Positions 1-64,000 of a DNA stretch of 64,000 nt are shown in pieces; within the stretch, counting starts at the first letter, position 1, and each line of letters begins with the position of its first letter. The notes under the pieces are model-generated. The model did not search any database. It worked only from the letters and a program-made list of their open reading frames with translations, and had not been told where the DNA came from. The translations under genes were made by a program, and so were the position numbers. This stretch comes from Elsinoe ampelina. Lineage: Eukaryota. Location of the stretch: assembly GCA_010093995.1 (NCBI GenBank), contig ML992508.1, positions 592,506-656,505 of the forward strand, read 5' to 3'.

Positions 1-522
1 TCTAGAGGTATATTAATAGGACTATTATAAAGAGCCTTACCTTTAAGAAGACTAATAGACTATTAGTTAACATAATTAAGGCCTACTCTAACTTAAACTT
101 TACTAGAGATAAATTAACTATAAGATCTATATCTAGTACTATTATCTATATACTTAGTATACTAGTTATTTAGAAGTTAAGGCTATAGAAGATTATTATA
201 TTATTAAGTACTAAGGCTAAATACCTTACCCTTACTAAGACCTATAGAGAGATTAATTAGTTAAGAAATCTTATTATTAAACTTAGGCTACTTACTAATA
301 TTTACCTTAGCCTAACTATAGTCTTTATTAATAATAAATTAGCTATTAAACTTATAAGAGATTATACTAACTTAAGGAGATCTAAGTATATTAATCTAAG
401 AAATTATTACTATAGAGAGTAGTATAAACTTAAAGTAATTAAGCTTAAGTATATTAATATAACTTAGTAATTAGCTAATATACTTATAAAGCCTAAATCT
501 CCTAATAAGATCCTTAATTAAT
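1..522 (+). pseudogene. Copia pol C-terminus (RNase H), RIP-inactivated
   Basis: agatctaagtatattaatctaaga = RSK(H)I(D)LR; ttagctaatatacttataaagcct = LA(D)(M)L(T)KP. Stops are TAA/TAG. Confidence 0.85.
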
Positions 523-699
523 TAGTAAAGGCTAATTACTTAGTATATATCTATACTATATACTTATTTAGATTTTATATATATTATTATTCTAAGTATG
601 TTATTTATACTACTACTACTTATTAAGCTATCTTATTTATCTAAAGCTTAAAGTAAATTACTTTATTATTAAAGAAGAGAGAAAGGAAAAGCTATTATA

Positions 700-1943
700 A
701 CTCTATTACTAGCTACTTATACCTAAGCTATATCTACTACTTAGTACTATTATTACCTTTAATAACTCTTACCTATCCTCTACTTTAAATTACTTCTTTA
801 TAGAAGAAGAACTTCTTCCCTTATTACTACTAGTAGACCTTATAGAAGTATTAGATCTAGACCTACTATACCTTATTAGTACTAGGCCTAGTATAAAGGC
901 ATAAATAGGAGAAAGCTAACTAGGGTAGCTAGTAGCTATAATCCTTATAAGCTCTACTATATAGTTTATTACTATAGTAGCTAAGTTACGAACCTTAGTA
1001 GTAGTTAGGTTAGTAGGATCTATAAAGTTTATAGGGACTACTATAAAGTAGTAAGAGTTAGTATAAGTTATTAAGGTATTAACTACGCCTAATAATACCT
1101 CTAGTATATAGGCCCTTAGTAAGAACCTCTAAGGTAAAGTACTACTAAAAGAGATAGACCTTAAGAGCTCTATTAGTAGGTATATTAGGCTATATAGAAT
1201 AGGCTAGGTAATAACCCTTAAGCTACTTAGGGTCCTTATAAGTTTAGGAGAGCTAATAGGCCTTAGAGTTAGAGTATAGTTAGCTAAGAAACATCTAGTA
1301 TATTAGTTACTATAAGTATAGTAAGTGTAGGCCTTATTAAGCTAACTAGGTAAAGTAATATACTTACTAAACTTACTACCCTTACCCTTACTCTAATTAC
1401 TACTAGAGTTAGATCCCTAATACTTAGTATAGTAATTAGTACTATAGTAGACTACTCTACTAGTAGTACTAGAAGCTATTAAAGTAGTAGAGTAGTTAGT
1501 AGATCTAGTAAGGTTAACTTGCTTAGTTAGATCCTTAACTAGAATAGGGTTAGTAACTACTAAGTATATACTATAGGTACTAAAGGCCTAGACTACTATA
1601 GACCTCTAGATAGGATATAAGTTAGTATAGTTGTAATAACTAATTATCCTAAGCCTAAGAAGAGCATTTTAGATTATATTAGCTAACTATTAAGTTAAAG
1701 TCTAAGTTAATTAGGCTATTAATGTTAGCTTATACTATTAATACTTTATAGCTACTTACTAAGAGTATTAAGATAAGTAATTAGTCTTATAGTAGTATTA
1801 TAATTAATATTAGAAGTACTAGGTAACCTTAATAGAGAATTTCTCTTCTTACTACTACCTCTACTACCTAGTAAACTACTTAGAGTACTAGCACTAGTAG
1901 TAATACTACTAATACCTAGCTATTACTATACTATAGCGCTTAT
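700..1943 (-). pseudogene. Antisense spliced accessory gene inside the Copia 3' region, with a DUF3716-like six-cysteine cluster
   Basis: About 400 codons nearly open (only TAA/TAG stops) after removing intron 1716-1759 (GTAAGT...GCTAAC...TAG). Positions 1291-1431 de-RIP to C-x2-C-x19-C-x10-C-x2-C-x8-C with F-x2-C, P(G), AC-x2-C-x-Y and RC. The 3' end is uncertain (~690-770). Confidence 0.65.
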
Positions 1944-2303
1944 ATTATAAGTATTATTAATATAGCATAGTAAGAAGGTAAAAGTATTATATAAAAGAAA
2001 AGGCTACTACTATAAGTATAATAAAGAAAGGAGAAATTATAAAGAGGCTAGCTAGATACTTATATCTCTTTAATTAAGACTCCTAAGCTAGTCTATTTAC
2101 ATAAATAATAGCTACCTAGCTATTATTAATAGTTACTATTATTGCTAGTAATTATAAGCTAAACTAATAGTAAATTCTTACTAATAATTAGCTAACACTA
2201 ACAATTATAAGCAATTATAAAGAGATAAAGTAATAAGCTAATTACTTTACTTATATATAATAGGACAGTTCTCTAGCTTTAATAATCTATACTAGAGGGG
2301 GAG

Positions 2304-2445
2304 TATTATAATAGAAGACTAGTATAGCTTCTCTAGTACTAAAGAACTAGTACTAATAAGTCAGCGCACGCATAGTAGATAAATCGGTTATTATAGCTCT
2401 CTGAATGAAATACACGTCTCTCGATCCGATTTGCCAGTTACAATA
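2304..2445 (+). repeat. Copia 3' LTR (142 bp)
   Basis: Follows the PPT. Termini TATTATAA...TTACAATA correspond to RIPped TGTTGTAA...TTACAACA inverted ends. Confidence 0.7.
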
Positions 2446-2852
2446 GGTTCCCGGTCCGACGTAGAAGCTTATCATGCAGTCGTCCTAAATATACAGAAGT
2501 TCTAAGCATATCAATATGGTCATGCACACAAACTGGACACCTCCAAGTGATGATCACACTGTCATAAGAGTCGTCGTTATCACGAGAGAGATGTAGTCGC
2601 AAATCGCCCGCCATGCCGGTGCATAAAGTACGTGTGCACTGACTTCCAACTCAATTTTTGTGTTACATCACCTCCCAGTGTCAATGTTCGAGTCGCCTCG
2701 ATCAGAGGCATGTTGAAGTCAACGTAAAAAGGACATCTATACCATAAGCTGTCGCAGATGAAAACGTATCTTACTTGCTTTTCCTTGCCCCATCCATTTC
2801 CCGCCAGCGCTAATACACCACAAAAAGCATATCCATCCGCACACTCATTCCC

Positions 2853-5800
2853 TCAGAGCGGCTTGCCACCGATGAAGTCACTCCATCTCCTGACTTCTGA
2901 TGGGATACCCTCCTGCTTGGGCAGCTTGGCCCTCATACACTCTGCGAAGAGCACAGCGGTCTGTACGACATTAGTAAGGTCCGTCGATGGAGAGGAGAAT
3001 AAAGACTTACCTTGGGCTCCATGAACAATGGGACACCGAAATCCACAGCATTCCTCCTCATCACATAATCCTCATCGAGCAGGCTGCTCGCCCGGGTCTT
3101 CGCCAGGTTGAATACACCCCTAATGTCGTACTTCTGGAACACCTCTCTGAGAGCTCTCTTGTCATCCTTCGGGAACTCGATGACTTCAACCTTGACCGAG
3201 CCGTCCTTGCTGTTCTTCTCCAAGAAGTTCTTGACATCGTCATTGGCGGCGTAGAGCTTGTAATTGAGTGGTGCAACGAAGTCGACGATTTGGGCCAAGT
3301 AAGGCTGAGTGACATCGCCGCCGAAGAGGAGGCCTTCGCCAGGGAGAGGAAGGCGGAAGTTCATGGCGCTCTGTGCGGCGGTCCAGTAGGCTTCAATCAG
3401 ATCCTTACCGAAGCAAGCCATCTCGCCGGTTGAGGACATTTCCACTCCGAGGAAAGGATCCGCACCAGCTAGTCTGGTCCATGAGAACTGAGGTACCTTG
3501 ACTGCCACATAGTCGCGCTTCTCCTTCATCAGATCGACGGGTTCTGGCACGTTGTGGTTGGTGAGTGCTGATGTTGCTGCTTGAATAAAATTTGTTCCCA
3601 GAACTTTGCTTACGAATGGGAACGAGCGCGAGGCACGCAAATTGCACTCGATGACCTTAAGGGCGTCCGTTGACGGCTCGTGGATGATCTGCATGTTGAA
3701 GGGACCTGTGATGGACCAAGCTTCGGCGACCTTGTCAGCGATCTCCTTGACACGGTCCTGAATTTCCTTCGATGTGTTGACCGGCGGTAGGACGAGAGTG
3801 GCATCACCAGAGTGCACACCGGCATTCTCGACGTGCTCACTGACAGCGTGGACCAGGACTTTACCAGATGAAGCGACAGCATCAACGTCGATCTCACGAG
3901 CGCCTTGGATGAATTGAGTGATCACAACAGGATGATCCGGGCTGACGTTACTGGCGGCTGTGAGCTTCTCTTGCAGCTCGCCCTCGCTCCAGATGACGGT
4001 CATGGCAGCGCCAGAGAGAACATAACTTGGGCGAACCAGGACGGGATAGCCAACGGAGTCGGCAAAGGACTTTGCGTCTTCATAGGAAGTGAGCTCTTTC
4101 CACTTTGGTTGGTCGACACCGATGGAGTCCAGGATCGAAGAGAACTTGTGCCTGTCTTCAGCCTTGTCAATGTCCTTGGGATCAGTACCGAGCACACGCG
4201 CGCCGCCTGATTCCTGCAGCTTCAAGGCGATGTTCTGTGGAAGTTGACCGCCGGCGGAGACAACGACACCAGATGCGGATTCGAGCTCGTAAATGTCCAT
4301 GACCCGCTCGTATGATAGCTCGTCGAAGTAGAGCTTGTCAGCAACATCAAAGTCGGTACTGTAGGTCTCAGGGTTGTAGTTGATCATGACGGTCTTCTTG
4401 CCTTGAGCTCTGAGAGATTGCGCTACGTTTACAGCACACCAGTCGAACTCCACGGAGCTACCGATACGGTAGACACCAGAGCCGAGGACCATGGTTCCGT
4501 GATCGTCAAAAGTGACATCGTGAGAGGTAGCATTGTATGTCGTGTAGCAGTAGTTGGTGTCTGCCGGGAATTCGCCGGCCAATGTATCGATCCTCTTGAC
4601 AAATGGTGTGATACCGAAGCTCTTGCGGCGAGCACGAACTTCATCCTCAGTAGAATTGACTGCCACAGCGATTTGCTTATCGGAGAATCCAAGCTTCTTT
4701 GCGTGTTGCATGGTTTCCTTCTTGATACCGTAAAGACTTCCAATATCCTCAAGATCATGAGTGCAATCAACGATATTTTGGATCTTGTGCAAAAACCATT
4801 TGTCAATCTTGGAGAGCTCATGAACTTTATCAACGGAATAGCCTTCGTGGAGCATAGCCTGGCCGACAGCCAGCCATCGACGGTCTGTTGGGTGTCGGAG
4901 TACATCATCAAGATCTTCGAAGTGATCGCCCTGCAGGCCATGGTACTTGGGGTCGACCTGTCTGATAGCTTTTTGTAGCGATTCCTCGAATGTCCTTCCG
5001 ATTGCCATTACTTCACCAACGGACTTCATTGCGCTACCGATATCTCGTTTGACATGCTGGAATTTGCTCAAATCCCATCGCGGTATCTTGGTAACAATGT
5101 AATCCAGAGCCGGCTCGAAGTTGGCAGTTGTGGTTTTCGTGACAGCATTAGGTAGTTCCGGGAGGGTGTGTCCGAGTCCGATTTTCGCGGCAGTGTAGGC
5201 CAGTGGGTATCCGGTGGCCTTTGATGCTAGAGCAGATGAACGAGAAAGACGAGCGTTAACTTCAATGACCCTGTAGTCAAGACCGTCGGCCTGGAGCGCA
5301 TATTGGACATTGCACTCGCCGACCACGCCGAGATGTCTGACAATCTTGATCGCGGCGGATCTGAGCATGTGATACTCCTCGTCGCTGAATGTTTGACTTG
5401 GCGAGACTACTATACTGTCTCCAGTATGCACCCCGAGGGGATCGAAGTTTTCCATGTTGCAGACAGTGATACAGTTGTTCTCTGCATCCCTGACAACCTC
5501 ATACTCTGCTTCCTTCCAGCCTTTCAAGCTCTTCTCGATTAGGACCTGGGGACTTGTGGACAGTGACCTTGCCGCCAAATCTCGAAGCTCCTGTGGGTTA
5601 TTGGCGAACCCTGACCCGAGGCCTCCTAGAGCGTATGCGGCTCGCGCAATGATAGGGTATCCGATCTCTTCAGCGGCGTCAAGAGCAGACTGGACTGAGT
5701 CCACGGCTGTAGACTGGGCGACTGGAATATCGATCTCGTTGAGGGCTCTCACAAAGAGGTCGCGGTCCTCACTTGTCTCCAGCGTCTTGATCGGGGTTCC

Positions 5801-6455
5801 CAGCACCTTGACACCGTACTTCTTCCAAAGACCCAGCTTCTCCATCTGCACACCGAGATTGAGGGCAGTCTGTCCTCCAAAGGAAAGGAAGACGCCATCC
5901 GGCTTTTCTTTCTGTATGACAAACTCGACGTACTCCGGGGTGACGGGGAGGTAGTAGATCTCATCGGCGAGGACGTGGGAGGTCTGAATAGTCGCGATAT
6001 TGGGGTTGATCAGCACAGAGGCTACGCCGGCCTCTTTGAGGGCTTTCAGAGCTTGTGAACCTGATACGAGCGTTAGCCAGCGTACTGGGTCCTCTTAGGT
6101 CGACCTTACCGGAGTAGTCGAACTCGCCGGCCTGCCCGATGGCGAGTCCACCACTACCTATGACTAATACTTTCTTGACATCAACAGGGTTCTGTGCACC
6201 AGCAATGACACCGCTCTCGATATAGGCCTTCGAATTTGGGGCAGTAGCCGTGGCATTGGTCGCGTAACGGACGTGTCGCTGGCTAGGTCGATGCGCAGGA
6301 GTAGTCTTCTGAGTCGCGAGCAGCCTCTCCTGGCGAGGGCGAGCAGGTATCGAAGTCGAGAAGCATCTTGCGTGCTTGGTCGGGGCAGGATTACTTGAGC
6401 CTTTGGCAGCGACCTGCTTGGTCACGAGCCGAGCTATTCGGGCGTGGTGAGCCAT
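2853..6455 (-). CDS. CPA2: Carbamoyl-phosphate synthase, arginine-specific large subunit (mitochondrial presequence); introns 6061-6109 and 2961-3010
   Basis: KVLVIGSGGLAIGQAGEFDYSG|SQAL, two ATP-grasp halves, GSGVYRIGSSVEFDWC. Canonical GTAAG/CTAA/AG introns join the ORFs in frame. N-terminus is Arg/Ala/Ser-rich. Confidence 0.95.
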
Positions 6456-6580
6456 TGGGACCTGCCGCAGTGTTGAGGAGATGTTAGGATCCCAGGGAAG
6501 GGTCCGATACTATGCGTACTCCAGAGGGCGAGGGTGTACACAGCTTCGAGTATAAAAAAACTTGTCGCCGAGAGAAAATC

Positions 6581-6586
6581 GAGTCA
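6581..6586 (-). promoter_or_regulatory. Candidate Gcn4/CpcA (cross-pathway control) site TGACTC
   Basis: GAGTCA on the + strand, ~130 bp upstream of the CPA2 ATG. Arginine genes are established CpcA/Gcn4 targets, but a hexamer can occur by chance. Confidence 0.4.
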
Positions 6587-7089
6587 CAGAGCTTGGACGT
6601 TTGGGGTTGTGGTATAGATAAGGAAGCTCTCCGGTTGGTCGGCCGCGGAGGTGATGCCAATCCTCCAAGCAATTGGAAGACCGCAGTGAGGAATTGGTTT
6701 GAAGTACAGCGTCCTCGAGGCTTGGACAAGCTGCAAATGAGAGACTCCCACAGTTCTTCCCAGAAGTATCTGCTACCCTGCAGACTTTCGCAGGAATGGA
6801 ATTTTTTTGGCTGCATGTGATTTCAATCGCCGACATCGGCCCCTCACGGTGAGACTCTATGGTAGCCGATTTGCGCCTTTCCGCCAAACGCCAATTTTTC
6901 TCCAGCCTCTACCAGCCTCGTAGGAAGAGCAAAAATACCCTTTACTACAACTCTACTAATTTATTAAATTAGTAAGTCAGTAATAGCTTCATTTATGCGG
7001 CGCACCTTACGGATTAATTTCATCTAATTTTTATAATCTCTACTATACTAAGTCGTGTGTAAAACTCTCTCTAAACTCTCTCTATCCTA

Positions 7090-9435
7090 TATAGTTATAC
7101 CTTACTAAGTAACTAATATTACTCCCTAGAGGGAGAGAATTACTTAGCGTATTAAAGAGCAGTAAGCAACTATAGACAACGTACTTAACGAACTATATAA
7201 GCACAATATAGAGATTATAAAGTAAATACTTAAGTAATAATTATAGTAATAGAGTATCTTCTACTAGCTAAAGACTAAGGATAGTAACGCTCTAAAGGAG
7301 CAGATTATATAGTAGTTTAAGCTAATAAGGTAGAGTAATAAGAAGATACTTAGAACACTAGTTAATAACGGCTTTAAGGTTAATCTAAAAGGTCTATTCT
7401 ACCTTTAAAAGAGTATAGAGCTAGTAAGAAAGACTCCTTAAGAGTAGTATAAGTAGTTAAAGGATTAATAGCGCTAGGCCTTATAAATTAAGCTTAATAA
7501 AAGGCTTATCGAGTTACTTAGAAAGGGGTTACTCTATATATATATATATAGTAAGTATAATATTATATATATATATATAATTCTTATAAGTTAACTTACT
7601 ATATACTTGCTAACCTCTAATAGTAACGTTATAATAGAAGTCCTTTACGAACTTAACTCTTAGCTCTTTTAAAATTGCTATACGTATGTCTAGAATGTTT
7701 AATAATCTTATTAATAAGTTATAGAGCTAAATAGTTTATAGTTAATAGACGCTTACTATAAGTTTAAGACTTAGAGTCTCTAGATCTATACTAGTATCGA
7801 CTACTATTTACGAAGAATAGCCTAGATATACTATAGTATCTTAGTATACTTATAATGCTTAGTACTTTATTAATATCTTACCTATTTATCTAAGACTAGT
7901 ATACTACCTTAGTAACTATAGATAGATTATAGTAGAGAGACTATAGTAGCTACTAATATACACTATTATATCTCCTAGCAACTTTGTAGTGTACGAGATA
8001 ATAGAGACCCTTTATACTTCTATAACTACTTTAATTATAGCATAAGTAAGAGCAATTAGCGGATTAAGGTATACTAGTTATAGTAGGCCTACGTGCTTAA
8101 TACTTAGTATAATTAGTTTTAAGAGCTAAGTAATACTAGTAAATTTAATAGAGATCTACTACCTAATAGAGTTATATTTCTTATAGTCTATATGCCTATT
8201 ATATAGAGAGTTTACTAGTTCTTTACTAGCCTCTAGAACTACTATACTATCTGTAAGTAGCGTAAGTATAACTAGGTTATCTCTAGTAGTCTAGATAAGA
8301 TATATTAATATCTAGAGTAGTAGAGTAGTAAAGATAGAGATATCTAAGTACCTACTAGAATTATTAAGGAGTACTACTATATAGTTAGAGATTTTAGTTA
8401 GTATAAGTTAACTCGCTAGAAACTTACAAAACTTAGATCTATACTAACTTCTTAATAGATTCTAATAAGTATTTTCCTCTAGCTATACTTACGTAGTATA
8501 ATTATACCCTCGAGTAATTTAGCTTTATAGTCTTTAATAAGACAGATTTAATAGCTAATAGTATACTAGTCTACTAGCTAGTCTATTTAGCACTTTAAGA
8601 TACTATATAGTATTACTATTTAAGTATAGCTAAGCCTCTTCTTAGTAAGTTACTACGACTATTAGCTAACGATCTACTTAATTAACTATTAGCTAAGTTT
8701 ATTAAACTTCTCGACCGAGCTAGTATCTAATAATTATAATCCTAGTAAGTGTACTTACTAGAGCCTCGCTAGCTACTTAAATTTTTTTCTATAGCTAACT
8801 ATTAATAGTTTAAATTTGCTCTAAGCTATAATCCTTTTTAATAATCTCTTATAATTAGTTATAGTCTTAGAGGAAGAGATTAGATAGTGTAATTACTATC
8901 TAGTTAGCGACTTTACTTATAATTTAATATATAGAAGATATATTAGGTATAGTACTTATAAGATAAGAAACCTCTTCTTTACTAGTTCGACTATACTCTT
9001 CGTATATAAGAGTACTATATTCTTAATAGCTAGCTACCGAGATAAAGCTTACTAATTAAGTTATTAAGCTACTAAACCTCCTTAAGCCTTTTAAGCGCTA
9101 GTTACTCCTCGTGCTTAACTCTCTTAAGTTACTAAAACTAAGTACTAACGAGGCTTCTACTACCCCTCGGCGACTAATACTAGATTATAGAGACTATTAA
9201 CTTACTCTCTAGTAACGCTAGTTTAAGTACTAGTTTAAGTACTACCTTCTCTAGCTACGCTATAGTATAGTACTAAGCTTAAAGTATAAGTTTTATTTAG
9301 TAAAAGAGGTAGAAGTAGTATTATAACTTATTACCTTAGTAATACTACATTATATAAAGACTTCTTTAGAGATAACTAGTTCCTTACTATTAGTAAATTA
9401 ATCTTTACTAATTGACTTTTCTACGTTCTTATTAC
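7090..9435 (-). pseudogene. 3' part of multi-intron unknown gene(s) of the TIR element
   Basis: Long near-open minus-strand frames with TAA/TAG stops and GTAAG...CTAAC...TAG intron-like segments. The frame continues from 24341 across the Gypsy insertion. Confidence 0.5.
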
Positions 9436-9640
9436 TAATATAAGGCAGATACGAACTAGATTCAGTTAGGATATAGTTTAGATTAGTTACGTAATCTCGG
9501 TATCGCGGCCTAGGCTTCCGGCCGCTTTGCTCTTAATATTATATATGCTTTATATACTAGTTTTCTCTTTCTTCTTCTTCTAAGTCTCGATATCTTAATA
9601 AATAGATACAATTAACCTCTTATCTTACTAGTTATAATTA
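9436..9640 (+). repeat. Gypsy A LTR 1 (205 bp)
   Basis: TAATATAAGG...GTTATAATTA (RIPped TGA...TCA); aligns with 22960-23162 and 24131-24335. Confidence 0.9.
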
Positions 9641-10049
9641 CTATATTAAGACTTCGAAACGACTATAACTAAGCGATAGAGCTATTAAACTATCTAGTTA
9701 TTCTACTACTTATATAACTACTAATAACTACTACTTATAAAGAATTAAAGAATTAAAGAAGAAGCTATTATAACTATAGTTCCTACGTACACTATAATAG
9801 ATCCTTACTGCTACTATATAGGTTAATACTACGAACCTCGAAGATATAAGAAGAAGGTAATAAGTTAAGTTATAGATAACTCTTAAAGGAAGTAGGCTAC
9901 TAGCTAAAAATTTTTAATATTTCCTTTATTATATATTAATGTTTTATACCGTTTTATTCACGACTAACTACGCTAAACATAGCTTAATCTAACTATAGCA
10001 ACGAAGAGCGCTACTAAAGTAAGCTACTTTAACCTATCCCTAATAATAA

Positions 10050-13000
10050 TAATATCTCTATCTACTTTCTCTACTATAATCTTTTTACCCTCTCTAACGC
10101 TATACTCCTTAAGAAGCTATAGAAAGAGTATAGTATATAGGCACTAAGAGACGTATTTAACTATATTAAGTCCTTCTATAATAAGTAAACTACGTAGGTA
10201 AAAGGCACTTATATTAACGCTCTCTACTATTACTACGAGTTAGATACTACTTAGGCCTAGCTTAGTAACTTTTAATTCGAACTAGACGTATCTTAGTTCT
10301 ATACTAATAGCGTTACTACCTAAGCTACTTACTACCTAGATAAAATCTAAGAGCTTAAGGCTAAGGTAAACTAACTAAGAAACGAGATAGAGTATAGTAT
10401 ACTAGCTCTTTCTATACGTAGCTCTACCTTATTAGAAAAGATACTAGACTCTACTATCTTTAGCACAGGTACACTAGAGTAGTTTAAGGTCTATAAGTAC
10501 TAGATAAGGAATAAGATACGCGCTAATATAGATTGTTTCTCTATAAAGGATACCTAGTTTACCTATCTATACTTACGCCTCTCTAGAGAAGCCTATACCC
10601 TTATTATAGACTTAGCTAGTAATAACGTTATTAGCGTTAAAGAGGTTCTTACTCTCCTAGCCTAGCGCTTTAAGGATCTTAACTATAGAGCTACTATACG
10701 TACTTAGTTCGCTAACCTCTTCTAGCGTAATAGTATATTTAACTCCTTTATTAGTAAGTTTAATAAGTACGCTCTTTACGCTAAGATTGCTAAAGAGAAG
10801 TAGCTATACTAGATCTATTAAAAGATATTTAATAAGCTACGTAATACTCTAGTTAACTACGATACTAATAACCTTACTACCTTTATTACTAAGGCCTACG
10901 CTACTAACTATAATATCTAATAGAATAACCTTATTACTAAGCGCACTTAGGCTTTATATTCTATGCTAGCTATAAGCTACACCGCTACTATACCTACTTA
11001 CGTACCTTATTCTATCTCTACGCCTATAGCTCTACCTACCTTTTACTCTATTACTAGAGGTACTCTATAGCTTTTTCGTCTAGCTCTAGTACTTACCTAT
11101 TACGTATATAGTAAGCCTAGATATATCTCTACTAAGTATATAGCTAGCGCCTTAGAGAAGGCTACTTATACCGCTATACGCCTTGTACGTATTAGCGCTA
11201 TAAAGGAGATATAGTAGCTTTAGAATCGCTTAGCTAAATTAAGTAACTAGGTCGACACTAGTTTAGCTTATAAACTAGATCTAGTTTAGCCTTAGTTCGA
11301 CCCCGAAATAGACTATAAGTCTACTAGCTACTCTAGCTAGAGAAACGAGTAGCTAAAGGACAAGTCCTATTCTCTAGCGAAATAAGAGCAATTCGAGATA
11401 GATTTAAAGGAGATATACGTTTAATAAATAGTATTATTAGCTACTATATCCTCGCTATTATAACTTTTATTACTATTTACGACCCTTATAACTACTCTTA
11501 TACTATTACGCTCTAAGCCTTTATTAACACTAGTACGCTTATTAGCGCCGTAGTTAATTATAACATCCTTAATAAGCTAAAGAGCTTCGGCTGCCCTATA
11601 GCGTTAGCTAGCTCTATTTAGCTTTAGACTTATAATAGTATTCTAATAGAGTAAGTTACTTATAGTATTCCCCTTACTACTACTGTCTCTAGTAAGCTAA
11701 ATACTCTTACTACCTTCTATATTATAGATATTAGCTGTTTCGATATTATTCTTAGCCTCGGCTAGCTTAAGGCTAATAGGGCTACTATCGACTATAAGTA
11801 TAGCTAAGTCACGTACAAAGAAGAGTTTTTACTAGTCGTTATTAAGTAGGAGCTACTATAGCTAACTAAAGAGCTAGGATCTAGATCTAAGTCTAGCTCG
11901 GATCTAAGAATCTAACTCGGCAAAGCTACTATTCTAGTTTAGAACTAGTTTAGTTCTAGTTTAACTCGTAAACTAAGTTCTAGTTTAGCTACTAAGTTAG
12001 GACGAACTAAACTATATCGACTACTAGCTCTTAGGTTAAACTTTAAGCTAAATTAGAGAAAGTTTAAGCTAATCTCCTATAGTACTTAGTTAATATATAA
12101 GTTCTTCTATATACCTACCTACGTAAGTAATACTAAATAAGAAGAGCTAACTATTACCTTTATTAGCGCCGCCGCCTTTATATTAGTAGCTAAATACTAA
12201 AAGAATAAGGTGTTTATAATATTAGTAAAGAATATTAAGAATTACTACCGAATAGCCTCTAAACTAGAACTAGACCCTATAGTAGTTCTCCTAGAGAAGC
12301 TTTAAGAGTTTACTAACGTCTTCTCTAAAGAATAATCTAATATGCTTCCTTAGTATCGGCTAGATTTTAACAACTATATTATACTTAAAGATAGCGCTAA
12401 GCTACTATATATAGAGCCTTTACGCTACCTATTACTAGAAGAACTTAATATAGTAGAATAATTTATTTAAGAATATCTTAATAAAGGCTTTATTACACTA
12501 AGTTTCGCTAGCTATTTCTTACCTATTCTTTTTGTTTATAAGCTAGATAGAGAACTTCGTCTCTATATTAACTACTATAGCTTTAACGAGGTAACTAAGT
12601 AAGATATCTATTCTCTACTCCTTATTAAAGAAACACTTATACGTGTAAGTAAGGCTAAATAGTTTAGTAAGATTAATATCTATTAAGCCTTCTATTACCT
12701 CTATAACTCTATTAATAGTAAAGATCTTACTATATTCTCTATATACATAGGTAACTTTAAGTAGCTAGTAATACTATTCGGCCTTACTAATACCCCTATA
12801 GTCTAGTAGAGGTTTATAAATTACAACTTTGTTAATATACTAGAGCGCTTTATGTCGATCTACCTAGATAATATTCTTATCTATATAAATAGCTCTCGCC
12901 GAGAGTATACTAAGCATATTAAGCTAGTACTCTAGAGACTCTACGAATTAGGCCTAAATACTAACATTAAGAAGAGTAAGTTCTACCTAACGGAGGTAAA

Positions 13001-14865
13001 GTACCTTAGTATTATTATTAGCTAAGATAGAGTTAAGATAGATCCTAAGAAGGTAGAAGCTATATAAGTGTAGAAATAGCTAGCCCCTAGTAACACTACT
13101 TAGGTAAGAAGCTTTATTAGCTTCTATAGCTACTATTGTCGCTTTATTAAGGGATTTAGCACTATCGCTAAGCTACTAAACGATTTACTTAAGAAGGACA
13201 CTATACTATAGAACGATAAGTATACTACTATATTTAATTATATAAAGTATACTATTATAAGCGTACCTATCCTTACGTACTTTAATTACTTAAAATAGAT
13301 AGTCCTTAAGATAGACACCTCCGACACTACTACTACTAGAATTCTATTATAATATAATAAGTCTAACGTTCTCTAGCCTATTACCTTTTTTAGTAAATCT
13401 ATAAATAAAGCCGAACGTAACTACGCTATCTATAATAAGGAACTACTAGCTATTATCTAAGCCTTCGAGGAGTAGGCCCCTAAGCTTATAAGTACTTAAT
13501 CTAATAAGGCTATCTATATTCTTACTAACTACTAATTCTTAATATACTTTATAAAGACTTAGAAGCTATTACGCTACTAAGTGTACTAGGCTCTCTACCT
13601 TATATAGTTTAACTTTAAGATTATATATAGGCCTAGCGCTACTAACAGCAAGGCTAATACACTTATAAGGAGAAATAGAGATATACTATATTTAAAAGAA
13701 GACTCTAATCTACGCTAGACGCTACTACTATATAAGGTGCTAGATTAGCGCATTATTAACAAACTAAATCTAGGTCGTATCTAAACTAAATTACTAATCT
13801 AAGCTAAACTAAGATCTAGTTTAGTATCCCGTTTACGAACTAGTTTATTATTTAGTTTATTACCTATTTTACCTCCTATTTTACTACCTATATCGGCGCC
13901 TATTTCGGCTACTAAACTAGGTATCTACGTAGTACCTATCTTAGCTATAGAAGAGCCTTTACCCCTTTTCGACGAAGTAGCTAAAGCTAACCTATAAGAC
14001 TCCGATTTTAAGATAGTTTATAGCATTTACTATATAATAGAAGCCTTCCTAAAGAGGAAATAGCTACTATCGACCGATGTTATAATTAAAAAGAAAATAC
14101 TATAGGCTAATAGCCGACTAATCGTGCCTTTCTCTATAGCTACGAAGGTTATCTAAGAAGTTTATATATCGAAGAATTATATACATGTAGGAGCCACTAA
14201 GACAGCTACTATAATAAAGTCTACTTTCTATATCTCTAGATATAATAGTAATATTAAGAGGTTCGTCGCTAACTATTACAACTATAAGTATTTAAAGGCT
14301 TATTATAGTTTACTAGCTAGCCTCTTATCGCTATTGTCTATTCCGGAAAGGCCTTAGTAATATATTACTATAGACTTCGTTACTAGCCTACTCTTAGTAG
14401 ATAGCTATAATATAGTACTATATATTATTAATCGCTTATCTAAGGAATAACACTTAATTCCTTACTTCTCTAGAGATAAGAGAACCTTAGCGTTCGAGAC
14501 TACTAAGTTATTATTCTTCTACGTATAGAAACTATATAGCCTACTAAATAGTATTACCTCTAACTATAGTCTCTAGTTCGTTAGCGATGTATAGAGTAGG
14601 CTCTACTAGATTCTAAAAATTATAGCTAAGCTCTTAACTACTAGCTACCCTTAAACTAATAGCTAATTAGAGGTTATAAATCGTAAGTTTAAGTAGGTTA
14701 TTCGTTTATACGCTACACGTTTTAGTAATTAGACTCTTATTCTACTAGTAGTAGAGTTCTCTACTAATACTAGCCTATTAGAAAGTATAAAGCTATTACT
14801 ATTCGAGGTTACTAGGGAATACAAGTCTAGGCTAAGCTTCTAGCTCTCTTCCGACGTACTATTAA
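10050..14865 (+). pseudogene. Gypsy A gag-pol (5' part, up to the element B insertion)
   Basis: Zn knuckle (C)YV(C)(G)KP(GH) at ~11095; protease AFI(D)T(GA) at ~11517; RT IYLD(D)ILIY at ~12858; RNase H (ETDA)SD at ~13305; integrase ITS(DRGPQ)FVSD at ~14555. Start is approximate. Confidence 0.85.
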
Positions 14866-15038
14866 TATAGAGGAGACTCGGTATATAGCTCTAGCTAAGT
14901 CTATCACATAATAAACTCTCTCTAGCTACCTTCTATATAGCCTCTAGCTACTACGAATAAAGGCAGCTATTAGTTTATCTATCTATCTAGCTTATAGATA
15001 TCGGTAGTTCTATACGTTACTATATACTTACTCTTATA
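14866..15038 (+). repeat. Gypsy B 5' LTR
   Basis: TATAGAGGAGAC...CTCTTATA; matches 22147-22319. Confidence 0.92.
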
Positions 15039-15149
15039 TTTCTAATAGCTCCCTTTAGTTATAGCCTATAGAATTATCACTATAGACGATTAAATTATAT
15101 AAGATTATTCTAATTTAGAACCTATTTAGATAGATAGTAGCATTATCAA

Positions 15150-18100
15150 GAATGTCTTATATCCTTAGTCGAGAATGTTAGAAGAGCTAAGAGATAATAG
15201 AGATAGCTAAGAGAGGCATACTTCTACTAGTAGTAATAGTAGCCGTATAGCTATTATGTTAGAAGCAATAATAGCCTAGCTAGACAAAGTTAAAAATTTA
15301 GTACAGGACTATAATTAACTTTAATATGCTAGTGCTACTCTAGCTAAAGGCCGGATAACTACTAAAGTAGTTCCTTTAGTACCTCTAGGGCTAGTATTAA
15401 TAGGTCTACCTACTATAGGTTAATCTATAACGCTAATAACTAGGGGGCTATTAACTAAGGCTAAGGAGCTAGAGCTATATAAGGCTAAGAGCATCTCCGA
15501 GGCTTAGGCCTTTAGAAGGAGCCTCTAGATAGTCTTTAACTATAAACCGACGTAGTTCTCTAATCCGGAGAATTCGGACTAATAACGTATTACTTATATA
15601 GTAATATACCTTTCTCTATCTCTCTAGAAGACATAGGAACGCCTCTATACGCTAGACTTAATAAACTAGTATTATCTCTCGTATAAAGGGGACTTCTTAA
15701 GCTTCGTTAATAATTAAGTAAAAGACTCTATTAACTAAGAGATAAACGTAGTTCTATTCTATTATAGCTACTACTAGAAGAATAATAAGAGTGCCTAGAA
15801 GTTCTCTAATCGATTAGTATCTCTAGAAGAGATAATCGAGCTAAAGTATAATAGTAAGTACCTAGCTTAGTACTACCTAGCTAAACTATTACTCGATCTA
15901 TATAAGTAGATCCTATAGTTCTCTAATATACTAACTACTCGTATAAAGCTTATTATATAAGCCTTTACTCTCGAGAACCTTACTTAGAGTAAAGACTATA
16001 ACTAATAGAAGCGCTATAGAGCCTCCCTAGAGGCGTTCGGTAGCGATTATAGAAAGCGCTCTAAAGGCGAGAAAGGAGATAAGTAGAAGAGTAAGGGCAA
16101 GAGTAAGAGCTAGTAGAGAGGTACTTACTAGAGAGCTAGCTATTAGGCTAGCGGCAGAAACAATCCCTAAGGAAGTCCCGTAGGCAAGTGTTTCTACTAT
16201 TATAAGAAAGAGTACTATACTTACTCCTGTCCTAAGAAGCTAGATTCGAGCCGGAATAGTAGTAGTAAGGGAGGTAGCAATATTAGAAATGTAAAGGCGG
16301 AGGGTAGTACGCTCGTACCTACGTAATACGTTATAGAATGCTAGAGGAGCTTACCCTAGAGCTATAAGGCTCCTATAGTACTTCTAGTATAGGCTTACTC
16401 GAGCCTAGTTCTTAGCCTCGATAGTAAGGTCGAGGTTAAGGTGCTCTTAGATAACGTAGCTAATATTAACGTTATTAACCTAGCATTTATACTCTAGTAT
16501 AACTTATAAAAGGCAGACGTAGAGTACCCTTAGGTAAGAAGCTTCTAGAGAAAGAAGGCTTACTATTATAGCGCCTATAAAGTAGACTTATACCTTATAG
16601 ACAATACTAGAGTAACACGAGAGTCGAAAGGCATTTTCTATACGTTAGAAACTAGCTCTCCTATTATTCTTAGTAGGCTATAGCGTTATAACTAAAGTGT
16701 CGTAATAGATAGCTATACTAACTAGTAGAGATATAGCTATAACATTGCTAGCGTTAGAGTAGTATAAGCGAAGGAGTTTATAAACCTTCTACTCGCTAGA
16801 AACTAAGGATTTACTCTAGTAGTGTCTAATACGACACTAGATACAATAGTTCGGAAGGTAGCTAGATTCTCTATAGAGGAACTACCTAGCGGAGCTATAA
16901 ACCTACTACTCTACGTAAAAGAGTTTAGCGATGTATTTATTATTAACTCTATACATATATATACTATAGACGGTGTAGTATACTCTATCGATCTAATAGA
17001 AGAGAAATAACCTTCCTTCTAACCTCTTTATAACCTCTTAGTAAAGAAACTCGTAGTGCTCTATAAGTACCTTAATAACGCACTAGCTAAAGAATAAATC
17101 TATAGGTTAGAGAGTCTAGCTAGCGTACTAATCCTTTTCGTTCTAAAGAAAGATAGTAGTCTACGCCTATACGTTAACTACTATAGCTTAAACACTATTA
17201 CTATTAAGAATCGACACTCTTTACTCTTAATTAGTAAGACGCTTAATAGGCTAGGTAGAGTAGTAGTATACTCTAAGCTTAATCTTAAGGATATATACTA
17301 CCGTATTAGAATTAAGGCTAGAGACAAGTAGAAAACTACTTTCTAAACTCGCTATAGCTACTTTAAGTACATAGTTATACCTTTTAGCTTAACTAACACC
17401 CCGGCTATATTCTAGGCCTATATTAACTAAGTACTTACGGGGCTAGTTAATAACTTCTATATAGTATATTTAGACAATATTCTAATCTATAGCAACTCTA
17501 TAGAGAAGTATAAGAAGTACCTAGAGAAGGTACTAGAGAGGTTAAGGCAGTTTATATTATACGTAAACCTAAAGAAGTATAACTTCTTTAAAAAGAAAGT
17601 TAAGTTCTTAAGCTTTATAGTAACTACTAAGAGAGTTATAATAAACCTCTAGAGAGTTTCTATAATTACGGATTAGCCGACCCCTAGGAGCTACTACGAG
17701 GTTTAGTAGTTTCTTAGCTTTACTAACTTCTATCGAAGGTTTATCTAGAACGATTTAAAGATCGTAGAGCTCTTAATAGCGTTATTTAAGAGGTTATAGA
17801 AAGAAAAGCAATCGGCACTCTAGAAGTAGACTACCCTAGAATAAAAGGTATTTAAGACTATCTAGAAGGTCTTTACTAAGGCGCTAGTACTTAGGCACTA
17901 TAAGCCGTCTAGGCCAATTAAGATTAAGACTAACGCGTCTAAGTAGACACTCGAAGCAATTATCTCCTAGTTAGTTCTAGTTAGGGATACTAGTAAATAG
18001 CACCCTATTACTTTCTAGTCTTATAAGCTACTCTCTATAGAATAGAACTACGAGACCTATAATTAGGAGCTTCTCTCTATTATAGAGGCATTTAAGCAGT

Positions 18101-20210
18101 AGAGACACTACTATAAGGGTGCTCTAGACCTAGTCTAGGTAATTTTTAATTATAATAACCTAAGGTACTTTATAACGACTAAGTATTTAAATAGTTACTA
18201 GGCCTAGTAGGCTATATATCTATAGGTATTTAACTTTATAATTAAGTACTACGCGAGCTCTAAGAACCTAGCGGATACTCCCTTACATTGTCCGGACCTA
18301 ATAGTAGATAAGATAGGCCTTATAAATAGCCTACCGACTTTATAGTTAAAGCTAGAGGCTAGCTAGCTAGCTATAGGCAGTATAGTACGGCGGATCTATA
18401 TATCCTTACTAGAACGCTTAAAGGGCACTACTTTAGAAGAAGATATAGACGTAACTATCCGCGTAGTATATACTAGTTATTTAGACGCGAACGAGGACTA
18501 GAGAGACTCTAAGGAGTTTCTAGAAAATAAGTTTAAATACAAAGAAGATACTAAAGACGCTAGGGGTAGTTCCCTAGAAGCTAACTAGCCTAACTAGCCG
18601 CAAAGTAAGTAGTTAAAGCGTAGGGAGGTAAGGCTATACTAATTAGGTACAATGCTAAGATTAATGCCTCGTATCGCTACTATAGTAGTAATAGAAGAGG
18701 AAAATCTATAGAGAGAGAGTTCTAGCGACTAGCTTCTCGAAGCTATTTATAGTCTATAGAAGTAGGATTTAATAGCGTAGCGGCGTATAAATCTCTCTAT
18801 TTAAAGAGCTAATAGAGGCTCCTTAGTATAGTATCGAAAGAGCGAACTTCTATATAAGGATAATACTATATATATACTAGAAGATGTAGCACTCTATATA
18901 GAGTTACTATAGTAGCACTATAATAAGTTTAATAGTAGTTACTTCGCTTATAACAAAACATATAAACTCTTAGCTAGAAAGTACTACTAGCCTAGTATAT
19001 ATTACAACGTCGATAACTATATTAAGACGTGCTATGTTTACTAAACTATAAAGACTTAGACCTATACCCCTTATAGTAAGCTTATAAATTTGCTAATGCC
19101 TAAGGCGCTATAGAAAGAGTTAACAATAGACTTTATTATAGATATGCCTTTAAGTAAGCTAAATAGCGTTATATACGACGTAGTACTTATAGTAGTAGAT
19201 TAACTTACTAAGATAGTAAAGTATATTCTGTGCTAGAAGACAATTACGGCCTAGTAGCTTACTAAGCTGTTTTTCGATCGAATTATACTAGAGTATAGTA
19301 TTCTAGAAGAAGTAGTATTAGACTATAGAACAGTCTTTACTATAGCCTATTAGTAAACGTTTACCTACAAATTACAATTCGTAAGGCGTTTATTAACTAC
19401 TTTCTACCCTTAAATAGATAGATAAATAGAATAATAAAACAGATTCCTAATCTAGTATCTACGCTATTATAGAGTATAGGACTAATCGGATTAGTCTCGC
19501 TAGTTAAAGATAGTAGCTTACGTAGTAAACATCTCCTAGAATAAGACATTATAAATGTCCCTATTCGAGATATATACTAGTAAGAATACTAAAGGAGATC
19601 CGAATAGGGACTAAGAGTATTTCCTTTAGAGAGAAGTACTAGCTATATAAGATTATATAGCCGCCCTAGTCTCGATAAGGTAGGGCTTATAGAAGCGCTA
19701 GAAGTAAGCTTAGGAGTAGTAGAAGGACTTCTATAATAAGTAGCGTAAGCTAATGTCCTTTAATATAGGAGATAGAGTTCTTCTATCTACTAAGAACCTA
19801 AGGCTAAAGGTAGTAAAACATAAGCTAGCGCCGAAGTGCTTTAGACTATTTAAGGTGCTAGATTCCGTAGAAGCCTAAGCGTACTAGTTATAGTTACTAG
19901 AGGAGTCCCGTATCTACGACGTATTCTATATCTCCTTACTTAAGCTATATAACTCTCGTAGGAGTACTAAGGTAAATTCGGGGCTAGTTAAGGTAGACAA
20001 TAGTATAGAATATAAGGTAGAGCGAATCTTAGAGCATAGTTAGCAGAAAGAAGACACGTTCCTAAAGGTGCTCTAGAAAGGCTATACTCTATTAGAGGTA
20101 ACCTAGGAACTAGAAGAGGTATTAGAGAATACCTCGGAGGTAGTAACTAAGTACTAGGTAAACGTCGGCTAGAAGACTAATAGAAGAGTTATAAAGAGAG
20201 TATAGAGGTA
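15150..20210 (+). pseudogene. Gypsy B gag-pol with chromodomain, RIP-inactivated
   Basis: CF(HCH)KK..(H)..SCP knuckle at ~16189 in frame with the protease; RT VYLD(D)ILIY at ~17463; IKTNAS (ETDAS) RNase H at ~17923; integrase; EY(E)VERILEH chromodomain at ~20008. Boundaries are approximate. Confidence 0.88.
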
Positions 20211-20244
20211 AACATAGGTAGTATAGACTATATATTCTAAGAAT

Positions 20245-21625
20245 CTATCTACTATAACTCCCTAACTCTACGCTTAGAGCACTAACTACCTAGTCTTACT
20301 TAGTGCTACTCTACTTAGTAGCGTAGAGAGTATTCTTATATATATTCTAGTAGGTAGTAACGACGGAGTTCTCTACCTTAGACCTTAGCTATAGGTTAGT
20401 CTTATAAGCTACTAGATTCTCTATAGTCTTATTACTAAAGTTAGGCATCTCGTAGGTACCGATAGTAAAGGCATAGAGATTATCTATAGAGAGAATAGTA
20501 ACAAGAAAGTGCCTAATAGCGTAGTAGTAGTTAGCTACGGCCTAACAAGCGTTACTACCCTTAGGGAGCTTAAGAGACTTAGCTAGTAGGTCGATGTAAC
20601 GCTAACGAGCCTTATTACTACTAAAGAACGTAAGAGAGCAAGTCTTAAGAGTAAAGTAGTTAACTACGGAACTAGTATAGAAGCTAACTAGATTACTAGT
20701 AGAAGCTTTATAAGCTTAGGCACTTATAGGCAGATTGCGCCTAATAGTGCTACTAGGAGATATAAAGCCCTTATTATTACTATTAGTATCGGCGTTAGCT
20801 ATATTAGTATTATAGTTTAAGTAGGAAGAGTAGTAGATAGAGGTAGCTAGCTTAGTAGCCTAGGTGCCCTTACTAGAGGATATAGTAGGCTTCTTAGCTA
20901 GGGTAGCGAGTTTCTTAGCCTTAGACTTCTTAGGAGTAGTAGGCTTAATAGGCTTCTTAGGCTCTAGAGACCTAGTAGCCTCCTTAGTCTTACGCTTCTT
21001 CCTATAGATATCCGCGCGAAAGAGAGTTAAAGCTACTAGAAGATCCTTACTAGAGTAGTGCTATAGACAAGTTAGTAGTAAAGAACACTCTCGATAAGGT
21101 TAACACCTATAGTGTAGAGAATAGTAGTAATATTCTCGATAGTAAGGCATAGGCTACGTATTTTAGTAACCTTAGCGCGCTCTAAGTTCTTCCCTTAGAG
21201 AGAGGTAATATTAGTACTAGCGTAAGTGTCCTATATACCCTTAGTCTACTTATATTCCTTAATAAGGTTTATAGCCTCGATATACTTATTAGTGTAGTAG
21301 TTGTACTTCTTAACTAATATAAGGTTAATAGAGTTCTAGGAGACGTAGTTATAGTACTAGATAGTGCCGTAGGCGTTATTAACGCGGTCTAGTAGAATAG
21401 CGTTATTAATGTTATAGTAAGCGACCTTTATATACTTATAGCAAGTATAAGTCTTAGTAACCCCTAGGTTGTAGTTATAGAGAGCATCTAGCGAATATTA
21501 GTAGCGCCTCTAGAGAACTACTAGTAGAGTACTAGAGACTTACTAATTATATCCCTAACGTAGTTACTATAGTAGTAGTAAGGGGTAATACGTAGTAGTA
21601 GCGCCTAAGAAGCTCTAGGAGCTAT
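20245..21625 (-). pseudogene. Antisense two-intron accessory gene of Gypsy B with a Lys/Pro/Ala-rich basic tract
   Basis: Introns 21488-21543 (GTAAGT...TACTAAT...TAG) and 21061-21110 (RIPped GTAGGT...TACTAAC...TAG) join three near-open frames of ~420 codons. KKRKTKEATRSLEPKKPIKPTTPKKSKAKKLATLAKKPT at 20884-21000. Confidence 0.7.
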
Positions 21626-22146
21626 AGTACTTACTAAGGTATTCGAGAAGCTATATATAGAAAGGACTAACGTATTAAAGCGTAAGAGATGCCTATATAG
21701 GCGCGTTCTATTTACTATATAATACAATAAACATAGAAGGTAAATTTATATACGTTGTTATCTCCTAGGAGGTAGTAGTATTATCTAAGAATTAACGTTA
21801 TAAAGTATCGATATATAATACTTACTTAGGACCTCCAAGGGAGTTCTATATAGTAAATAAACTAATCCTATACGTTTGCTAAAGCGCTAGTTGTTTCTTA
21901 AAGCAATAAATGCTTTAGCTTATAATATAAAGAATAGCTATTAGAGGAGAGCTATATTTGCCTTAATATATTAGTGTCGTTAGTAAATAAAGGTATAATA
22001 GATATAAAGAGTAAATAAAGAAGCTAAGTTCTTCCCCTATATAAGGAATACTAACCTACCCTTATAGGAGAGGCCTATAATAGCGATTAGAGGCCTACGA
22101 AGGATATAGTTTAATTAAGGGTAATTAAATATAAAGAGGAGATAAT

Positions 22147-22319
22147 TATAAAGGAGACTTAGTATATAGCTCCGGCTAAGTCTATTACGTAACGAACTCT
22201 CTTTAGCTACCTTCTATACGGCCTTTAGCTACTACGAACAAAGGCAGCTATTAGTTTATTTATCTATCTAGCTTATAGATATTAGTAGTTCTATATATTA
22301 CTATATACCTACTCTTATA
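22147..22319 (+). repeat. Gypsy B 3' LTR
   Basis: Direct repeat of 14866-15038. Confidence 0.92.
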
Positions 22320-22915
22320 ATTAACAAGAGCTAAGCTAAATAAGGCCGACATTTACGCTCTTACTAAGCAACTAGAAGAAGCGCTAGCTATTACTAAGGC
22401 TAACCTTGCTATTACCTAATTATAAATAGTAGAGTAAGCTAATAGACACTACTAGCTAATAGAGTTCGAGGTAGGCGATTTAGTTTAGCTATTAACAAAG
22501 AACCTCTAGTTACTAGGCAATCTAAAGCTACTACTAAAGTATGTTAGTTCTTATAAGATTCTTAAAAAATAGTTACTATTAGTATATAGGCTCGATCTAC
22601 TAGCTACTCTATAAAGGATTTACTCTATGTTCTATACTAACCTCCTTACTAAGCACCTAAATAACTCCCTACTAGGCTAAGTCTTTAGGGAACTACCTCT
22701 AGTAGAGGTCGATAGTAAGAAAGAGTATAAGGTAGATAATGTAATTAATATATATATACTATAAGGAAAGCTAGTTACTTATATAAGCTAGAAGAGCTAT
22801 CTAGAGAATCTTACGTAGTGGCTAATTAATAACCTTAAAGGAGTAGCCGATGTGCTATATAACTATCTAGACTCTTATATAGATAAGCTAAAGCCGAAAT
22901 AGATTAATAAATAAT
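22320..22915 (+). pseudogene. Gypsy A integrase C-terminus and chromodomain (resumes after B)
   Basis: GPY/F-type region, then EY(E)VDNVI(D) chromodomain at ~22723; PPT before 22960. Confidence 0.85.
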
Positions 22916-22959
22916 ATATAATAGTATTTAAGAGTAAATACGCTTAGGAGAAGAGATAG

Positions 22960-23162
22960 TAATATAAGATAGATACAAACTAGATTTAGTTAGGATCTAG
23001 TTTAGATTAGTTACGTGATCTTAGTATTATAGCCTAGGCTTCTAGCCGCTTCGCTCTTAATATTACGCATGCTTTGTATATTAGTTTTCTTCTTCTTCTT
23101 CTAAGTCTTAATATCTTAACGAATAGACGTAATTAACTCTCTTATCTTACTAGTCGTAATTA
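22960..23162 (+). repeat. Gypsy A LTR 2 (internal)
   Basis: Aligns with LTR1 and LTR3; preceded by GGAGAAGAGATAG. Confidence 0.9.
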
Positions 23163-24130
23163 TATATAGTCTACTAGATAGTATTACCTCGAATTATAGC
23201 TCTTAGTTCGTTAGTAACGTATAGAAAAGATTCTACTAAATTCTAAAGATTACTACTAAACTGTCTACTATAGAGTATCTATAAATAGATAGCTAATTAG
23301 AGGTTATAAATTATAAGTTTAAGTAAGTTATTTATTTATACACTATACACTTTAGTAATTAGACACTTGCTCTACTAGTTATAGAATTCTCTACTAATAT
23401 TAACCTATTAGAGAGCACTAAGCTATTACTATTCGAGGTTACTAGAGGATATAAGCTAAGGCTAAGCTTCTAGCTCCCTTCTAACGCACCGTTAATAAGA
23501 GCTAAGCTAAATAAGGTCGACATCCGCGCACTTACTAAGCAACTAGAAGAGGCACTAGCTATTACTAAGGCTAACCTTACTATTGCCTAGTTACGGATAG
23601 TAGAATAAGCTAATAAGCACTACTAGCTAATAGAGTTCGAGGTAAGTAATTTAGTTTAGCTATTAACAAAGAACCTCCGGCTATAGAGCAATCTAAAGCT
23701 ACTACTAAAGTATATTAGTCTCTATAAGATTCTTAAGAAACAATTACTACTAGTATATAAGCTTAATCTACTAGCTACGCTATAAAGGATCTATCTAGTA
23801 TTCTACGCTAACCTCCTTACTAAGTACCTAAATAACTCTCTACTAGGCTAAGTCTTTAATAAACTACCTCTAGTAGAAGTTAATAGTAAAGAGAAATATA
23901 AGGTAGATAACATAATTAATATATATATACTATAAGGGAAGCTAGTTACTTACGTAAGCTAGAAAGGCTATCTAGAGAATCTTACCTAGTAGCTAATTAA
24001 CAATCTTAAAGGAGTAGCTAATATACTATATAACTATCTAGACTCTTATATAGATAAGCTAAGGCTAAGATAGATTAATAGATAATATATAATAGCGTTT
24101 AAGAGTAAACGCATTTAAGAGAAGAGGTAG
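23163..24130 (+). pseudogene. Second copy of the Gypsy A integrase tail and chromodomain
   Basis: Colinear with 14533-14865 plus 22325-22959, and lacks the B insertion. Confidence 0.88.
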
Positions 24131-24335
24131 TAATATAAGGTAGATACAAACTAGATTTAGTTAAGATATAGTTTAGATTAGTTATATAATTTTAGTATTA
24201 TAGCCTAGGCTTCTAGCTACTTCGCTCTTAATATTACACGTGCTTTATATACTAGTTTTCTCTTTCTTCTTCTTCTAAGTCTTAATATTTTAATAAATAG
24301 ACATAATTAACCTCTTATCTTACTAGTCGTAATTA
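24131..24335 (+). repeat. Gypsy A LTR 3 (205 bp)
   Basis: Aligns with LTR1; followed by TSD ATTAC. Confidence 0.9.
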
Positions 24336-24340
24336 ATTAC

Positions 24341-25170
24341 TTAATCTTAAGTAGCTAACCTTATCTAGCTAAGTAGCTACTATAGAGGTTATATAAGGCA
24401 CTATCTTTATAATAGCTTTATAAAGGGTATAAATATGTTAAAATTACTATCTTAAGCTAGTCTCTAAGAGAGTAGCCTTATTAATATACTATCTCTTTTT
24501 AACTCTACTAGTAGTTAGTTTTATTAAGTCTATTATCCGAAGCTAGCTATCGAGTACTTCGACTATAAGTTAAGTAATAAAGAGAATAAGAATACTATAG
24601 CTATACTATAACTACTATACTAGCGGCTAAATAAGTATATAAAGACTCTAGTAAGTATATTATAAGGCGCCTTATAACTAGTAAATATAAGAACTCTTAC
24701 TATTATATAAGCACTAGTAGAATCTAGTACGATTTTTGCGCCTAGTAAGTTAACTCGCTAGAGACTTATAATACTCTAAAATTTAGCTAACTTTTAGATA
24801 GGTTTAAGCTAATATAATTTACTTATATAAGCTAATATATATAGCACGCTAAACGCCTTCTCTTCTACCTTAAGGAGTTCTATTAAGAAGGAGCTATTAA
24901 CTATAGCTAATAATAAGCTATTATAGTAGTAGGCTATTAAGTAACTAGAGGAGCTCTCTAAGTTTATTAACTTAATAAGTTCTTTACTAAGCTCTTCTTT
25001 ACTAAGGTACTTCTTCTTACTACTATTAAGTTCTATTTTCTTTTCTAATTTAATAGCCTTATCGGCTACTAGTATAGCGCTATTAGTATATAACTCCTCT
25101 ACTAAGTCTATTTTTAGATAACTCCTTCTATACTACTAGTCTATACTACTATTTAATAATAGTAATATAG
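24341..25170 (-). pseudogene. 5' part of the unknown multi-intron gene of the TIR element
   Basis: Near-open frame (...DLVEELYTNSAILVADKAIKLEKKIE...), intron near 24563-24606, and ...VSYLRLSN|KNVEKSISKD reading across the removed Gypsy A. Start is approximate. Confidence 0.5.
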
Positions 25171-25407
25171 ATACTAGAGAAGCTAGAGATAAGGTTCCTA
25201 ATAGCGATAACTAAGTTTATTTAAGTATTAAGTAAAAGGTTAGTACTTATATAAAGAAGAAAAGCAATTTATAGATAATAAGGTTAGAGTAGAAGGTTAA
25301 GTATATATATAAGGCTAGTAGATAAGAGAAGTAATTAAAGGTTCCTACTAGCGCTATAGTATTATTATTAGTCTTTATTAGGTATTATATCGTATAGTTA
25401 TTAGTTA

Positions 25408-26188
25408 TTATAGCTCCTTACTTCTCTTATGTCTCTTCTCTACTCTTTCTATCTCTTCTCTCTTAGCCTCCTTCTTCTCCCTTACTAATACTAATACCTC
25501 TAGCGCTGCTAAATGTCTCTCTAGTAAGCTATTTAACTCTTTAGCTATAGCTAGTACCTCCTATAGTAAACTAACTTAACCTTTAAGCTTATTAATATAT
25601 ATAGTAAAATCTCTCGAGGAGGCTTATAAGAGAGCTATAAGTAGACTTATAATAGCATTATAGCTATACTTACGCTAACGAACGTAGTAACTATAGCGCT
25701 TGCCTTTAGTAGCTATCTTAAATATATAACACTTATAAAGTAGTATATTATTCTTCTTCTTTCTTAAGTATTACTTATATACTATACTAGCTAGTATACC
25801 TTCCTTTATCTTTATAATTCGTCTAGTATTAGACACTAGGTTATAGGCCTTAAGGGCACCTTTAATCTTCTTCTTATCGCTAGAGAGCTTAGTATTATAA
25901 AGGGTAATATAATAGGCCTTCTATTTATTATTACTGATGTACTAAAAGTTGTTTATATTTATAGTAGTTAGCTAGTAGAACTTAGTATTAAACCTGTAAG
26001 TTGTTAGTAAGTATACTTATAAGGTAGTTAGGAGTAACTTATACTTAGCTATACTACTTATCTACCTTATTAAGGTGTTACTACTATAGCTCCTTATAGG
26101 TTTAATAAGCCTCCTTCTCCTCTCTACGCCTCTTTCGACTACTAGTATTATAAAGGCTACGCCCTATAGAGCTAGCTACTTAGGATAT
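25408..26188 (-). pseudogene. Small spliced gene of the TIR element with a putative six-Cys zinc cluster, NLS-like motif and coiled coil
   Basis: RKRRREEKE near the N-terminus; intron ~25994-26054 (TACTAAC...CAG); 25660-25779 de-RIPs to C-x2-C-x12-C-x11-C-x2-C-x7-C; E/K/R-rich helical C-terminus. Confidence 0.55.
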
Positions 26189-26728
26189 AGTAGTAGTAGT
26201 AGTAGTAATAGTAGTAAATAATTAAAATTAGTAACTAAACTAATAATAGAGAGGAGTATAGAGAAGGCTAAGGAGAGAAAGAGAAAGCAAGTATACTTAT
26301 AAGATATAGAGAATTAACTTGTTTATATACTTATATAAGGTATACTAGCGTTACTAGGGGGCGCGTAGTTACTATACTATAATTACTACCTTCTATATTA
26401 GAATAATAATTAAATTTAACTATGCTATTATAGCTCTAAATAGTAACACCATTAGGAAAAGAATTATTATAATTAGATAATAATTAACTACGCTAGAGGT
26501 AGTTGAATTTTAGTAACTCCAAGGGGCTAAGCGGAATTTGCGATTTTGGCCGTTTAGCGGATTGTCGCAAATCGGTTGCCGTCGACTCCCGCGGGATGAG
26601 CGTTCCTTCGACCAACCGATTCACCACCACCTTGGGCCTGCTGGGCAACTTCACGGCTGCACCTTGGCATCGACAGGCCTCATATGAGGGTGTGTGAGTC
26701 AAGCTCTGGGTATCATTCCAACAGTATC

Positions 26729-29676
26729 CTACGCTACAGACGCAAAACCTCTCTTCCTCCTACCTCTTTCTAACCTCTTCATTTCTTCCTCCTCGTCCTC
26801 CAACCCTCTGACCTCTCCTTCACGTACCTCCCTGCCCATAACCGCGAGGGCAGCAGCATTGAACCCAAGAACGCTCTTCTGGTCATCAATCCACTGTCCA
26901 TAAGCAGCCAACACATCCGCCATGATCGTCTTTAATTGCTTTGAAGCTACTAGCTGGTTGTTGTGAGCCTGGAGCAGGAAGTAGAAGACTCTCCATGACA
27001 GCTCAGGCTGCATTCTTCGCTGGAAGAATGTGACCAAGAAGCTGAAGAGGACAGGGAGGGTCGAGAAGGGTATGAGCAGCAGCGAGTCGTTCAGGGCTGC
27101 AGTAGGGACCTTCGCAATAGTGTTGAGTACGTGCTGCTCCGCTGAGATCCCACCGAGCGCTGTGAACAGCAGATTCCTTTGAGGAGGCGCAATGTTAGGA
27201 TTTGTTTCTCGCTGTTGCTCCCACTCTTGTACCGCTGCTCGATCTGTCTTGCATATCTCCAAGGCCTCCATGATTCGTTCGCCGTAAGTGAGGGTCGTGA
27301 TGGTCTGTTTGGAAGCAGCGCCGACTTCGTCTTGATCCTGTCCATCTTCTCCCGTTTGTAAATCTCGATCCATTTGAGCGGCCAGGGTCGCCTCATACGT
27401 TTGTTCGAGCTCTCGTTCGCGCTCTTCTTCCAGGAAGATCAGGTCGTCGCCGACGTCCCAGACCCGAATGCTTTTGTCATGACTGGCGGTGATGACTTTC
27501 TCCCCTGTCCGGCTAACCACCATAGCCCACACCTCGCCATGATGGCCATCGAGTTTCTGTATCTGTTCAAACTTCTCACCATCCCAAGACTTGACGACCG
27601 AGTCTTTGCTCGCGCTGAAAAAGACATGCTTCTCGTCGCTCTCGACGGGGTGTGGTATGAAGTTGACCTGCATGACACTGTCCTGATGAGCGAAGAAAGC
27701 TTTATGACAGTCGCCGAAGTCGAGGCCCCAAACTCGTACGTTCTTGTCAGCACTCGAGGTTACTATGAGTTTCGAGTCCGAGCTGATGTCGAGCGATAGT
27801 ACCGGCAGTTTGTGGCCAAAAAGCGTCAAGAACAGCTTAAGTGAGTCTGCAAAAAAGACCTTGACAGTGTTGTCCAAGGTAGACAACGCTAGCAAGCGTG
27901 AATCGGGTGAGAATCGCAGAGCCAGCACATCGTCGGCCACTTTCAGGATCCTTGTTTGAGAAAGCTTGAGCTGAGCCTTGGTCCTCTTGGTGCCTGGTAT
28001 CTCTTCTTGAACGATATCAAAGTTCCAGAATTTAACAGACTTGTCCTGTCCACCAGTTGCCACAGATCGACCGTCAGGGTGAACCTGCAGACTCCACACG
28101 GCTCCTTCATGAGCCTGGAACTTGTCGATGAGTGTCGAAGATGCAATGTCGTAGAGTTCCAGATCTCCTGCCTTCGTCCCTAGGAGCACGATCTTGTCAC
28201 CGGGTAAGAAGGTGCAGCATAGTGACTGGCCACATTCTATCGATCTCAGGCAGCTTTGTGTTCGGACATTCCAGATCTTGAGAAGCCCAGCGGACGCAGA
28301 TGCCAGCATACGATCGTCCGAGCTGATTGCGAGTGCTCTGATGTCTGTCCGGTGGCCAGGATTATCAACGCTCAGTGACCTGGAGTAATCTGGCGCTTCA
28401 TCGGTACTTTTCTTCCTTTCTTGTCGAGTGTCCACTTCCCACATCTCGAGCTGGTTATTCGAGCATGAAACGAGCAAGGACAACCGCTTGGTGACCTTTG
28501 GCTGCGCCCAAACGGCAGAACGCACTCTACCACCCGTCCTCACCACCACATGAGAGACGAAGATGTCGGTCACTTCTGGAGTGCCCAGATCAGCATTCTC
28601 GTGGTCGTCTGTCTGCTGTCCTTTCTCTGCTGCCTTCTCCTTCCGCCGTCTTCGCTTGCGGACAAGTGCTCTCCGAACCTCGTCTGATGACCTGACACGG
28701 AATATTTCCACGGCCTTGTCCGAACCATGGAATGCGACGTATGCGCCACTTTTGTGGAAAGAGACGTTTGTCGTTTTATCCTTGCTTCCTCGGAAAAGTA
28801 TACCCATGTCACTCAGATACCTCGTCTTCTGACCTGCGGTTTTTGCCACACCAAACTTGGCCAGCCCTTCCAGATCGATAGTCCAGACCTTCATCTCACC
28901 ATCATTCCCTGCAGTGATGCATACGCGATCGTCTGGGGAGACGCCCATAGCCCAGCATTCCCCGTTACTTTGGGCAGCATGCGTCTCAATGCAGTGAGGG
29001 CTGCTCAAATCCCACAGTTTGACCAGAGCATCTTTACTGACAGATACAAGGTAGCGCTCCTCCATGGTGAGAGATTCGCCGCCATCCTCATCATCACCTT
29101 CCGTCGAGACTGTGGTCGGTGTATGAAGGAAGGAGAGCCCTGTGATCTGGTCTTTGTGACCTCTCAGCCTGAACTCAGCAGCCTCTGATAATAAGTTCCA
29201 AAGGATAATATCGGTGTCTTTCGATCCACTTGCCAGTCGCAGACCTTCTCGATCGAATACCAGATGCGTAATGGCTGATCGATGGCCATTGAAGCTGACT
29301 AGAACAGTCGCAGAGATATCATCCCAAACTCGGATGCTCCCGTCAGCATATCCTACGGCAAACAGCTCCTTTTGAGCTTTGCACTGTGCGATCGCGGACA
29401 CTTCAGTCGATGATTCTCGATCTCGCCACTTGCTGAGGAGCTCGCCCTTTTTGATGTCCCAGCACAGGACCTCTTCATTGGCGCTTACATATGCTCTGCC
29501 GGCTCCAGTAGACTTGGCAGAGCCAGGGTAAGTGTCCTGCTCACTCCATACTATGTTCGAGTTTGGAGAGGCGACGACACCAAACGTTGTCGTAGGCTCG
29601 TATTTTCTGTTCGGATGTCAAGATTATGAGACAAGCAGTCATTTTAAGCAAACTCATACCTATAAGATCTGACCAT
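26729..29676 (-). CDS. DIP2: U3 snoRNA-associated WD40 protein Dip2/Utp12; intron 29607-29659
   Basis: MVRSYR|KYE start; tandem WD40 repeats; LKLFLTLFGHKLPVL, WGLDFGDCHKAFFAHQDS; Utp12 C-terminal domain. Confidence 0.93.
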
Positions 29677-29962
29677 CACGATGCGTGGACCGACATGTGT
29701 GATTCGAAAAAAGTTCTGGTATGCTATGCAGCATGTGATTTCTGCCGCCGACCAAATTCACCGCCTTTGCGATCGGGCCGGTCCCACCTCTCCCACCTCC
29801 GTGACGATGACCTCCAAGCTCACCGGCCAATCTGCTGCCTGACCAAACACTTGACAACTTCGCCCGCTCGCAGCACAATCAGTATTTCTGCTGCTGGAAT
29901 TCTGGCTCCTATGCGCTAGCCTCGAGCGCGTCAACATTTTGCACACCAATTGCTAATACAGT

Positions 29963-31066
29963 ATGTTGTTACTCGACTACCAGAACGTGCTCATCGAGTC
30001 GTTGCTCAAGGACCGCTTCTCTGGGTACGATACAATTACACTGCAATTGGATGGTTTCTGACGTTGGACAGTGCTTCCACGAGCTCGATCGATCAGGTTG
30101 TCTCCGATTTTGACGGTGTCACGTTCCATATCTCCACCCCCGAATCGAAGACGGTCATCCTTATTTCCATCTCAGTCAAATGCTTCAAGGAACTTGTGCA
30201 TTATGGAGCACAAGAAATCCTCCAACGAGAATATGGCCCATACTGCTTGGACACGCCTGAATCGGGGTACGACTTCTCAATTCAAGTCGACCTCAACAAC
30301 CTACCAGAAGATCAGGAAGCGAAGGACGACCTCATCAAGCGGATAAGTCTGCTTAAGCGTAATGCGATGGCAGCACCATTCGAGCAGGCTTTCGATGAAT
30401 ACCAGAGACTTCACGAAGAGGCCAGCAAATATACATCGGAGAGTGCACCTCAAGGTGTGAAAGAGGGTGGAGAGGTGCGCGCGATACACTACCGTGAGGA
30501 GGAAGCCATCTACATCAAAGCCAGCCACGACAGAGTGACTGTCATCTTCAGCACAATCTTCAGGGAGGAGACCGACAGGATTTTCGGCAAGGTGTTCCTA
30601 CAAGAATTCGTAGACGCGCGGCGGCGCGCCATTCAGAATGCGCCACAGGTACTGTTCAAGAACGAGCCGCCATTAGAGCTTCAGGGTGTGCCCGGACTTC
30701 CCGCACCCGGAACCGGCGAGGTCGGCTACATCACATTTGGTATGAAGATGGCGCCTGTAGCTTCATTCGTTTGCTGACATTCGTAGTCCTCTTCCCACGC
30801 CACTTGACCAATCAGCGAAGAGAAGAGGTCATCTCCCACATCCAAACATTCCGCGATTACTTCCATTATCACATCAAAGCATCAAAAGCGTACATCCACT
30901 CACGCATGCGAAGAAGAACGGCCGACTTCCTTCAAGGTAGGCTCGATGATACGCAGGATTGCCGAGATCGTTCTGACCTTTCCCAGTACTGCGACGAGCA
31001 CGGCCAGAAGCAGAAGAGAAAGAACGCAAGACAGCCAGTGGCAGGACTTTCCGTGTACAGAGCTAA
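29963..31066 (+). CDS. ARC35: Arp2/3 complex 34 kDa subunit (ARPC2); introns 30025-30071, 30740-30786, 30937-30986
   Basis: MLLLDYQN..., [55 protein letters not shown]. Confidence 0.95.
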
Positions 31067-31149
31067 AAGTCATTCCATAGACATGATCATGACAGCTACA
31101 GCCTGGGACCATTCGACCCGTGGCTACCATGAATATCTCCCTCCCCTAG

Positions 31150-31879
31150 TCAGGTGACATTCTTCGACAGCCACTCATCCCACTGCTCCGCTGTGAAGCC
31201 ACTTGAGATGCTGTTCTCCACGATTCCATTGAAGACGACTGTTGGACTGACATGGATGCCGATCAGCCTCGCAGCCTTGATGAGTAGCTTCAAATCATTC
31301 GTCGTCGCATTGCCCGTGTTTAGACTTCCGTCCTCACCAGGCTTGTCGGAGATCTCAAGCTGCTTGTAGATCTTTCCCTCATCAAGACCAACACCAGCAG
31401 CCAGCTTCGCAAGACGTTTATATGTCTGATTACGAGTCTCATTGACCACATTCACGTCGAAGTAGTCAGCCTGCTTGTCGAAAAGCGCCTTGGAAAAGTC
31501 CCAGAACTTGTCTGGATTGGTCTGCAGGACGGCGACACCGGCCTCGTGTGTGAGTGTACTGGACGGGTGCCATGGCTGGATTTGTTGGCGGAAGATGATC
31601 TGGACCTTGGCTTGGTACTTTTGCTCGACTAAGGGAAGGACGGAGGTGTAGACTGTATTGAACATTTTCTTCGAGAACTGGTAATGTCAGAGTGAATGAC
31701 CTGCGTCGGAGATCTTGAACCCACAGGGCAGACATAGTCTAGATCTGATCATTGTTAGTCCGTTTTGCGAGATAAATACGTATATCATCACATGGCTTAC
31801 ATAACTCCAAGGTATGGACAGTCTTCGGCGAGAGTCCAGCGACCAGCTTGTGGCCGGCGAACTTTGGTGCTAGAGCCAT
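31150..31879 (-). CDS. DsbA/thioredoxin-fold protein (CPFS motif), two introns near the 5' end
   Basis: Spliced N-terminus [12 protein letters not shown]...[34 protein letters not shown]. Confidence 0.85.
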
Positions 31880-32142
31880 CTTGTAGGGTCAATTATTTGC
31901 ACAGTTGCTCGAACTCAGAGTATGAATGTCTTGTTTGTGAGGGAGAAAAGGGTGTAGTTAGCAGAACCTCGTATGATGTCTTTGATGTCAGTGATGTCAC
32001 CCCCACTTCGTGAGATTGCACAATCGCAATCCGAACCTTCCATCTCACCTTCTGCACCTGGCTACCTTAAACACCCATTGCGATTATTCATCAGCTCGGC
32101 CTCCCAGTAGTCAGAGCTATAGGGCTGGTCAATGGAGACAGA

Positions 32143-34665
32143 ATGGGCATAGCTGCACTACCTCAGGCCACTGTCAAAGCTCTGGGCTCAACCCAATCTA
32201 TCGTCAACTCAACATCAGTCGTCAAGGAGTTGATTGAGAACGCACTCGATGCCAACGCTAGGTCTATCAGCGTCGAGATTTCATCAAATACCCTCGACGT
32301 CATCCAGGTTAAGGATAACGGCCATGGCATTCCTCCTGCGGACCGTCATTTGGTGGCAGCACGTTACTGCACGAGCAAGATCACCAACGAGCAGGATCTC
32401 GAGCGAGTGGGATCGCTGTCTCTCGGCTTTCGTGGAGAGGCGCTCAGTCATATTGCAGAGATGAGCTCTGAACTCGCCTTAACAACCCGGGTCGATGGCG
32501 AAGGAGCTGGCAGCCATCTCACCTTCTCACGAGACGGCAAGCTGGAGAAGGAGCAGCGTAAGTCGCATGCTGTAGGTACAACCGTTCGCGTCACAAAATT
32601 CCTCGAGCATCATCCGGTCCGCAAGCAACAGATCCTTAAAGCTCCACGGAAAATCATCGATGGCATTCTGCTGCTTTTGCATCGCTTTGCTTTTGCACGA
32701 CCTCATATCCGTTTTGCGTTCTCAGTCCTCAAGAGCAACGCCGCACAAGATCGCTGGATCTATGCGCCAGCTACCGAGGTCACTCTCACCAGCACAGCCC
32801 TCAAGGTTGTAGGTCAGACTGCAGTATCACAGTGCCAATTCGAACAAGTCTATCGGAGCGGTGTTAGGATCGAAGCACTCTTGCCACAACCCAACGCCGA
32901 TATAATGAAGCTGAAGCGAAAGGGCGAGTACGTGATTCTCGATGGACGTCCTCTGGCACCGAATCGCGGCTTCGGCAAACGCCTTCTCAAGGAAGTCAAA
33001 GACCATTCGGGCTGGAAGCAGTTGAAGAACGAGTCAGCAGAGTCAACTTTCATCTGTCTCGTGTTATACTTTGACGGCACGACATACGACGCAACGATCG
33101 AGCCAAGTAAGGATGATGTCCTGATCGCCGACCTGGATAGTGTCCTTGGTCTCTTGCGCAAGCTGCTTGACAAAGTATACCCAATTCACGATACCACAGT
33201 CGACACTTCCGATTCCGAGTCTGCTCTCCCCATCAGTGGATCTGTGGAGACGGCCGACGAAGTCATGAATGCATTCATGTCGACTATGGCGCAGGAACAC
33301 GAGGCATCAATTGAAGATATCCGTGCAGTGCCACAAACACTTCACGATGATAGCTCGTTTGCTCAGACTGAAGCACCAGCCACCCGGGCAGACAAGTCGG
33401 CGTACAACCCATGGACCATGGCAAAGATCAATGCACCTCGTAGACCAATACAAACTATCTTCACTTCGGACCACAAGATCGATGAAGAAGTAGAAGAGCC
33501 TGCGCTCCAGCTCACCGTCGAGCGAGGTCACTCACAAGAGACCCACGATCTTTCTCCGACAACGACGACTGGTCTCCTAACGCCGAAGCACGACTCCTCG
33601 ACCCGCCAGATACCGCATTGTGGATCTGAAGAACGCTGCGTGGGTCAACACCGGCTTCCGCAAGCACAGCTTTACTTTCCGCCAACACCTTTTACGTCTG
33701 CGAGCTCCTCATCGATTCCGTTCTCAACTCCAGGGAACAGCTCCTTGCCAGTGAGGAGTTTTGTAAGCCAAGACGCTCCCACATCAGAATTACCTGATCA
33801 GTCACTCGACCAGCTTAACACATTCCGAGTGTCTCTTCCCGTATCGTCCTCATCCAACACATCTGCGACCCGGAAGAGTGGCCGTAAGTTTGTCAACAAG
33901 CCTTTCAAAGCACCAAGTACGAAACACAAGGATCCAGAACGAGATGCTTGGTTCGACTTTCCGGATCCCAGCCAGGGAGGACGAGGGCCAAAGAGACCTA
34001 AAGCAGGAGATCTATCACTGAAGGTGAATGCAAGTAGAGACATCAGATCCCTCCTTCGCTCCGCAGCGACACCAGGTCGAGATCCACCTGCCTCAGTCCT
34101 CACCATGCAGCATCACTCGGACCCCAACATGTCCATGAACGCCATCGTGGCTCATCCTACAGCCTTGCAAGATAGTGATATCATCGGTCCCGATACTAAA
34201 CATTATAGTCCGGGCCAGGAGAACCTCCACTCTCCTTCTGCCGCTAGACTGCAACGTCGAGCATCTTCTGGCCGCGATGTACTCACAGAGATTGACACCA
34301 ATGTGTCCGATCCCCGAAACCTCCTCCTCCGTCCTAGGACCAAGTCAGGGAGGATGAAGCGAGCCAAGTCGTCGATGCTGCCACTCGAGAGATCCACAGC
34401 CGAAGCCATGGTTCATTCGCTGCAGCAGACATTCTACTTGTCTCTGGGCGAGCTCAAGTCGGCTTGTGTCGGAAGGATGGCTGATGCAGGCTACTTTGAG
34501 ATGGACGAGGATCCACTGGCTGCTTACTGTGGACTGGAGTATCACGATGGAGAAGGGTTGGTGGATCTGGCGGCTGGATTGCGTGCGTTGCTGGAGGAGA
34601 AGGGAGGGCCGGGAGTGGTGAATGATTTGGAGGATATTTTGAGGAGTGCTCTTATGACTGGGTGA
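32143..34665 (+). CDS. MutL-family protein (GHKL ATPase plus transducer; MLH2/human PMS1-like)
   Basis: VVKELIENALDA, DNGHGI, TSKI, GFRGEALS, GTTV motifs; long low-complexity C-terminal half; no DQHA(x)2E motif. Confidence 0.85.
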   Translation: MGIAALPQATVKALGSTQSIVNSTSVVKELIENALDANARSISVEISSNTLDVIQVKDNGHGIPPADRHLVAARYCTSKITNEQDLERVGSLSLGFRGEALSHIAEMSSELALTTRVDGEGAGSHLTFSRDGKLEKEQRKSHAVGTTVRVTKFLEHHPVRKQQILKAPRKIIDGILLLLHRFAFARPHIRFAFSVLKSNAAQDRWIYAPATEVTLTSTALKVVGQTAVSQCQFEQVYRSGVRIEALLPQPNADIMKLKRKGEYVILDGRPLAPNRGFGKRLLKEVKDHSGWKQLKNESAESTFICLVLYFDGTTYDATIEPSKDDVLIADLDSVLGLLRKLLDKVYPIHDTTVDTSDSESALPISGSVETADEVMNAFMSTMAQEHEASIEDIRAVPQTLHDDSSFAQTEAPATRADKSAYNPWTMAKINAPRRPIQTIFTSDHKIDEEVEEPALQLTVERGHSQETHDLSPTTTTGLLTPKHDSSTRQIPHCGSEERCVGQHRLPQAQLYFPPTPFTSASSSSIPFSTPGNSSLPVRSFVSQDAPTSELPDQSLDQLNTFRVSLPVSSSSNTSATRKSGRKFVNKPFKAPSTKHKDPERDAWFDFPDPSQGGRGPKRPKAGDLSLKVNASRDIRSLLRSAATPGRDPPASVLTMQHHSDPNMSMNAIVAHPTALQDSDIIGPDTKHYSPGQENLHSPSAARLQRRASSGRDVLTEIDTNVSDPRNLLLRPRTKSGRMKRAKSSMLPLERSTAEAMVHSLQQTFYLSLGELKSACVGRMADAGYFEMDEDPLAAYCGLEYHDGEGLVDLAAGLRALLEEKGGPGVVNDLEDILRSALMTG

Positions 34666-35121
34666 TTGTCATGGTCGAGTGAAGATGAATGCGCGAGGTC
34701 GTTGCTCAGAGATGTTGCTGGACGTATCCTAAAAAGAAGGTCGAACGGATTGGTGACGATTTATGAGATATGCTTGATGAGTATGATACATGACCATTGA
34801 TACCCTTTGCTAGATCTACCGCAAATGCTATGCGCTCTATACTACTACTGCAATCTTCTGATTGACGCCTTGTCACAATCAACAGCTGTGATAGGTCACT
34901 TGACCTCTTCACTTCTTGCTTGCGTCGTTGTCTGGGTCGAAACGAGAGCCTCACTCTCCAAGCCGACCATCGTCGACATCACGTCCGCAGACAAATCGCC
35001 GAGTCGTAGTCCGTTCCTGCCCCTAATGCTCATGCCCTGCTTTCCCGGTAGACTTTCCCTCCCCATCCATCCTCGATATCATGCCTGACGACTCTCCTCC
35101 CTCCCCCTCCTGCATCCCCCC

Positions 35122-36402
35122 TCACACCTTCTTCCCCATCTTCAACAACTCCCCAACCTTGGGCGGCAACACCAACGCCGACCTATCATTCCTCCTGAAA
35201 AACTCCAAACTCAGTCCCGCCATCTTCTCCGGCACATCCTCATGCAAAAAATGGCCCGCCTCCGGCAAGACGGTCAGCTGAAACCTGCCCTGCATCTGAC
35301 CCACCATGAGCTCCCTATCCAACCGATCCGTCCCAGCGAGCACCAACGCCTTCGCCGCCCTGCCCGCCAGAAACCGCGAGGACATACCCGCGAACCACCC
35401 CTCCCAAAACCCCTGCGTGCGCACGAGATCAGTCCGCCACCCCCACCCATCCTCCCCCTGTCCCCTCCCTTCACCACGCCCCTCCCCTGCCCCCCGCTCC
35501 GGCAAGCGCACCAGTAAAGAAGGCACAGTCACTCCCGCGCTCTCCCCCCTCCTCACCACCCTGCTCCGCAAATGCCAGTCCACCGCCTCCCCCACGCTGC
35601 CGAACCGCGAAGGCCGAGAGGCGAGGTACGTCCGCATCCAAGCCAGTGCCTCTAGCGCCGAGCCCTCGACTACGTCCAGCACTTGGAGGCCGACGAGCGC
35701 GGGGCCGAGGGCGCCATCGGCTGCGAGGGAGGTGAAGACGGCGCCGCCCAGGGAGTGGCCTACCAGTACGCAGGGGGGGAGGGAGGGCCAGGCTTCGTGC
35801 GACTGGACGAGGAGGATGGTGCGGAGGGCGTCGGTGGTGAGGGTTGGGATGGAGAAGTCTGGGTCTGGGCTAGAGCTGGGGTTGAGGTCGGAGGATGAGG
35901 AGGGGTACGGGGGACCGGAAAGGGGAGGGGCCGCCGGCAGGATCTCGCTGCCGTGTTCTCGGGCGGAGAGCGAGAGGATGCCTGCTTCTGGAGCCAGGGA
36001 GCGGAGGGCTTGTGCGAAGGGCCCGAAGGACATGGCGCTGCTGCCGGCGCCGTGGTGGGTGATGAAGAGGGGCCCTTTGGTGGGGGAGGCAGGGGGGGTG
36101 AGGTAGGCGTGGTAGATGGCTGTGGGGTGCGGGGAGGAGGGGGGTGTGAAGGGGAGGTGGAGCTCTTTGGTGAAGAAGCGGGGCCATGGGATTGGTGGTT
36201 GGAGGGAAGTGGAGGGTGGGGTGGATGGACGGAGGGTGTTGATGCTGTCGGCTGTGCTGGTGGAGGAGTCGGAAGAGGATGCGTCTGGGTCCGAGGAGGT
36301 GGAGGTGCTGCGGGCGCGGGTTGTGGTGAGGACGTTGGGTCCGGGCCGGCTTGGAGGGGCTTGCTCGCGGATAGAGGGGAGGGAGCGGAGTAGGTCGGAC
36401 AT
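35122..36402 (-). CDS. PPE1: Protein phosphatase methylesterase 1
   Basis: HHGAGSS, GHSLGG nucleophile, DVVEGSA, LAGTDRLDRELMVGQMQGRFQL, GHFLHED. Confidence 0.93.
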   Translation of the reverse strand: MSDLLRSLPSIREQAPPSRPGPNVLTTTRARSTSTSSDPDASSSDSSTSTADSINTLRPSTPPSTSLQPPIPWPRFFTKELHLPFTPPSSPHPTAIYHAYLTPPASPTKGPLFITHHGAGSSAMSFGPFAQALRSLAPEAGILSLSAREHGSEILPAAPPLSGPPYPSSSSDLNPSSSPDPDFSIPTLTTDALRTILLVQSHEAWPSLPPCVLVGHSLGGAVFTSLAADGALGPALVGLQVLDVVEGSALEALAWMRTYLASRPSRFGSVGEAVDWHLRSRVVRRGESAGVTVPSLLVRLPERGAGEGRGEGRGQGEDGWGWRTDLVRTQGFWEGWFAGMSSRFLAGRAAKALVLAGTDRLDRELMVGQMQGRFQLTVLPEAGHFLHEDVPEKMAGLSLEFFRRNDRSALVLPPKVGELLKMGKKV

Positions 36403-36709
36403 TATTGATTATTGATGTTCAGCATTGATGGAGTGCAGCAAGATTGAGATGGTGGGGGGGGGCTCTGATATCAGATTGCACGGACCACGGATAGTGGGGT
36501 GAGTGGCGAGGACGCGACGACAGCAAAGTCGATGATCCAGAAGCTCCAGGTGGGAGGAGTACTATGATGGCAAATACTAGACACGTGTGAATCGTTGGTA
36601 AAGGATGATGAAAATAAAAAGGAGTGCGGGCAGACATGGTGAACCAGGAAATCAAGTCATGACTCGTGAATTTATATACATTATCTAACGAACGATGAAG
36701 GGACCACGT

Positions 36710-39552
36710 TCACAATAGACTCTTCCTCTTACTCAGTGTCCTGAATTGAGCTTGATGTGGACTGCTGACCATTTCCAAATCGTCATCAGCATAGCTTGCC
36801 TTCGTCCCTCCACGTGTGTAGCCTTTTGGCTCATTCCCACTTTCCATGTACAAGTGATCACCTTCTTGCTGTAAGAACCAATTGACCTTGTACTGATCAC
36901 CGTGCGGTCCTGCACCGCAACTTCCCGCCAACAAGTGTGAAGGTGGACTGTTCACGGCCAGAGCAAATAGGTTGGGCGGCTCGCTGAAGTCCGTAACCAG
37001 GCCTCTTTGCCAGAGCAAGTAGATGAGGATAAGCAGATTTGCGATGAAAACGAGGGCTAGGATGATCAGAAAGCCCTTTGATCCGTTATCTAATCCACCA
37101 GAGGCGTATTCCTGGCCACGGACAGAAGCGTTGAAGTACTGGTATTGTGGTGTTTCCAACGGGTTGGAGGTATAGTTCTAGGTCTCATCAGTACCGGTGG
37201 TGTTAATTATGTAGAGGAGAAACCTACCCATTGTTCAGTGTTGAACGGAGAATCGAAAGATGAGAAGAGAAGAGTAGATCCGGCCATGACAGCCAACGCC
37301 TCTGCGACAGAAGGTAAAGCTTTGCTGAGCTGACCGCTACCAAGCAAGAGTTGCATAAGCAGTCTGGAGTTGCTCGCCTTTCCATCGCTTATGCCAGTAT
37401 TCAACGACAGACTGTTCCCCCACTCCAACGCAATGTCGAACCAATCCTTACTTCTGGTCACGTTACCATGCGTGGCATTCCAGTTGCTAACGATGTAGCG
37501 CAGATCGTCCTCGGGATCTCCGCAAACGGCCTCCATGGACCCGCCAGTAGTGGTTGCATTGTAATGTGTCGAGCAGTCAGGTGTCAAACTGGCACTAAGC
37601 TCGCAAATGACATAATTTCCCTCCAAGGGAGAGCCTATTGCCGTGGTGCCACCACCCTGTCCGAGGAGATAGAGTGAGTCTCGACCATAGAAGCCGAATT
37701 GTGTATTGTTGAGGATTGTGTTGTATGGCATGGGATACTTTGAGAATATGGGATATGCTCGGACACTACCAGCACCGGTGCCATACTGAGGACCCCATTT
37801 GAAGATGTCGTCAAGTGCTGTGGTGTTTTTAAAGTTGGTCATGTTGAGACCACCGATTTGTTCAGGCCAGGATGTGATATTCAGGACAGTCTCATTCGAC
37901 CATGCGCTGAAGACAATCGGGTCGAGGTCGGCTTTGTTGGCGGTCTGCACGCATAGTGCATTTACCACCGGGCTTGCTACTGAGGCTCTGACGCTGTAGA
38001 GACCGAGACCATCCAGATCTTGTGGCTGCAGGATTCGGTTGTTAGGATCACGAGCGGCTTGATAGACGCCTGGGTGAGGATACGCAAGGCTAACATTCGT
38101 AATAATCCGACCAGCCTCATCGACCTTGACGGGGTGGATATCGACCCATGGTGCTGTGATGGTTGTGTTCTCGTACATGAGACCAAATCCAGGAGGTCTT
38201 GACGCCTGCTCGCTCGACCCGTTCCCCGCCTTGGTCAGCGTAGCCCAATTGGACATGTATCGTTGGTAGTTGAGGAATGACTGGGCAGAATTTTGGATCT
38301 GGAAGCAAGTACTTTCGGCATATTCGGGGTCCATACTGCTTGTGATTGGTGTTTCGCAACTTCCATGAACGTGTCTGACATTGGCGAACGACGACTGAAC
38401 CAATCCTCCCATGATACGGTGCTCCCATTTGCTGTAGCGAAGTTGTGGTTGCACGAGTGCTTGAGCCGCAGTTGTATATAATGTGGCGAGGATGGTAGCA
38501 ACCAGACTGACGACACCGAGGATGGATATAGCACCATACTTGACACTCGATGGATGGGTGAACATGGTGCCAGGTTGAAGAACCCAATTCCTCATACTCA
38601 ACTCGGCCAGAGTGACACCTCTGCCTTGGGTCTTGTTGAATGCTCGTCGCGAGAGAGCCTGTCCCAGGAAGGTGACCACGACCGCCACGAATGAGATTTC
38701 GATAGCCTTTGCAAAGACGTTTGTGAGGACGATGGCGTCGGACGGGGTGAAGCCACCGCTTGTCTTGATACTGCTACCCCACCGCTTTTCCATGAGAGCA
38801 ATGACCAGAAATATGCCGGAAAATATGGTGGAGAAGACAGCGAAGAGGATCAAAGAAAAGGCGAACCATGAACAACCTCTTTCGTAGAATGGGCGGGCTG
38901 GTGGACAGGCGTGAGGAGGATGGAAGTTGACATCGTAGGCTGATCTTGCTCCAGGTGTGGATGACCTTGCAAATGGTACATCATCCGCAATGTGGAATGA
39001 CTTCTGATAGCTTGATTGTAGAGAGTTCATGGAAGGTGTCTGACGCTTATGCCGCATGCTTTCGGCAGGAAGTTCGAACGCACCGGGGCCGCCATAGCTG
39101 GTCTCTTGATGTGGATGAGAGAAGCTGCTGAGATCAGGCAAGCTGGTTGGCGACTTGAAGAATCTGCCCGAACTCGGCGTGTTGTCTTCATTTGAGAGTC
39201 GTCTGTTGCTTGGAGAGTCTCTGGGTGTAGTCTGTATCGACACCCTCTTTGGACTTTTGACCTTTTTGGCTTGCGTGGCTAGACCGAGACCATTTCCGGT
39301 GCTGCTCGAGGTGAAGGCGTCGACCACATCATCCTCGCCATGGTCTGAACTGTTTCGGTCGGCGGTGTCATCTGCGGTTGAGTCTAACCGATGATATGCT
39401 TGACGATTGGCACTGGGTAGGACGATGCCACCGAATATGGAGTTTGCTGTTGTGGTCTCGTCGGAAACATTTCGAGAATGGTGAGCTGATGAGATAAAGG
39501 ACGAAGTTTCCCCATGGTCTTGAGGACCCTTCTTGTCATCTTTGGCGTCCAT
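36710..39552 (-). CDS. Multi-pass membrane protein of unknown function; intron 37178-37227
   Basis: The 781-aa ORF joins the 149-aa ORF through a GTAGGT...CTAG intron (TEQW|NYTS). Three N-terminal and one or two C-terminal TM segments flank a luminal N-glycosylated region. Confidence 0.8.
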
Positions 39553-40782
39553 GGTGTGGATCCGACGGACTCAAGCCCGATCGCGGCAAACTAGCGGGGC
39601 TGAAGCGCTGCTCGGTGTGCTGGCTATTCTCATGCTGCGCATACGAAGAGGAGAAGTTCTGTGTTCGTAATTCTGTTGTTGTTGTCTTCAGAGATCTGCA
39701 ATTACGTCGGGGGAAAGCATAAACTTTTCCGAGTGAGACAGCAGAGCATGCAAGTCAAATACGAAGGGATCGTCACGGAACCGTCGAGTGAGTTTGCTCT
39801 CCAACTCGACCGAGAGTCTGAGCTGAAGCTGCGCCAATGCGTCCCGAAGGTTCCTAAAGTAGATGGTGGGTGATCTTTGACCAATGCTCGAGCGTCCATG
39901 TGGCCACTGTGGCGTGCAGATGCCGGTGTGATGGGTTCTGCTGTGCCTCTGGAACGCTGGTATCTATAGTGTCGGTATCGATAGACCGTCTTAGGAGCCC
40001 ATTCATGCAGTAGCGGCTTTGCTCGGCGCAGCAACTAGCGGCGCGCAATGGAGGGAACGTCAAGATATGCTATCTAAATGTCAAGAGCGCCTGCGGGTGT
40101 CTGTGTAACGAGCATCCCTGTCCTGCCAGCGGCGCGCATTGAGACATGAAAGGAGGTGGCATGTGGCCCAGTGCGGCAAAGTTGAAAGATTGTAGGAGAG
40201 TAATAACAACCAGGCTGCAGCCGCGATCGTTGTTGGACTTGCACTGCCCTACCCATGAACAAGATGAGTCGCTAGGCTTGAGTTGTGTCGCTTAGGCAAA
40301 GGAGGACAATGCAGTCCTGCAGGTGAATGCCTGAGGCATAGCATAAGGTAAGGTAACTGCCACGTCCCCGACACTGGTGAAGGTGGGCATGAAAAATGCC
40401 CCGCAGTGACGAATTCCACGGGCCCAGACCTCGCCAGGCACGGCAGAGTTGCCCCACCAGGTCGTCACCCTCCATCAGGGCATCAATCCAACTTTCAGCT
40501 TGCAATTCCATCTTGCTCTTTGCACTTTGAGCTGTGAGAATCATTTCACGTCCTTTAACCATCTCGAGCATCAAATCCATCACGTCAAAAGTGAGTTCCG
40601 TCTTCCGGGACGCCAGCCGGTGTCTATTGAAACATTGAAGCTCCACCGCAAGTTTCGAGCTCAGAGCTTGTACACATGTTATCTTGACAGCAAATCTCTC
40701 CTTTCACATGACCCATCACATTCAATCTGATCTGTCCAATCTATTGCATCTTCTGACACAGGACAGCAGCAACATCATCACC

Positions 40783-41902
40783 ATGTCTTCAGGCGACTAC
40801 TACGGAGGCAACTCAGGCGGAGGACGCCGCTATGATGACGACGACCGTCGTGACGACCGACGAGACGATCGCCGCAACGATGGATACAGTGGAGGCGGAG
40901 GCGGAGGTTACGGCGGCGGAAGAGACGATGACAGGCGTGAAGACCGCTACGGTGGAGGCCAGGGCGGAGGATACGGAGGTGGGGGACAATCGGGCGGATA
41001 CGGAGGAGGCCGTGACGACGATCGTCGCAATGACAACTACGGCGGGAACCAGGGCGGTGGCTACGGAGGCGGGCACGGTGGAGGCAGAGATGATCGACAG
41101 GATGACCGTCCTAGCGGAGGATATGGCGGAGGATCAGGTGGCGGTTATGGCCGTGACGATGACCGACGTGATGACCGTCCGAGTGGCGGATATGGTGGTA
41201 ACCAAGGAGGCGGATACGGCGGAAACCAGGGCGGTGACTCCGGCTATGAGCAGCGCTTCGGCAGTGGCCAGCAAGGAGGTGGTGGCTCTGGATACGGACA
41301 CTCATCTGGCACGAGCTATGGTGGAGGTGGAGCACACGGCGGATCCAGCGACGACTTTTCAGGTGCTGCTCAGCACGCCAGCCAGCATGCTGGCAACTCG
41401 GGCGATACAAACCTCTTCTCTTCCATCTTGAGCTCGCTTGGCAACAAGAAGGACGACAAAGACGACTATGATGAGGATGACGCCGTCAAGCAGCACCAAA
41501 ACTTTTACGGAAGTGGCGGAAGCTCCCACCAGGCCAGCAACAGCTCCATGGGTAGCGCTGCTGCCATGCAAGCGTTGAAGATGTACAGCGGCGGACAAGG
41601 TGGTTCGGGCGGCAAGTCCCAGAACGAGTTTATCGGTCTTGCCATGGCACAAGCCGCAAAGCTGTTCGGTAGGTGATCTTTTGGGCCATGTTTCGAGCAC
41701 TCGCTAATCGTATCCAGATCAGCAGTCATCCCAAGGCAACGTCAGCCAAGGGGCTAACAAGCAGGACGCTGTCGGCTCTGCTGCTCAGATGGCATTGAAG
41801 ATGTACATGAAGAGCGAGATGGGAGGTGGCGGAAGCAGCGGTGGAGGCAGCGGTGGTGGCGTCGGTGGACTGCTCAACCTGGCATCCAAGTTTATGAAGT
41901 AG
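40783..41902 (+). CDS. Glycine-rich 'beta-flanking'-type protein; intron 41669-41717
   Basis: GGGYGG/RDDDRR repeats followed by MGSAAAMQALKMY...FIGLAMAQAAKLF|DQQSSQG...LLNLASKFMK. Confidence 0.8.
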
Positions 41903-42798
41903 TCATCTCGCCATGCCATCGACGACACGAAATGCGGAGGGACAAAAGTACATGAGTCGAGATGGCCAAAAATAACATTTACAAGTGTTTGGATCAACCA
42001 GTGACTGACTCGTGATTGATACAAGCAGATCTGGTTGTTAACCCGATGTCACGAGCTTCATCCGAACCTCCTGAAATATGCTTGCTTGCTCATTCATCTT
42101 AGGCGACGTTGCTATCGATTGAATTGCCATCGTACCGCACGAACATTTTGACATGTCTCAGGAGGAAGCGTTTCCCTCGTTTCTTTGCAAGAGCCAGTTG
42201 CAATTAAAGTCGCCGGTCAAACTAAGCTCGAAGCAGTTTAGCTTCCAATAACGTCCTGAATCTGCTTCCACAATCGGACTTTCTTCCTCTACCAACATCA
42301 CCCAAAGGTCCCAAATCACCTCGCTGCATCTACAGTAGGTCGTTGCGCCCCTCCTGACCATGGCTACCCGCCGAGGTCAATTTGACTTCTCAAGGACCCT
42401 TTGATTGGGCCCTTCAACCGCTGGTTTGGACAGGTAGGATGTTGTGGGAGATGGGGTGCTTTCATTTCATGCATCTCTGCCATGCTCTACGCCATGTCTT
42501 TCATTATCCCTTGACCGAGACCAACGAGGCCGGCCTGACTACTTTTGTACTTGCATATCTGCACAGCTCTTCGTCTTCTCTTTTCCTTCCACCATCTCTC
42601 TACATACACAGCTACATCCGACTAATCTCCATTCGCGACTGCTTCACTGCTTGTCGCTTCTGTACAGCTCGAGCTTGGAACATTGATACCCACGAAACAA
42701 CACTGCCGCTTCACTCATTCAGCGCTTTTGCCTACGAACGATTTATACGCCAAATACACGGATCACATCCATATCAATCTTAATTCTAATCCTACAAA

Positions 42799-43908
42799 AT
42801 GAAGACCTCAACTCTCATCAACCTTGCCTCTACAGGTCTCGCGCTCGCAGCTCCAGCCAAACTTCAGCCTCTCCGCACACGATCCATCTCCCACCTTCCA
42901 CCAGACCTCTATGCCTCTCCCGACCCTTCCTTCGCCGGAGCCCCAATCGTCCTCTCCAACCCACCTCCACCACCTTCCTCCCTTTCTCCCGGACCCGGCC
43001 GCTATGCCATGACCTACACACCCTACACCTCCGACGGCCTCTGCAAAACCTACGACACCATCTCCACCGACATCGCCCGCATCTCCACCGCCGGCTTCTC
43101 CGCCGTCCGTCTCTATGCTACCGATTGCCACGCCGTGCACTCCGTCGGCAGCGCCGCCCTCAACTCCTCCCTCCAACTAATCCTCGGCCTCCACGTCTCC
43201 GAAACCGGCACCAACACCACCTCCATCGTCCAACAAGTCTCCCAAATCGTCGACTTCATGACCCTCTCCCCCACCCACCTCGCCGCCATCGACCTCCTCG
43301 TCATCGGCAACGAAGCCCTCTTCAACGACTACACCACCCCTTCCTCCCTCGCCTCTCTCGTCCGCGAAGTCCGCTCCACAGTCCGCCAAATCGGCTACCT
43401 CGGCCCCGTCACCACCGCCGAACCCTACGGCACATTCATGCAGCACGCCGAGATCCTGTGCCCGGCAATCGACATCGTCGCCGCCAACCTCCTCCCCTTC
43501 TTCCACGCCGACGTCTCGGCGAAAACGGCAGGTGATTTCGTCGCTCAGCAGATGGACTCCCTCGACGGTCTGTGCGAGGAGGTGGAGTACACTCTGCACC
43601 GCAACGAGGTGGCGACGCAGGAGTCTGTCCAGGAGGAGAAGGCGCGGTTGGAGGGGTTGCAGGAGAGGCATATGGTTACGTCTCGCGGGAACAAGGCGGT
43701 TTTGGCCATGGAGGTGGGGTGGCCTAGTCATGGGAGCGCGAATGGGGAGGCGGTGCCTGGCGTGGCGGAGCAGAGGAGTGCGATGGCCGGGATGAGTGAA
43801 GCGATTGGGAGCCGGGCGGTGTTTACGGGGTTTGCGGATGATGAGTGGAGGGAGCCTGGGGATTTTGGGGTCGAGGTGCATTGGGGGGCGGTGGAGGTTT
43901 TTGAGTAA
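42799..43908 (+). CDS. Secreted GH17 beta-1,3-glucanase/glucanosyltransferase (Scw4/BtgE-like)
   Basis: Signal peptide; MTYTPY, VRLYATDC, VIGNEAL, VTTAEP, PFFH, EVGWPSHG. Confidence 0.88.
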   Translation: MKTSTLINLASTGLALAAPAKLQPLRTRSISHLPPDLYASPDPSFAGAPIVLSNPPPPPSSLSPGPGRYAMTYTPYTSDGLCKTYDTISTDIARISTAGFSAVRLYATDCHAVHSVGSAALNSSLQLILGLHVSETGTNTTSIVQQVSQIVDFMTLSPTHLAAIDLLVIGNEALFNDYTTPSSLASLVREVRSTVRQIGYLGPVTTAEPYGTFMQHAEILCPAIDIVAANLLPFFHADVSAKTAGDFVAQQMDSLDGLCEEVEYTLHRNEVATQESVQEEKARLEGLQERHMVTSRGNKAVLAMEVGWPSHGSANGEAVPGVAEQRSAMAGMSEAIGSRAVFTGFADDEWREPGDFGVEVHWGAVEVFE

Positions 43909-44222
43909 GGGGCGAGGGAAATGGGTTATGATTAGGGAAAAGCACGGTGTTTGGGGGGAGTCATTCTTGTGGATATCTTATGAATCTTCTTTGTTCCGGC
44001 CTAAATCTTGTCCCTTTGCCGACTGTGGAGCCTCGATTGAATGCAATTTTAAGCATACCTTGCAAGCCCCAGCCCTCTTCCAGCCAGAATTGCGCTTCCA
44101 CCCCTATATCAGTACCAACCTCGATACTCTCAGTCTCTTCTCTCGCCTCCCCCGCAACCACCTCCTCTACCTCCCCTCCCACATCCTCCCTCTCCGTTAG
44201 CATCTGCACATCAAGCAACCCC

Positions 44223-45073
44223 TCACATCTCCCCACACTCCCCGACCACAACATCGATAATCGGCTTATCATTCGGGTTCGTCCGCACCTGCTCAATCTT
44301 CCGAATGACATTCATGCCCTCGCTGTTAGCATCAGGCGAAAGAACCCTCCCAAAACACACATGCTTCCCATTGAGATGAGGTGTAGCCGCCGTAGTGATG
44401 AAGAATTGAGAGCCATTGGTGTTGGGGCCCGCGTTCTGGTCTCGTATCAGCCGACAGCTCTACACCGGGGTGGTAGCACGGGATCTCGTGAGGCAGGAGA
44501 GGGACAAAGGATAGGCGAGGGCAAAGGGGAGGTTGTGGGAGGACACATACCGCCATTGAGAGCAGTCCGGGTCCGCTGTGCTGCACGTCAAAGTTCTCGT
44601 CTGCGAACTTGCCCGTGCCGTAGATGCATTCGCCTCCTGTGCCGTCGCCGTTGGTGAAGTCGCCGCCTTGGAGCATGAAGCCTGATATCTGGCCCTGGTC
44701 AGTGTGTGTTTGATGGGTTTCTTGTGATCCACTATCATGGTGGGGTTGCTAAGTGCAACAGGTGCAATTGGAAATGATGGAATGCAGGAGATTCGGCCAG
44801 ATGAAGAAGGAAAGATCAAGGGGCACTGAGAGAAGGACTCACCACTCGATGGAATTTACTCCCTTTGTATCCCACTGGTCGACCATTTTTGCGGTACTCC
44901 CCCGTGCATAATTGGCGGAAATTCTCTGCTGTGCGTGGAGTGATGTCGTTGAATAGCTCGAACTTGACCCGACCCAGAGGCTCGCCTCCTAATTTGATGT
45001 CGAAGAACACCACTGGATTGGTTGATGTACGGAGCTCTGAGTGAAGAGGTTTGGGTGGTGGGGCGGAGGTCAT
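44223..45073 (-). CDS. Cyclophilin-type PPIase, most like spliceosomal cyclophilin H; introns 44689-44842 and 44436-44550
   Basis: [51 protein letters not shown]...[16 protein letters not shown]...CGEM*. Confidence 0.92.
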
Positions 45074-45502
45074 TGTGTGCTCAAAAACGGATGATGCGGT
45101 TGTTTGAATGGCTCGAATCAATCGTCCTAGGTCTATCAGATTAAGCTTGTGTCCCTCGTGTTCTTTGATAGTAAATGGGTGGCGATGTCCGGTGAATGAG
45201 AAAGTGAAAGGGGCGTCGTGGCGGAAGAGTCTTCACCACCACGCTTGATATCTTACTTTCACAATTCAACCATCCTTCATGGACATCAAAAGCTCGTAGT
45301 CATATCGAGAGCAGAAAGGACACCTTGCACATGCCCGAAACACTATTAACAGTGCACTACCCGACAATGACTCCATCTCACCCCACCACCACGCCTTTCC
45401 ACGCCCTACGAAGCCGCTAGCTCAAGCCTGCACAACTCCTTATAACCCCTTCCCAAAAGCCCATCACACATACCCACCACTACCCCCCTTTCTCTCAACA
45501 CA

Positions 45503-46531
45503 ATGTCCACCCCCTCGCAAATCCTCCCTCTACTCCTCCCCCCCTCCTCCCTCCTCCCCACCCCAACCACCCTCCCCCTCCTCTCCTCCATCCAACGCCT
45601 CCTCAACACCGGCTTCCACGAAACCCACTCCCTCCGCCCCGACATCTTCGGAACCAACTTCACCCGCCTCGGCACACCAGAGCAAGTCGCCTCCCTCCCC
45701 GGCCCGCACGGCTTCACCATCATTCTCGTCGAAATCCAACCCGGCGGACGAGCCACTTCCGAGCCCGACCAAGGGGTCGGCAGTGGTGATGGTGTGGCGC
45801 CGACAGCACGTGTAGTTGCCACGGGATCCGTGGTCGACTTTGGCACAGGACCCGTGGAGGAATACGTCCAGCGCGCGAAGAAGAAGGGGGGTCCGGCGTG
45901 GGAGGATCAGAGGGTGGTGGCGGCGCGGGCGGAGGCGGCGCGGGTGCGTGGGGATGTGGGTGGGGCGATGGCGCTTGGGAGTGGCGCGATGGGAGCAAGT
46001 GCGAGACGGGATGGGGCGGAACTGGATGGTGGTTCTGCTGCTGCTGCTGGTGCCCGGGGGGTGGAGACGGTGGAGGACGAGAAGGTGTCGAAGTTTGAGA
46101 TTACGGCTTTTGCGGTCGATCCGGACGTGCAGGCGCGTGGGTTGGGGGCGAGGGTGTTGGAGGAGATCAAGTGGGTGACTGAGCGGGGGCTTTATGGGGG
46201 AAAGCTACGAGGGCGAATGAAGGATGAGCGTGTGTTGTCGAGTGTACGGCTGGAAAGTCAAGGGAAGGGAGGCGAGGTTACGGGTATCGATGTGGACAAG
46301 CTCAGACGATTGGAGCAGGAGGGCACAGGGAATGTATTGAATGGTTCAGAGCAACATGGCAATGTGGATACGGATCAGCCAGAGCTTGTTCTCACGTGCG
46401 TCAGGGAACTGGGTACGGAGCAATACTACCAACGACGAGGGTTCAAGACGGTGGCGACAGGGACGGTACCGGCGGGCATGTGGGGGGCGAAGAAGGAATG
46501 TACATGGGCGTACATGGAGGCAGGGACATGA
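45503..46531 (+). CDS. GNAT-family acetyltransferase-like protein
   Basis: FAVDPDVQARGLGARVL acetyl-CoA-binding motif A; YYQRRGF motif B. Confidence 0.75.
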   Translation: MSTPSQILPLLLPPSSLLPTPTTLPLLSSIQRLLNTGFHETHSLRPDIFGTNFTRLGTPEQVASLPGPHGFTIILVEIQPGGRATSEPDQGVGSGDGVAPTARVVATGSVVDFGTGPVEEYVQRAKKKGGPAWEDQRVVAARAEAARVRGDVGGAMALGSGAMGASARRDGAELDGGSAAAAGARGVETVEDEKVSKFEITAFAVDPDVQARGLGARVLEEIKWVTERGLYGGKLRGRMKDERVLSSVRLESQGKGGEVTGIDVDKLRRLEQEGTGNVLNGSEQHGNVDTDQPELVLTCVRELGTEQYYQRRGFKTVATGTVPAGMWGAKKECTWAYMEAGT

Positions 46532-46866
46532 TGTGAGTCACCTGTGAGCTATTAAATAAGATGCATACACAATGGCACAGCTATTGGACAGTGAAGATAT
46601 AGACATATACTGAATCATGATATCTACCCATCCAAGACACCCGCTACCCGAGACCAACCACACCTTTCCGCCGTCATACAATGAACGTCCATGTCTCAGC
46701 TTTTGCTGCCGTAGCAGCCTATACATGTACAAGAGAAGAAAACATCTTCAAGATGCTGACTAGTCTGCTGTCTGCAGCTAGAAAGCAGAGGAATGTTGTA
46801 GTGCAGGAATGCAACGGCTGAACGATGGGAATATATGCAATCAACTACTTCAAACATTCAGCTCGG

Positions 46867-48246
46867 TCATGACCGCGCCGGGGTAGCTGCAGCACCGGGC
46901 TGGTTTGCAGTACCCGCCTCCAGCGCTGCTGGCGTGGGCTCTGCCGGTTGCTGATGCGGTGTGGGTTGTTCGCCACTTCTCCGAAGCGGGTTGTGCAGAC
47001 GAGGGATCTGGAGCATGCGACTCCGCCAGCCACTGCCTCGTGATTGATTCGGTTCCCGTCGTTCGCCTGATTGCACGTTTTGTTGTTGTGCTTGGTGTCC
47101 CACTGGGCCGTTGACCATGAAGAATCGTGGACCAGTGAGGACGCGGAATGGAAGACCACCTCGTCCACCGCCGCCAAAGTAAGCCAGCGATGGTTGTTGC
47201 GGTGGCTGCGTAACATCGGTCTCAGCGCGTGGCTTTGGCACGTAGTAGTCTGCCTTGCACAGCGGGCAACATGCTCGGCGGGAGGTGAGCCATGGATCTA
47301 CGCAAGCAGCATGGAAAGCATGACCACACGTAAGACCTCGGACGTCGTCATCATCTTCGAGGTTGTCGATGCAAATAGCGCAGGTATCGCCAGGCATTGA
47401 AAGCATTTCTGGTTGGACTGGAGCACGAATTGGGTCGTCGTCGTTGTCCGAGTCGTCATCTGATGATACTCGAGCATTGGGAGGCTGTGCCGTTGAGTTT
47501 CGTGCGGTCGAGGTCGGTTCAGCAGGCTTTTGCTCTGTCTTTTCCGTACCTAATGATGGCGAAGTGATTGGTGAAGTGGCGGACGACTGTTCAGGAGCGG
47601 GTGATGCGACTCGAGAATTGACATCTGGTCGGGGTGACGCCACACGTAGTGATTCTGTTTGTTGCATAGCCGGAGATTTCGACGCATGATCGTGCTGAGC
47701 AAGTTCAAGAGTGTTTGTGACATGTCCAGTAGAGCCATCCTCCACCGTACTTCCATTTCCGACAGGCTCAGTGACGCCCTCAACATCCTTGACACTGGCA
47801 GCTCTGCTAGGTGGCGCAGTGACACCGCCTTCGGTTGGAAGACCATCTTCGGCCCTCTTAACCCTCCACGCCTTGTACTTCATGAGGGGGAACCTCTCAT
47901 TCACTTCATCCATTGTCATGAGCTTCTTCTCTCTCCTTCTCCTTTGCGGCCGTGGTACTGCCATCAAATCTATCGGATTCCCATCCTCGCCCAGGGCTCT
48001 CTGTCGATTCCGCTGGTTGTACCTGAAGCAGTACTTTACACCGACAATGATCCTGAGACAAAGATTAGAGGAGAGAGGATTCACTCAGCGAGATTAAGCA
48101 TACCATAAATTGGTGAACACGACACCGAAACCCAGCGCCACGAAGAAGAGCAATGGGGAACTCGTTGGGCCATTATTGTTGTTGTTGTTCGACGCTGGCG
48201 TGGCCGTCGGCGAAGGCATCGCCGAGGTGGATGAAGCGGACGCCAT
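46867..48246 (-). CDS. Membrane-anchored RING-H2 E3 ligase-like protein; intron 48053-48103
   Basis: SSPLLFFVALGFGVVFTNLW|IIVGVKYCFRYN; CAICIDNLEDDDDVRGLTCGHAFHAACVDPWL...CPLCK. Confidence 0.9.
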
Positions 48247-49934
48247 TGTTGATGTTGGTTTTGATCAGCAGACGCAGTGAAGGTCTCTAATCGATATGGG
48301 AAAGCAGCGAGAGAGAAGAAGCGTAGAGGTCGAGACCCGGTTGTGACAAAAGTGGAGTCAAATGCGACGGCCAATATCCGTTTCGGCGGGCGTCATATAG
48401 CGGACGGAAGAAGCGTTGGTATTGTTCCTTCTCTTCGTCAACGGGCGGTGACGGATGCTTAGATGCGATAGAGGAGCGGTCCAACGTCGTCGCGTGGAAG
48501 TCGTAGAGGTTGACGACGATATGTGAGACAGCCGTGAGAGGCGGTGGAGAAGGGATGTTGCGGACGTGGTTGGTGGTTGGTGAGAGGCGAAACTTGCTTG
48601 GGATCTCTTTGGTGCAAGAAGTGGCTTTCGGTATCGCGGGCTTTCGTAATCTCTGGGCAAATCCGGATGCGGAGGAGCGCCAGGCCCAGTCAGATTTCGG
48701 ATGCGTGTGTTGGCCGATCACGTTTGGGAAGAAACACTTTGCAAGCAGTGATTAGCTTTACAAATGAAGGTAGAAACACAAAGGCAAACCCAAGGCTGTG
48801 CAAAAGGATTCTCACTATCCACACTGCCCATGAATAATTCATCCACTCGCTTGAGCAGGGTCGCCGAGCCCTTTCCATCCATCGCCCAGCACTCTTCACA
48901 CCACAGGACCACACTAGTCGATGACGGCCTTACTCCACACCATCTCACCTCTGCAGTGACTTCATATTCTCCGGCATCTCACGGCCGCTCCATCAAACGC
49001 AGGGACCCCTCTCAGGCCAGCAAAAGAGGCTCAAGATGCAATGGTTCGTCGATCCCTCGGGGCCAAACATCACGATAACTGGAGCCCATCTTGATCATGA
49101 CGACGCTCCTGTGCCCGTGTACCTTTGCACAACCATCTGACCCCATGCCTCATCACCCGGAGATTCCTTGCAGCGCACCAGTAAGCAAGCCCCGCCGATC
49201 TCACACTCTAAACTCTACCGCTGCATCTCGACCACGCCAACGTTCCCCGAGCTGTAGACTTCACTTAGCCCACCGCCCTCGCACTCAAACGCCGGAAGAA
49301 CGTGAACCAGACCGACGTGTCTCTCCTCTGCACCCGTCCAACCAGAGAAGACCACCTGCCCGCCGTCTATTCTCAGTAGGCCAAGTCAAAGTCCGGCCAA
49401 AAGCCGACTATGATTATTCACCCGTCGAATCTTGCCTCGCGGGGAGATTCTCGGCCCTGGCTTGGGTGGAATCTCGCCTTTTGCAAAGCAGAGGGGGCCA
49501 AGCGGCCCTCCCACTGTCCAAGAAGGGAAGCTGCGTGGCCTCGTCAGCCACTTTTTTGGAAATGTGTGGGGTCGCTAGGGAGGGGTCCGCTTGCTTCCAG
49601 AAGGCATGGGGATTGCTCGACTTGTGACGCAGGGCATGTCGGAAAATTGTGCATGACATCCGGAGTATGCAGGCTAGCCCTGATATCATTGTTGGTGCCT
49701 GTGTTGAACCATGGACGTTTACAAGAGAGCTTTGGCTGTATCCACTACTGCGTAACCAGAGTGTCTTCATCCATGGATACACTGCTCATCATCACCATCT
49801 CGAGCACAACACGCAAGACATGTGAAACAGAAAGCAGCAGCCTGCCAGACTATCCATAATGCTATACTGCAACCCTTGCCATCTCAAGGCAAAAGCTATC
49901 CCTCCAGGTAAAATGCCACACCCCCAATGCAACC

Positions 49935-51380
49935 CTAAGCCCACGCCCCCACCAAGGCCATGAGCATACTCCCCAACACCACCGCCGCACTCGCCTCCAA
50001 CCTCCTCGCCCCCTTGAGCGTATCATAACTCGCCTCGGTCAAGAAATCCTCAGCCAACAACTCCACCAACCCCGCAAACAACAACAACCCACTACTAATC
50101 GCATTCATAATCCCCACCATCAACAGCCCCGTCTGACTCTCGGGGTCATACAAATTATGCACAATCAACCCAATCGCCTGCCCGATCGGCGTCGTGAGTC
50201 CATACGCAAGAGCCATCATCCATGGCTTCCATGAGCCTTTTGGGAAGGCCGTGATGGCCGCGATGCGGGAGCCGAGCGCGAGGCCTTCGAAGGTTTGGTG
50301 GAAGGAGATGGCGATGAGGAGGACTACGAAGGCGGTGCCCGTCGCGACCGAGACGGCCATGCCGATGAAGATGCTGTGGAAGAGGATGCCGGCTTCGAGG
50401 AGGAGACATTGGAGGAGGGCGCGTTGTTGTTGTTGGTATTCGCTCATTTTGGATGCAGAGGCTCGTTGCTCGCTTTGGGAGGAGGTCCGCGAGAGGGTGG
50501 AGGCGCTGTCGGAGCGGCTTGCCGGTCGTTGGTCGGGGGTTTGGTCGATGTCGTGCATTTCCATGTCGAGGCTGCTGCTGTGTGGCGCGGAGTGTTTGGC
50601 TGCTTCTGGTGAAGCTGGCTGGCTGTCTACTGGTCGGGAAGACGACGCTTGTGGCAGGTCATCGGCGGAGGTGCCAGGACCAATGTGGCGCTGGTGAAAT
50701 CTTTTCATGCTATCCCTCCTTGGCCGTGAAGGGCGTCGCTCGTCATGCCGGTGTACTGACTCGGAAGACCCGTTCTGACTGCCCTGTACTATCGTCGTGT
50801 AGTCGCTGGTATGAGTGTGTCCGGCTCCTTTTGATGCGAAGAACATTTCAATCCCCACTACTACAAACACGGACACCATGGCTATGAAGCCGGCCATGGC
50901 TGGGTAGCCCTCGTTCCAGAATGGTGAAAGACATGGGTCTGTCAAGGAGGTGAAGGCTGTGGGTAGCAAATGTACAAAGGCTGTTGCAAGCAGAACGCCA
51001 GTACCGAAATGTCTCGAGAAGAAAAGCGCTCGTCGGGGTATCGGTAGCCTAGGAAACCTCTTTGCAATTATAGGAAATGCACAAGCTGGGCTGTGTTAGC
51101 TGAGCGTAAAAAGTGGTTGGACATCAGGGTATACAGACCTCCGAAGCTCAGCCCAAGAATGAGAAAGAGAGCAAATACGTGCAGACCGAGATCATAATTC
51201 TGGACCGTACCAGAAGAACCGCATGATGGCTGTTGCGTCGTCTGCCTCTTCGTGAATTGCTCTCGAATGAATTTGTCCCTCGCTGCTATGTAGACAGGAT
51301 CTGAAATTCGTCGTCAGGAACAGCACCCGCAAAAGCCCACTGCGTCACAACTCACCACTGTCAAAGGCCGCATGGCTCAT
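49935..51380 (-). CDS. ZIP-family zinc/iron transporter; two 5' introns
   Basis: RHFGTGVLLATAFVHLLP, LLEAGILFHSIFIG, FHQTFEGLALG, TTPIGQAIG; His-containing loop. Confidence 0.92.
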
Positions 51381-52392
51381 CTTCTGTGGACCCTGAGAAT
51401 CTGGTTATTTCTCTTCAATCGCGCAGGAGTCGTGGGGACTTCGCGCATCGTCGAGCAAAGAGAAAAACGAGTGTGTAAGTTACGCGGGTAGGGGATCGGG
51501 ACGATATGAAGCAATTATTCACTGCTGAGCCCGCCCTCGTTGCTAAACATGACGGCGGTGCATGTCCGGCGATGCTTGGCGGCCTGGATTCGTTCCGGAA
51601 TCTCCCTATGCCTGCATTGACCGTCGTGGCGCCTCCGCATTTACAAGGCGAAGATCCAACCACGAGTCGAGCTCGATGATTTCTGGTCTATGCACTAGCG
51701 AACGGTTTGGCTGGACAAGGTCGAGGGCCGTTGGATATGCAGCCGCGGTATGCATGCATGGAAGAGTGGGTATCTGTTGACTTTTTCATATCTATGTAGT
51801 TGACTCTCGAGGCTCTGTTCAGGCATGTGATGCGGCGACATAGTATCCGCATAGTCAGCTCTTCCATGTTCGGACTACTTCGGGATTGCACTCATTCTCA
51901 CATACACAACTGGCTAGCAAGCTGTGTGTGGATGTGCAGCTTGCCCACGGTTCAGGACAAGCTCAGACTCGGTCCATTTGACCCCGAGCTATGAGTTCAG
52001 AGCGAACTTGCTAGGCATAAAGAGACATGTAAGGTTACGGTACCAAGATGTGCTGATGAAGTGCTAATACTGCATCATCTTTTGACGATGAGTTGGTTTG
52101 AGGACAAGGTGCCTGGCCGATTTCGCTTATAGCGGTTAGCGTCGCCGAATTTCTGCGGCTGTGGAATCTGGAGAAGGGAGAGCCCCGGGCCTACGTCACT
52201 GGGTTTGTCGAGAACTTGAATCCCTCCAGGAAAGAGGTCGTCTTGTTTGAAACCACTTGCAGCTTCAGGACGACAGGACTGAGGTATATGCAACTAGGCA
52301 GCAGATACTTGAGGACCTTGACACAGAATCCCATCAAACGATCGCCTCGATCAGCTCCCCTTCTTCATCTCGCTCGATCAAGAATTGTAAAC

Positions 52393-52896
52393 ATGTCAAC
52401 AGACGAGGACTATTCCGCTTTTCTTGATAAAGCCAACCAGGATACTGGCTCCAACGACAAGAAAGATTCCAAGTTCGCCAAAGTGGAGTCTATCAACACC
52501 GATGTCCCTGCCCACCTCAAAAAGATCGATGCGACCTACACCAGCGACAGTGACGAACCCTTCGAGCCTGTAGCGCTCAAGCACAACGGTGCAGATCTAA
52601 GCAAGAGTAAGAGACATGTGATCAGGAACATACCATCAGACTAACATGTCATAGCAAACTTTGCCAAATTAATTGGCGTCGATTCTGGCGATGTGAAACC
52701 CACGGACACCAAGCACTTTGATCCACAAGGACAATATAAGGAGGTCATCGATGCTGTATCGAAGAGCTCGGACGGAGTACACGTGGTCAAGGTCTTCGAG
52801 GTGTCGCATGGAAGTACGAGAAAGGAGTATTACCTGGTTACCATCGACAAGGAAGGGAATGTGGTTGGATTGAAGGCCAAAGCTGTTGAGAGCTGA
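52393..52896 (+). CDS. Small hypothetical protein; intron 52607-52654
   Basis: MSTDEDYSAFLDKANQD...YTSDSDEPFEPV...FDPQGQY...VVGLKAKAVES; canonical GTAAGA/CTAAC/TAG intron restores the frame. Confidence 0.8.
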
Positions 52897-54411
52897 TATG
52901 CCGGCAGGCAGGCCGGAGTTGGACGTGTTGAGTGAGGGTGCATCTCATGTAGACACATGCCACAATTGATGATGCAGTCAGAGTCAAGTACTAATAGCTG
53001 TCTTGTGAGACGAGCTGGATTGCTACCAATAGCGTTCGCGGAGGATATTGATCGTCGCCTCCAAGTGTGATAGCCGCATCCTTGAGGCCCAGTCCTGTCG
53101 ACCAGGAAGCGCGACAGGCATGTGATCCTTACGAGCAATTATTTGATCTAGCAGTGAGAAGACCTAGAGCGACAGATGATGCACGCAAGGATGTCGCAGT
53201 TATTGACCTGACGATGTTTGTTTGTGTAATGCGACCATCATGCAGGCGCGGTAAGACTTGTGGAGAATGGTGAGATGAACAGCGCGGCTGCACAATGCGT
53301 ATCGATGAGGATCGGGAAACGGGCAGATGAAGGTTGAGAATCCGCCACGATGCATGGAGTATTTGCGTTCGCCATGTGGCTCAGTGTCATGTGACAGAAA
53401 GGACTCAAATATACCTTATACTGTAACAGACCGTCTTGCACCAGATCTACCACATTGACAGACGTAATTGCGATGTACAGGCCAAGCTTTGCCCACCGAG
53501 AAATGCTGGGGGCGGCAAATTCGTGCTGAGCCTTTTTAGACAAGCAGGGTGGATCGGACAGGGATAGCAGGATAAGCAGCCGAAGCAACACGAGCTGAGG
53601 AAGGGCAAGCAGGATCTGTCATGCTTGTCAGCGAGGGCAGGCAACAGTTGACAAGACCACAACAGCCCCTGGCGTGCAGATCTTGAAGAGTCTTCCAAGG
53701 CTATGAGGGGCAAATCGTTAACATAGCATGCCATCCGATAACAATACTGCTGTATGGCGTGCCCGTGGACTCATTTCCTTCCACACTCTTGTCAGGCACC
53801 GGATCGCGGATGATGAGCGGCGCAGGAACCACAAGCAGAAGAGGCGACTCCGGGAGAAGTTTCTTGGTGGGCGATCACAGAGTCTTTCGTGTCGTTCATT
53901 GGGCAGTGCTCTTCTAGCGTGGCGGGCCCGTGCATGCTTGTTCTCTGTTCTCTCACACAATTCGTGTTGGTCCAAGTCTTCCCAAGATCCACAATCGCGC
54001 TCGCCGCAGATTGAGGTGCTGGGCCGCTTCCCCTTTCGTAACTTTACTCGCTGCTTGCTGCTGCTTGCTTTGCTCTTCTGCCATCTTCAAACGGTCGTGT
54101 CTCAGTTCGACCTCGAACATTTTCCACCACATCTACTGTTTCATTCACGCATCATTCACACAACCCGCTCGCTCTCGTCATAATTGTGCAGCATTTCCTG
54201 GTAGTTCACGCGAGCAACACTTAGCACGTCAACAGATTCGCCAACCAGGGTCTGGCCCAGCATCAACACGAATCTCGTTTTGTGAAAGCAGGCATTTCAC
54301 ATTCATCCACGCAACCCCCTCGTATTTCCGTTGTCTCACTAATACACCTTTCTTCCCCGACAAATCCACCGACGAAACACGCCAACCGCATTCCACATTC
54401 CATCTGTCAAC

Positions 54412-56500
54412 ATGTCTCTGCCGCCTGGACAAGCGCCAGGGCAGGGGCAGTCCGCTCCTCCTCACATCCGACTCAATTCCGGCAGCGGAGAGCTCATAGA
54501 TACTGATTCAACCTCTTCTGGAGAAATGGCCAATCGGTTGCCTGCATCAAGGTCTCTGACTGGCTCTCGACCACAATTGTACGGCCAGCTCGCGCCCGCA
54601 GATTCTTCCGAATTACTTCTTCCTCCAACACGGTCACGACCACGGAGATTCAGAGACGAGACTCCATCACGATCACCAAGCGCCGGCGGTATGGACTCAC
54701 GACGGACAAGTTGGAGCTCAGAATCCGCTGGTAGCAGAGACAGCCGGTACGGGCCTTTCGCGTCACCGTTCGACGACTCGCGAGCGCCATCAAGAGCAGG
54801 AAGCGACGACGAGGGCGTCAACACACAGACAGTATCGGAAAAGTACAACATTCTGCCATCAGCAGGACTCTTACTGTTTCCGGAAGACGTGGAGAAGGAT
54901 GACTATCTTCACAACCCAGATCCCAACGATAAAGAAGGCGTCATCTGTGGAGAGCTCTTTTCGAGGAGAGGTATCGTCAATGTCGGTGGTCTGGCCCTCA
55001 TCTTCCTCGGAGTTGGTATGCTCTTCATTGGCTATCCCATCCTCACTTTCGTCCGAAAGATCGTCGAGCCTGCAGGCGTCGACATTTGCGCGCATGATCC
55101 CATGTGTCTGCGCGACGACTACCCCCTGCTCAAAAATGTCCGATCCGGTCCTATCGATCCTGCGACACCAAAGTCCGCCCAGGAGAAGAAGTCGGTCAAG
55201 GGCAAAACTATGAAGCTTGTCTTTTCAGATGAGTTTGAAGATGACGGACGAACCTTCTATCCAGGCGACGACCCTTACTGGACGGGTGTCAATATCTGGT
55301 ATGGTGTAACGGCGGACATCGAATGGTACGATCCGGATGCGCTCATGACTGGCGATGGTGTGCTCAACATCAAATTCGACGCCTTCAAGAACCATGGCCT
55401 CAACTACCGCTCTGGCATGCTCCAGTCGTGGAATCAGCTCTGCTTCAAGGGAGGTTTCATGGAGGCTAGTATCTCTCTCCCAGGTCGCGGCGACACTGTC
55501 GGTTTCTGGCCTGGTTTCTGGTCGCTCGGCAACCTGGGACGGCCTGGGTATGCTGCGACTACTGATGGAACCTGGCCATACTCTTACGACGACGTTTGCG
55601 ACGCCGGTATTACAGCCAACCAGAGTGATCCCGATGGACTCAACAATCTGCCAGGAATGCGTCTTCCCGCTTGCACCTGCGATGGCGAAGATCATCCCAG
55701 TCCTGGTAAATCTCGAAGCGCTCCCGAGATTGATGCCATTGAGGCCAGTACACACTTTCTGGACCCTGGCAATGTCAATGGCGTCGGATCAGCTTCCCAA
55801 TCTTTCCAGGTAGCTCCGTTCGACAGGTACTGGAGACCCGACGCGCAGTTCCAAGAGATCTACGATACCTCCGTCACAGCACTCAACTCGTACCAGGGTG
55901 GTGTTTTCCAGCAAGCTATTTCTGCAGTGACTACACTCAACAACGACTGGTATGACGGCAACGGTTACCAGAAATACTCGTTCGAGTACGTACCCGGTGC
56001 GGATGGCTATGTCATGTTCTTCGTTGGCGACACTCCCACTTTCTACATCGATGGCAAATCTACTGGACCGAATGGAAACATCGCACACCGCGTCATTCCC
56101 GAGGAGCCCATGGCTCTGGTCAGCAATTTCGGCATGTCACCAGGTTTCTCCGCCATCAACTACACTGGTATCGAGAAGACCTTGCCCGCCACAATGCGAT
56201 TCGACTATATCCGTATCTACCAAGACGAGGATGGCGAGTTGACTTGCGATCCGAAAGGCTATCCTACCACCGACTACATCGAGAAGCATCGCAAAGTCTA
56301 TGACAACCCTAACATCACAAGATGGTAAGCTCGAACGTTTGACCGATTGCATTTCTTTGCTGACATCATTTAGGACTGATGCAGGCTTCGACTGGCCAAA
56401 GAACTCATTCGTCAACGACTGTAAGTCCAGCGCAGAGCCCGACAAGTCCATCGAGCGCCGTGGACTCTGGAATTGTCGGAATGGCCGATGCAGCGGCTGA
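54412..56500 (+). CDS. KRE6: Beta-1,6-glucan synthesis-associated GH16 protein (Kre6/Skn1); intron 56325-56373
   Basis: DDYLHNPDP, single TM, LVFSDEF, YRSGMLQSWNQLCF, APEIDAIEA catalytic motif, W|TDAGFDWPKNS. Confidence 0.93.
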
Positions 56501-57305
56501 TAGCCTCTTCTCACCTCACACCACGATATCAAATTCACGACACCTACGACGAAAAAGAATGACATAAGAGCATACATATAAACGCATCATCGTAATCACA
56601 ACCACTGTGGAACAAAATGTTCCGTATCACCACGAACACGTCGCTGTACAGAAACACCAAACCTCGTGTTCGTTTCAGCACTTTTTTTTCGAGCATTCGT
56701 TCACCTTTGGCTCGAGCATTGCGGGTAGCATAGGAATTAACGGCCACATCGGGGCGAGGGCGTCCGGATGGGATACATTTTGCCATTTGAAAGATACACG
56801 GACACATAGGAGGGAGGGAAAGGGGAGGACTGGTTTCTTCCTTTCTTTCGGAGGGGGATAATGCATACTTTGCTGGTGGCAGAACAGGTGGCAAGAGTGA
56901 GAAGCAGAGGAGATGGATCGGGTGGGGGTATCATCCATTTCGTGAGGAGCAGAGATTGCTCGATTTATGTATATATACAACCGGCTCGAATGGAGCGGCG
57001 AAAGGTCATGATTGTACAATGTCGTGGTTTTGTACACTATCTGCCATTGGCTCGTGCGTTTGCCGTGACATGTGTAGCATGCTGACTGGACTTGTTGAGC
57101 TCGTGGCAGATGACCGCCTAGTTTCTGCTGTCGCTGGTGACTCCTTTCCCTGCATGTGAGGCTCCCTTTCGGGTATGGCAAATGCTATGGGTCTCTCACT
57201 ACTAGAGCACACCCAGCTGCAGGATACCAGGCTCATGCCTCTGTCACGCAGAAGCGCTGCCGTCTCCAACGAAGTCCTTGTGTCTTTGCTCTCCAATCTC
57301 CCATC

Positions 57306-58154
57306 TCAATACGGTGTCGGCACCGGACTCAACGTCCCATCCTTGCCATACTTCGCCTCTGCGTCACTTCAGCACATCCCCTCTCCCCTTCCTTGACCAG
57401 CTGGACTCACTGAAAAAAGTATAATTCAACGTCACCTCCCCAATCCCCTTACAATTCACGTCCTCCTTGATCTCGGGATCAATGTAGAAGAAAACCGGCA
57501 TATCCACCGTCTCCCCCCTATTCAACCTCTGCTCCTCGAAGCAAAAACACTGAATCTTGCTGAAATACGGCGCCACCTGCGCCGGCGTCACGCTGTACGT
57601 CGCCACCCCGATGATGTCTTCGTCCGGCGACTGGTTCGTGGCCGTGTAGAACGCGAGTGCCGTTTCGCCGGGGAGGACGCGGACTTCGCGCTGTTGAGGG
57701 GTGAATTTCCAGGGGAGGATGTCGGAGGTGGAGCCGGCGAAGGTGATGCGGATGCGGGGGACGGTGGTGTCGGGGGTGAGGCGGGTGGCGCGGTCGGAGG
57801 GGGAGGAGGAGATGTCGTGGATGTTGATGGGTTGGCCGCCCCAGCCGGTTTGCTGGAGGGGAGAGGTTAGTGGGGGTGGAGAGGGGGAGGGCGGAGGGAA
57901 GGAAGTACTTGGCAGATTGTTTTGTAGAGGGGGACGGAGCCGTAGGAGAGGGCCACGGTGCCGAGGATGACGCTGAGGGTGTAGTAGAGGATGTTCTGGT
58001 TGCGGCGGGAGTAGACTTGGTTGAGTTGTTGCATGGAGGGAATGGCTTGGGAGCGGGGTTTAGAGGTGGTTTGCAAGCCGCGCAGGGCTGTCCGGCATGT
58101 GTAACAAGTCCATGGCCTTCTGGGAAGGCCGAGCAGTCGTGGTACTCGGTTCAT
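57306..58154 (-). CDS. COX11: Cytochrome c oxidase copper chaperone Cox11; introns 57853-57908 and 57359-57410
   Basis: SYGSVPLYKTICQ|QTGWGG, PGETALAFY, YFSKIQCFCFEEQRL, DMPVFFYIDP. Confidence 0.95.
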
Positions 58155-58353
58155 ATCTGGTAGTGTGGAAAGCAGGCATGCTAAAGTGGTCGCGGAAGTC
58201 ATGATGCGGTCCAGAAAATTTGGATGACTAAGCATTTTCGGAGTCGATGTCGGAGGAGAGCAATTCTTCCATTCTGAGACCTTCTTCATATCAAACTGGT
58301 ACACCTGTCTGCGAGGCTAGCATGGCGCAGGTAGTACCGTCAGATAACTAGTC

Positions 58354-58960
58354 ATGACTGCCGTCCAATGTGGCGTCTGCCTTGAGCAGCCCTCCAAATA
58401 CAGATGCCCTTCATGCGATATCCGCTAGTACGTCCGAAGCTCCATGGTAACATGATCCTCAGATCACTAACCATTGAGCTAGCTGCTCCATACCTTGCTA
58501 TAAGAAGCACAAGGTAGATCACGCAGCAGCTGCTGAAGGAACAAGTGCGAGCACACCGCAGCAAGATCTCGCCACCCCCAATCCATTACCTGGCACTCGA
58601 CCACGACTTCCAGGTCAAACGAGAGCCATCGACTTCACCGGATTCGAGAACGATACTGTCCTACTAGATTTGCTAAAGAAGGACCCATCCCTGCGTGTCA
58701 AGCTTCAGAGCATCTTCGGTTTCACTCTGGAGCCGCCACCCGGACAGCGAGGTGGACGAGGCGGTTTTCGAGGCCGAGGAAGGGGCTCACGATTCAACGG
58801 TCCTTCTCACAGCGGACCGTGGACTCAAGCCAAGGGCAATGCCGAAGCCTTGCAAAAGCTCAGGTCCTTTCGTGACGAGGACGAAGATGGAAGTGTCGCG
58901 GAATTTGTGCGGCTCGTCGGATTGAGGTTCGGAGATGGCAGCCGAGAACAAGGCACTTGA
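58354..58960 (+). CDS. HIT-type zinc finger protein (Hit1/ZNHIT3-like); intron 58428-58482
   Basis: CGVC...KYRCPSCDIRY|CSIPCYKKHK; RGG-rich C-terminal part. Confidence 0.85.
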
Positions 58961-60513
58961 ATGCTGGTCTGCTCTGTACGTTCTTACCTTCCTTGCCTTG
59001 AACTCACTGCGATCTCTTCGAGTGGAAGGAGCCTCAGTGGTCAGCTCGGAAGTACCAGCTCGATTAACGGCACCAGTCCAGTTTTTCTGATACAGACAAC
59101 TTGTTTGAGATCGATTGGGCTTTCGCTGCCCACTCAATACGGCAATGGGTCAGCATCAACGCTCGCTCGCGACACTTACTGCGTAGGCAGATACCAGCGC
59201 CGAACTGTGTAAGCTCTGTCGTTCTTCAACTCACTGCCTCCAATATCGGGCGTCACTGACAAAGGACCTGAGCAATAGACTCATAACAGACCCGTGGTGA
59301 TTGTCATGGTGAGAAACCGCGCCTTGACGCCAAAGTAGCTAGGCGGCAATGAGGAATGAATATCCGGAAGATGGAGGAACCCCTTGCTTGATCTCTATCC
59401 ATGTTGTGCTCTGTTGTCCATGCCTTCGTCACATCATCCCTTGCCGACGGTCAACTCTGAACGGATTGTACAAGAACAAAGCATCAGGTTTTGTATGCTC
59501 CGATGTTTCCTTCTCGGCTTCTCTACAACATCTTACAGATCTCTTTCTTCTGCATCCAAGCGCGAACCCTCTTGGCATACCATGGGCAGAACACGATCGA
59601 ACCTCGCGTTCCGGCCGTCAAAAGTACGTCGACCCTTGTCGCTCGTCCTCATGCTGTCGCCAAAGCTGCGTAAGCGCAAATATATCCTGACTTGAATCGG
59701 AAGAGCTGGGGCCGTAGGTTCAATTGGTGATCTCGAGATGTCAGGGAGTGGGACTTCGGAAGTCAGGGTCGGATTACTGGCCACAGCTATCGGAAAGATG
59801 ATAGTCTGGCATTCGATGGCCAAAAAGTTCGACGCGACATGGTGTGAGGTATATTGAGGTTCGGTCCACATTTGTGCTGCCGGCTTTGTTGCTTGAACCT
59901 GATCGATGGCGATTGGACGCGCTTTTCATCGACAGCAGGAGTCCCCGGAACGTGAAGCAGAAGGTGCATTTGCGTTTCCAGCATGTCATGCGCGCATAAG
60001 GACCTACTTCTCTGGTTTTTACAATCTCATCGAACAGCTCCCTGCCAGCTGGTCGCCCTGGCGCGAGAGGGGGTAATATGCTGACGCTAGGCCCTGGTGT
60101 CAGCAGCTAAGGAAGAGGAGAAGGATGCTTTACACGTTGGATGCTGTCATCTCATCACCATCGAAGATTGAGCCAATGGAGAAGACATTGGTGCAGCTGA
60201 CCATAGTAAGAAGGAAGAGGCAGGAGTTGTGTAGACATATCCTGGCCTCTTCCAGAAGTTTGACACCTCGTCGGGCACACTCCAAATAGAGAGAGGTTTG
60301 CAGGACAACAGAGGAGCGACATCAAAGCTTGGCACGCCACGGTCGCTGGCTTCGCACCAATTCTTCACAAATCGCCGCCACCAACTTCGACATCATCCTC
60401 TTCCACATCTGATCGCCTACCAACCACACAAGGATATTCGCAGCAGCGAGGCGCGTCCAGTAAGTGTTAGGGACGACGATTTCGGTGCCCCAGTAGCTGA
60501 CCAGGCTGTAGTG

Positions 60514-61654
60514 ATGAGCTCTGTCAATCCTTCGTCCTGGGTCATCCCCGTCGATTTCTTCGAATTACTCATACGAACCACCGCGTACATTCCTCTTCTT
60601 CGCGCTTGGCCTACAGCCCGAGTCTGCTTGGTGCGAAAAGGCCTATCTCCGGAGCTCATCGCCATGATCGAGAAAGAAGGCATGGCCTCGGAGCTCTGTC
60701 GCAATTTCTGGGAGAAGACTACTTCCTGCTATCGCGGCGTTTGCAAGGTCGAGCATCATTCAGAAATCATGACATCGCTGGAACCAGAAACACCGATCGA
60801 TATCCTCTTCTCAGGCGGAGCTCTAGATCCACGCATGGTACGAAACGATGTTGCATCTTCCGTGCCAGGCCCGCCCGGACAAGCAGAGATCAAGGAAAGG
60901 CAACTCATCATCACGCGCCACAATCAGCAGAGGGACCGAACTTTTCGTGAAGTGGCCGCGACATCGGGCCACACTCAGGTGCATGATGCGATCACAAAGG
61001 TTCTGTCTATAGCGTGGACGCGAAAACGAGGACTTCTCTAATGCTTAGCAGGTGCTTCGATGTCGCTTTGGGCTTGATATGATCGTCATTAACTCACAAA
61101 TGGACCCGATTCTCTACAACTACTTTCTCGGTAGCCCCCCGACCAGCTGGGGACCCAACGCAGTGTCCTTTCCGTACTACCCCATCTGCTTCTTGAGCAA
61201 TCGTCCGCACCCGAACGGCTACATACCTACTTCAGTGGCCAGATCATTTCCACAAGGTGGTCCCCTGGTACCATGTCCTGACAACATCCGTGGCCGATTT
61301 GAGCTGGCAATGAAAGAATTGGGACTGAAAATTTGGATTCATCCAGCATTGGTCACAGGCAACTACAAACCATGGGATCATCAACCTGCCGGTCTGCTGG
61401 CCTTTCCTCGCATCCCGACGTTTGCTATGTTGAGGCATGTGCTCCCGGTGCCACAATGGTACAAGGATCACGTCAAAAGTCAGTGTGAGGACATTCACAA
61501 GAAGATAAAGGAGAGAACCGAGCGTGAGTGGAAGAAACTTCACAAAACGTTCCAAGGCTTATGTTGTTCCAGATCTCGAAAAGGCGCCGTTGCCCTGGGC
61601 GGTGTTGTGGTAGTAAGGTCAGGATGGAAACTACCAGAGGGCTTGTCGAGATAG
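60514..61654 (+). CDS. Hypothetical protein; probable intron 61000-61051; 5' end uncertain
   Basis: The 247-aa and 200-aa ORFs join in frame via GTTCTG...CTAAT...CAG. A further intron-like segment lies at 60460-60511. No recognisable domain. Confidence 0.45.
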
Positions 61655-61882
61655 AGTTAGCACAGAATGTGGGTGCCACATTCTGGTAGTACAGCCAAGG
61701 GAAATACTACCAGGTCATGTTGAGATAGAGTTAGCCCACAACATGGGTGCCCTATTCTGGTAGTACGGCCCAGGAAAATACTACCAGATAGGCTCTCCTA
61801 GGACACAGCAGTGGTAGCAGAGAGGAAGGAGCCTGGTAGTAGGTAAAGGATAATACTACCAGATCTGGGGGTTCTGGTAGTA
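61607..61882. repeat. Periodic array of CTGGTAGTA-N12/13-TACTACCAG inverted repeats (~75-bp period)
   Basis: Units at 61607-61637, 61683-61713, 61757-61787 and 61833-61862, plus a half-site at 61874-61882. Confidence 0.9.
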
Positions 61883-61915
61883 TTTCGCCTCTCATTCTGT
61901 GTACAATAATCTTTC

Positions 61916-62878
61916 CTACACTTTGTCGGTCTCCAAGGTGACGACCGTCTGCTTCACGATCACTCCGTCCTTCTCCTCCTCAAACATCGTCCTCTGCTGC
62001 CCCGTCACCCTTGCCGTCCCCGTCTGCGGCCCAGTCGCACCATACCCATAGCTCGTCTTCCCCTTCCTCTTGAACAGATTCACACTCCCATAGAGTACCG
62101 GAGCGTTCGCCACCGCTGTCGCCATCAACAGCTGAATACTCCCCCAGAACGACCTTGTAGGCTGCAAACTCCCTTGCACAAAGATATACCCAAGCCTCAA
62201 ACAAGTGACAATGATACAAAACAGCCCCAGCGAGATGAGCCCACCAATCCGCATCTTCTGCCTCACACTGCTCCCTTGAATGAACAGCAGCGGCACCGAG
62301 ATAAGCATGAGCACCACATCAACAACGATGTTGCTCACGCACTGGATGACGGTCTGATAGTAGGCCTTGACGCACGTCCCCGGAGAAGGCTGGATCTGCC
62401 ACCACAGCGAGAAAGGCCGACACTCGAGGAACGTCGCCGCCACGACAGCGATGTAGGACACGGCCATGAAGATCCAGCTCGCGGTGATGGCGTGCTTCAT
62501 CCATGGCAAGTGAGCGATGAAGCGGCGGTACAAGAGCAGGAGGACGAGGTTCATAGACCAGAGGACGGAGGTGAGGAGGATCCGTGTTGTGAGGGAGAGG
62601 ATGGAGCCGATGCGGACGTGGGCGAGGTTGGTGGTCTCGAGGATTTTGGGGTTGAGTTTCAGTTTGGCGGCGATGTCGCTGGCTGTGCCGTATTGTAAGA
62701 CGTAGTGCGTGATGGGGATGCGGGCGGTGACGCAGCAGAGGGCGAAGAGGCAGATGAAGAAGGAGAGGTCCATGGGTTTTTGTTGGAGTTTGGAGAGGGA
62801 CAGACGGGTCATGAGGATGAGGAGGGTGAGGGCGCTGCAGATGTTGTTGGCGTTGGTGGAGTCGGTGGAGGAGATCAT
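61916..62878 (-). CDS. PTH11-like (fungal rhodopsin-domain) seven-TM integral membrane protein
   Basis: Seven hydrophobic segments; FLECRPFSLWWQ...C; SNIVVDVVLMLISVP; IIVTCLRL. Confidence 0.85.
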   Translation of the reverse strand: MISSTDSTNANNICSALTLLILMTRLSLSKLQQKPMDLSFFICLFALCCVTARIPITHYVLQYGTASDIAAKLKLNPKILETTNLAHVRIGSILSLTTRILLTSVLWSMNLVLLLLYRRFIAHLPWMKHAITASWIFMAVSYIAVVAATFLECRPFSLWWQIQPSPGTCVKAYYQTVIQCVSNIVVDVVLMLISVPLLFIQGSSVRQKMRIGGLISLGLFCIIVTCLRLGYIFVQGSLQPTRSFWGSIQLLMATAVANAPVLYGSVNLFKRKGKTSYGYGATGPQTGTARVTGQQRTMFEEEKDGVIVKQTVVTLETDKV

Positions 62879-64000
62879 CTTGACGATGGAAGGAGATGAG
62901 ATTTGAGATGAGACTTGGAGTCTTGTGGCGGGTGCAGATGCGGTAGGGAAGGAGGAGGAGAAGCCTTACCTTTGTACAGTGTGGCTTCTACCAGCCAACC
63001 ACTGTTCACTCGGCCAGGGGAGGCTGTTGAAGGGATCTGGTGATTGCCATGTCTTGGATCCAATGCCATATTCGTCTCCACCGTAGATCGTTGCGCACAA
63101 CGTCGATCGCTATGGACGATAGCCACATGCTACTTCCAAAGATTGAAGTTCCCTGCCGCTGTTGCAGTCAGCCTTGGTGTGCAGCACGTCCGGGTCTGGC
63201 GGGGTGCTGCATCCTGTCCAAATCTCAGTTCGAGCAATTTGATTCCATCTACACAGCACGAATCGAGGAGCTGAACTCAATCTCCGCAATGCTGTTGCAT
63301 CCACGGTCAAGCTAGAGGACGAACATGTTCGCCAAAGCGGGCCGGACATGGTCGACATCCGGAAAGGGTGCTCCTCGGCAACGGATGTGGCGGCTGATAT
63401 TGAATTCGCATATTCGAGGATCCTGCTGAATGATCCGTGTGTTCTATGAGGTACCGTCTGAAATGCAGGTGGCCGTTGTGTGATGCCGAATCTATAGGCA
63501 TGGCAACACATGTCCGTTTGCTCGGCAACGGCTGAAATAGCACTTCGTAGTTCTCACCTACCTTGGCGCAGTGCGACAATGAGAAGCCAGTCAATCGTTC
63601 TCGCTAGTGTCTTGAATGTGCGACGATGGATGAGTGCCGGATGCCGTATCACATGCAGCGCAACACATGAGAAATTGGCAGTCTCCTACCAGATCTGATG
63701 CGTCGCAAGGGCAGCCTCATCACAGTCCATGAACAGATTCGCATCATCAATCGCACCTGGCGTTGAAGCACTTACGATTCGCCCTCCGGAATGACCTGAC
63801 AGGCCCATTGCTACCAAACTAGATTCGCCACCCTGCGTCCTTGAAGTCGGTCTCGCTGCCCAGCGTCGCAACGAATGGCTGATCTTGCTCGTTTTTGATA
63901 TTTGCCCGGCTTTGAGCTCGCGGGCGTTGCTCTGATCAACCATGGACATTGGTGTGACACTTCTATTAGTGGTTCGAGTCGGTGGCGGACTCCCTGTCCA

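Follow-up and report, generated by a model that had tools for sequence, protein, structure and literature searches.

Probable relic of an antisense coding region between pol and the 3' LTR in a RIP-killed LTR retrotransposon family of Elsinoe ampelina

Canonical Ty1/Copia retrotransposons encode gag-pol only, and their pol follows the order PR-IN-RT-RH with RNase H as the last domain. In the window analysed here, which is a stretch of 64,000 nucleotides of Elsinoe ampelina DNA (contig ML992508.1, positions 592,506 to 656,505), the relic of a pol frame ends at about 520-545 and a purine run, AGAGGGGGAG, follows after about 1.75 kb. The question raised by this locus is what the intervening sequence encodes and whether it belongs to the element. 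The original prediction had placed the pol end, a gap of about 1.7 kb, a polypurine tract and an LTR in this order, a layout that holds, and it had read the gap as a spliced antisense gene for a zinc-cluster protein of the DUF3716 type.

The GC content of the window alternates between blocks of about 52% and blocks of 25-35%. Positions 1-2350 are part of an AT-rich block in which the RIP indices are extreme. Over 700-1943 the ratio TA/AT is 2.75 and (CA+TG)/(AC+GT) is 0.05, and the corresponding values of the neighbouring genes are 0.5-0.65 and 1.2-1.3. In the parts of normal GC the genes are those of common fungal housekeeping proteins (carbamoyl-phosphate synthase, which adjoins the element, WDR3/Utp12, Arp2/3 p34, SKN1/KRE6, Cox11, a ZIP transporter and others). 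Positions 1-2447 are the 3' part of a RIP-killed, high-copy LTR retrotransposon family, the 5' LTR and the target duplication lying outside the window. We take the element to be probably of the Ty1/Copia type, from RNase H motifs read through the RIP changes. Its parts on either side of the antisense region are as follows.

3..545, plus strand: RIP-mutated pol tail (RNase H end), recognised by stop count and codon score; only the last ~180 codons of pol lie within the window
546..699, no strand: AT-rich spacer from pol to the 3' end of the antisense ORF; GC 17.5%, no frame with a positive coding score
1944..2293, no strand: non-coding stretch from the ORF start to the purine tract; all six frames negative in codon score
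2294..2303, plus strand: polypurine-tract-like run AGAGGGGGAG, directly 5' of the presumed LTR
2305..2447, plus strand: presumed 3' LTR of about 143 bp, ending in ...CA; its end is well defined and its start is set from the purine tract alone

RIP causes transitions only, and codons were therefore scored in a purine/pyrimidine (RY) alphabet that RIP leaves unaltered, with 11 long host ORFs as the training set. In the pol tail, 8 of the 181 codons of the plus frame that begins at position 3 are stops, vs 14-52 in the other frames, and the RIP-invariant RY codon score of this frame is +14.8 bits. At the other end of the element, contigs from the source organism's run (X1) cease matching at 2443-2450, where their summed depth drops from ~199,000 to 135, and the repeat therefore ends at about 2447. 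A short 3' LTR at 2305-2447 is the simplest reading of this end. The first two letters of this presumed LTR, TA, may be a TG altered by RIP. RIP mutation is far weaker over its final ~100 nt (2350-2447; GC 0.36 and index 0.56 for 2305-2447), and the highest summed contig depth is found at the same place; contigs of a further run, X5, which was labelled RNA by guess, match only 2322-2450. Outside the repeat, about 490 nt separate the element end from the 3' end of an intact minus-strand gene for the large subunit of carbamoyl-phosphate synthase (within 2448-6094), and the RIP indices are back to normal within the flank beside this gene.

A second purine run, of 21 nt, is present at ~669-690, 125 nt past the pol end, which is about where the polypurine tract of a canonical Copia element would sit. 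An LTR-like sequence sought after this run gave an alignment score of 40, which is within the null (median 35, 95th percentile 45), and was rejected. Rfam matched no family, and a scan for bacterial promoters and terminators, which is irrelevant to fungal DNA, stayed below shuffle expectation.

Between the two spacers one frame of the minus strand stands out.

700..1608, minus strand: antisense ORF relic, main body; each codon starts at a multiple of 3; judged by stop count, a Markov null and RY score

Read from 1608 down to 700, this frame contains 14 stops in 303 codons; the other two minus frames contain 52 and 58, and the plus frames 27-62. In Markov-1 shuffles the best frame had a mean of 34.6 stops with a minimum of 21, and none of the 2000 shuffles came down to 14. 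When all 303-codon windows in six frames of the RIPped DNA of the window were counted, 21 of 1602 had 14 stops or fewer; three of these 21 are the antisense ORF itself and the other 18 cluster at a few other places of RIPped DNA. By stops the frame lies within the lowest 1% of such windows, and stops are as dense in it as in the pol tail of the same element. The RY codon score agrees in direction. It is +22.5 bits for the antisense frame, +11.8 for the codon-aligned opposite frame and -11 to -54 for the other four, and it reaches at most about +2 in the spacers. By RY score, the windows of the antisense ORF ranked 16th, 18th and 23rd of the 1602, the 99th percentile being 24.0. The antisense frame is also the best of the six in each 150-nt step from 1643 down to 893, so that the signal stays consistent in phase over about 750 nt. 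The real 3' end of the ORF is probably near 770-790, and upstream the main frame probably extends to about 1682 or 1715.

It could be argued that there is no gene here and that the base composition of RIP-mutated DNA alone produced the open frame. Long open runs do occur in odd frames of this DNA: one of 63 codons begins at 713 on the plus strand, and one of 55 codons in another minus frame (1451-1287) crosses the Tyr-rich cluster treated below. It is also true that no homologue was found. However, neither of these odd runs has a positive RY score, whereas the antisense frame combines a stop count that the shuffles never matched with an RY score in the top 1%, a quantity that RIP has no means of creating, held in one phase over the distance given above. 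We therefore regard a chance frame as highly improbable, and an additional antisense coding relic between pol and the 3' LTR is well supported.

The gene is dead today. In the spliced 400-codon reading of the original prediction there are 22 in-frame stops, made up of 14 TAG, 8 TAA and no TGA, and no ATG opens the frame, ATA being the only such codon found. The statement that the frame contains TAA and TAG stops only is thus borne out, together with a poverty of stops far beyond chance. The restriction to these two stops fits RIP of Gln and Trp codons, with the caveat that TGA is rare in RIPped DNA anyway.

Upstream of the main body there is a further open stretch, and between the two a sequence that could have been spliced.

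1760..1919, minus strand: first open stretch, putative exon 1; its frame differs from that of the main body; ATG is absent, and ATA codons lie at 1943, 1934 and 1790
1683..1759, minus strand: candidate intron; donor GTAAGT at 1759, in-frame acceptors at 1716 (44 nt) or 1683 (77 nt, preferred)

The putative exon 1 has 55 codons without a stop, and a run of that length was met in only 23 of the 5050 stop-to-stop runs of RIPped DNA. Its RY score of +10.1 bits is the best of the six frames, and the steps at 1943 and 1868 also rank its frame first. The switch of frame coincides with a GTAAGT donor, with the donor G at 1759, which closes this first open stretch; the hexamer occurs once per 969 strand-bases of RIPped DNA. 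It had been proposed that a canonical intron of 44 nt is present. The minus strand of 1716-1759 does read GTAAGT...GCTAAC...TAG and does join the two frames. However, the 44-nt splice leaves 6 stops up to 1590, four of them within the next 11 codons, and an in-frame intron of 77 nt (1759-1683) fits better, as it removes this cluster of four and leaves 2 stops up to 1590. Longer in-frame options exist and in-frame AG acceptors are plentiful. The full intron-like motif was matched 8 times in the window, at 6 places that all lie in RIPped blocks. Judged from these letters, an intron in the antisense gene is plausible, its donor being suggestive and its acceptor ambiguous. A 1-nt indel could explain the change of frame equally well.

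If the ORF is a part of the element, other copies should carry it at the same place. From run X1, 4621 contig pieces matched positions 1-2600 at no less than 80% likeness. Their summed depth is 55,000-109,000 over the ORF vs 70,000-96,000 over the pol tail, figures that are not copy numbers and that come from a run which may be the window's own assembly sample and so is not independent. A second organism (run X3) gave contigs at 161-414, 429-1033, 1056-1613 and 1793-2033. The contig at 429-1033 bridges the pol tail and the end of the ORF with 30 differences and 4 small gaps, all of the gaps at 677-775; the contig at 1056-1613 has 56 differences and no gap. Contigs of a third organism (run X4) cover 1-783 and 2002-2523 with almost nothing between, and this uncovered part was not counted as evidence. 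All copies seen are RIPped. Absence of the region from other copies of the family had been named as a finding that would speak against the prediction; the depth in the source organism and the linkage in the second organism point to its presence, although one X1 contig does skip it. That contig joins 752 to 2006 and omits 1253 nt, almost exactly the antisense ORF, at a joint with 30 nt on its shorter side, in low-complexity DNA and at 80% likeness, which could be an alignment artefact or a deletion variant. It is a weak hint that copies with the ORF deleted exist. Plain blastn gave no second copy of 1-2400 in the rest of the window, and blastn on purine/pyrimidine-collapsed sequence gave noise only.

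The antisense ORF was amplified together with the element. It may still be asked whether it did anything for it. The segment could be a passenger, part of a host gene or of some other mobile element, inserted in reverse into one master copy before amplification and with no role in transposition. The base composition is in keeping with a foreign piece, since the GC of the segment is 0.30 vs 0.23 and 0.18 in the neighbouring parts of the element; an intron would suggest an origin from a cellular gene, and the 752/2006 joint would take out the ORF almost to its ends. Transduced ORFs are described in retrotransposons, usually in one or few copies (PMC7264820). Here, however, the depth over the ORF is about that over the pol tail and the two are linked in a second organism as well. 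The segment was also searched for the termini of an independent insertion, the other finding that had been named as contrary, and only low-complexity repeats were met around it, with no terminal repeats or target duplication. Further, the frame was still open when RIP struck, because its stop density equals that of pol, and the joint itself has the shortness and the low complexity noted above. On balance we consider a mere passenger rather unlikely.

The reading of an element-borne gene leads to the nature of its product, for which one segment of the frame had been singled out.

1291..1431, minus strand: Tyr-rich segment, residues 60-106 of the frame; proposed former six-Cys cluster

The 303-codon antisense frame has 26 Tyr, 1 Cys and no His. 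Residues 54-111, a stretch of 58 residues, hold 13 of the 27 Tyr, Cys and His residues, a concentration that was reached by 230 of 20000 permutations and is thus a modest enrichment. There are four Z-x2-Z pairs in the segment and four stops that interrupt it. The spacing x2, x19, x10, x2 and x8 that had been claimed for six cysteines is present from 1431 to 1291. Of the six Cys themselves only one position is Cys now and the other five are Tyr, and the residues that had been written as Q are stop codons in the sequence. It should be noted here that RIP turns Cys (TGY) and His (CAY) codons alike into Tyr (TAY), which makes a former cluster of Cys and His plausible. The segment is best described as one of the Cys/His/Tyr class that could have been a metal-binding cluster once.

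The more specific proposal is that the antisense gene encoded a six-Cys zinc-cluster protein of the DUF3716 type, an accessory factor binding DNA or chromatin, of which RIP has changed five of the six Cys into Tyr. The change from TGY to TAY is the one expected of RIP, and it would leave a frame as poor in Cys and His, and as locally rich in Tyr, as the one seen. A regular expression for the presumed motif (F-x2-C, A-C-x2-C-x-Y and R-C, with C or Y allowed), which does not derive from the family model, matched once in 43,794 codon positions of RIPped DNA, at the Tyr cluster, and in none of 5000 permutations of the frame. The usual spacings of Zn2Cys6, GATA, C2H2 and CCHC fingers were also tried and do not fit the segment. 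There is a precedent for such a gene on a mobile element, REP9-1 and REP9-2 being DUF3716 (PF12511) genes on the class II transposon REP9 of Zymoseptoria tritici (PMC8232023), and a telomere-sequence-binding protein is reported as the orthologue of one DUF3716 protein (PMC10776026).

There are also points on the other side. Pfam gave no family at E<=10 for the 303-residue frame, for the 60-residue cluster or for the 31-residue core; this comparison, which had been suggested as a check on a RIP-reverted consensus, was run on the unreverted frame. It is a test that RIP blunts: the PF12511 model has 59 positions and a cut-off of 22 bits, and RIP would erase its Cys columns, so that DUF3716 ancestry is compatible with this blank. 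The motif is a presumed one, the spacing was chosen after the sequence had been seen and with 13 Tyr to choose from, and the bare six-position spacing is found once more, at 16744 on the minus strand. Four stops fall inside the cluster, across which another minus frame is open, and each Tyr could equally derive from His or have been Tyr from the start. DNA binding and an accessory role are conjectural. The assignment to DUF3716 is thus possible but doubtful, and it gains nothing from Pfam as run here. None of the 69 ORFs of the window that were scanned against Pfam, out of 113 listed ORFs of at least 110 codons, showed a DUF3716 gene.

Our data are explained best, and we think probably, by a RIP-killed retrotransposon family that carried one extra antisense gene with two open stretches and one short intron, and possibly with a metal-binding cluster in its product. 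The gene would have had ~350-390 codons in two open stretches of different frame, joined most simply by one short intron with its donor at 1759. It would presumably have been transcribed towards pol from a promoter of its own within 1944-2293. Splicing does not take out an intron whose orientation is opposite to that of the genomic RNA, the template of reverse transcription. As the gene runs in this opposite sense, its intron would, by this established principle, have been retained in every new copy. The product would have had a segment rich in residues of the Cys/His/Tyr class, and RIP of the family would then have killed the gene. A bolder version is that a Copia lineage took up, in antisense orientation, an intron-bearing cellular gene for a DNA-binding protein with a DUF3716-type Cys cluster and retained it as a factor encoded by the element. 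In our opinion this is unlikely.

Searches for relatives of the antisense product gave only blanks. Neither the complete frame nor its residues 50-115 matched anything in a word-indexed protein library at E<=10. A HMMER search of 1.84 billion representatives gave no match to the frame, and neither PDB nor viral contigs contained one; metagenome contigs were not matched by a RIP-tolerant IUPAC pattern of 1288-1341 or by peptide patterns. The pol tail is equally invisible, with no match in Pfam, in PDB apart from one chance match (E=1), among longer library proteins at E<=10 or in viral contigs. The blanks for the antisense frame are therefore weak and are no argument against a gene. RIP has destroyed the detectability of the element's proteins.

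Antisense additional ORFs between pol and the 3' LTR form a described class, aORF-3R, of which gene23 of maize Grande, rice RIRE2, Silene Retand, Phaseolus PvRetro13 and the fungal brtn of Boty are examples (PMC7264820; PMC8365987). Most copies of a family carry such an ORF, no function has been assigned to these ORFs, some of their products are nuclear, and Boty of Botrytis and Sclerotinia, the carrier of brtn, is a Ty3/gypsy element (PMC7264820; PMC8365987). At the present locus the coding relic, which is no longer an intact ORF, has the same placement between pol and the 3' LTR and runs against gag-pol. The dead antisense ORF is a further case of this class. It shares with brtn, gene23 and the others the position, the orientation and the lack of a recognisable protein family, a likeness of position and description and not of aligned sequence. 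The ORFs of the class occur in most copies, and here the ORF and the pol tail have comparable summed depths, a measure that does not count copies. The present case differs from the published examples in that the carrier reads as Ty1/Copia in a RIP-active fungus, in that there is an apparent intron, and in that every copy seen is mutated beyond function.

Compared with a canonical Ty1/Copia element, the RNase H-like end of pol (as read through the RIP changes), the purine tract, the presumed short LTR ending in CA and the high copy number of the family agree. The departure from the canonical form lies in about 1.75 kb of additional internal DNA, whose opposite strand bears a second coding relic. 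The resemblance to DUF3716 proteins and to REP9 is that of a fungal protein of unknown function able to ride a transposon, and the presumed Cys motif can be placed on the Tyr segment. Unlike DUF3716 proteins, the frame has no match to the Pfam model and has Tyr at five of the six proposed Cys; and REP9 is a DNA transposon whereas the present element is a retrotransposon.

Among the literature matches listed, no fungal Copia element with an antisense additional ORF was found, which does not prove that there is none, and the only fungal aORF-3R among them is that of a Ty3/gypsy element. A Copia case with an intron would widen the aORF-3R class. The link to DUF3716, if true, would tie an uncharacterised fungal domain to mobile elements. 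Should a Copia element indeed have carried such a gene, then together with REP9 it would make DUF3716 a module repeatedly recruited by transposons of both classes, and a transposon origin would be hinted at for many of the 'orphan' DUF3716 genes of filamentous fungi. As the gene is dead in this genome, the value of the finding is as a pointer to intact relatives and not as a working system.

The window contains a second and larger RIP-mutated block at 7000-26500, with several further coding relics. Stop-poor windows of 303 codons are found in it at ~12.1-13.8 kb (plus strand), 16.4-16.9 kb (both strands), 21.0-21.2 kb (minus) and 25.4-26.3 kb (minus), and strong purine/pyrimidine coding scores at 19.9-20.4 kb (plus) and 10.9-11.4 kb (minus). 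A Ty3/gypsy-like reverse-transcriptase motif is visible in the same block, and its relics are probably nested retrotransposons of other families. Two direct repeats, 22321-22620 with 23492-23791 and 22957-23173 with 24128-24344, lie inside this RIPped block 1171 nt apart at 85-87% identity; a tandem duplication may have produced them, or they may be paired LTRs.

Follow-up and report, generated by a model that had tools for sequence, protein, structure and literature searches.

The DNA between pol and the 3' LTR of a RIP-degraded chromovirus of Elsinoe ampelina, here called element B, is best explained by a spliced accessory gene that was once real and integral to the element, a reading to which a probability of about 70% is given. 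The gene would have been housed in the pol-3' LTR spacer throughout the family of element B, opposite gag-pol, with at least three exons separated by two short spliceosomal introns. The copy described here lies in a 64-kb stretch of contig ML992508.1, referred to as the window, and is recognized by its triplet periodicity, its low stop density, the exact fit of its frames and introns, and its recurrence in other copies of the element.

Element B is located in an AT-rich block of 19.5 kb (about 7000-26500 of the window, GC 0.27-0.38), which is bordered on both sides by GC-rich (0.50-0.65), gene-like DNA. The repeats of the block differ from each other almost exclusively by transitions, and this transition-only divergence is the RIP signature of an ascomycete. 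The same pattern is found in the two LTRs of element B (173 bp each), in which 153 positions are identical and 20 carry transitions, with no transversions and no gaps. An empty paralogous insertion site of the element is present at about 23487-23500. The features of element B are as follows.

14861..14865, no strand: 5' target-site duplication ATTAA, read from the sequence
14866..15038, plus strand: 5' LTR of element B, 173 bp, with TATA...TATA ends that were probably TG..CA before RIP
15100..20210, plus strand: gag-pol, RIP-degraded, in a single frame, delimited by Pfam matches, the closest proteins and the frame-ending stops at 20155-20275
17143-17619, plus strand: RVT_1 in pol (Pfam E 2.5e-19)
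17839-18219, plus strand: RNase H in pol, matched by two Pfam models (RT_RNaseH_2 E 2e-16)
18901-19053, plus strand: Integrase_H2C2, the integrase zinc-binding domain, in pol (Pfam E 7.9e-6)
19768-19950, plus strand: SH3_Tf2-1 in pol (Pfam E 9.1e-11)
20011-20154, plus strand: chromodomain-like stretch in pol (Pfam Chromo, sub-threshold)
22133..22142, plus strand: polypurine tract AAAGAGGAGA, which stops 4 nt short of the 3' LTR
22147..22319, plus strand: 3' LTR of element B, 173 bp, pairing with the 5' LTR
22320..22324, no strand: 3' target-site duplication ATTAA, read from the sequence

The order of the pol domains (RT, RNase H, integrase, SH3_Tf2-1) is canonical, and all of them are read in one plus frame, in the register of base 15001. 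The Chromo match stands at the expected C-terminus of the integrase and scores 13.2 bits against a cut-off of 25.1 (E 0.085), and the closest database proteins to pol, with up to 541 bits, are chromodomain-bearing Gypsy polyproteins, most of them with PF00385 (Chromo). Element B is a RIP-degraded Ty3/Gypsy chromovirus. Its pol frame carries 91 stops in about 1200 codons and is shut by a cluster of eight stops at 20155-20275. The element is itself nested in the integrase of a second RIPped Gypsy element, whose RT (12627-13020) and RNase H (13215-13560) lie upstream of element B and whose SH3_Tf2-1 picks up past it at 22474-22656 and is repeated at 23666-23828 in a 1171-bp tandem duplication.

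The distance from the end of pol to the 3' LTR is 1.94-1.99 kb, in agreement with the approximately 1.9 kb that an earlier note on this DNA, made from the letters alone, had placed between the chromodomain and the 3' LTR inside the element bounded by target-site duplications. A pol-3' LTR spacer of this length is unusual among chromoviruses. The same note had proposed an antisense gene with two introns in it, and this proposal is borne out by the periodicity, the stop density, a codon model trained on pol, the splice signals and the equal coverage of the region among copies. The parts of the gene model, in minus-strand order of transcription from the bottom of the list upwards, are given below.

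20248..21060, minus strand: antisense exon 3, encoding a basic K/P/T tract, an Asn-rich stretch and a helical C-terminal part, with 9 stops in 271 codons
21061..21110, minus strand: antisense intron 2, 50 nt, ATAGGT ... TACTAAC ... TAG
21111..21487, minus strand: antisense exon 2, rich in Tyr (18 of its 125 codons), with 5 in-frame stops
21488..21543, minus strand: antisense intron 1, 56 nt, GTAAGT ... ACTAAT ... TAG
21544..21745, minus strand: antisense exon 1, weakly supported, with 1 stop in 67 codons and neither an ATG nor period-3 composition
21746..22132, minus strand: spacer without coding signal, a possible site of the gene's promoter and 5' leader

Three minus frames, 21745-21545, 21485-21111 and 21060-20248, contain 1, 5 and 9 stops in 67, 125 and 271 codons, respectively. 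Neither intron length is divisible by three, and removal of the 56 nt and the 50 nt brings the frames into exact register at each junction, just as had been described. The donor of intron 2 reads ATAGGT, and its derivation by RIP from GTAGGT is plausible because T precedes the A; the change itself is the part of that earlier claim which stays at the level of plausibility. The start that had been placed at 21625 did not hold, as this position reads ATA and the exon 1 frame is free of ATG codons further upstream. The true stop would lie somewhere in 20349-20247, where five in-frame stops crowd together and prevent it from being fixed.

The coding signal is strong in exons 2 and 3. Period-3 composition, which does not by itself tell the strand, gave a chi2 of 98.9 (p 4e-19, 122 per kb) for exon 3 and 56.3 (p 2.5e-10, 149 per kb) for exon 2; pol gives 21.5 per kb and the adjacent spacer 5.5, so that the two exons reach five to seven times the level of pol. 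No periodicity was detected in exon 1 (chi2 3.1, p 0.79), in the LTR-proximal spacer at 21746-22146 (chi2 2.2, p 0.9) or in the flanking RIPped DNA. Stops per 100 codons amount to 3.3, 4.0 and 1.5 in exons 3, 2 and 1; pol reaches 7.6, and non-coding frames reach 10-12, their median in the block being 27-34 per 271 codons. Across the six frames of the 19.5 kb, 271-codon stretches with at most 9 stops are limited to the RT part of pol and to minus-strand positions 20248-21210. Trained on pol, the codon log-odds model selects the minus frames at 20150-20599, 20750-21199 and 21050-21499 with scores of 12-26, in the same range as pol, and separates the strands clearly at 20750-21049 (+26.4 on minus vs -24.6 on plus) and 21200-21499 (+23.2 vs -1.1).

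Element B belongs to a multicopy family, and the spacer goes with it. In a DNA run bearing the same organism label, 1113 contig pieces map to element B at 80% likeness or more, in a survey that covers one DNA sample (two runs), which may be the source of the assembly itself. The summed depth is 1607-2398 over 20134-22165 and 1392-4645 over gag-pol; the spacer region, covered like pol, is therefore integral to a multicopy RIPped family. Transitions account for 1482 of the 1503 places at which the copies differ, with 2-9 contigs per place among the differing places listed, and at least six differing places fall in the exons among the 40 of the 1503 that were listed. Among the 12 of 23 indels listed, those in exons comprise two compensating pairs and a 78-nt in-frame skip from 20760 to 20839. 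No contig from three further runs, presumed to be RNA, maps to the element, a result that speaks neither for nor against expression. As several independently RIPped copies include the spacer, capture of a host gene by the present copy alone, which had been named as one of the cases that would overturn the gene, is ruled out.

Other explanations of the region differ in how much of this evidence they can accommodate. It is very unlikely that the plus strand codes, either for a third ORF in sense orientation or for a C-terminal continuation of pol, with the minus frames as its mirror. In favour of such a reading, exon 3 mirrors, codon for codon, the plus frame of pol itself, and within 20278-21027 the stops of this frame go down to 3 per 125 codons. 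The codon model also makes one exception in favour of plus, at 20450-20749 (+7.1 vs -0.8 on minus), and the stop density of the two strands is equal over exon 2 (5 per 100 codons). Against this, the plus reading is cut off from pol by the eight stops that shut the pol frame, it has 14 stops over exon 3 where the minus frame has 9, the codon model prefers minus in most intervals, and the plus product is a low-complexity sequence rich in Leu, Ser and Arg. The frame switches suit splice signals on the minus strand, where the codon usage of exon 3 is dominated by AAG, ACT, GCT and like codons; AAG is the commonest (28) and is the preferred Lys codon of fungi. Taken from codon model, stop counts, codon usage, composition of the plus reading and splice geometry, the minus strand is favoured as the probable coding strand. 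The view that no gene exists at all, and that open frames and splice-like motifs arose by chance in TA-rich RIPped DNA, is close to refuted. RIP does make such motifs frequent (per kb per strand, GTAAGT occurs 1.0 times, CTAAY 5.8 times and TAG many times), several other 125-codon stretches with at most 5 stops exist in the block, and the gene model was found post hoc. Yet chance openness would leave the periodicity of exons 2 and 3, absent from the LTR-proximal spacer and the flanking RIPped DNA, without a source, and exon 3 is one of only two stretches so open, the other being RT. In the 19.5 kb, GTRAGT donors followed by a branch motif, with YAG 45-90 nt away, number 5 distinct cases on the minus strand, or 20 with the donor relaxed to RTRNGT; such candidates are rare, and the siting of both introns at the frame switches by chance is therefore unlikely, though the model is post hoc.

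A passenger pseudogene would also account for the coding signal: an ancestor of the family would have acquired part of a host gene with introns, as DNA and in reversed orientation, and the periodicity would be a host fossil useless to the element. Introns in a retroelement do imply either antisense orientation or uptake as DNA, and a lineage-specific gain is suggested by the pol tree, in which element B, on a long branch, joins L001, L002 and L020 (local support 98): these nearest pol relatives in a comparison set of 79 metagenome loci with related pol genes (1.16 million six-frame residues) show neither a long spacer nor an antisense ORF. A host paralogue, however, should be far less mutated and easily found, and phmmer with exon 3 (X at stops) returned no match at E <= 0.001 among 1.84 billion representatives. 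Position and orientation also match those of the antisense genes of related elements described below, the intron sizes are similar, and the gene appears to be a complete unit instead of a fragment. This origin is accordingly considered improbable, and the reading of an accessory gene integral to element B is retained in what follows.

The predicted product resembles no known protein in the searches performed, in line with the earlier note, which did not recognize the family. Besides the phmmer search, Pfam models applied to the three minus frames of 20099-22200 yielded nothing at E <= 0.1 except a chance-level match to DUF4943 (E 0.07), and a PDB sequence search with the antisense product gave a single chance-level match, to L11 (E 0.035). 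Rfam had no match on 20100-22400, tblastn of exons 1-3 against the 79 related metagenome loci produced a single match with an E value of 5, and a RIP-aware Smith-Waterman comparison with 281 ORFs downstream of pol gave top scores from both strands, that is, noise. AlphaFold2 modelled exon 3 as a single sequence with a mean pLDDT of 42. Judged from these comparisons, the gene represents an apparent orphan family, a status which is partly due to the erosion of similarity by RIP.

RIP also blurs the composition of the product. A TpA on the coding strand is derivable by RIP from CpA or TpG, and an AAG after T may formerly have been GAG. Lys codons preceded by T make up 8 of 14 in the basic tract (42 codons) and 24 of 30 in exon 3, while 15 of the 21 Asn codons of exon 3 may have encoded Asp before RIP. 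Since 8 of its 14 Lys residues were possibly Glu (GAG), the charge of the tract is doubtful; it may originally have been mixed-charge instead of basic, and its RIP-robust part is only the KKR cluster at the start. Every Tyr of the product may likewise be a former Cys or His. The proposal that Tyr stands for Cys or His and Asn for Asp is thus chemically sound, and it serves as a lead only, given that the Tyr pattern discussed below recurs in about 10% of shuffles. The comparison of the tract with a histone H1 tail is not supported: a stretch rich in Lys, Pro, Thr and Ala with one TPKK is shared with linker histones, but the tract covers only about 40 residues (42 codons), most of its Lys residues are ambiguous, and the product lacks the winged-helix globular domain of linker histone H1 according to Pfam. 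The suggested role as a chromatin-binding or anti-silencing factor is unsupported as well, with no meaningful Pfam match and none by phmmer.

The layout described here is a further case of a known kind, in which the stretch from pol to the 3' LTR carries an antisense gene. The fungal precedent is brtn of the Boty element, an antisense gene of Botrytis and Sclerotinia (2011, Virology 417:248, as referenced in the available part of PMC8365987). In the available passages of PMC7264820 and PMC8365987, Boty has an extra gene that fills the place after pol and before the 3' LTR and is oriented against gag-pol, and the gag-pol of Boty includes a chromodomain according to the accessible portion of PMC4227169. 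Boty is alike in being a fungal LTR retrotransposon with a chromodomain and an antisense gene at the same place, a comparison that concerns the layout only, as far as these excerpts describe it; its host, in contrast, belongs to the Leotiomycetes. No protein named BRTN appeared among the matches listed for the searches with pol and with the six-Cys proteins described below.

In plants, the antisense aORF-3R genes are represented by maize Grande, rice RIRE2 and Silene Retand, with a TRP28 domain, and are described in the accessible text of PMC7264820 and PMC11963269 as present in most copies of their families and as proposed nuclear or DNA-binding regulators; the same excerpts contain no mention of introns in plant antisense ORFs. 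Position and orientation, so far as those excerpts give them, are the same as for the window gene. By location, the gene (20248-21745) falls between the end of pol at 20155-20210 and the 3' LTR at 22147; it has coding potential opposite gag-pol, the strand being read from codon model, stops and splice signals; and most copies of the family include the region, on the evidence of one DNA sample. Differences from the aORF-3R genes are also evident, as these belong to plant elements, Retand is not a chromovirus, and TRP28 (PF04195) has no match here at E <= 0.1. A spliced, nuclear antisense product is also known from a deltaretrovirus, namely HBZ of HTLV-1. As in element B, deltaretroviruses have a gene close to the 3' LTR that runs against gag-pol, in their case one with a regulatory role; the analogy is confined to layout, and both the virus group and its host are unrelated. 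Retroviral antisense genes are mentioned in the available part of PMC11963269 as well.

Further parallels, from intact relatives, were found in the comparison set of 79 metagenome loci. The motif C-x2-C-x6-C-x5-14-C-x2-C-x6-8-C has 13 matches there, and 13 of 13 are opposite pol. Ten of these six-Cys motifs lie 350-710 nt past pol, and they come from 9 of the 34 loci in which a complete pol is followed by 600 nt or more. Two families can be distinguished (alignments A2/A4 and A3). Their database proteins number 331 and 399, are essentially nameless and belong to no Pfam family; the Pfam model Zn_clus gives sub-threshold matches only. An AlphaFold2 model built with 56 sequences (pLDDT 84.3) comprises a small Cys domain and, after it, a helix of 80 residues, and its best Foldseek matches in the PDB are Pho7, PPR1, HAP1, GAL4, Leu3 and PUT3, nearly all of them Zn2Cys6 DNA-binding domains, at weak E values of 0.34-8. 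The antisense genes of two loci, L071 and L048, contain introns (57 and 50 nt) that keep their exons in register and show GTAAGT or GTGAGT donors, CTAAC and YAG. With introns of matching size in the antisense genes of related elements, the gene model in the window is therefore ordinary for such elements. No link of Zn2Cys6 domains to antisense genes of retrotransposons or chromoviruses was found in the literature among the matches listed.

The L071 type runs from a Cys-rich through a basic and an acidic to a helical part, compared with the Tyr-rich, basic, Asn-rich and helical order of the window product. In contrast, the pol clades of the six-Cys families differ from that of element B, and no measurable sequence similarity to the window gene exists. 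Placement of the window gene in a six-Cys family was not borne out on any route tried. Strict Cys/Tyr matches to the motif number zero; the relaxed pattern Y-x2-Y-x8-Y-x9-Y-x2-Y-x6-Y across the exon 1/2 junction is obtained in 1993 of 20000 shuffles and has an x8 loop where the family has x6. A plain HMM finds nothing, and RIP-aware profiles give 10.5-17.2 bits, within the range of 60 control frames (maxima 16.4-17.2). The resemblance of ...GF...C..FF in exon 3 to the C-terminal block of the L071 type is equalled or beaten by 173-290 of 300 shuffles. The window gene and the six-Cys genes appear alike in layout and domain order, short of demonstrable common ancestry. It would be a long shot to take the Tyr-rich N-terminus as a RIP-scrambled Zn2Cys6 domain (TGY to TAY), which would make the gene a diverged member of a broad, undescribed set of spliced antisense genes encoding a GAL4-like DNA-binding dimer of the chromoviruses' own, presumably controlling LTR transcription.

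With the accessory gene as the preferred reading, the history of the region could be pictured as follows. Transcription would have started from the gene's own promoter, perhaps in the non-coding stretch of about 400 nt at 21746-22132 beside the 3' LTR, and would have run toward pol, ending 40-150 nt from the pol stop. Being antisense to the genomic RNA of the element, the introns would not be removable from it by splicing and would thus be retained and inherited in every new copy. The copy in the window is dead, RIP having left it with 15 in-frame stops, a lost ATG and a probably damaged second donor. As a tentative suggestion, by analogy with the antisense genes of other LTR elements and from the KKR cluster, the product may have acted in the nucleus, binding nucleic acid and regulating expression of the element itself.

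Accessory genes offer a rare view of the dealings between an LTR retrotransposon and its host. In fungi, brtn is the sole case found in a literature search, and the gene in element B would be a second, seemingly unrelated and intron-bearing one. It is still recognizable after heavy RIP by periodicity and splice geometry alone. As a dead orphan, the present copy has its value as a pointer, and the more interesting lead is outside the window, in the Zn2Cys6-like spliced antisense genes of fungal chromoviruses: these widespread intact genes, combining a Zn2Cys6-like domain with a coiled coil, offer a testable lead on transcriptional control that the elements may encode for themselves.

Open reading frames antisense to pol were found in several of the metagenome loci whose pol genes are related to that of element B, and fall into a single-ORF type and a two-exon type, both carrying six Cys residues, as listed below.

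Antisense genes in related metagenome loci
L022, L028, L029, L031, L035, L040 and L049, minus strand, 350-620 nt beyond pol: six-Cys antisense ORF
L032, L068 and a second site within L035: further six-Cys antisense ORFs
L054, L057, L071 (e.g. L071:3650-4723, minus strand) and L048:4625-5766: two-exon antisense gene of the second type

The single ORF is conserved, encodes 165-220 aa and features six invariant Cys residues in the pattern C-x2-C-x6-C-x8/9-C-x2-C-x6-C, followed C-terminally by a long helix. The database contains 331 relatives, a set to which no Pfam family corresponds and in which the one named protein comes from Sporormia fimetaria and is annotated as hypothetical. The top PDB matches of the predicted fold were Zn2Cys6 DNA-binding domains, with weak E-values.

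In the second type, a charged coiled-coil exon comes first; a six-Cys domain, tracts rich in Lys and then in Asp, and finally a helical block follow it. The exons are joined in L071 by a canonical 57-nt intron, and in L048 by a canonical 50-nt intron that is positioned within the six-Cys domain. All 399 database relatives of this gene are of metagenome origin and none bears a name.

Element B itself is inserted in the integrase region of a second RIPped Gypsy element (window 9641-14860 and 22325-24335), beyond whose pol remnant two additional near-open frames are located.

Features of the host Gypsy element and its downstream region
12627-13020: RT
13215-13560: RNase H
22474-22656: SH3_Tf2-1, resuming past B
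24566-25384, minus strand: near-open frame downstream of the pol remnant
25411-26163, minus strand: near-open frame downstream of the pol remnant

Beyond the B insertion, the host element is duplicated in tandem (period 1171 bp; copies at 22316-23486 and 23487-24335), and the copies are 98.6% identical when purines and pyrimidines are merged. The two minus-strand frames have stop minima of 2 and 5 per 125 codons, and one of them gives a charged, coiled-coil-like reading (...REKKEAKREEIERVEKRHKRSKE). They could represent the host element's own antisense gene, although their period-3 signal is weak.

Within antisense exon 3 of B, one contig of the DNA run X1, which carries the same organism label, skips 78 nt (26 codons, in frame) at window 20760-20839, inside the Asn-rich stretch.

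The gag end of B (window 16171-16326, plus strand) reads ...CFYYYKKEYYTYSCPKK..., and a Pfam search of this segment returned no match. Judged from its sequence, it resembles a CCHC zinc knuckle in which RIP has converted Cys and His to Tyr, and this putative knuckle would provide a local instance of the kind of Cys/His-to-Tyr erosion that is also proposed for B's antisense gene.
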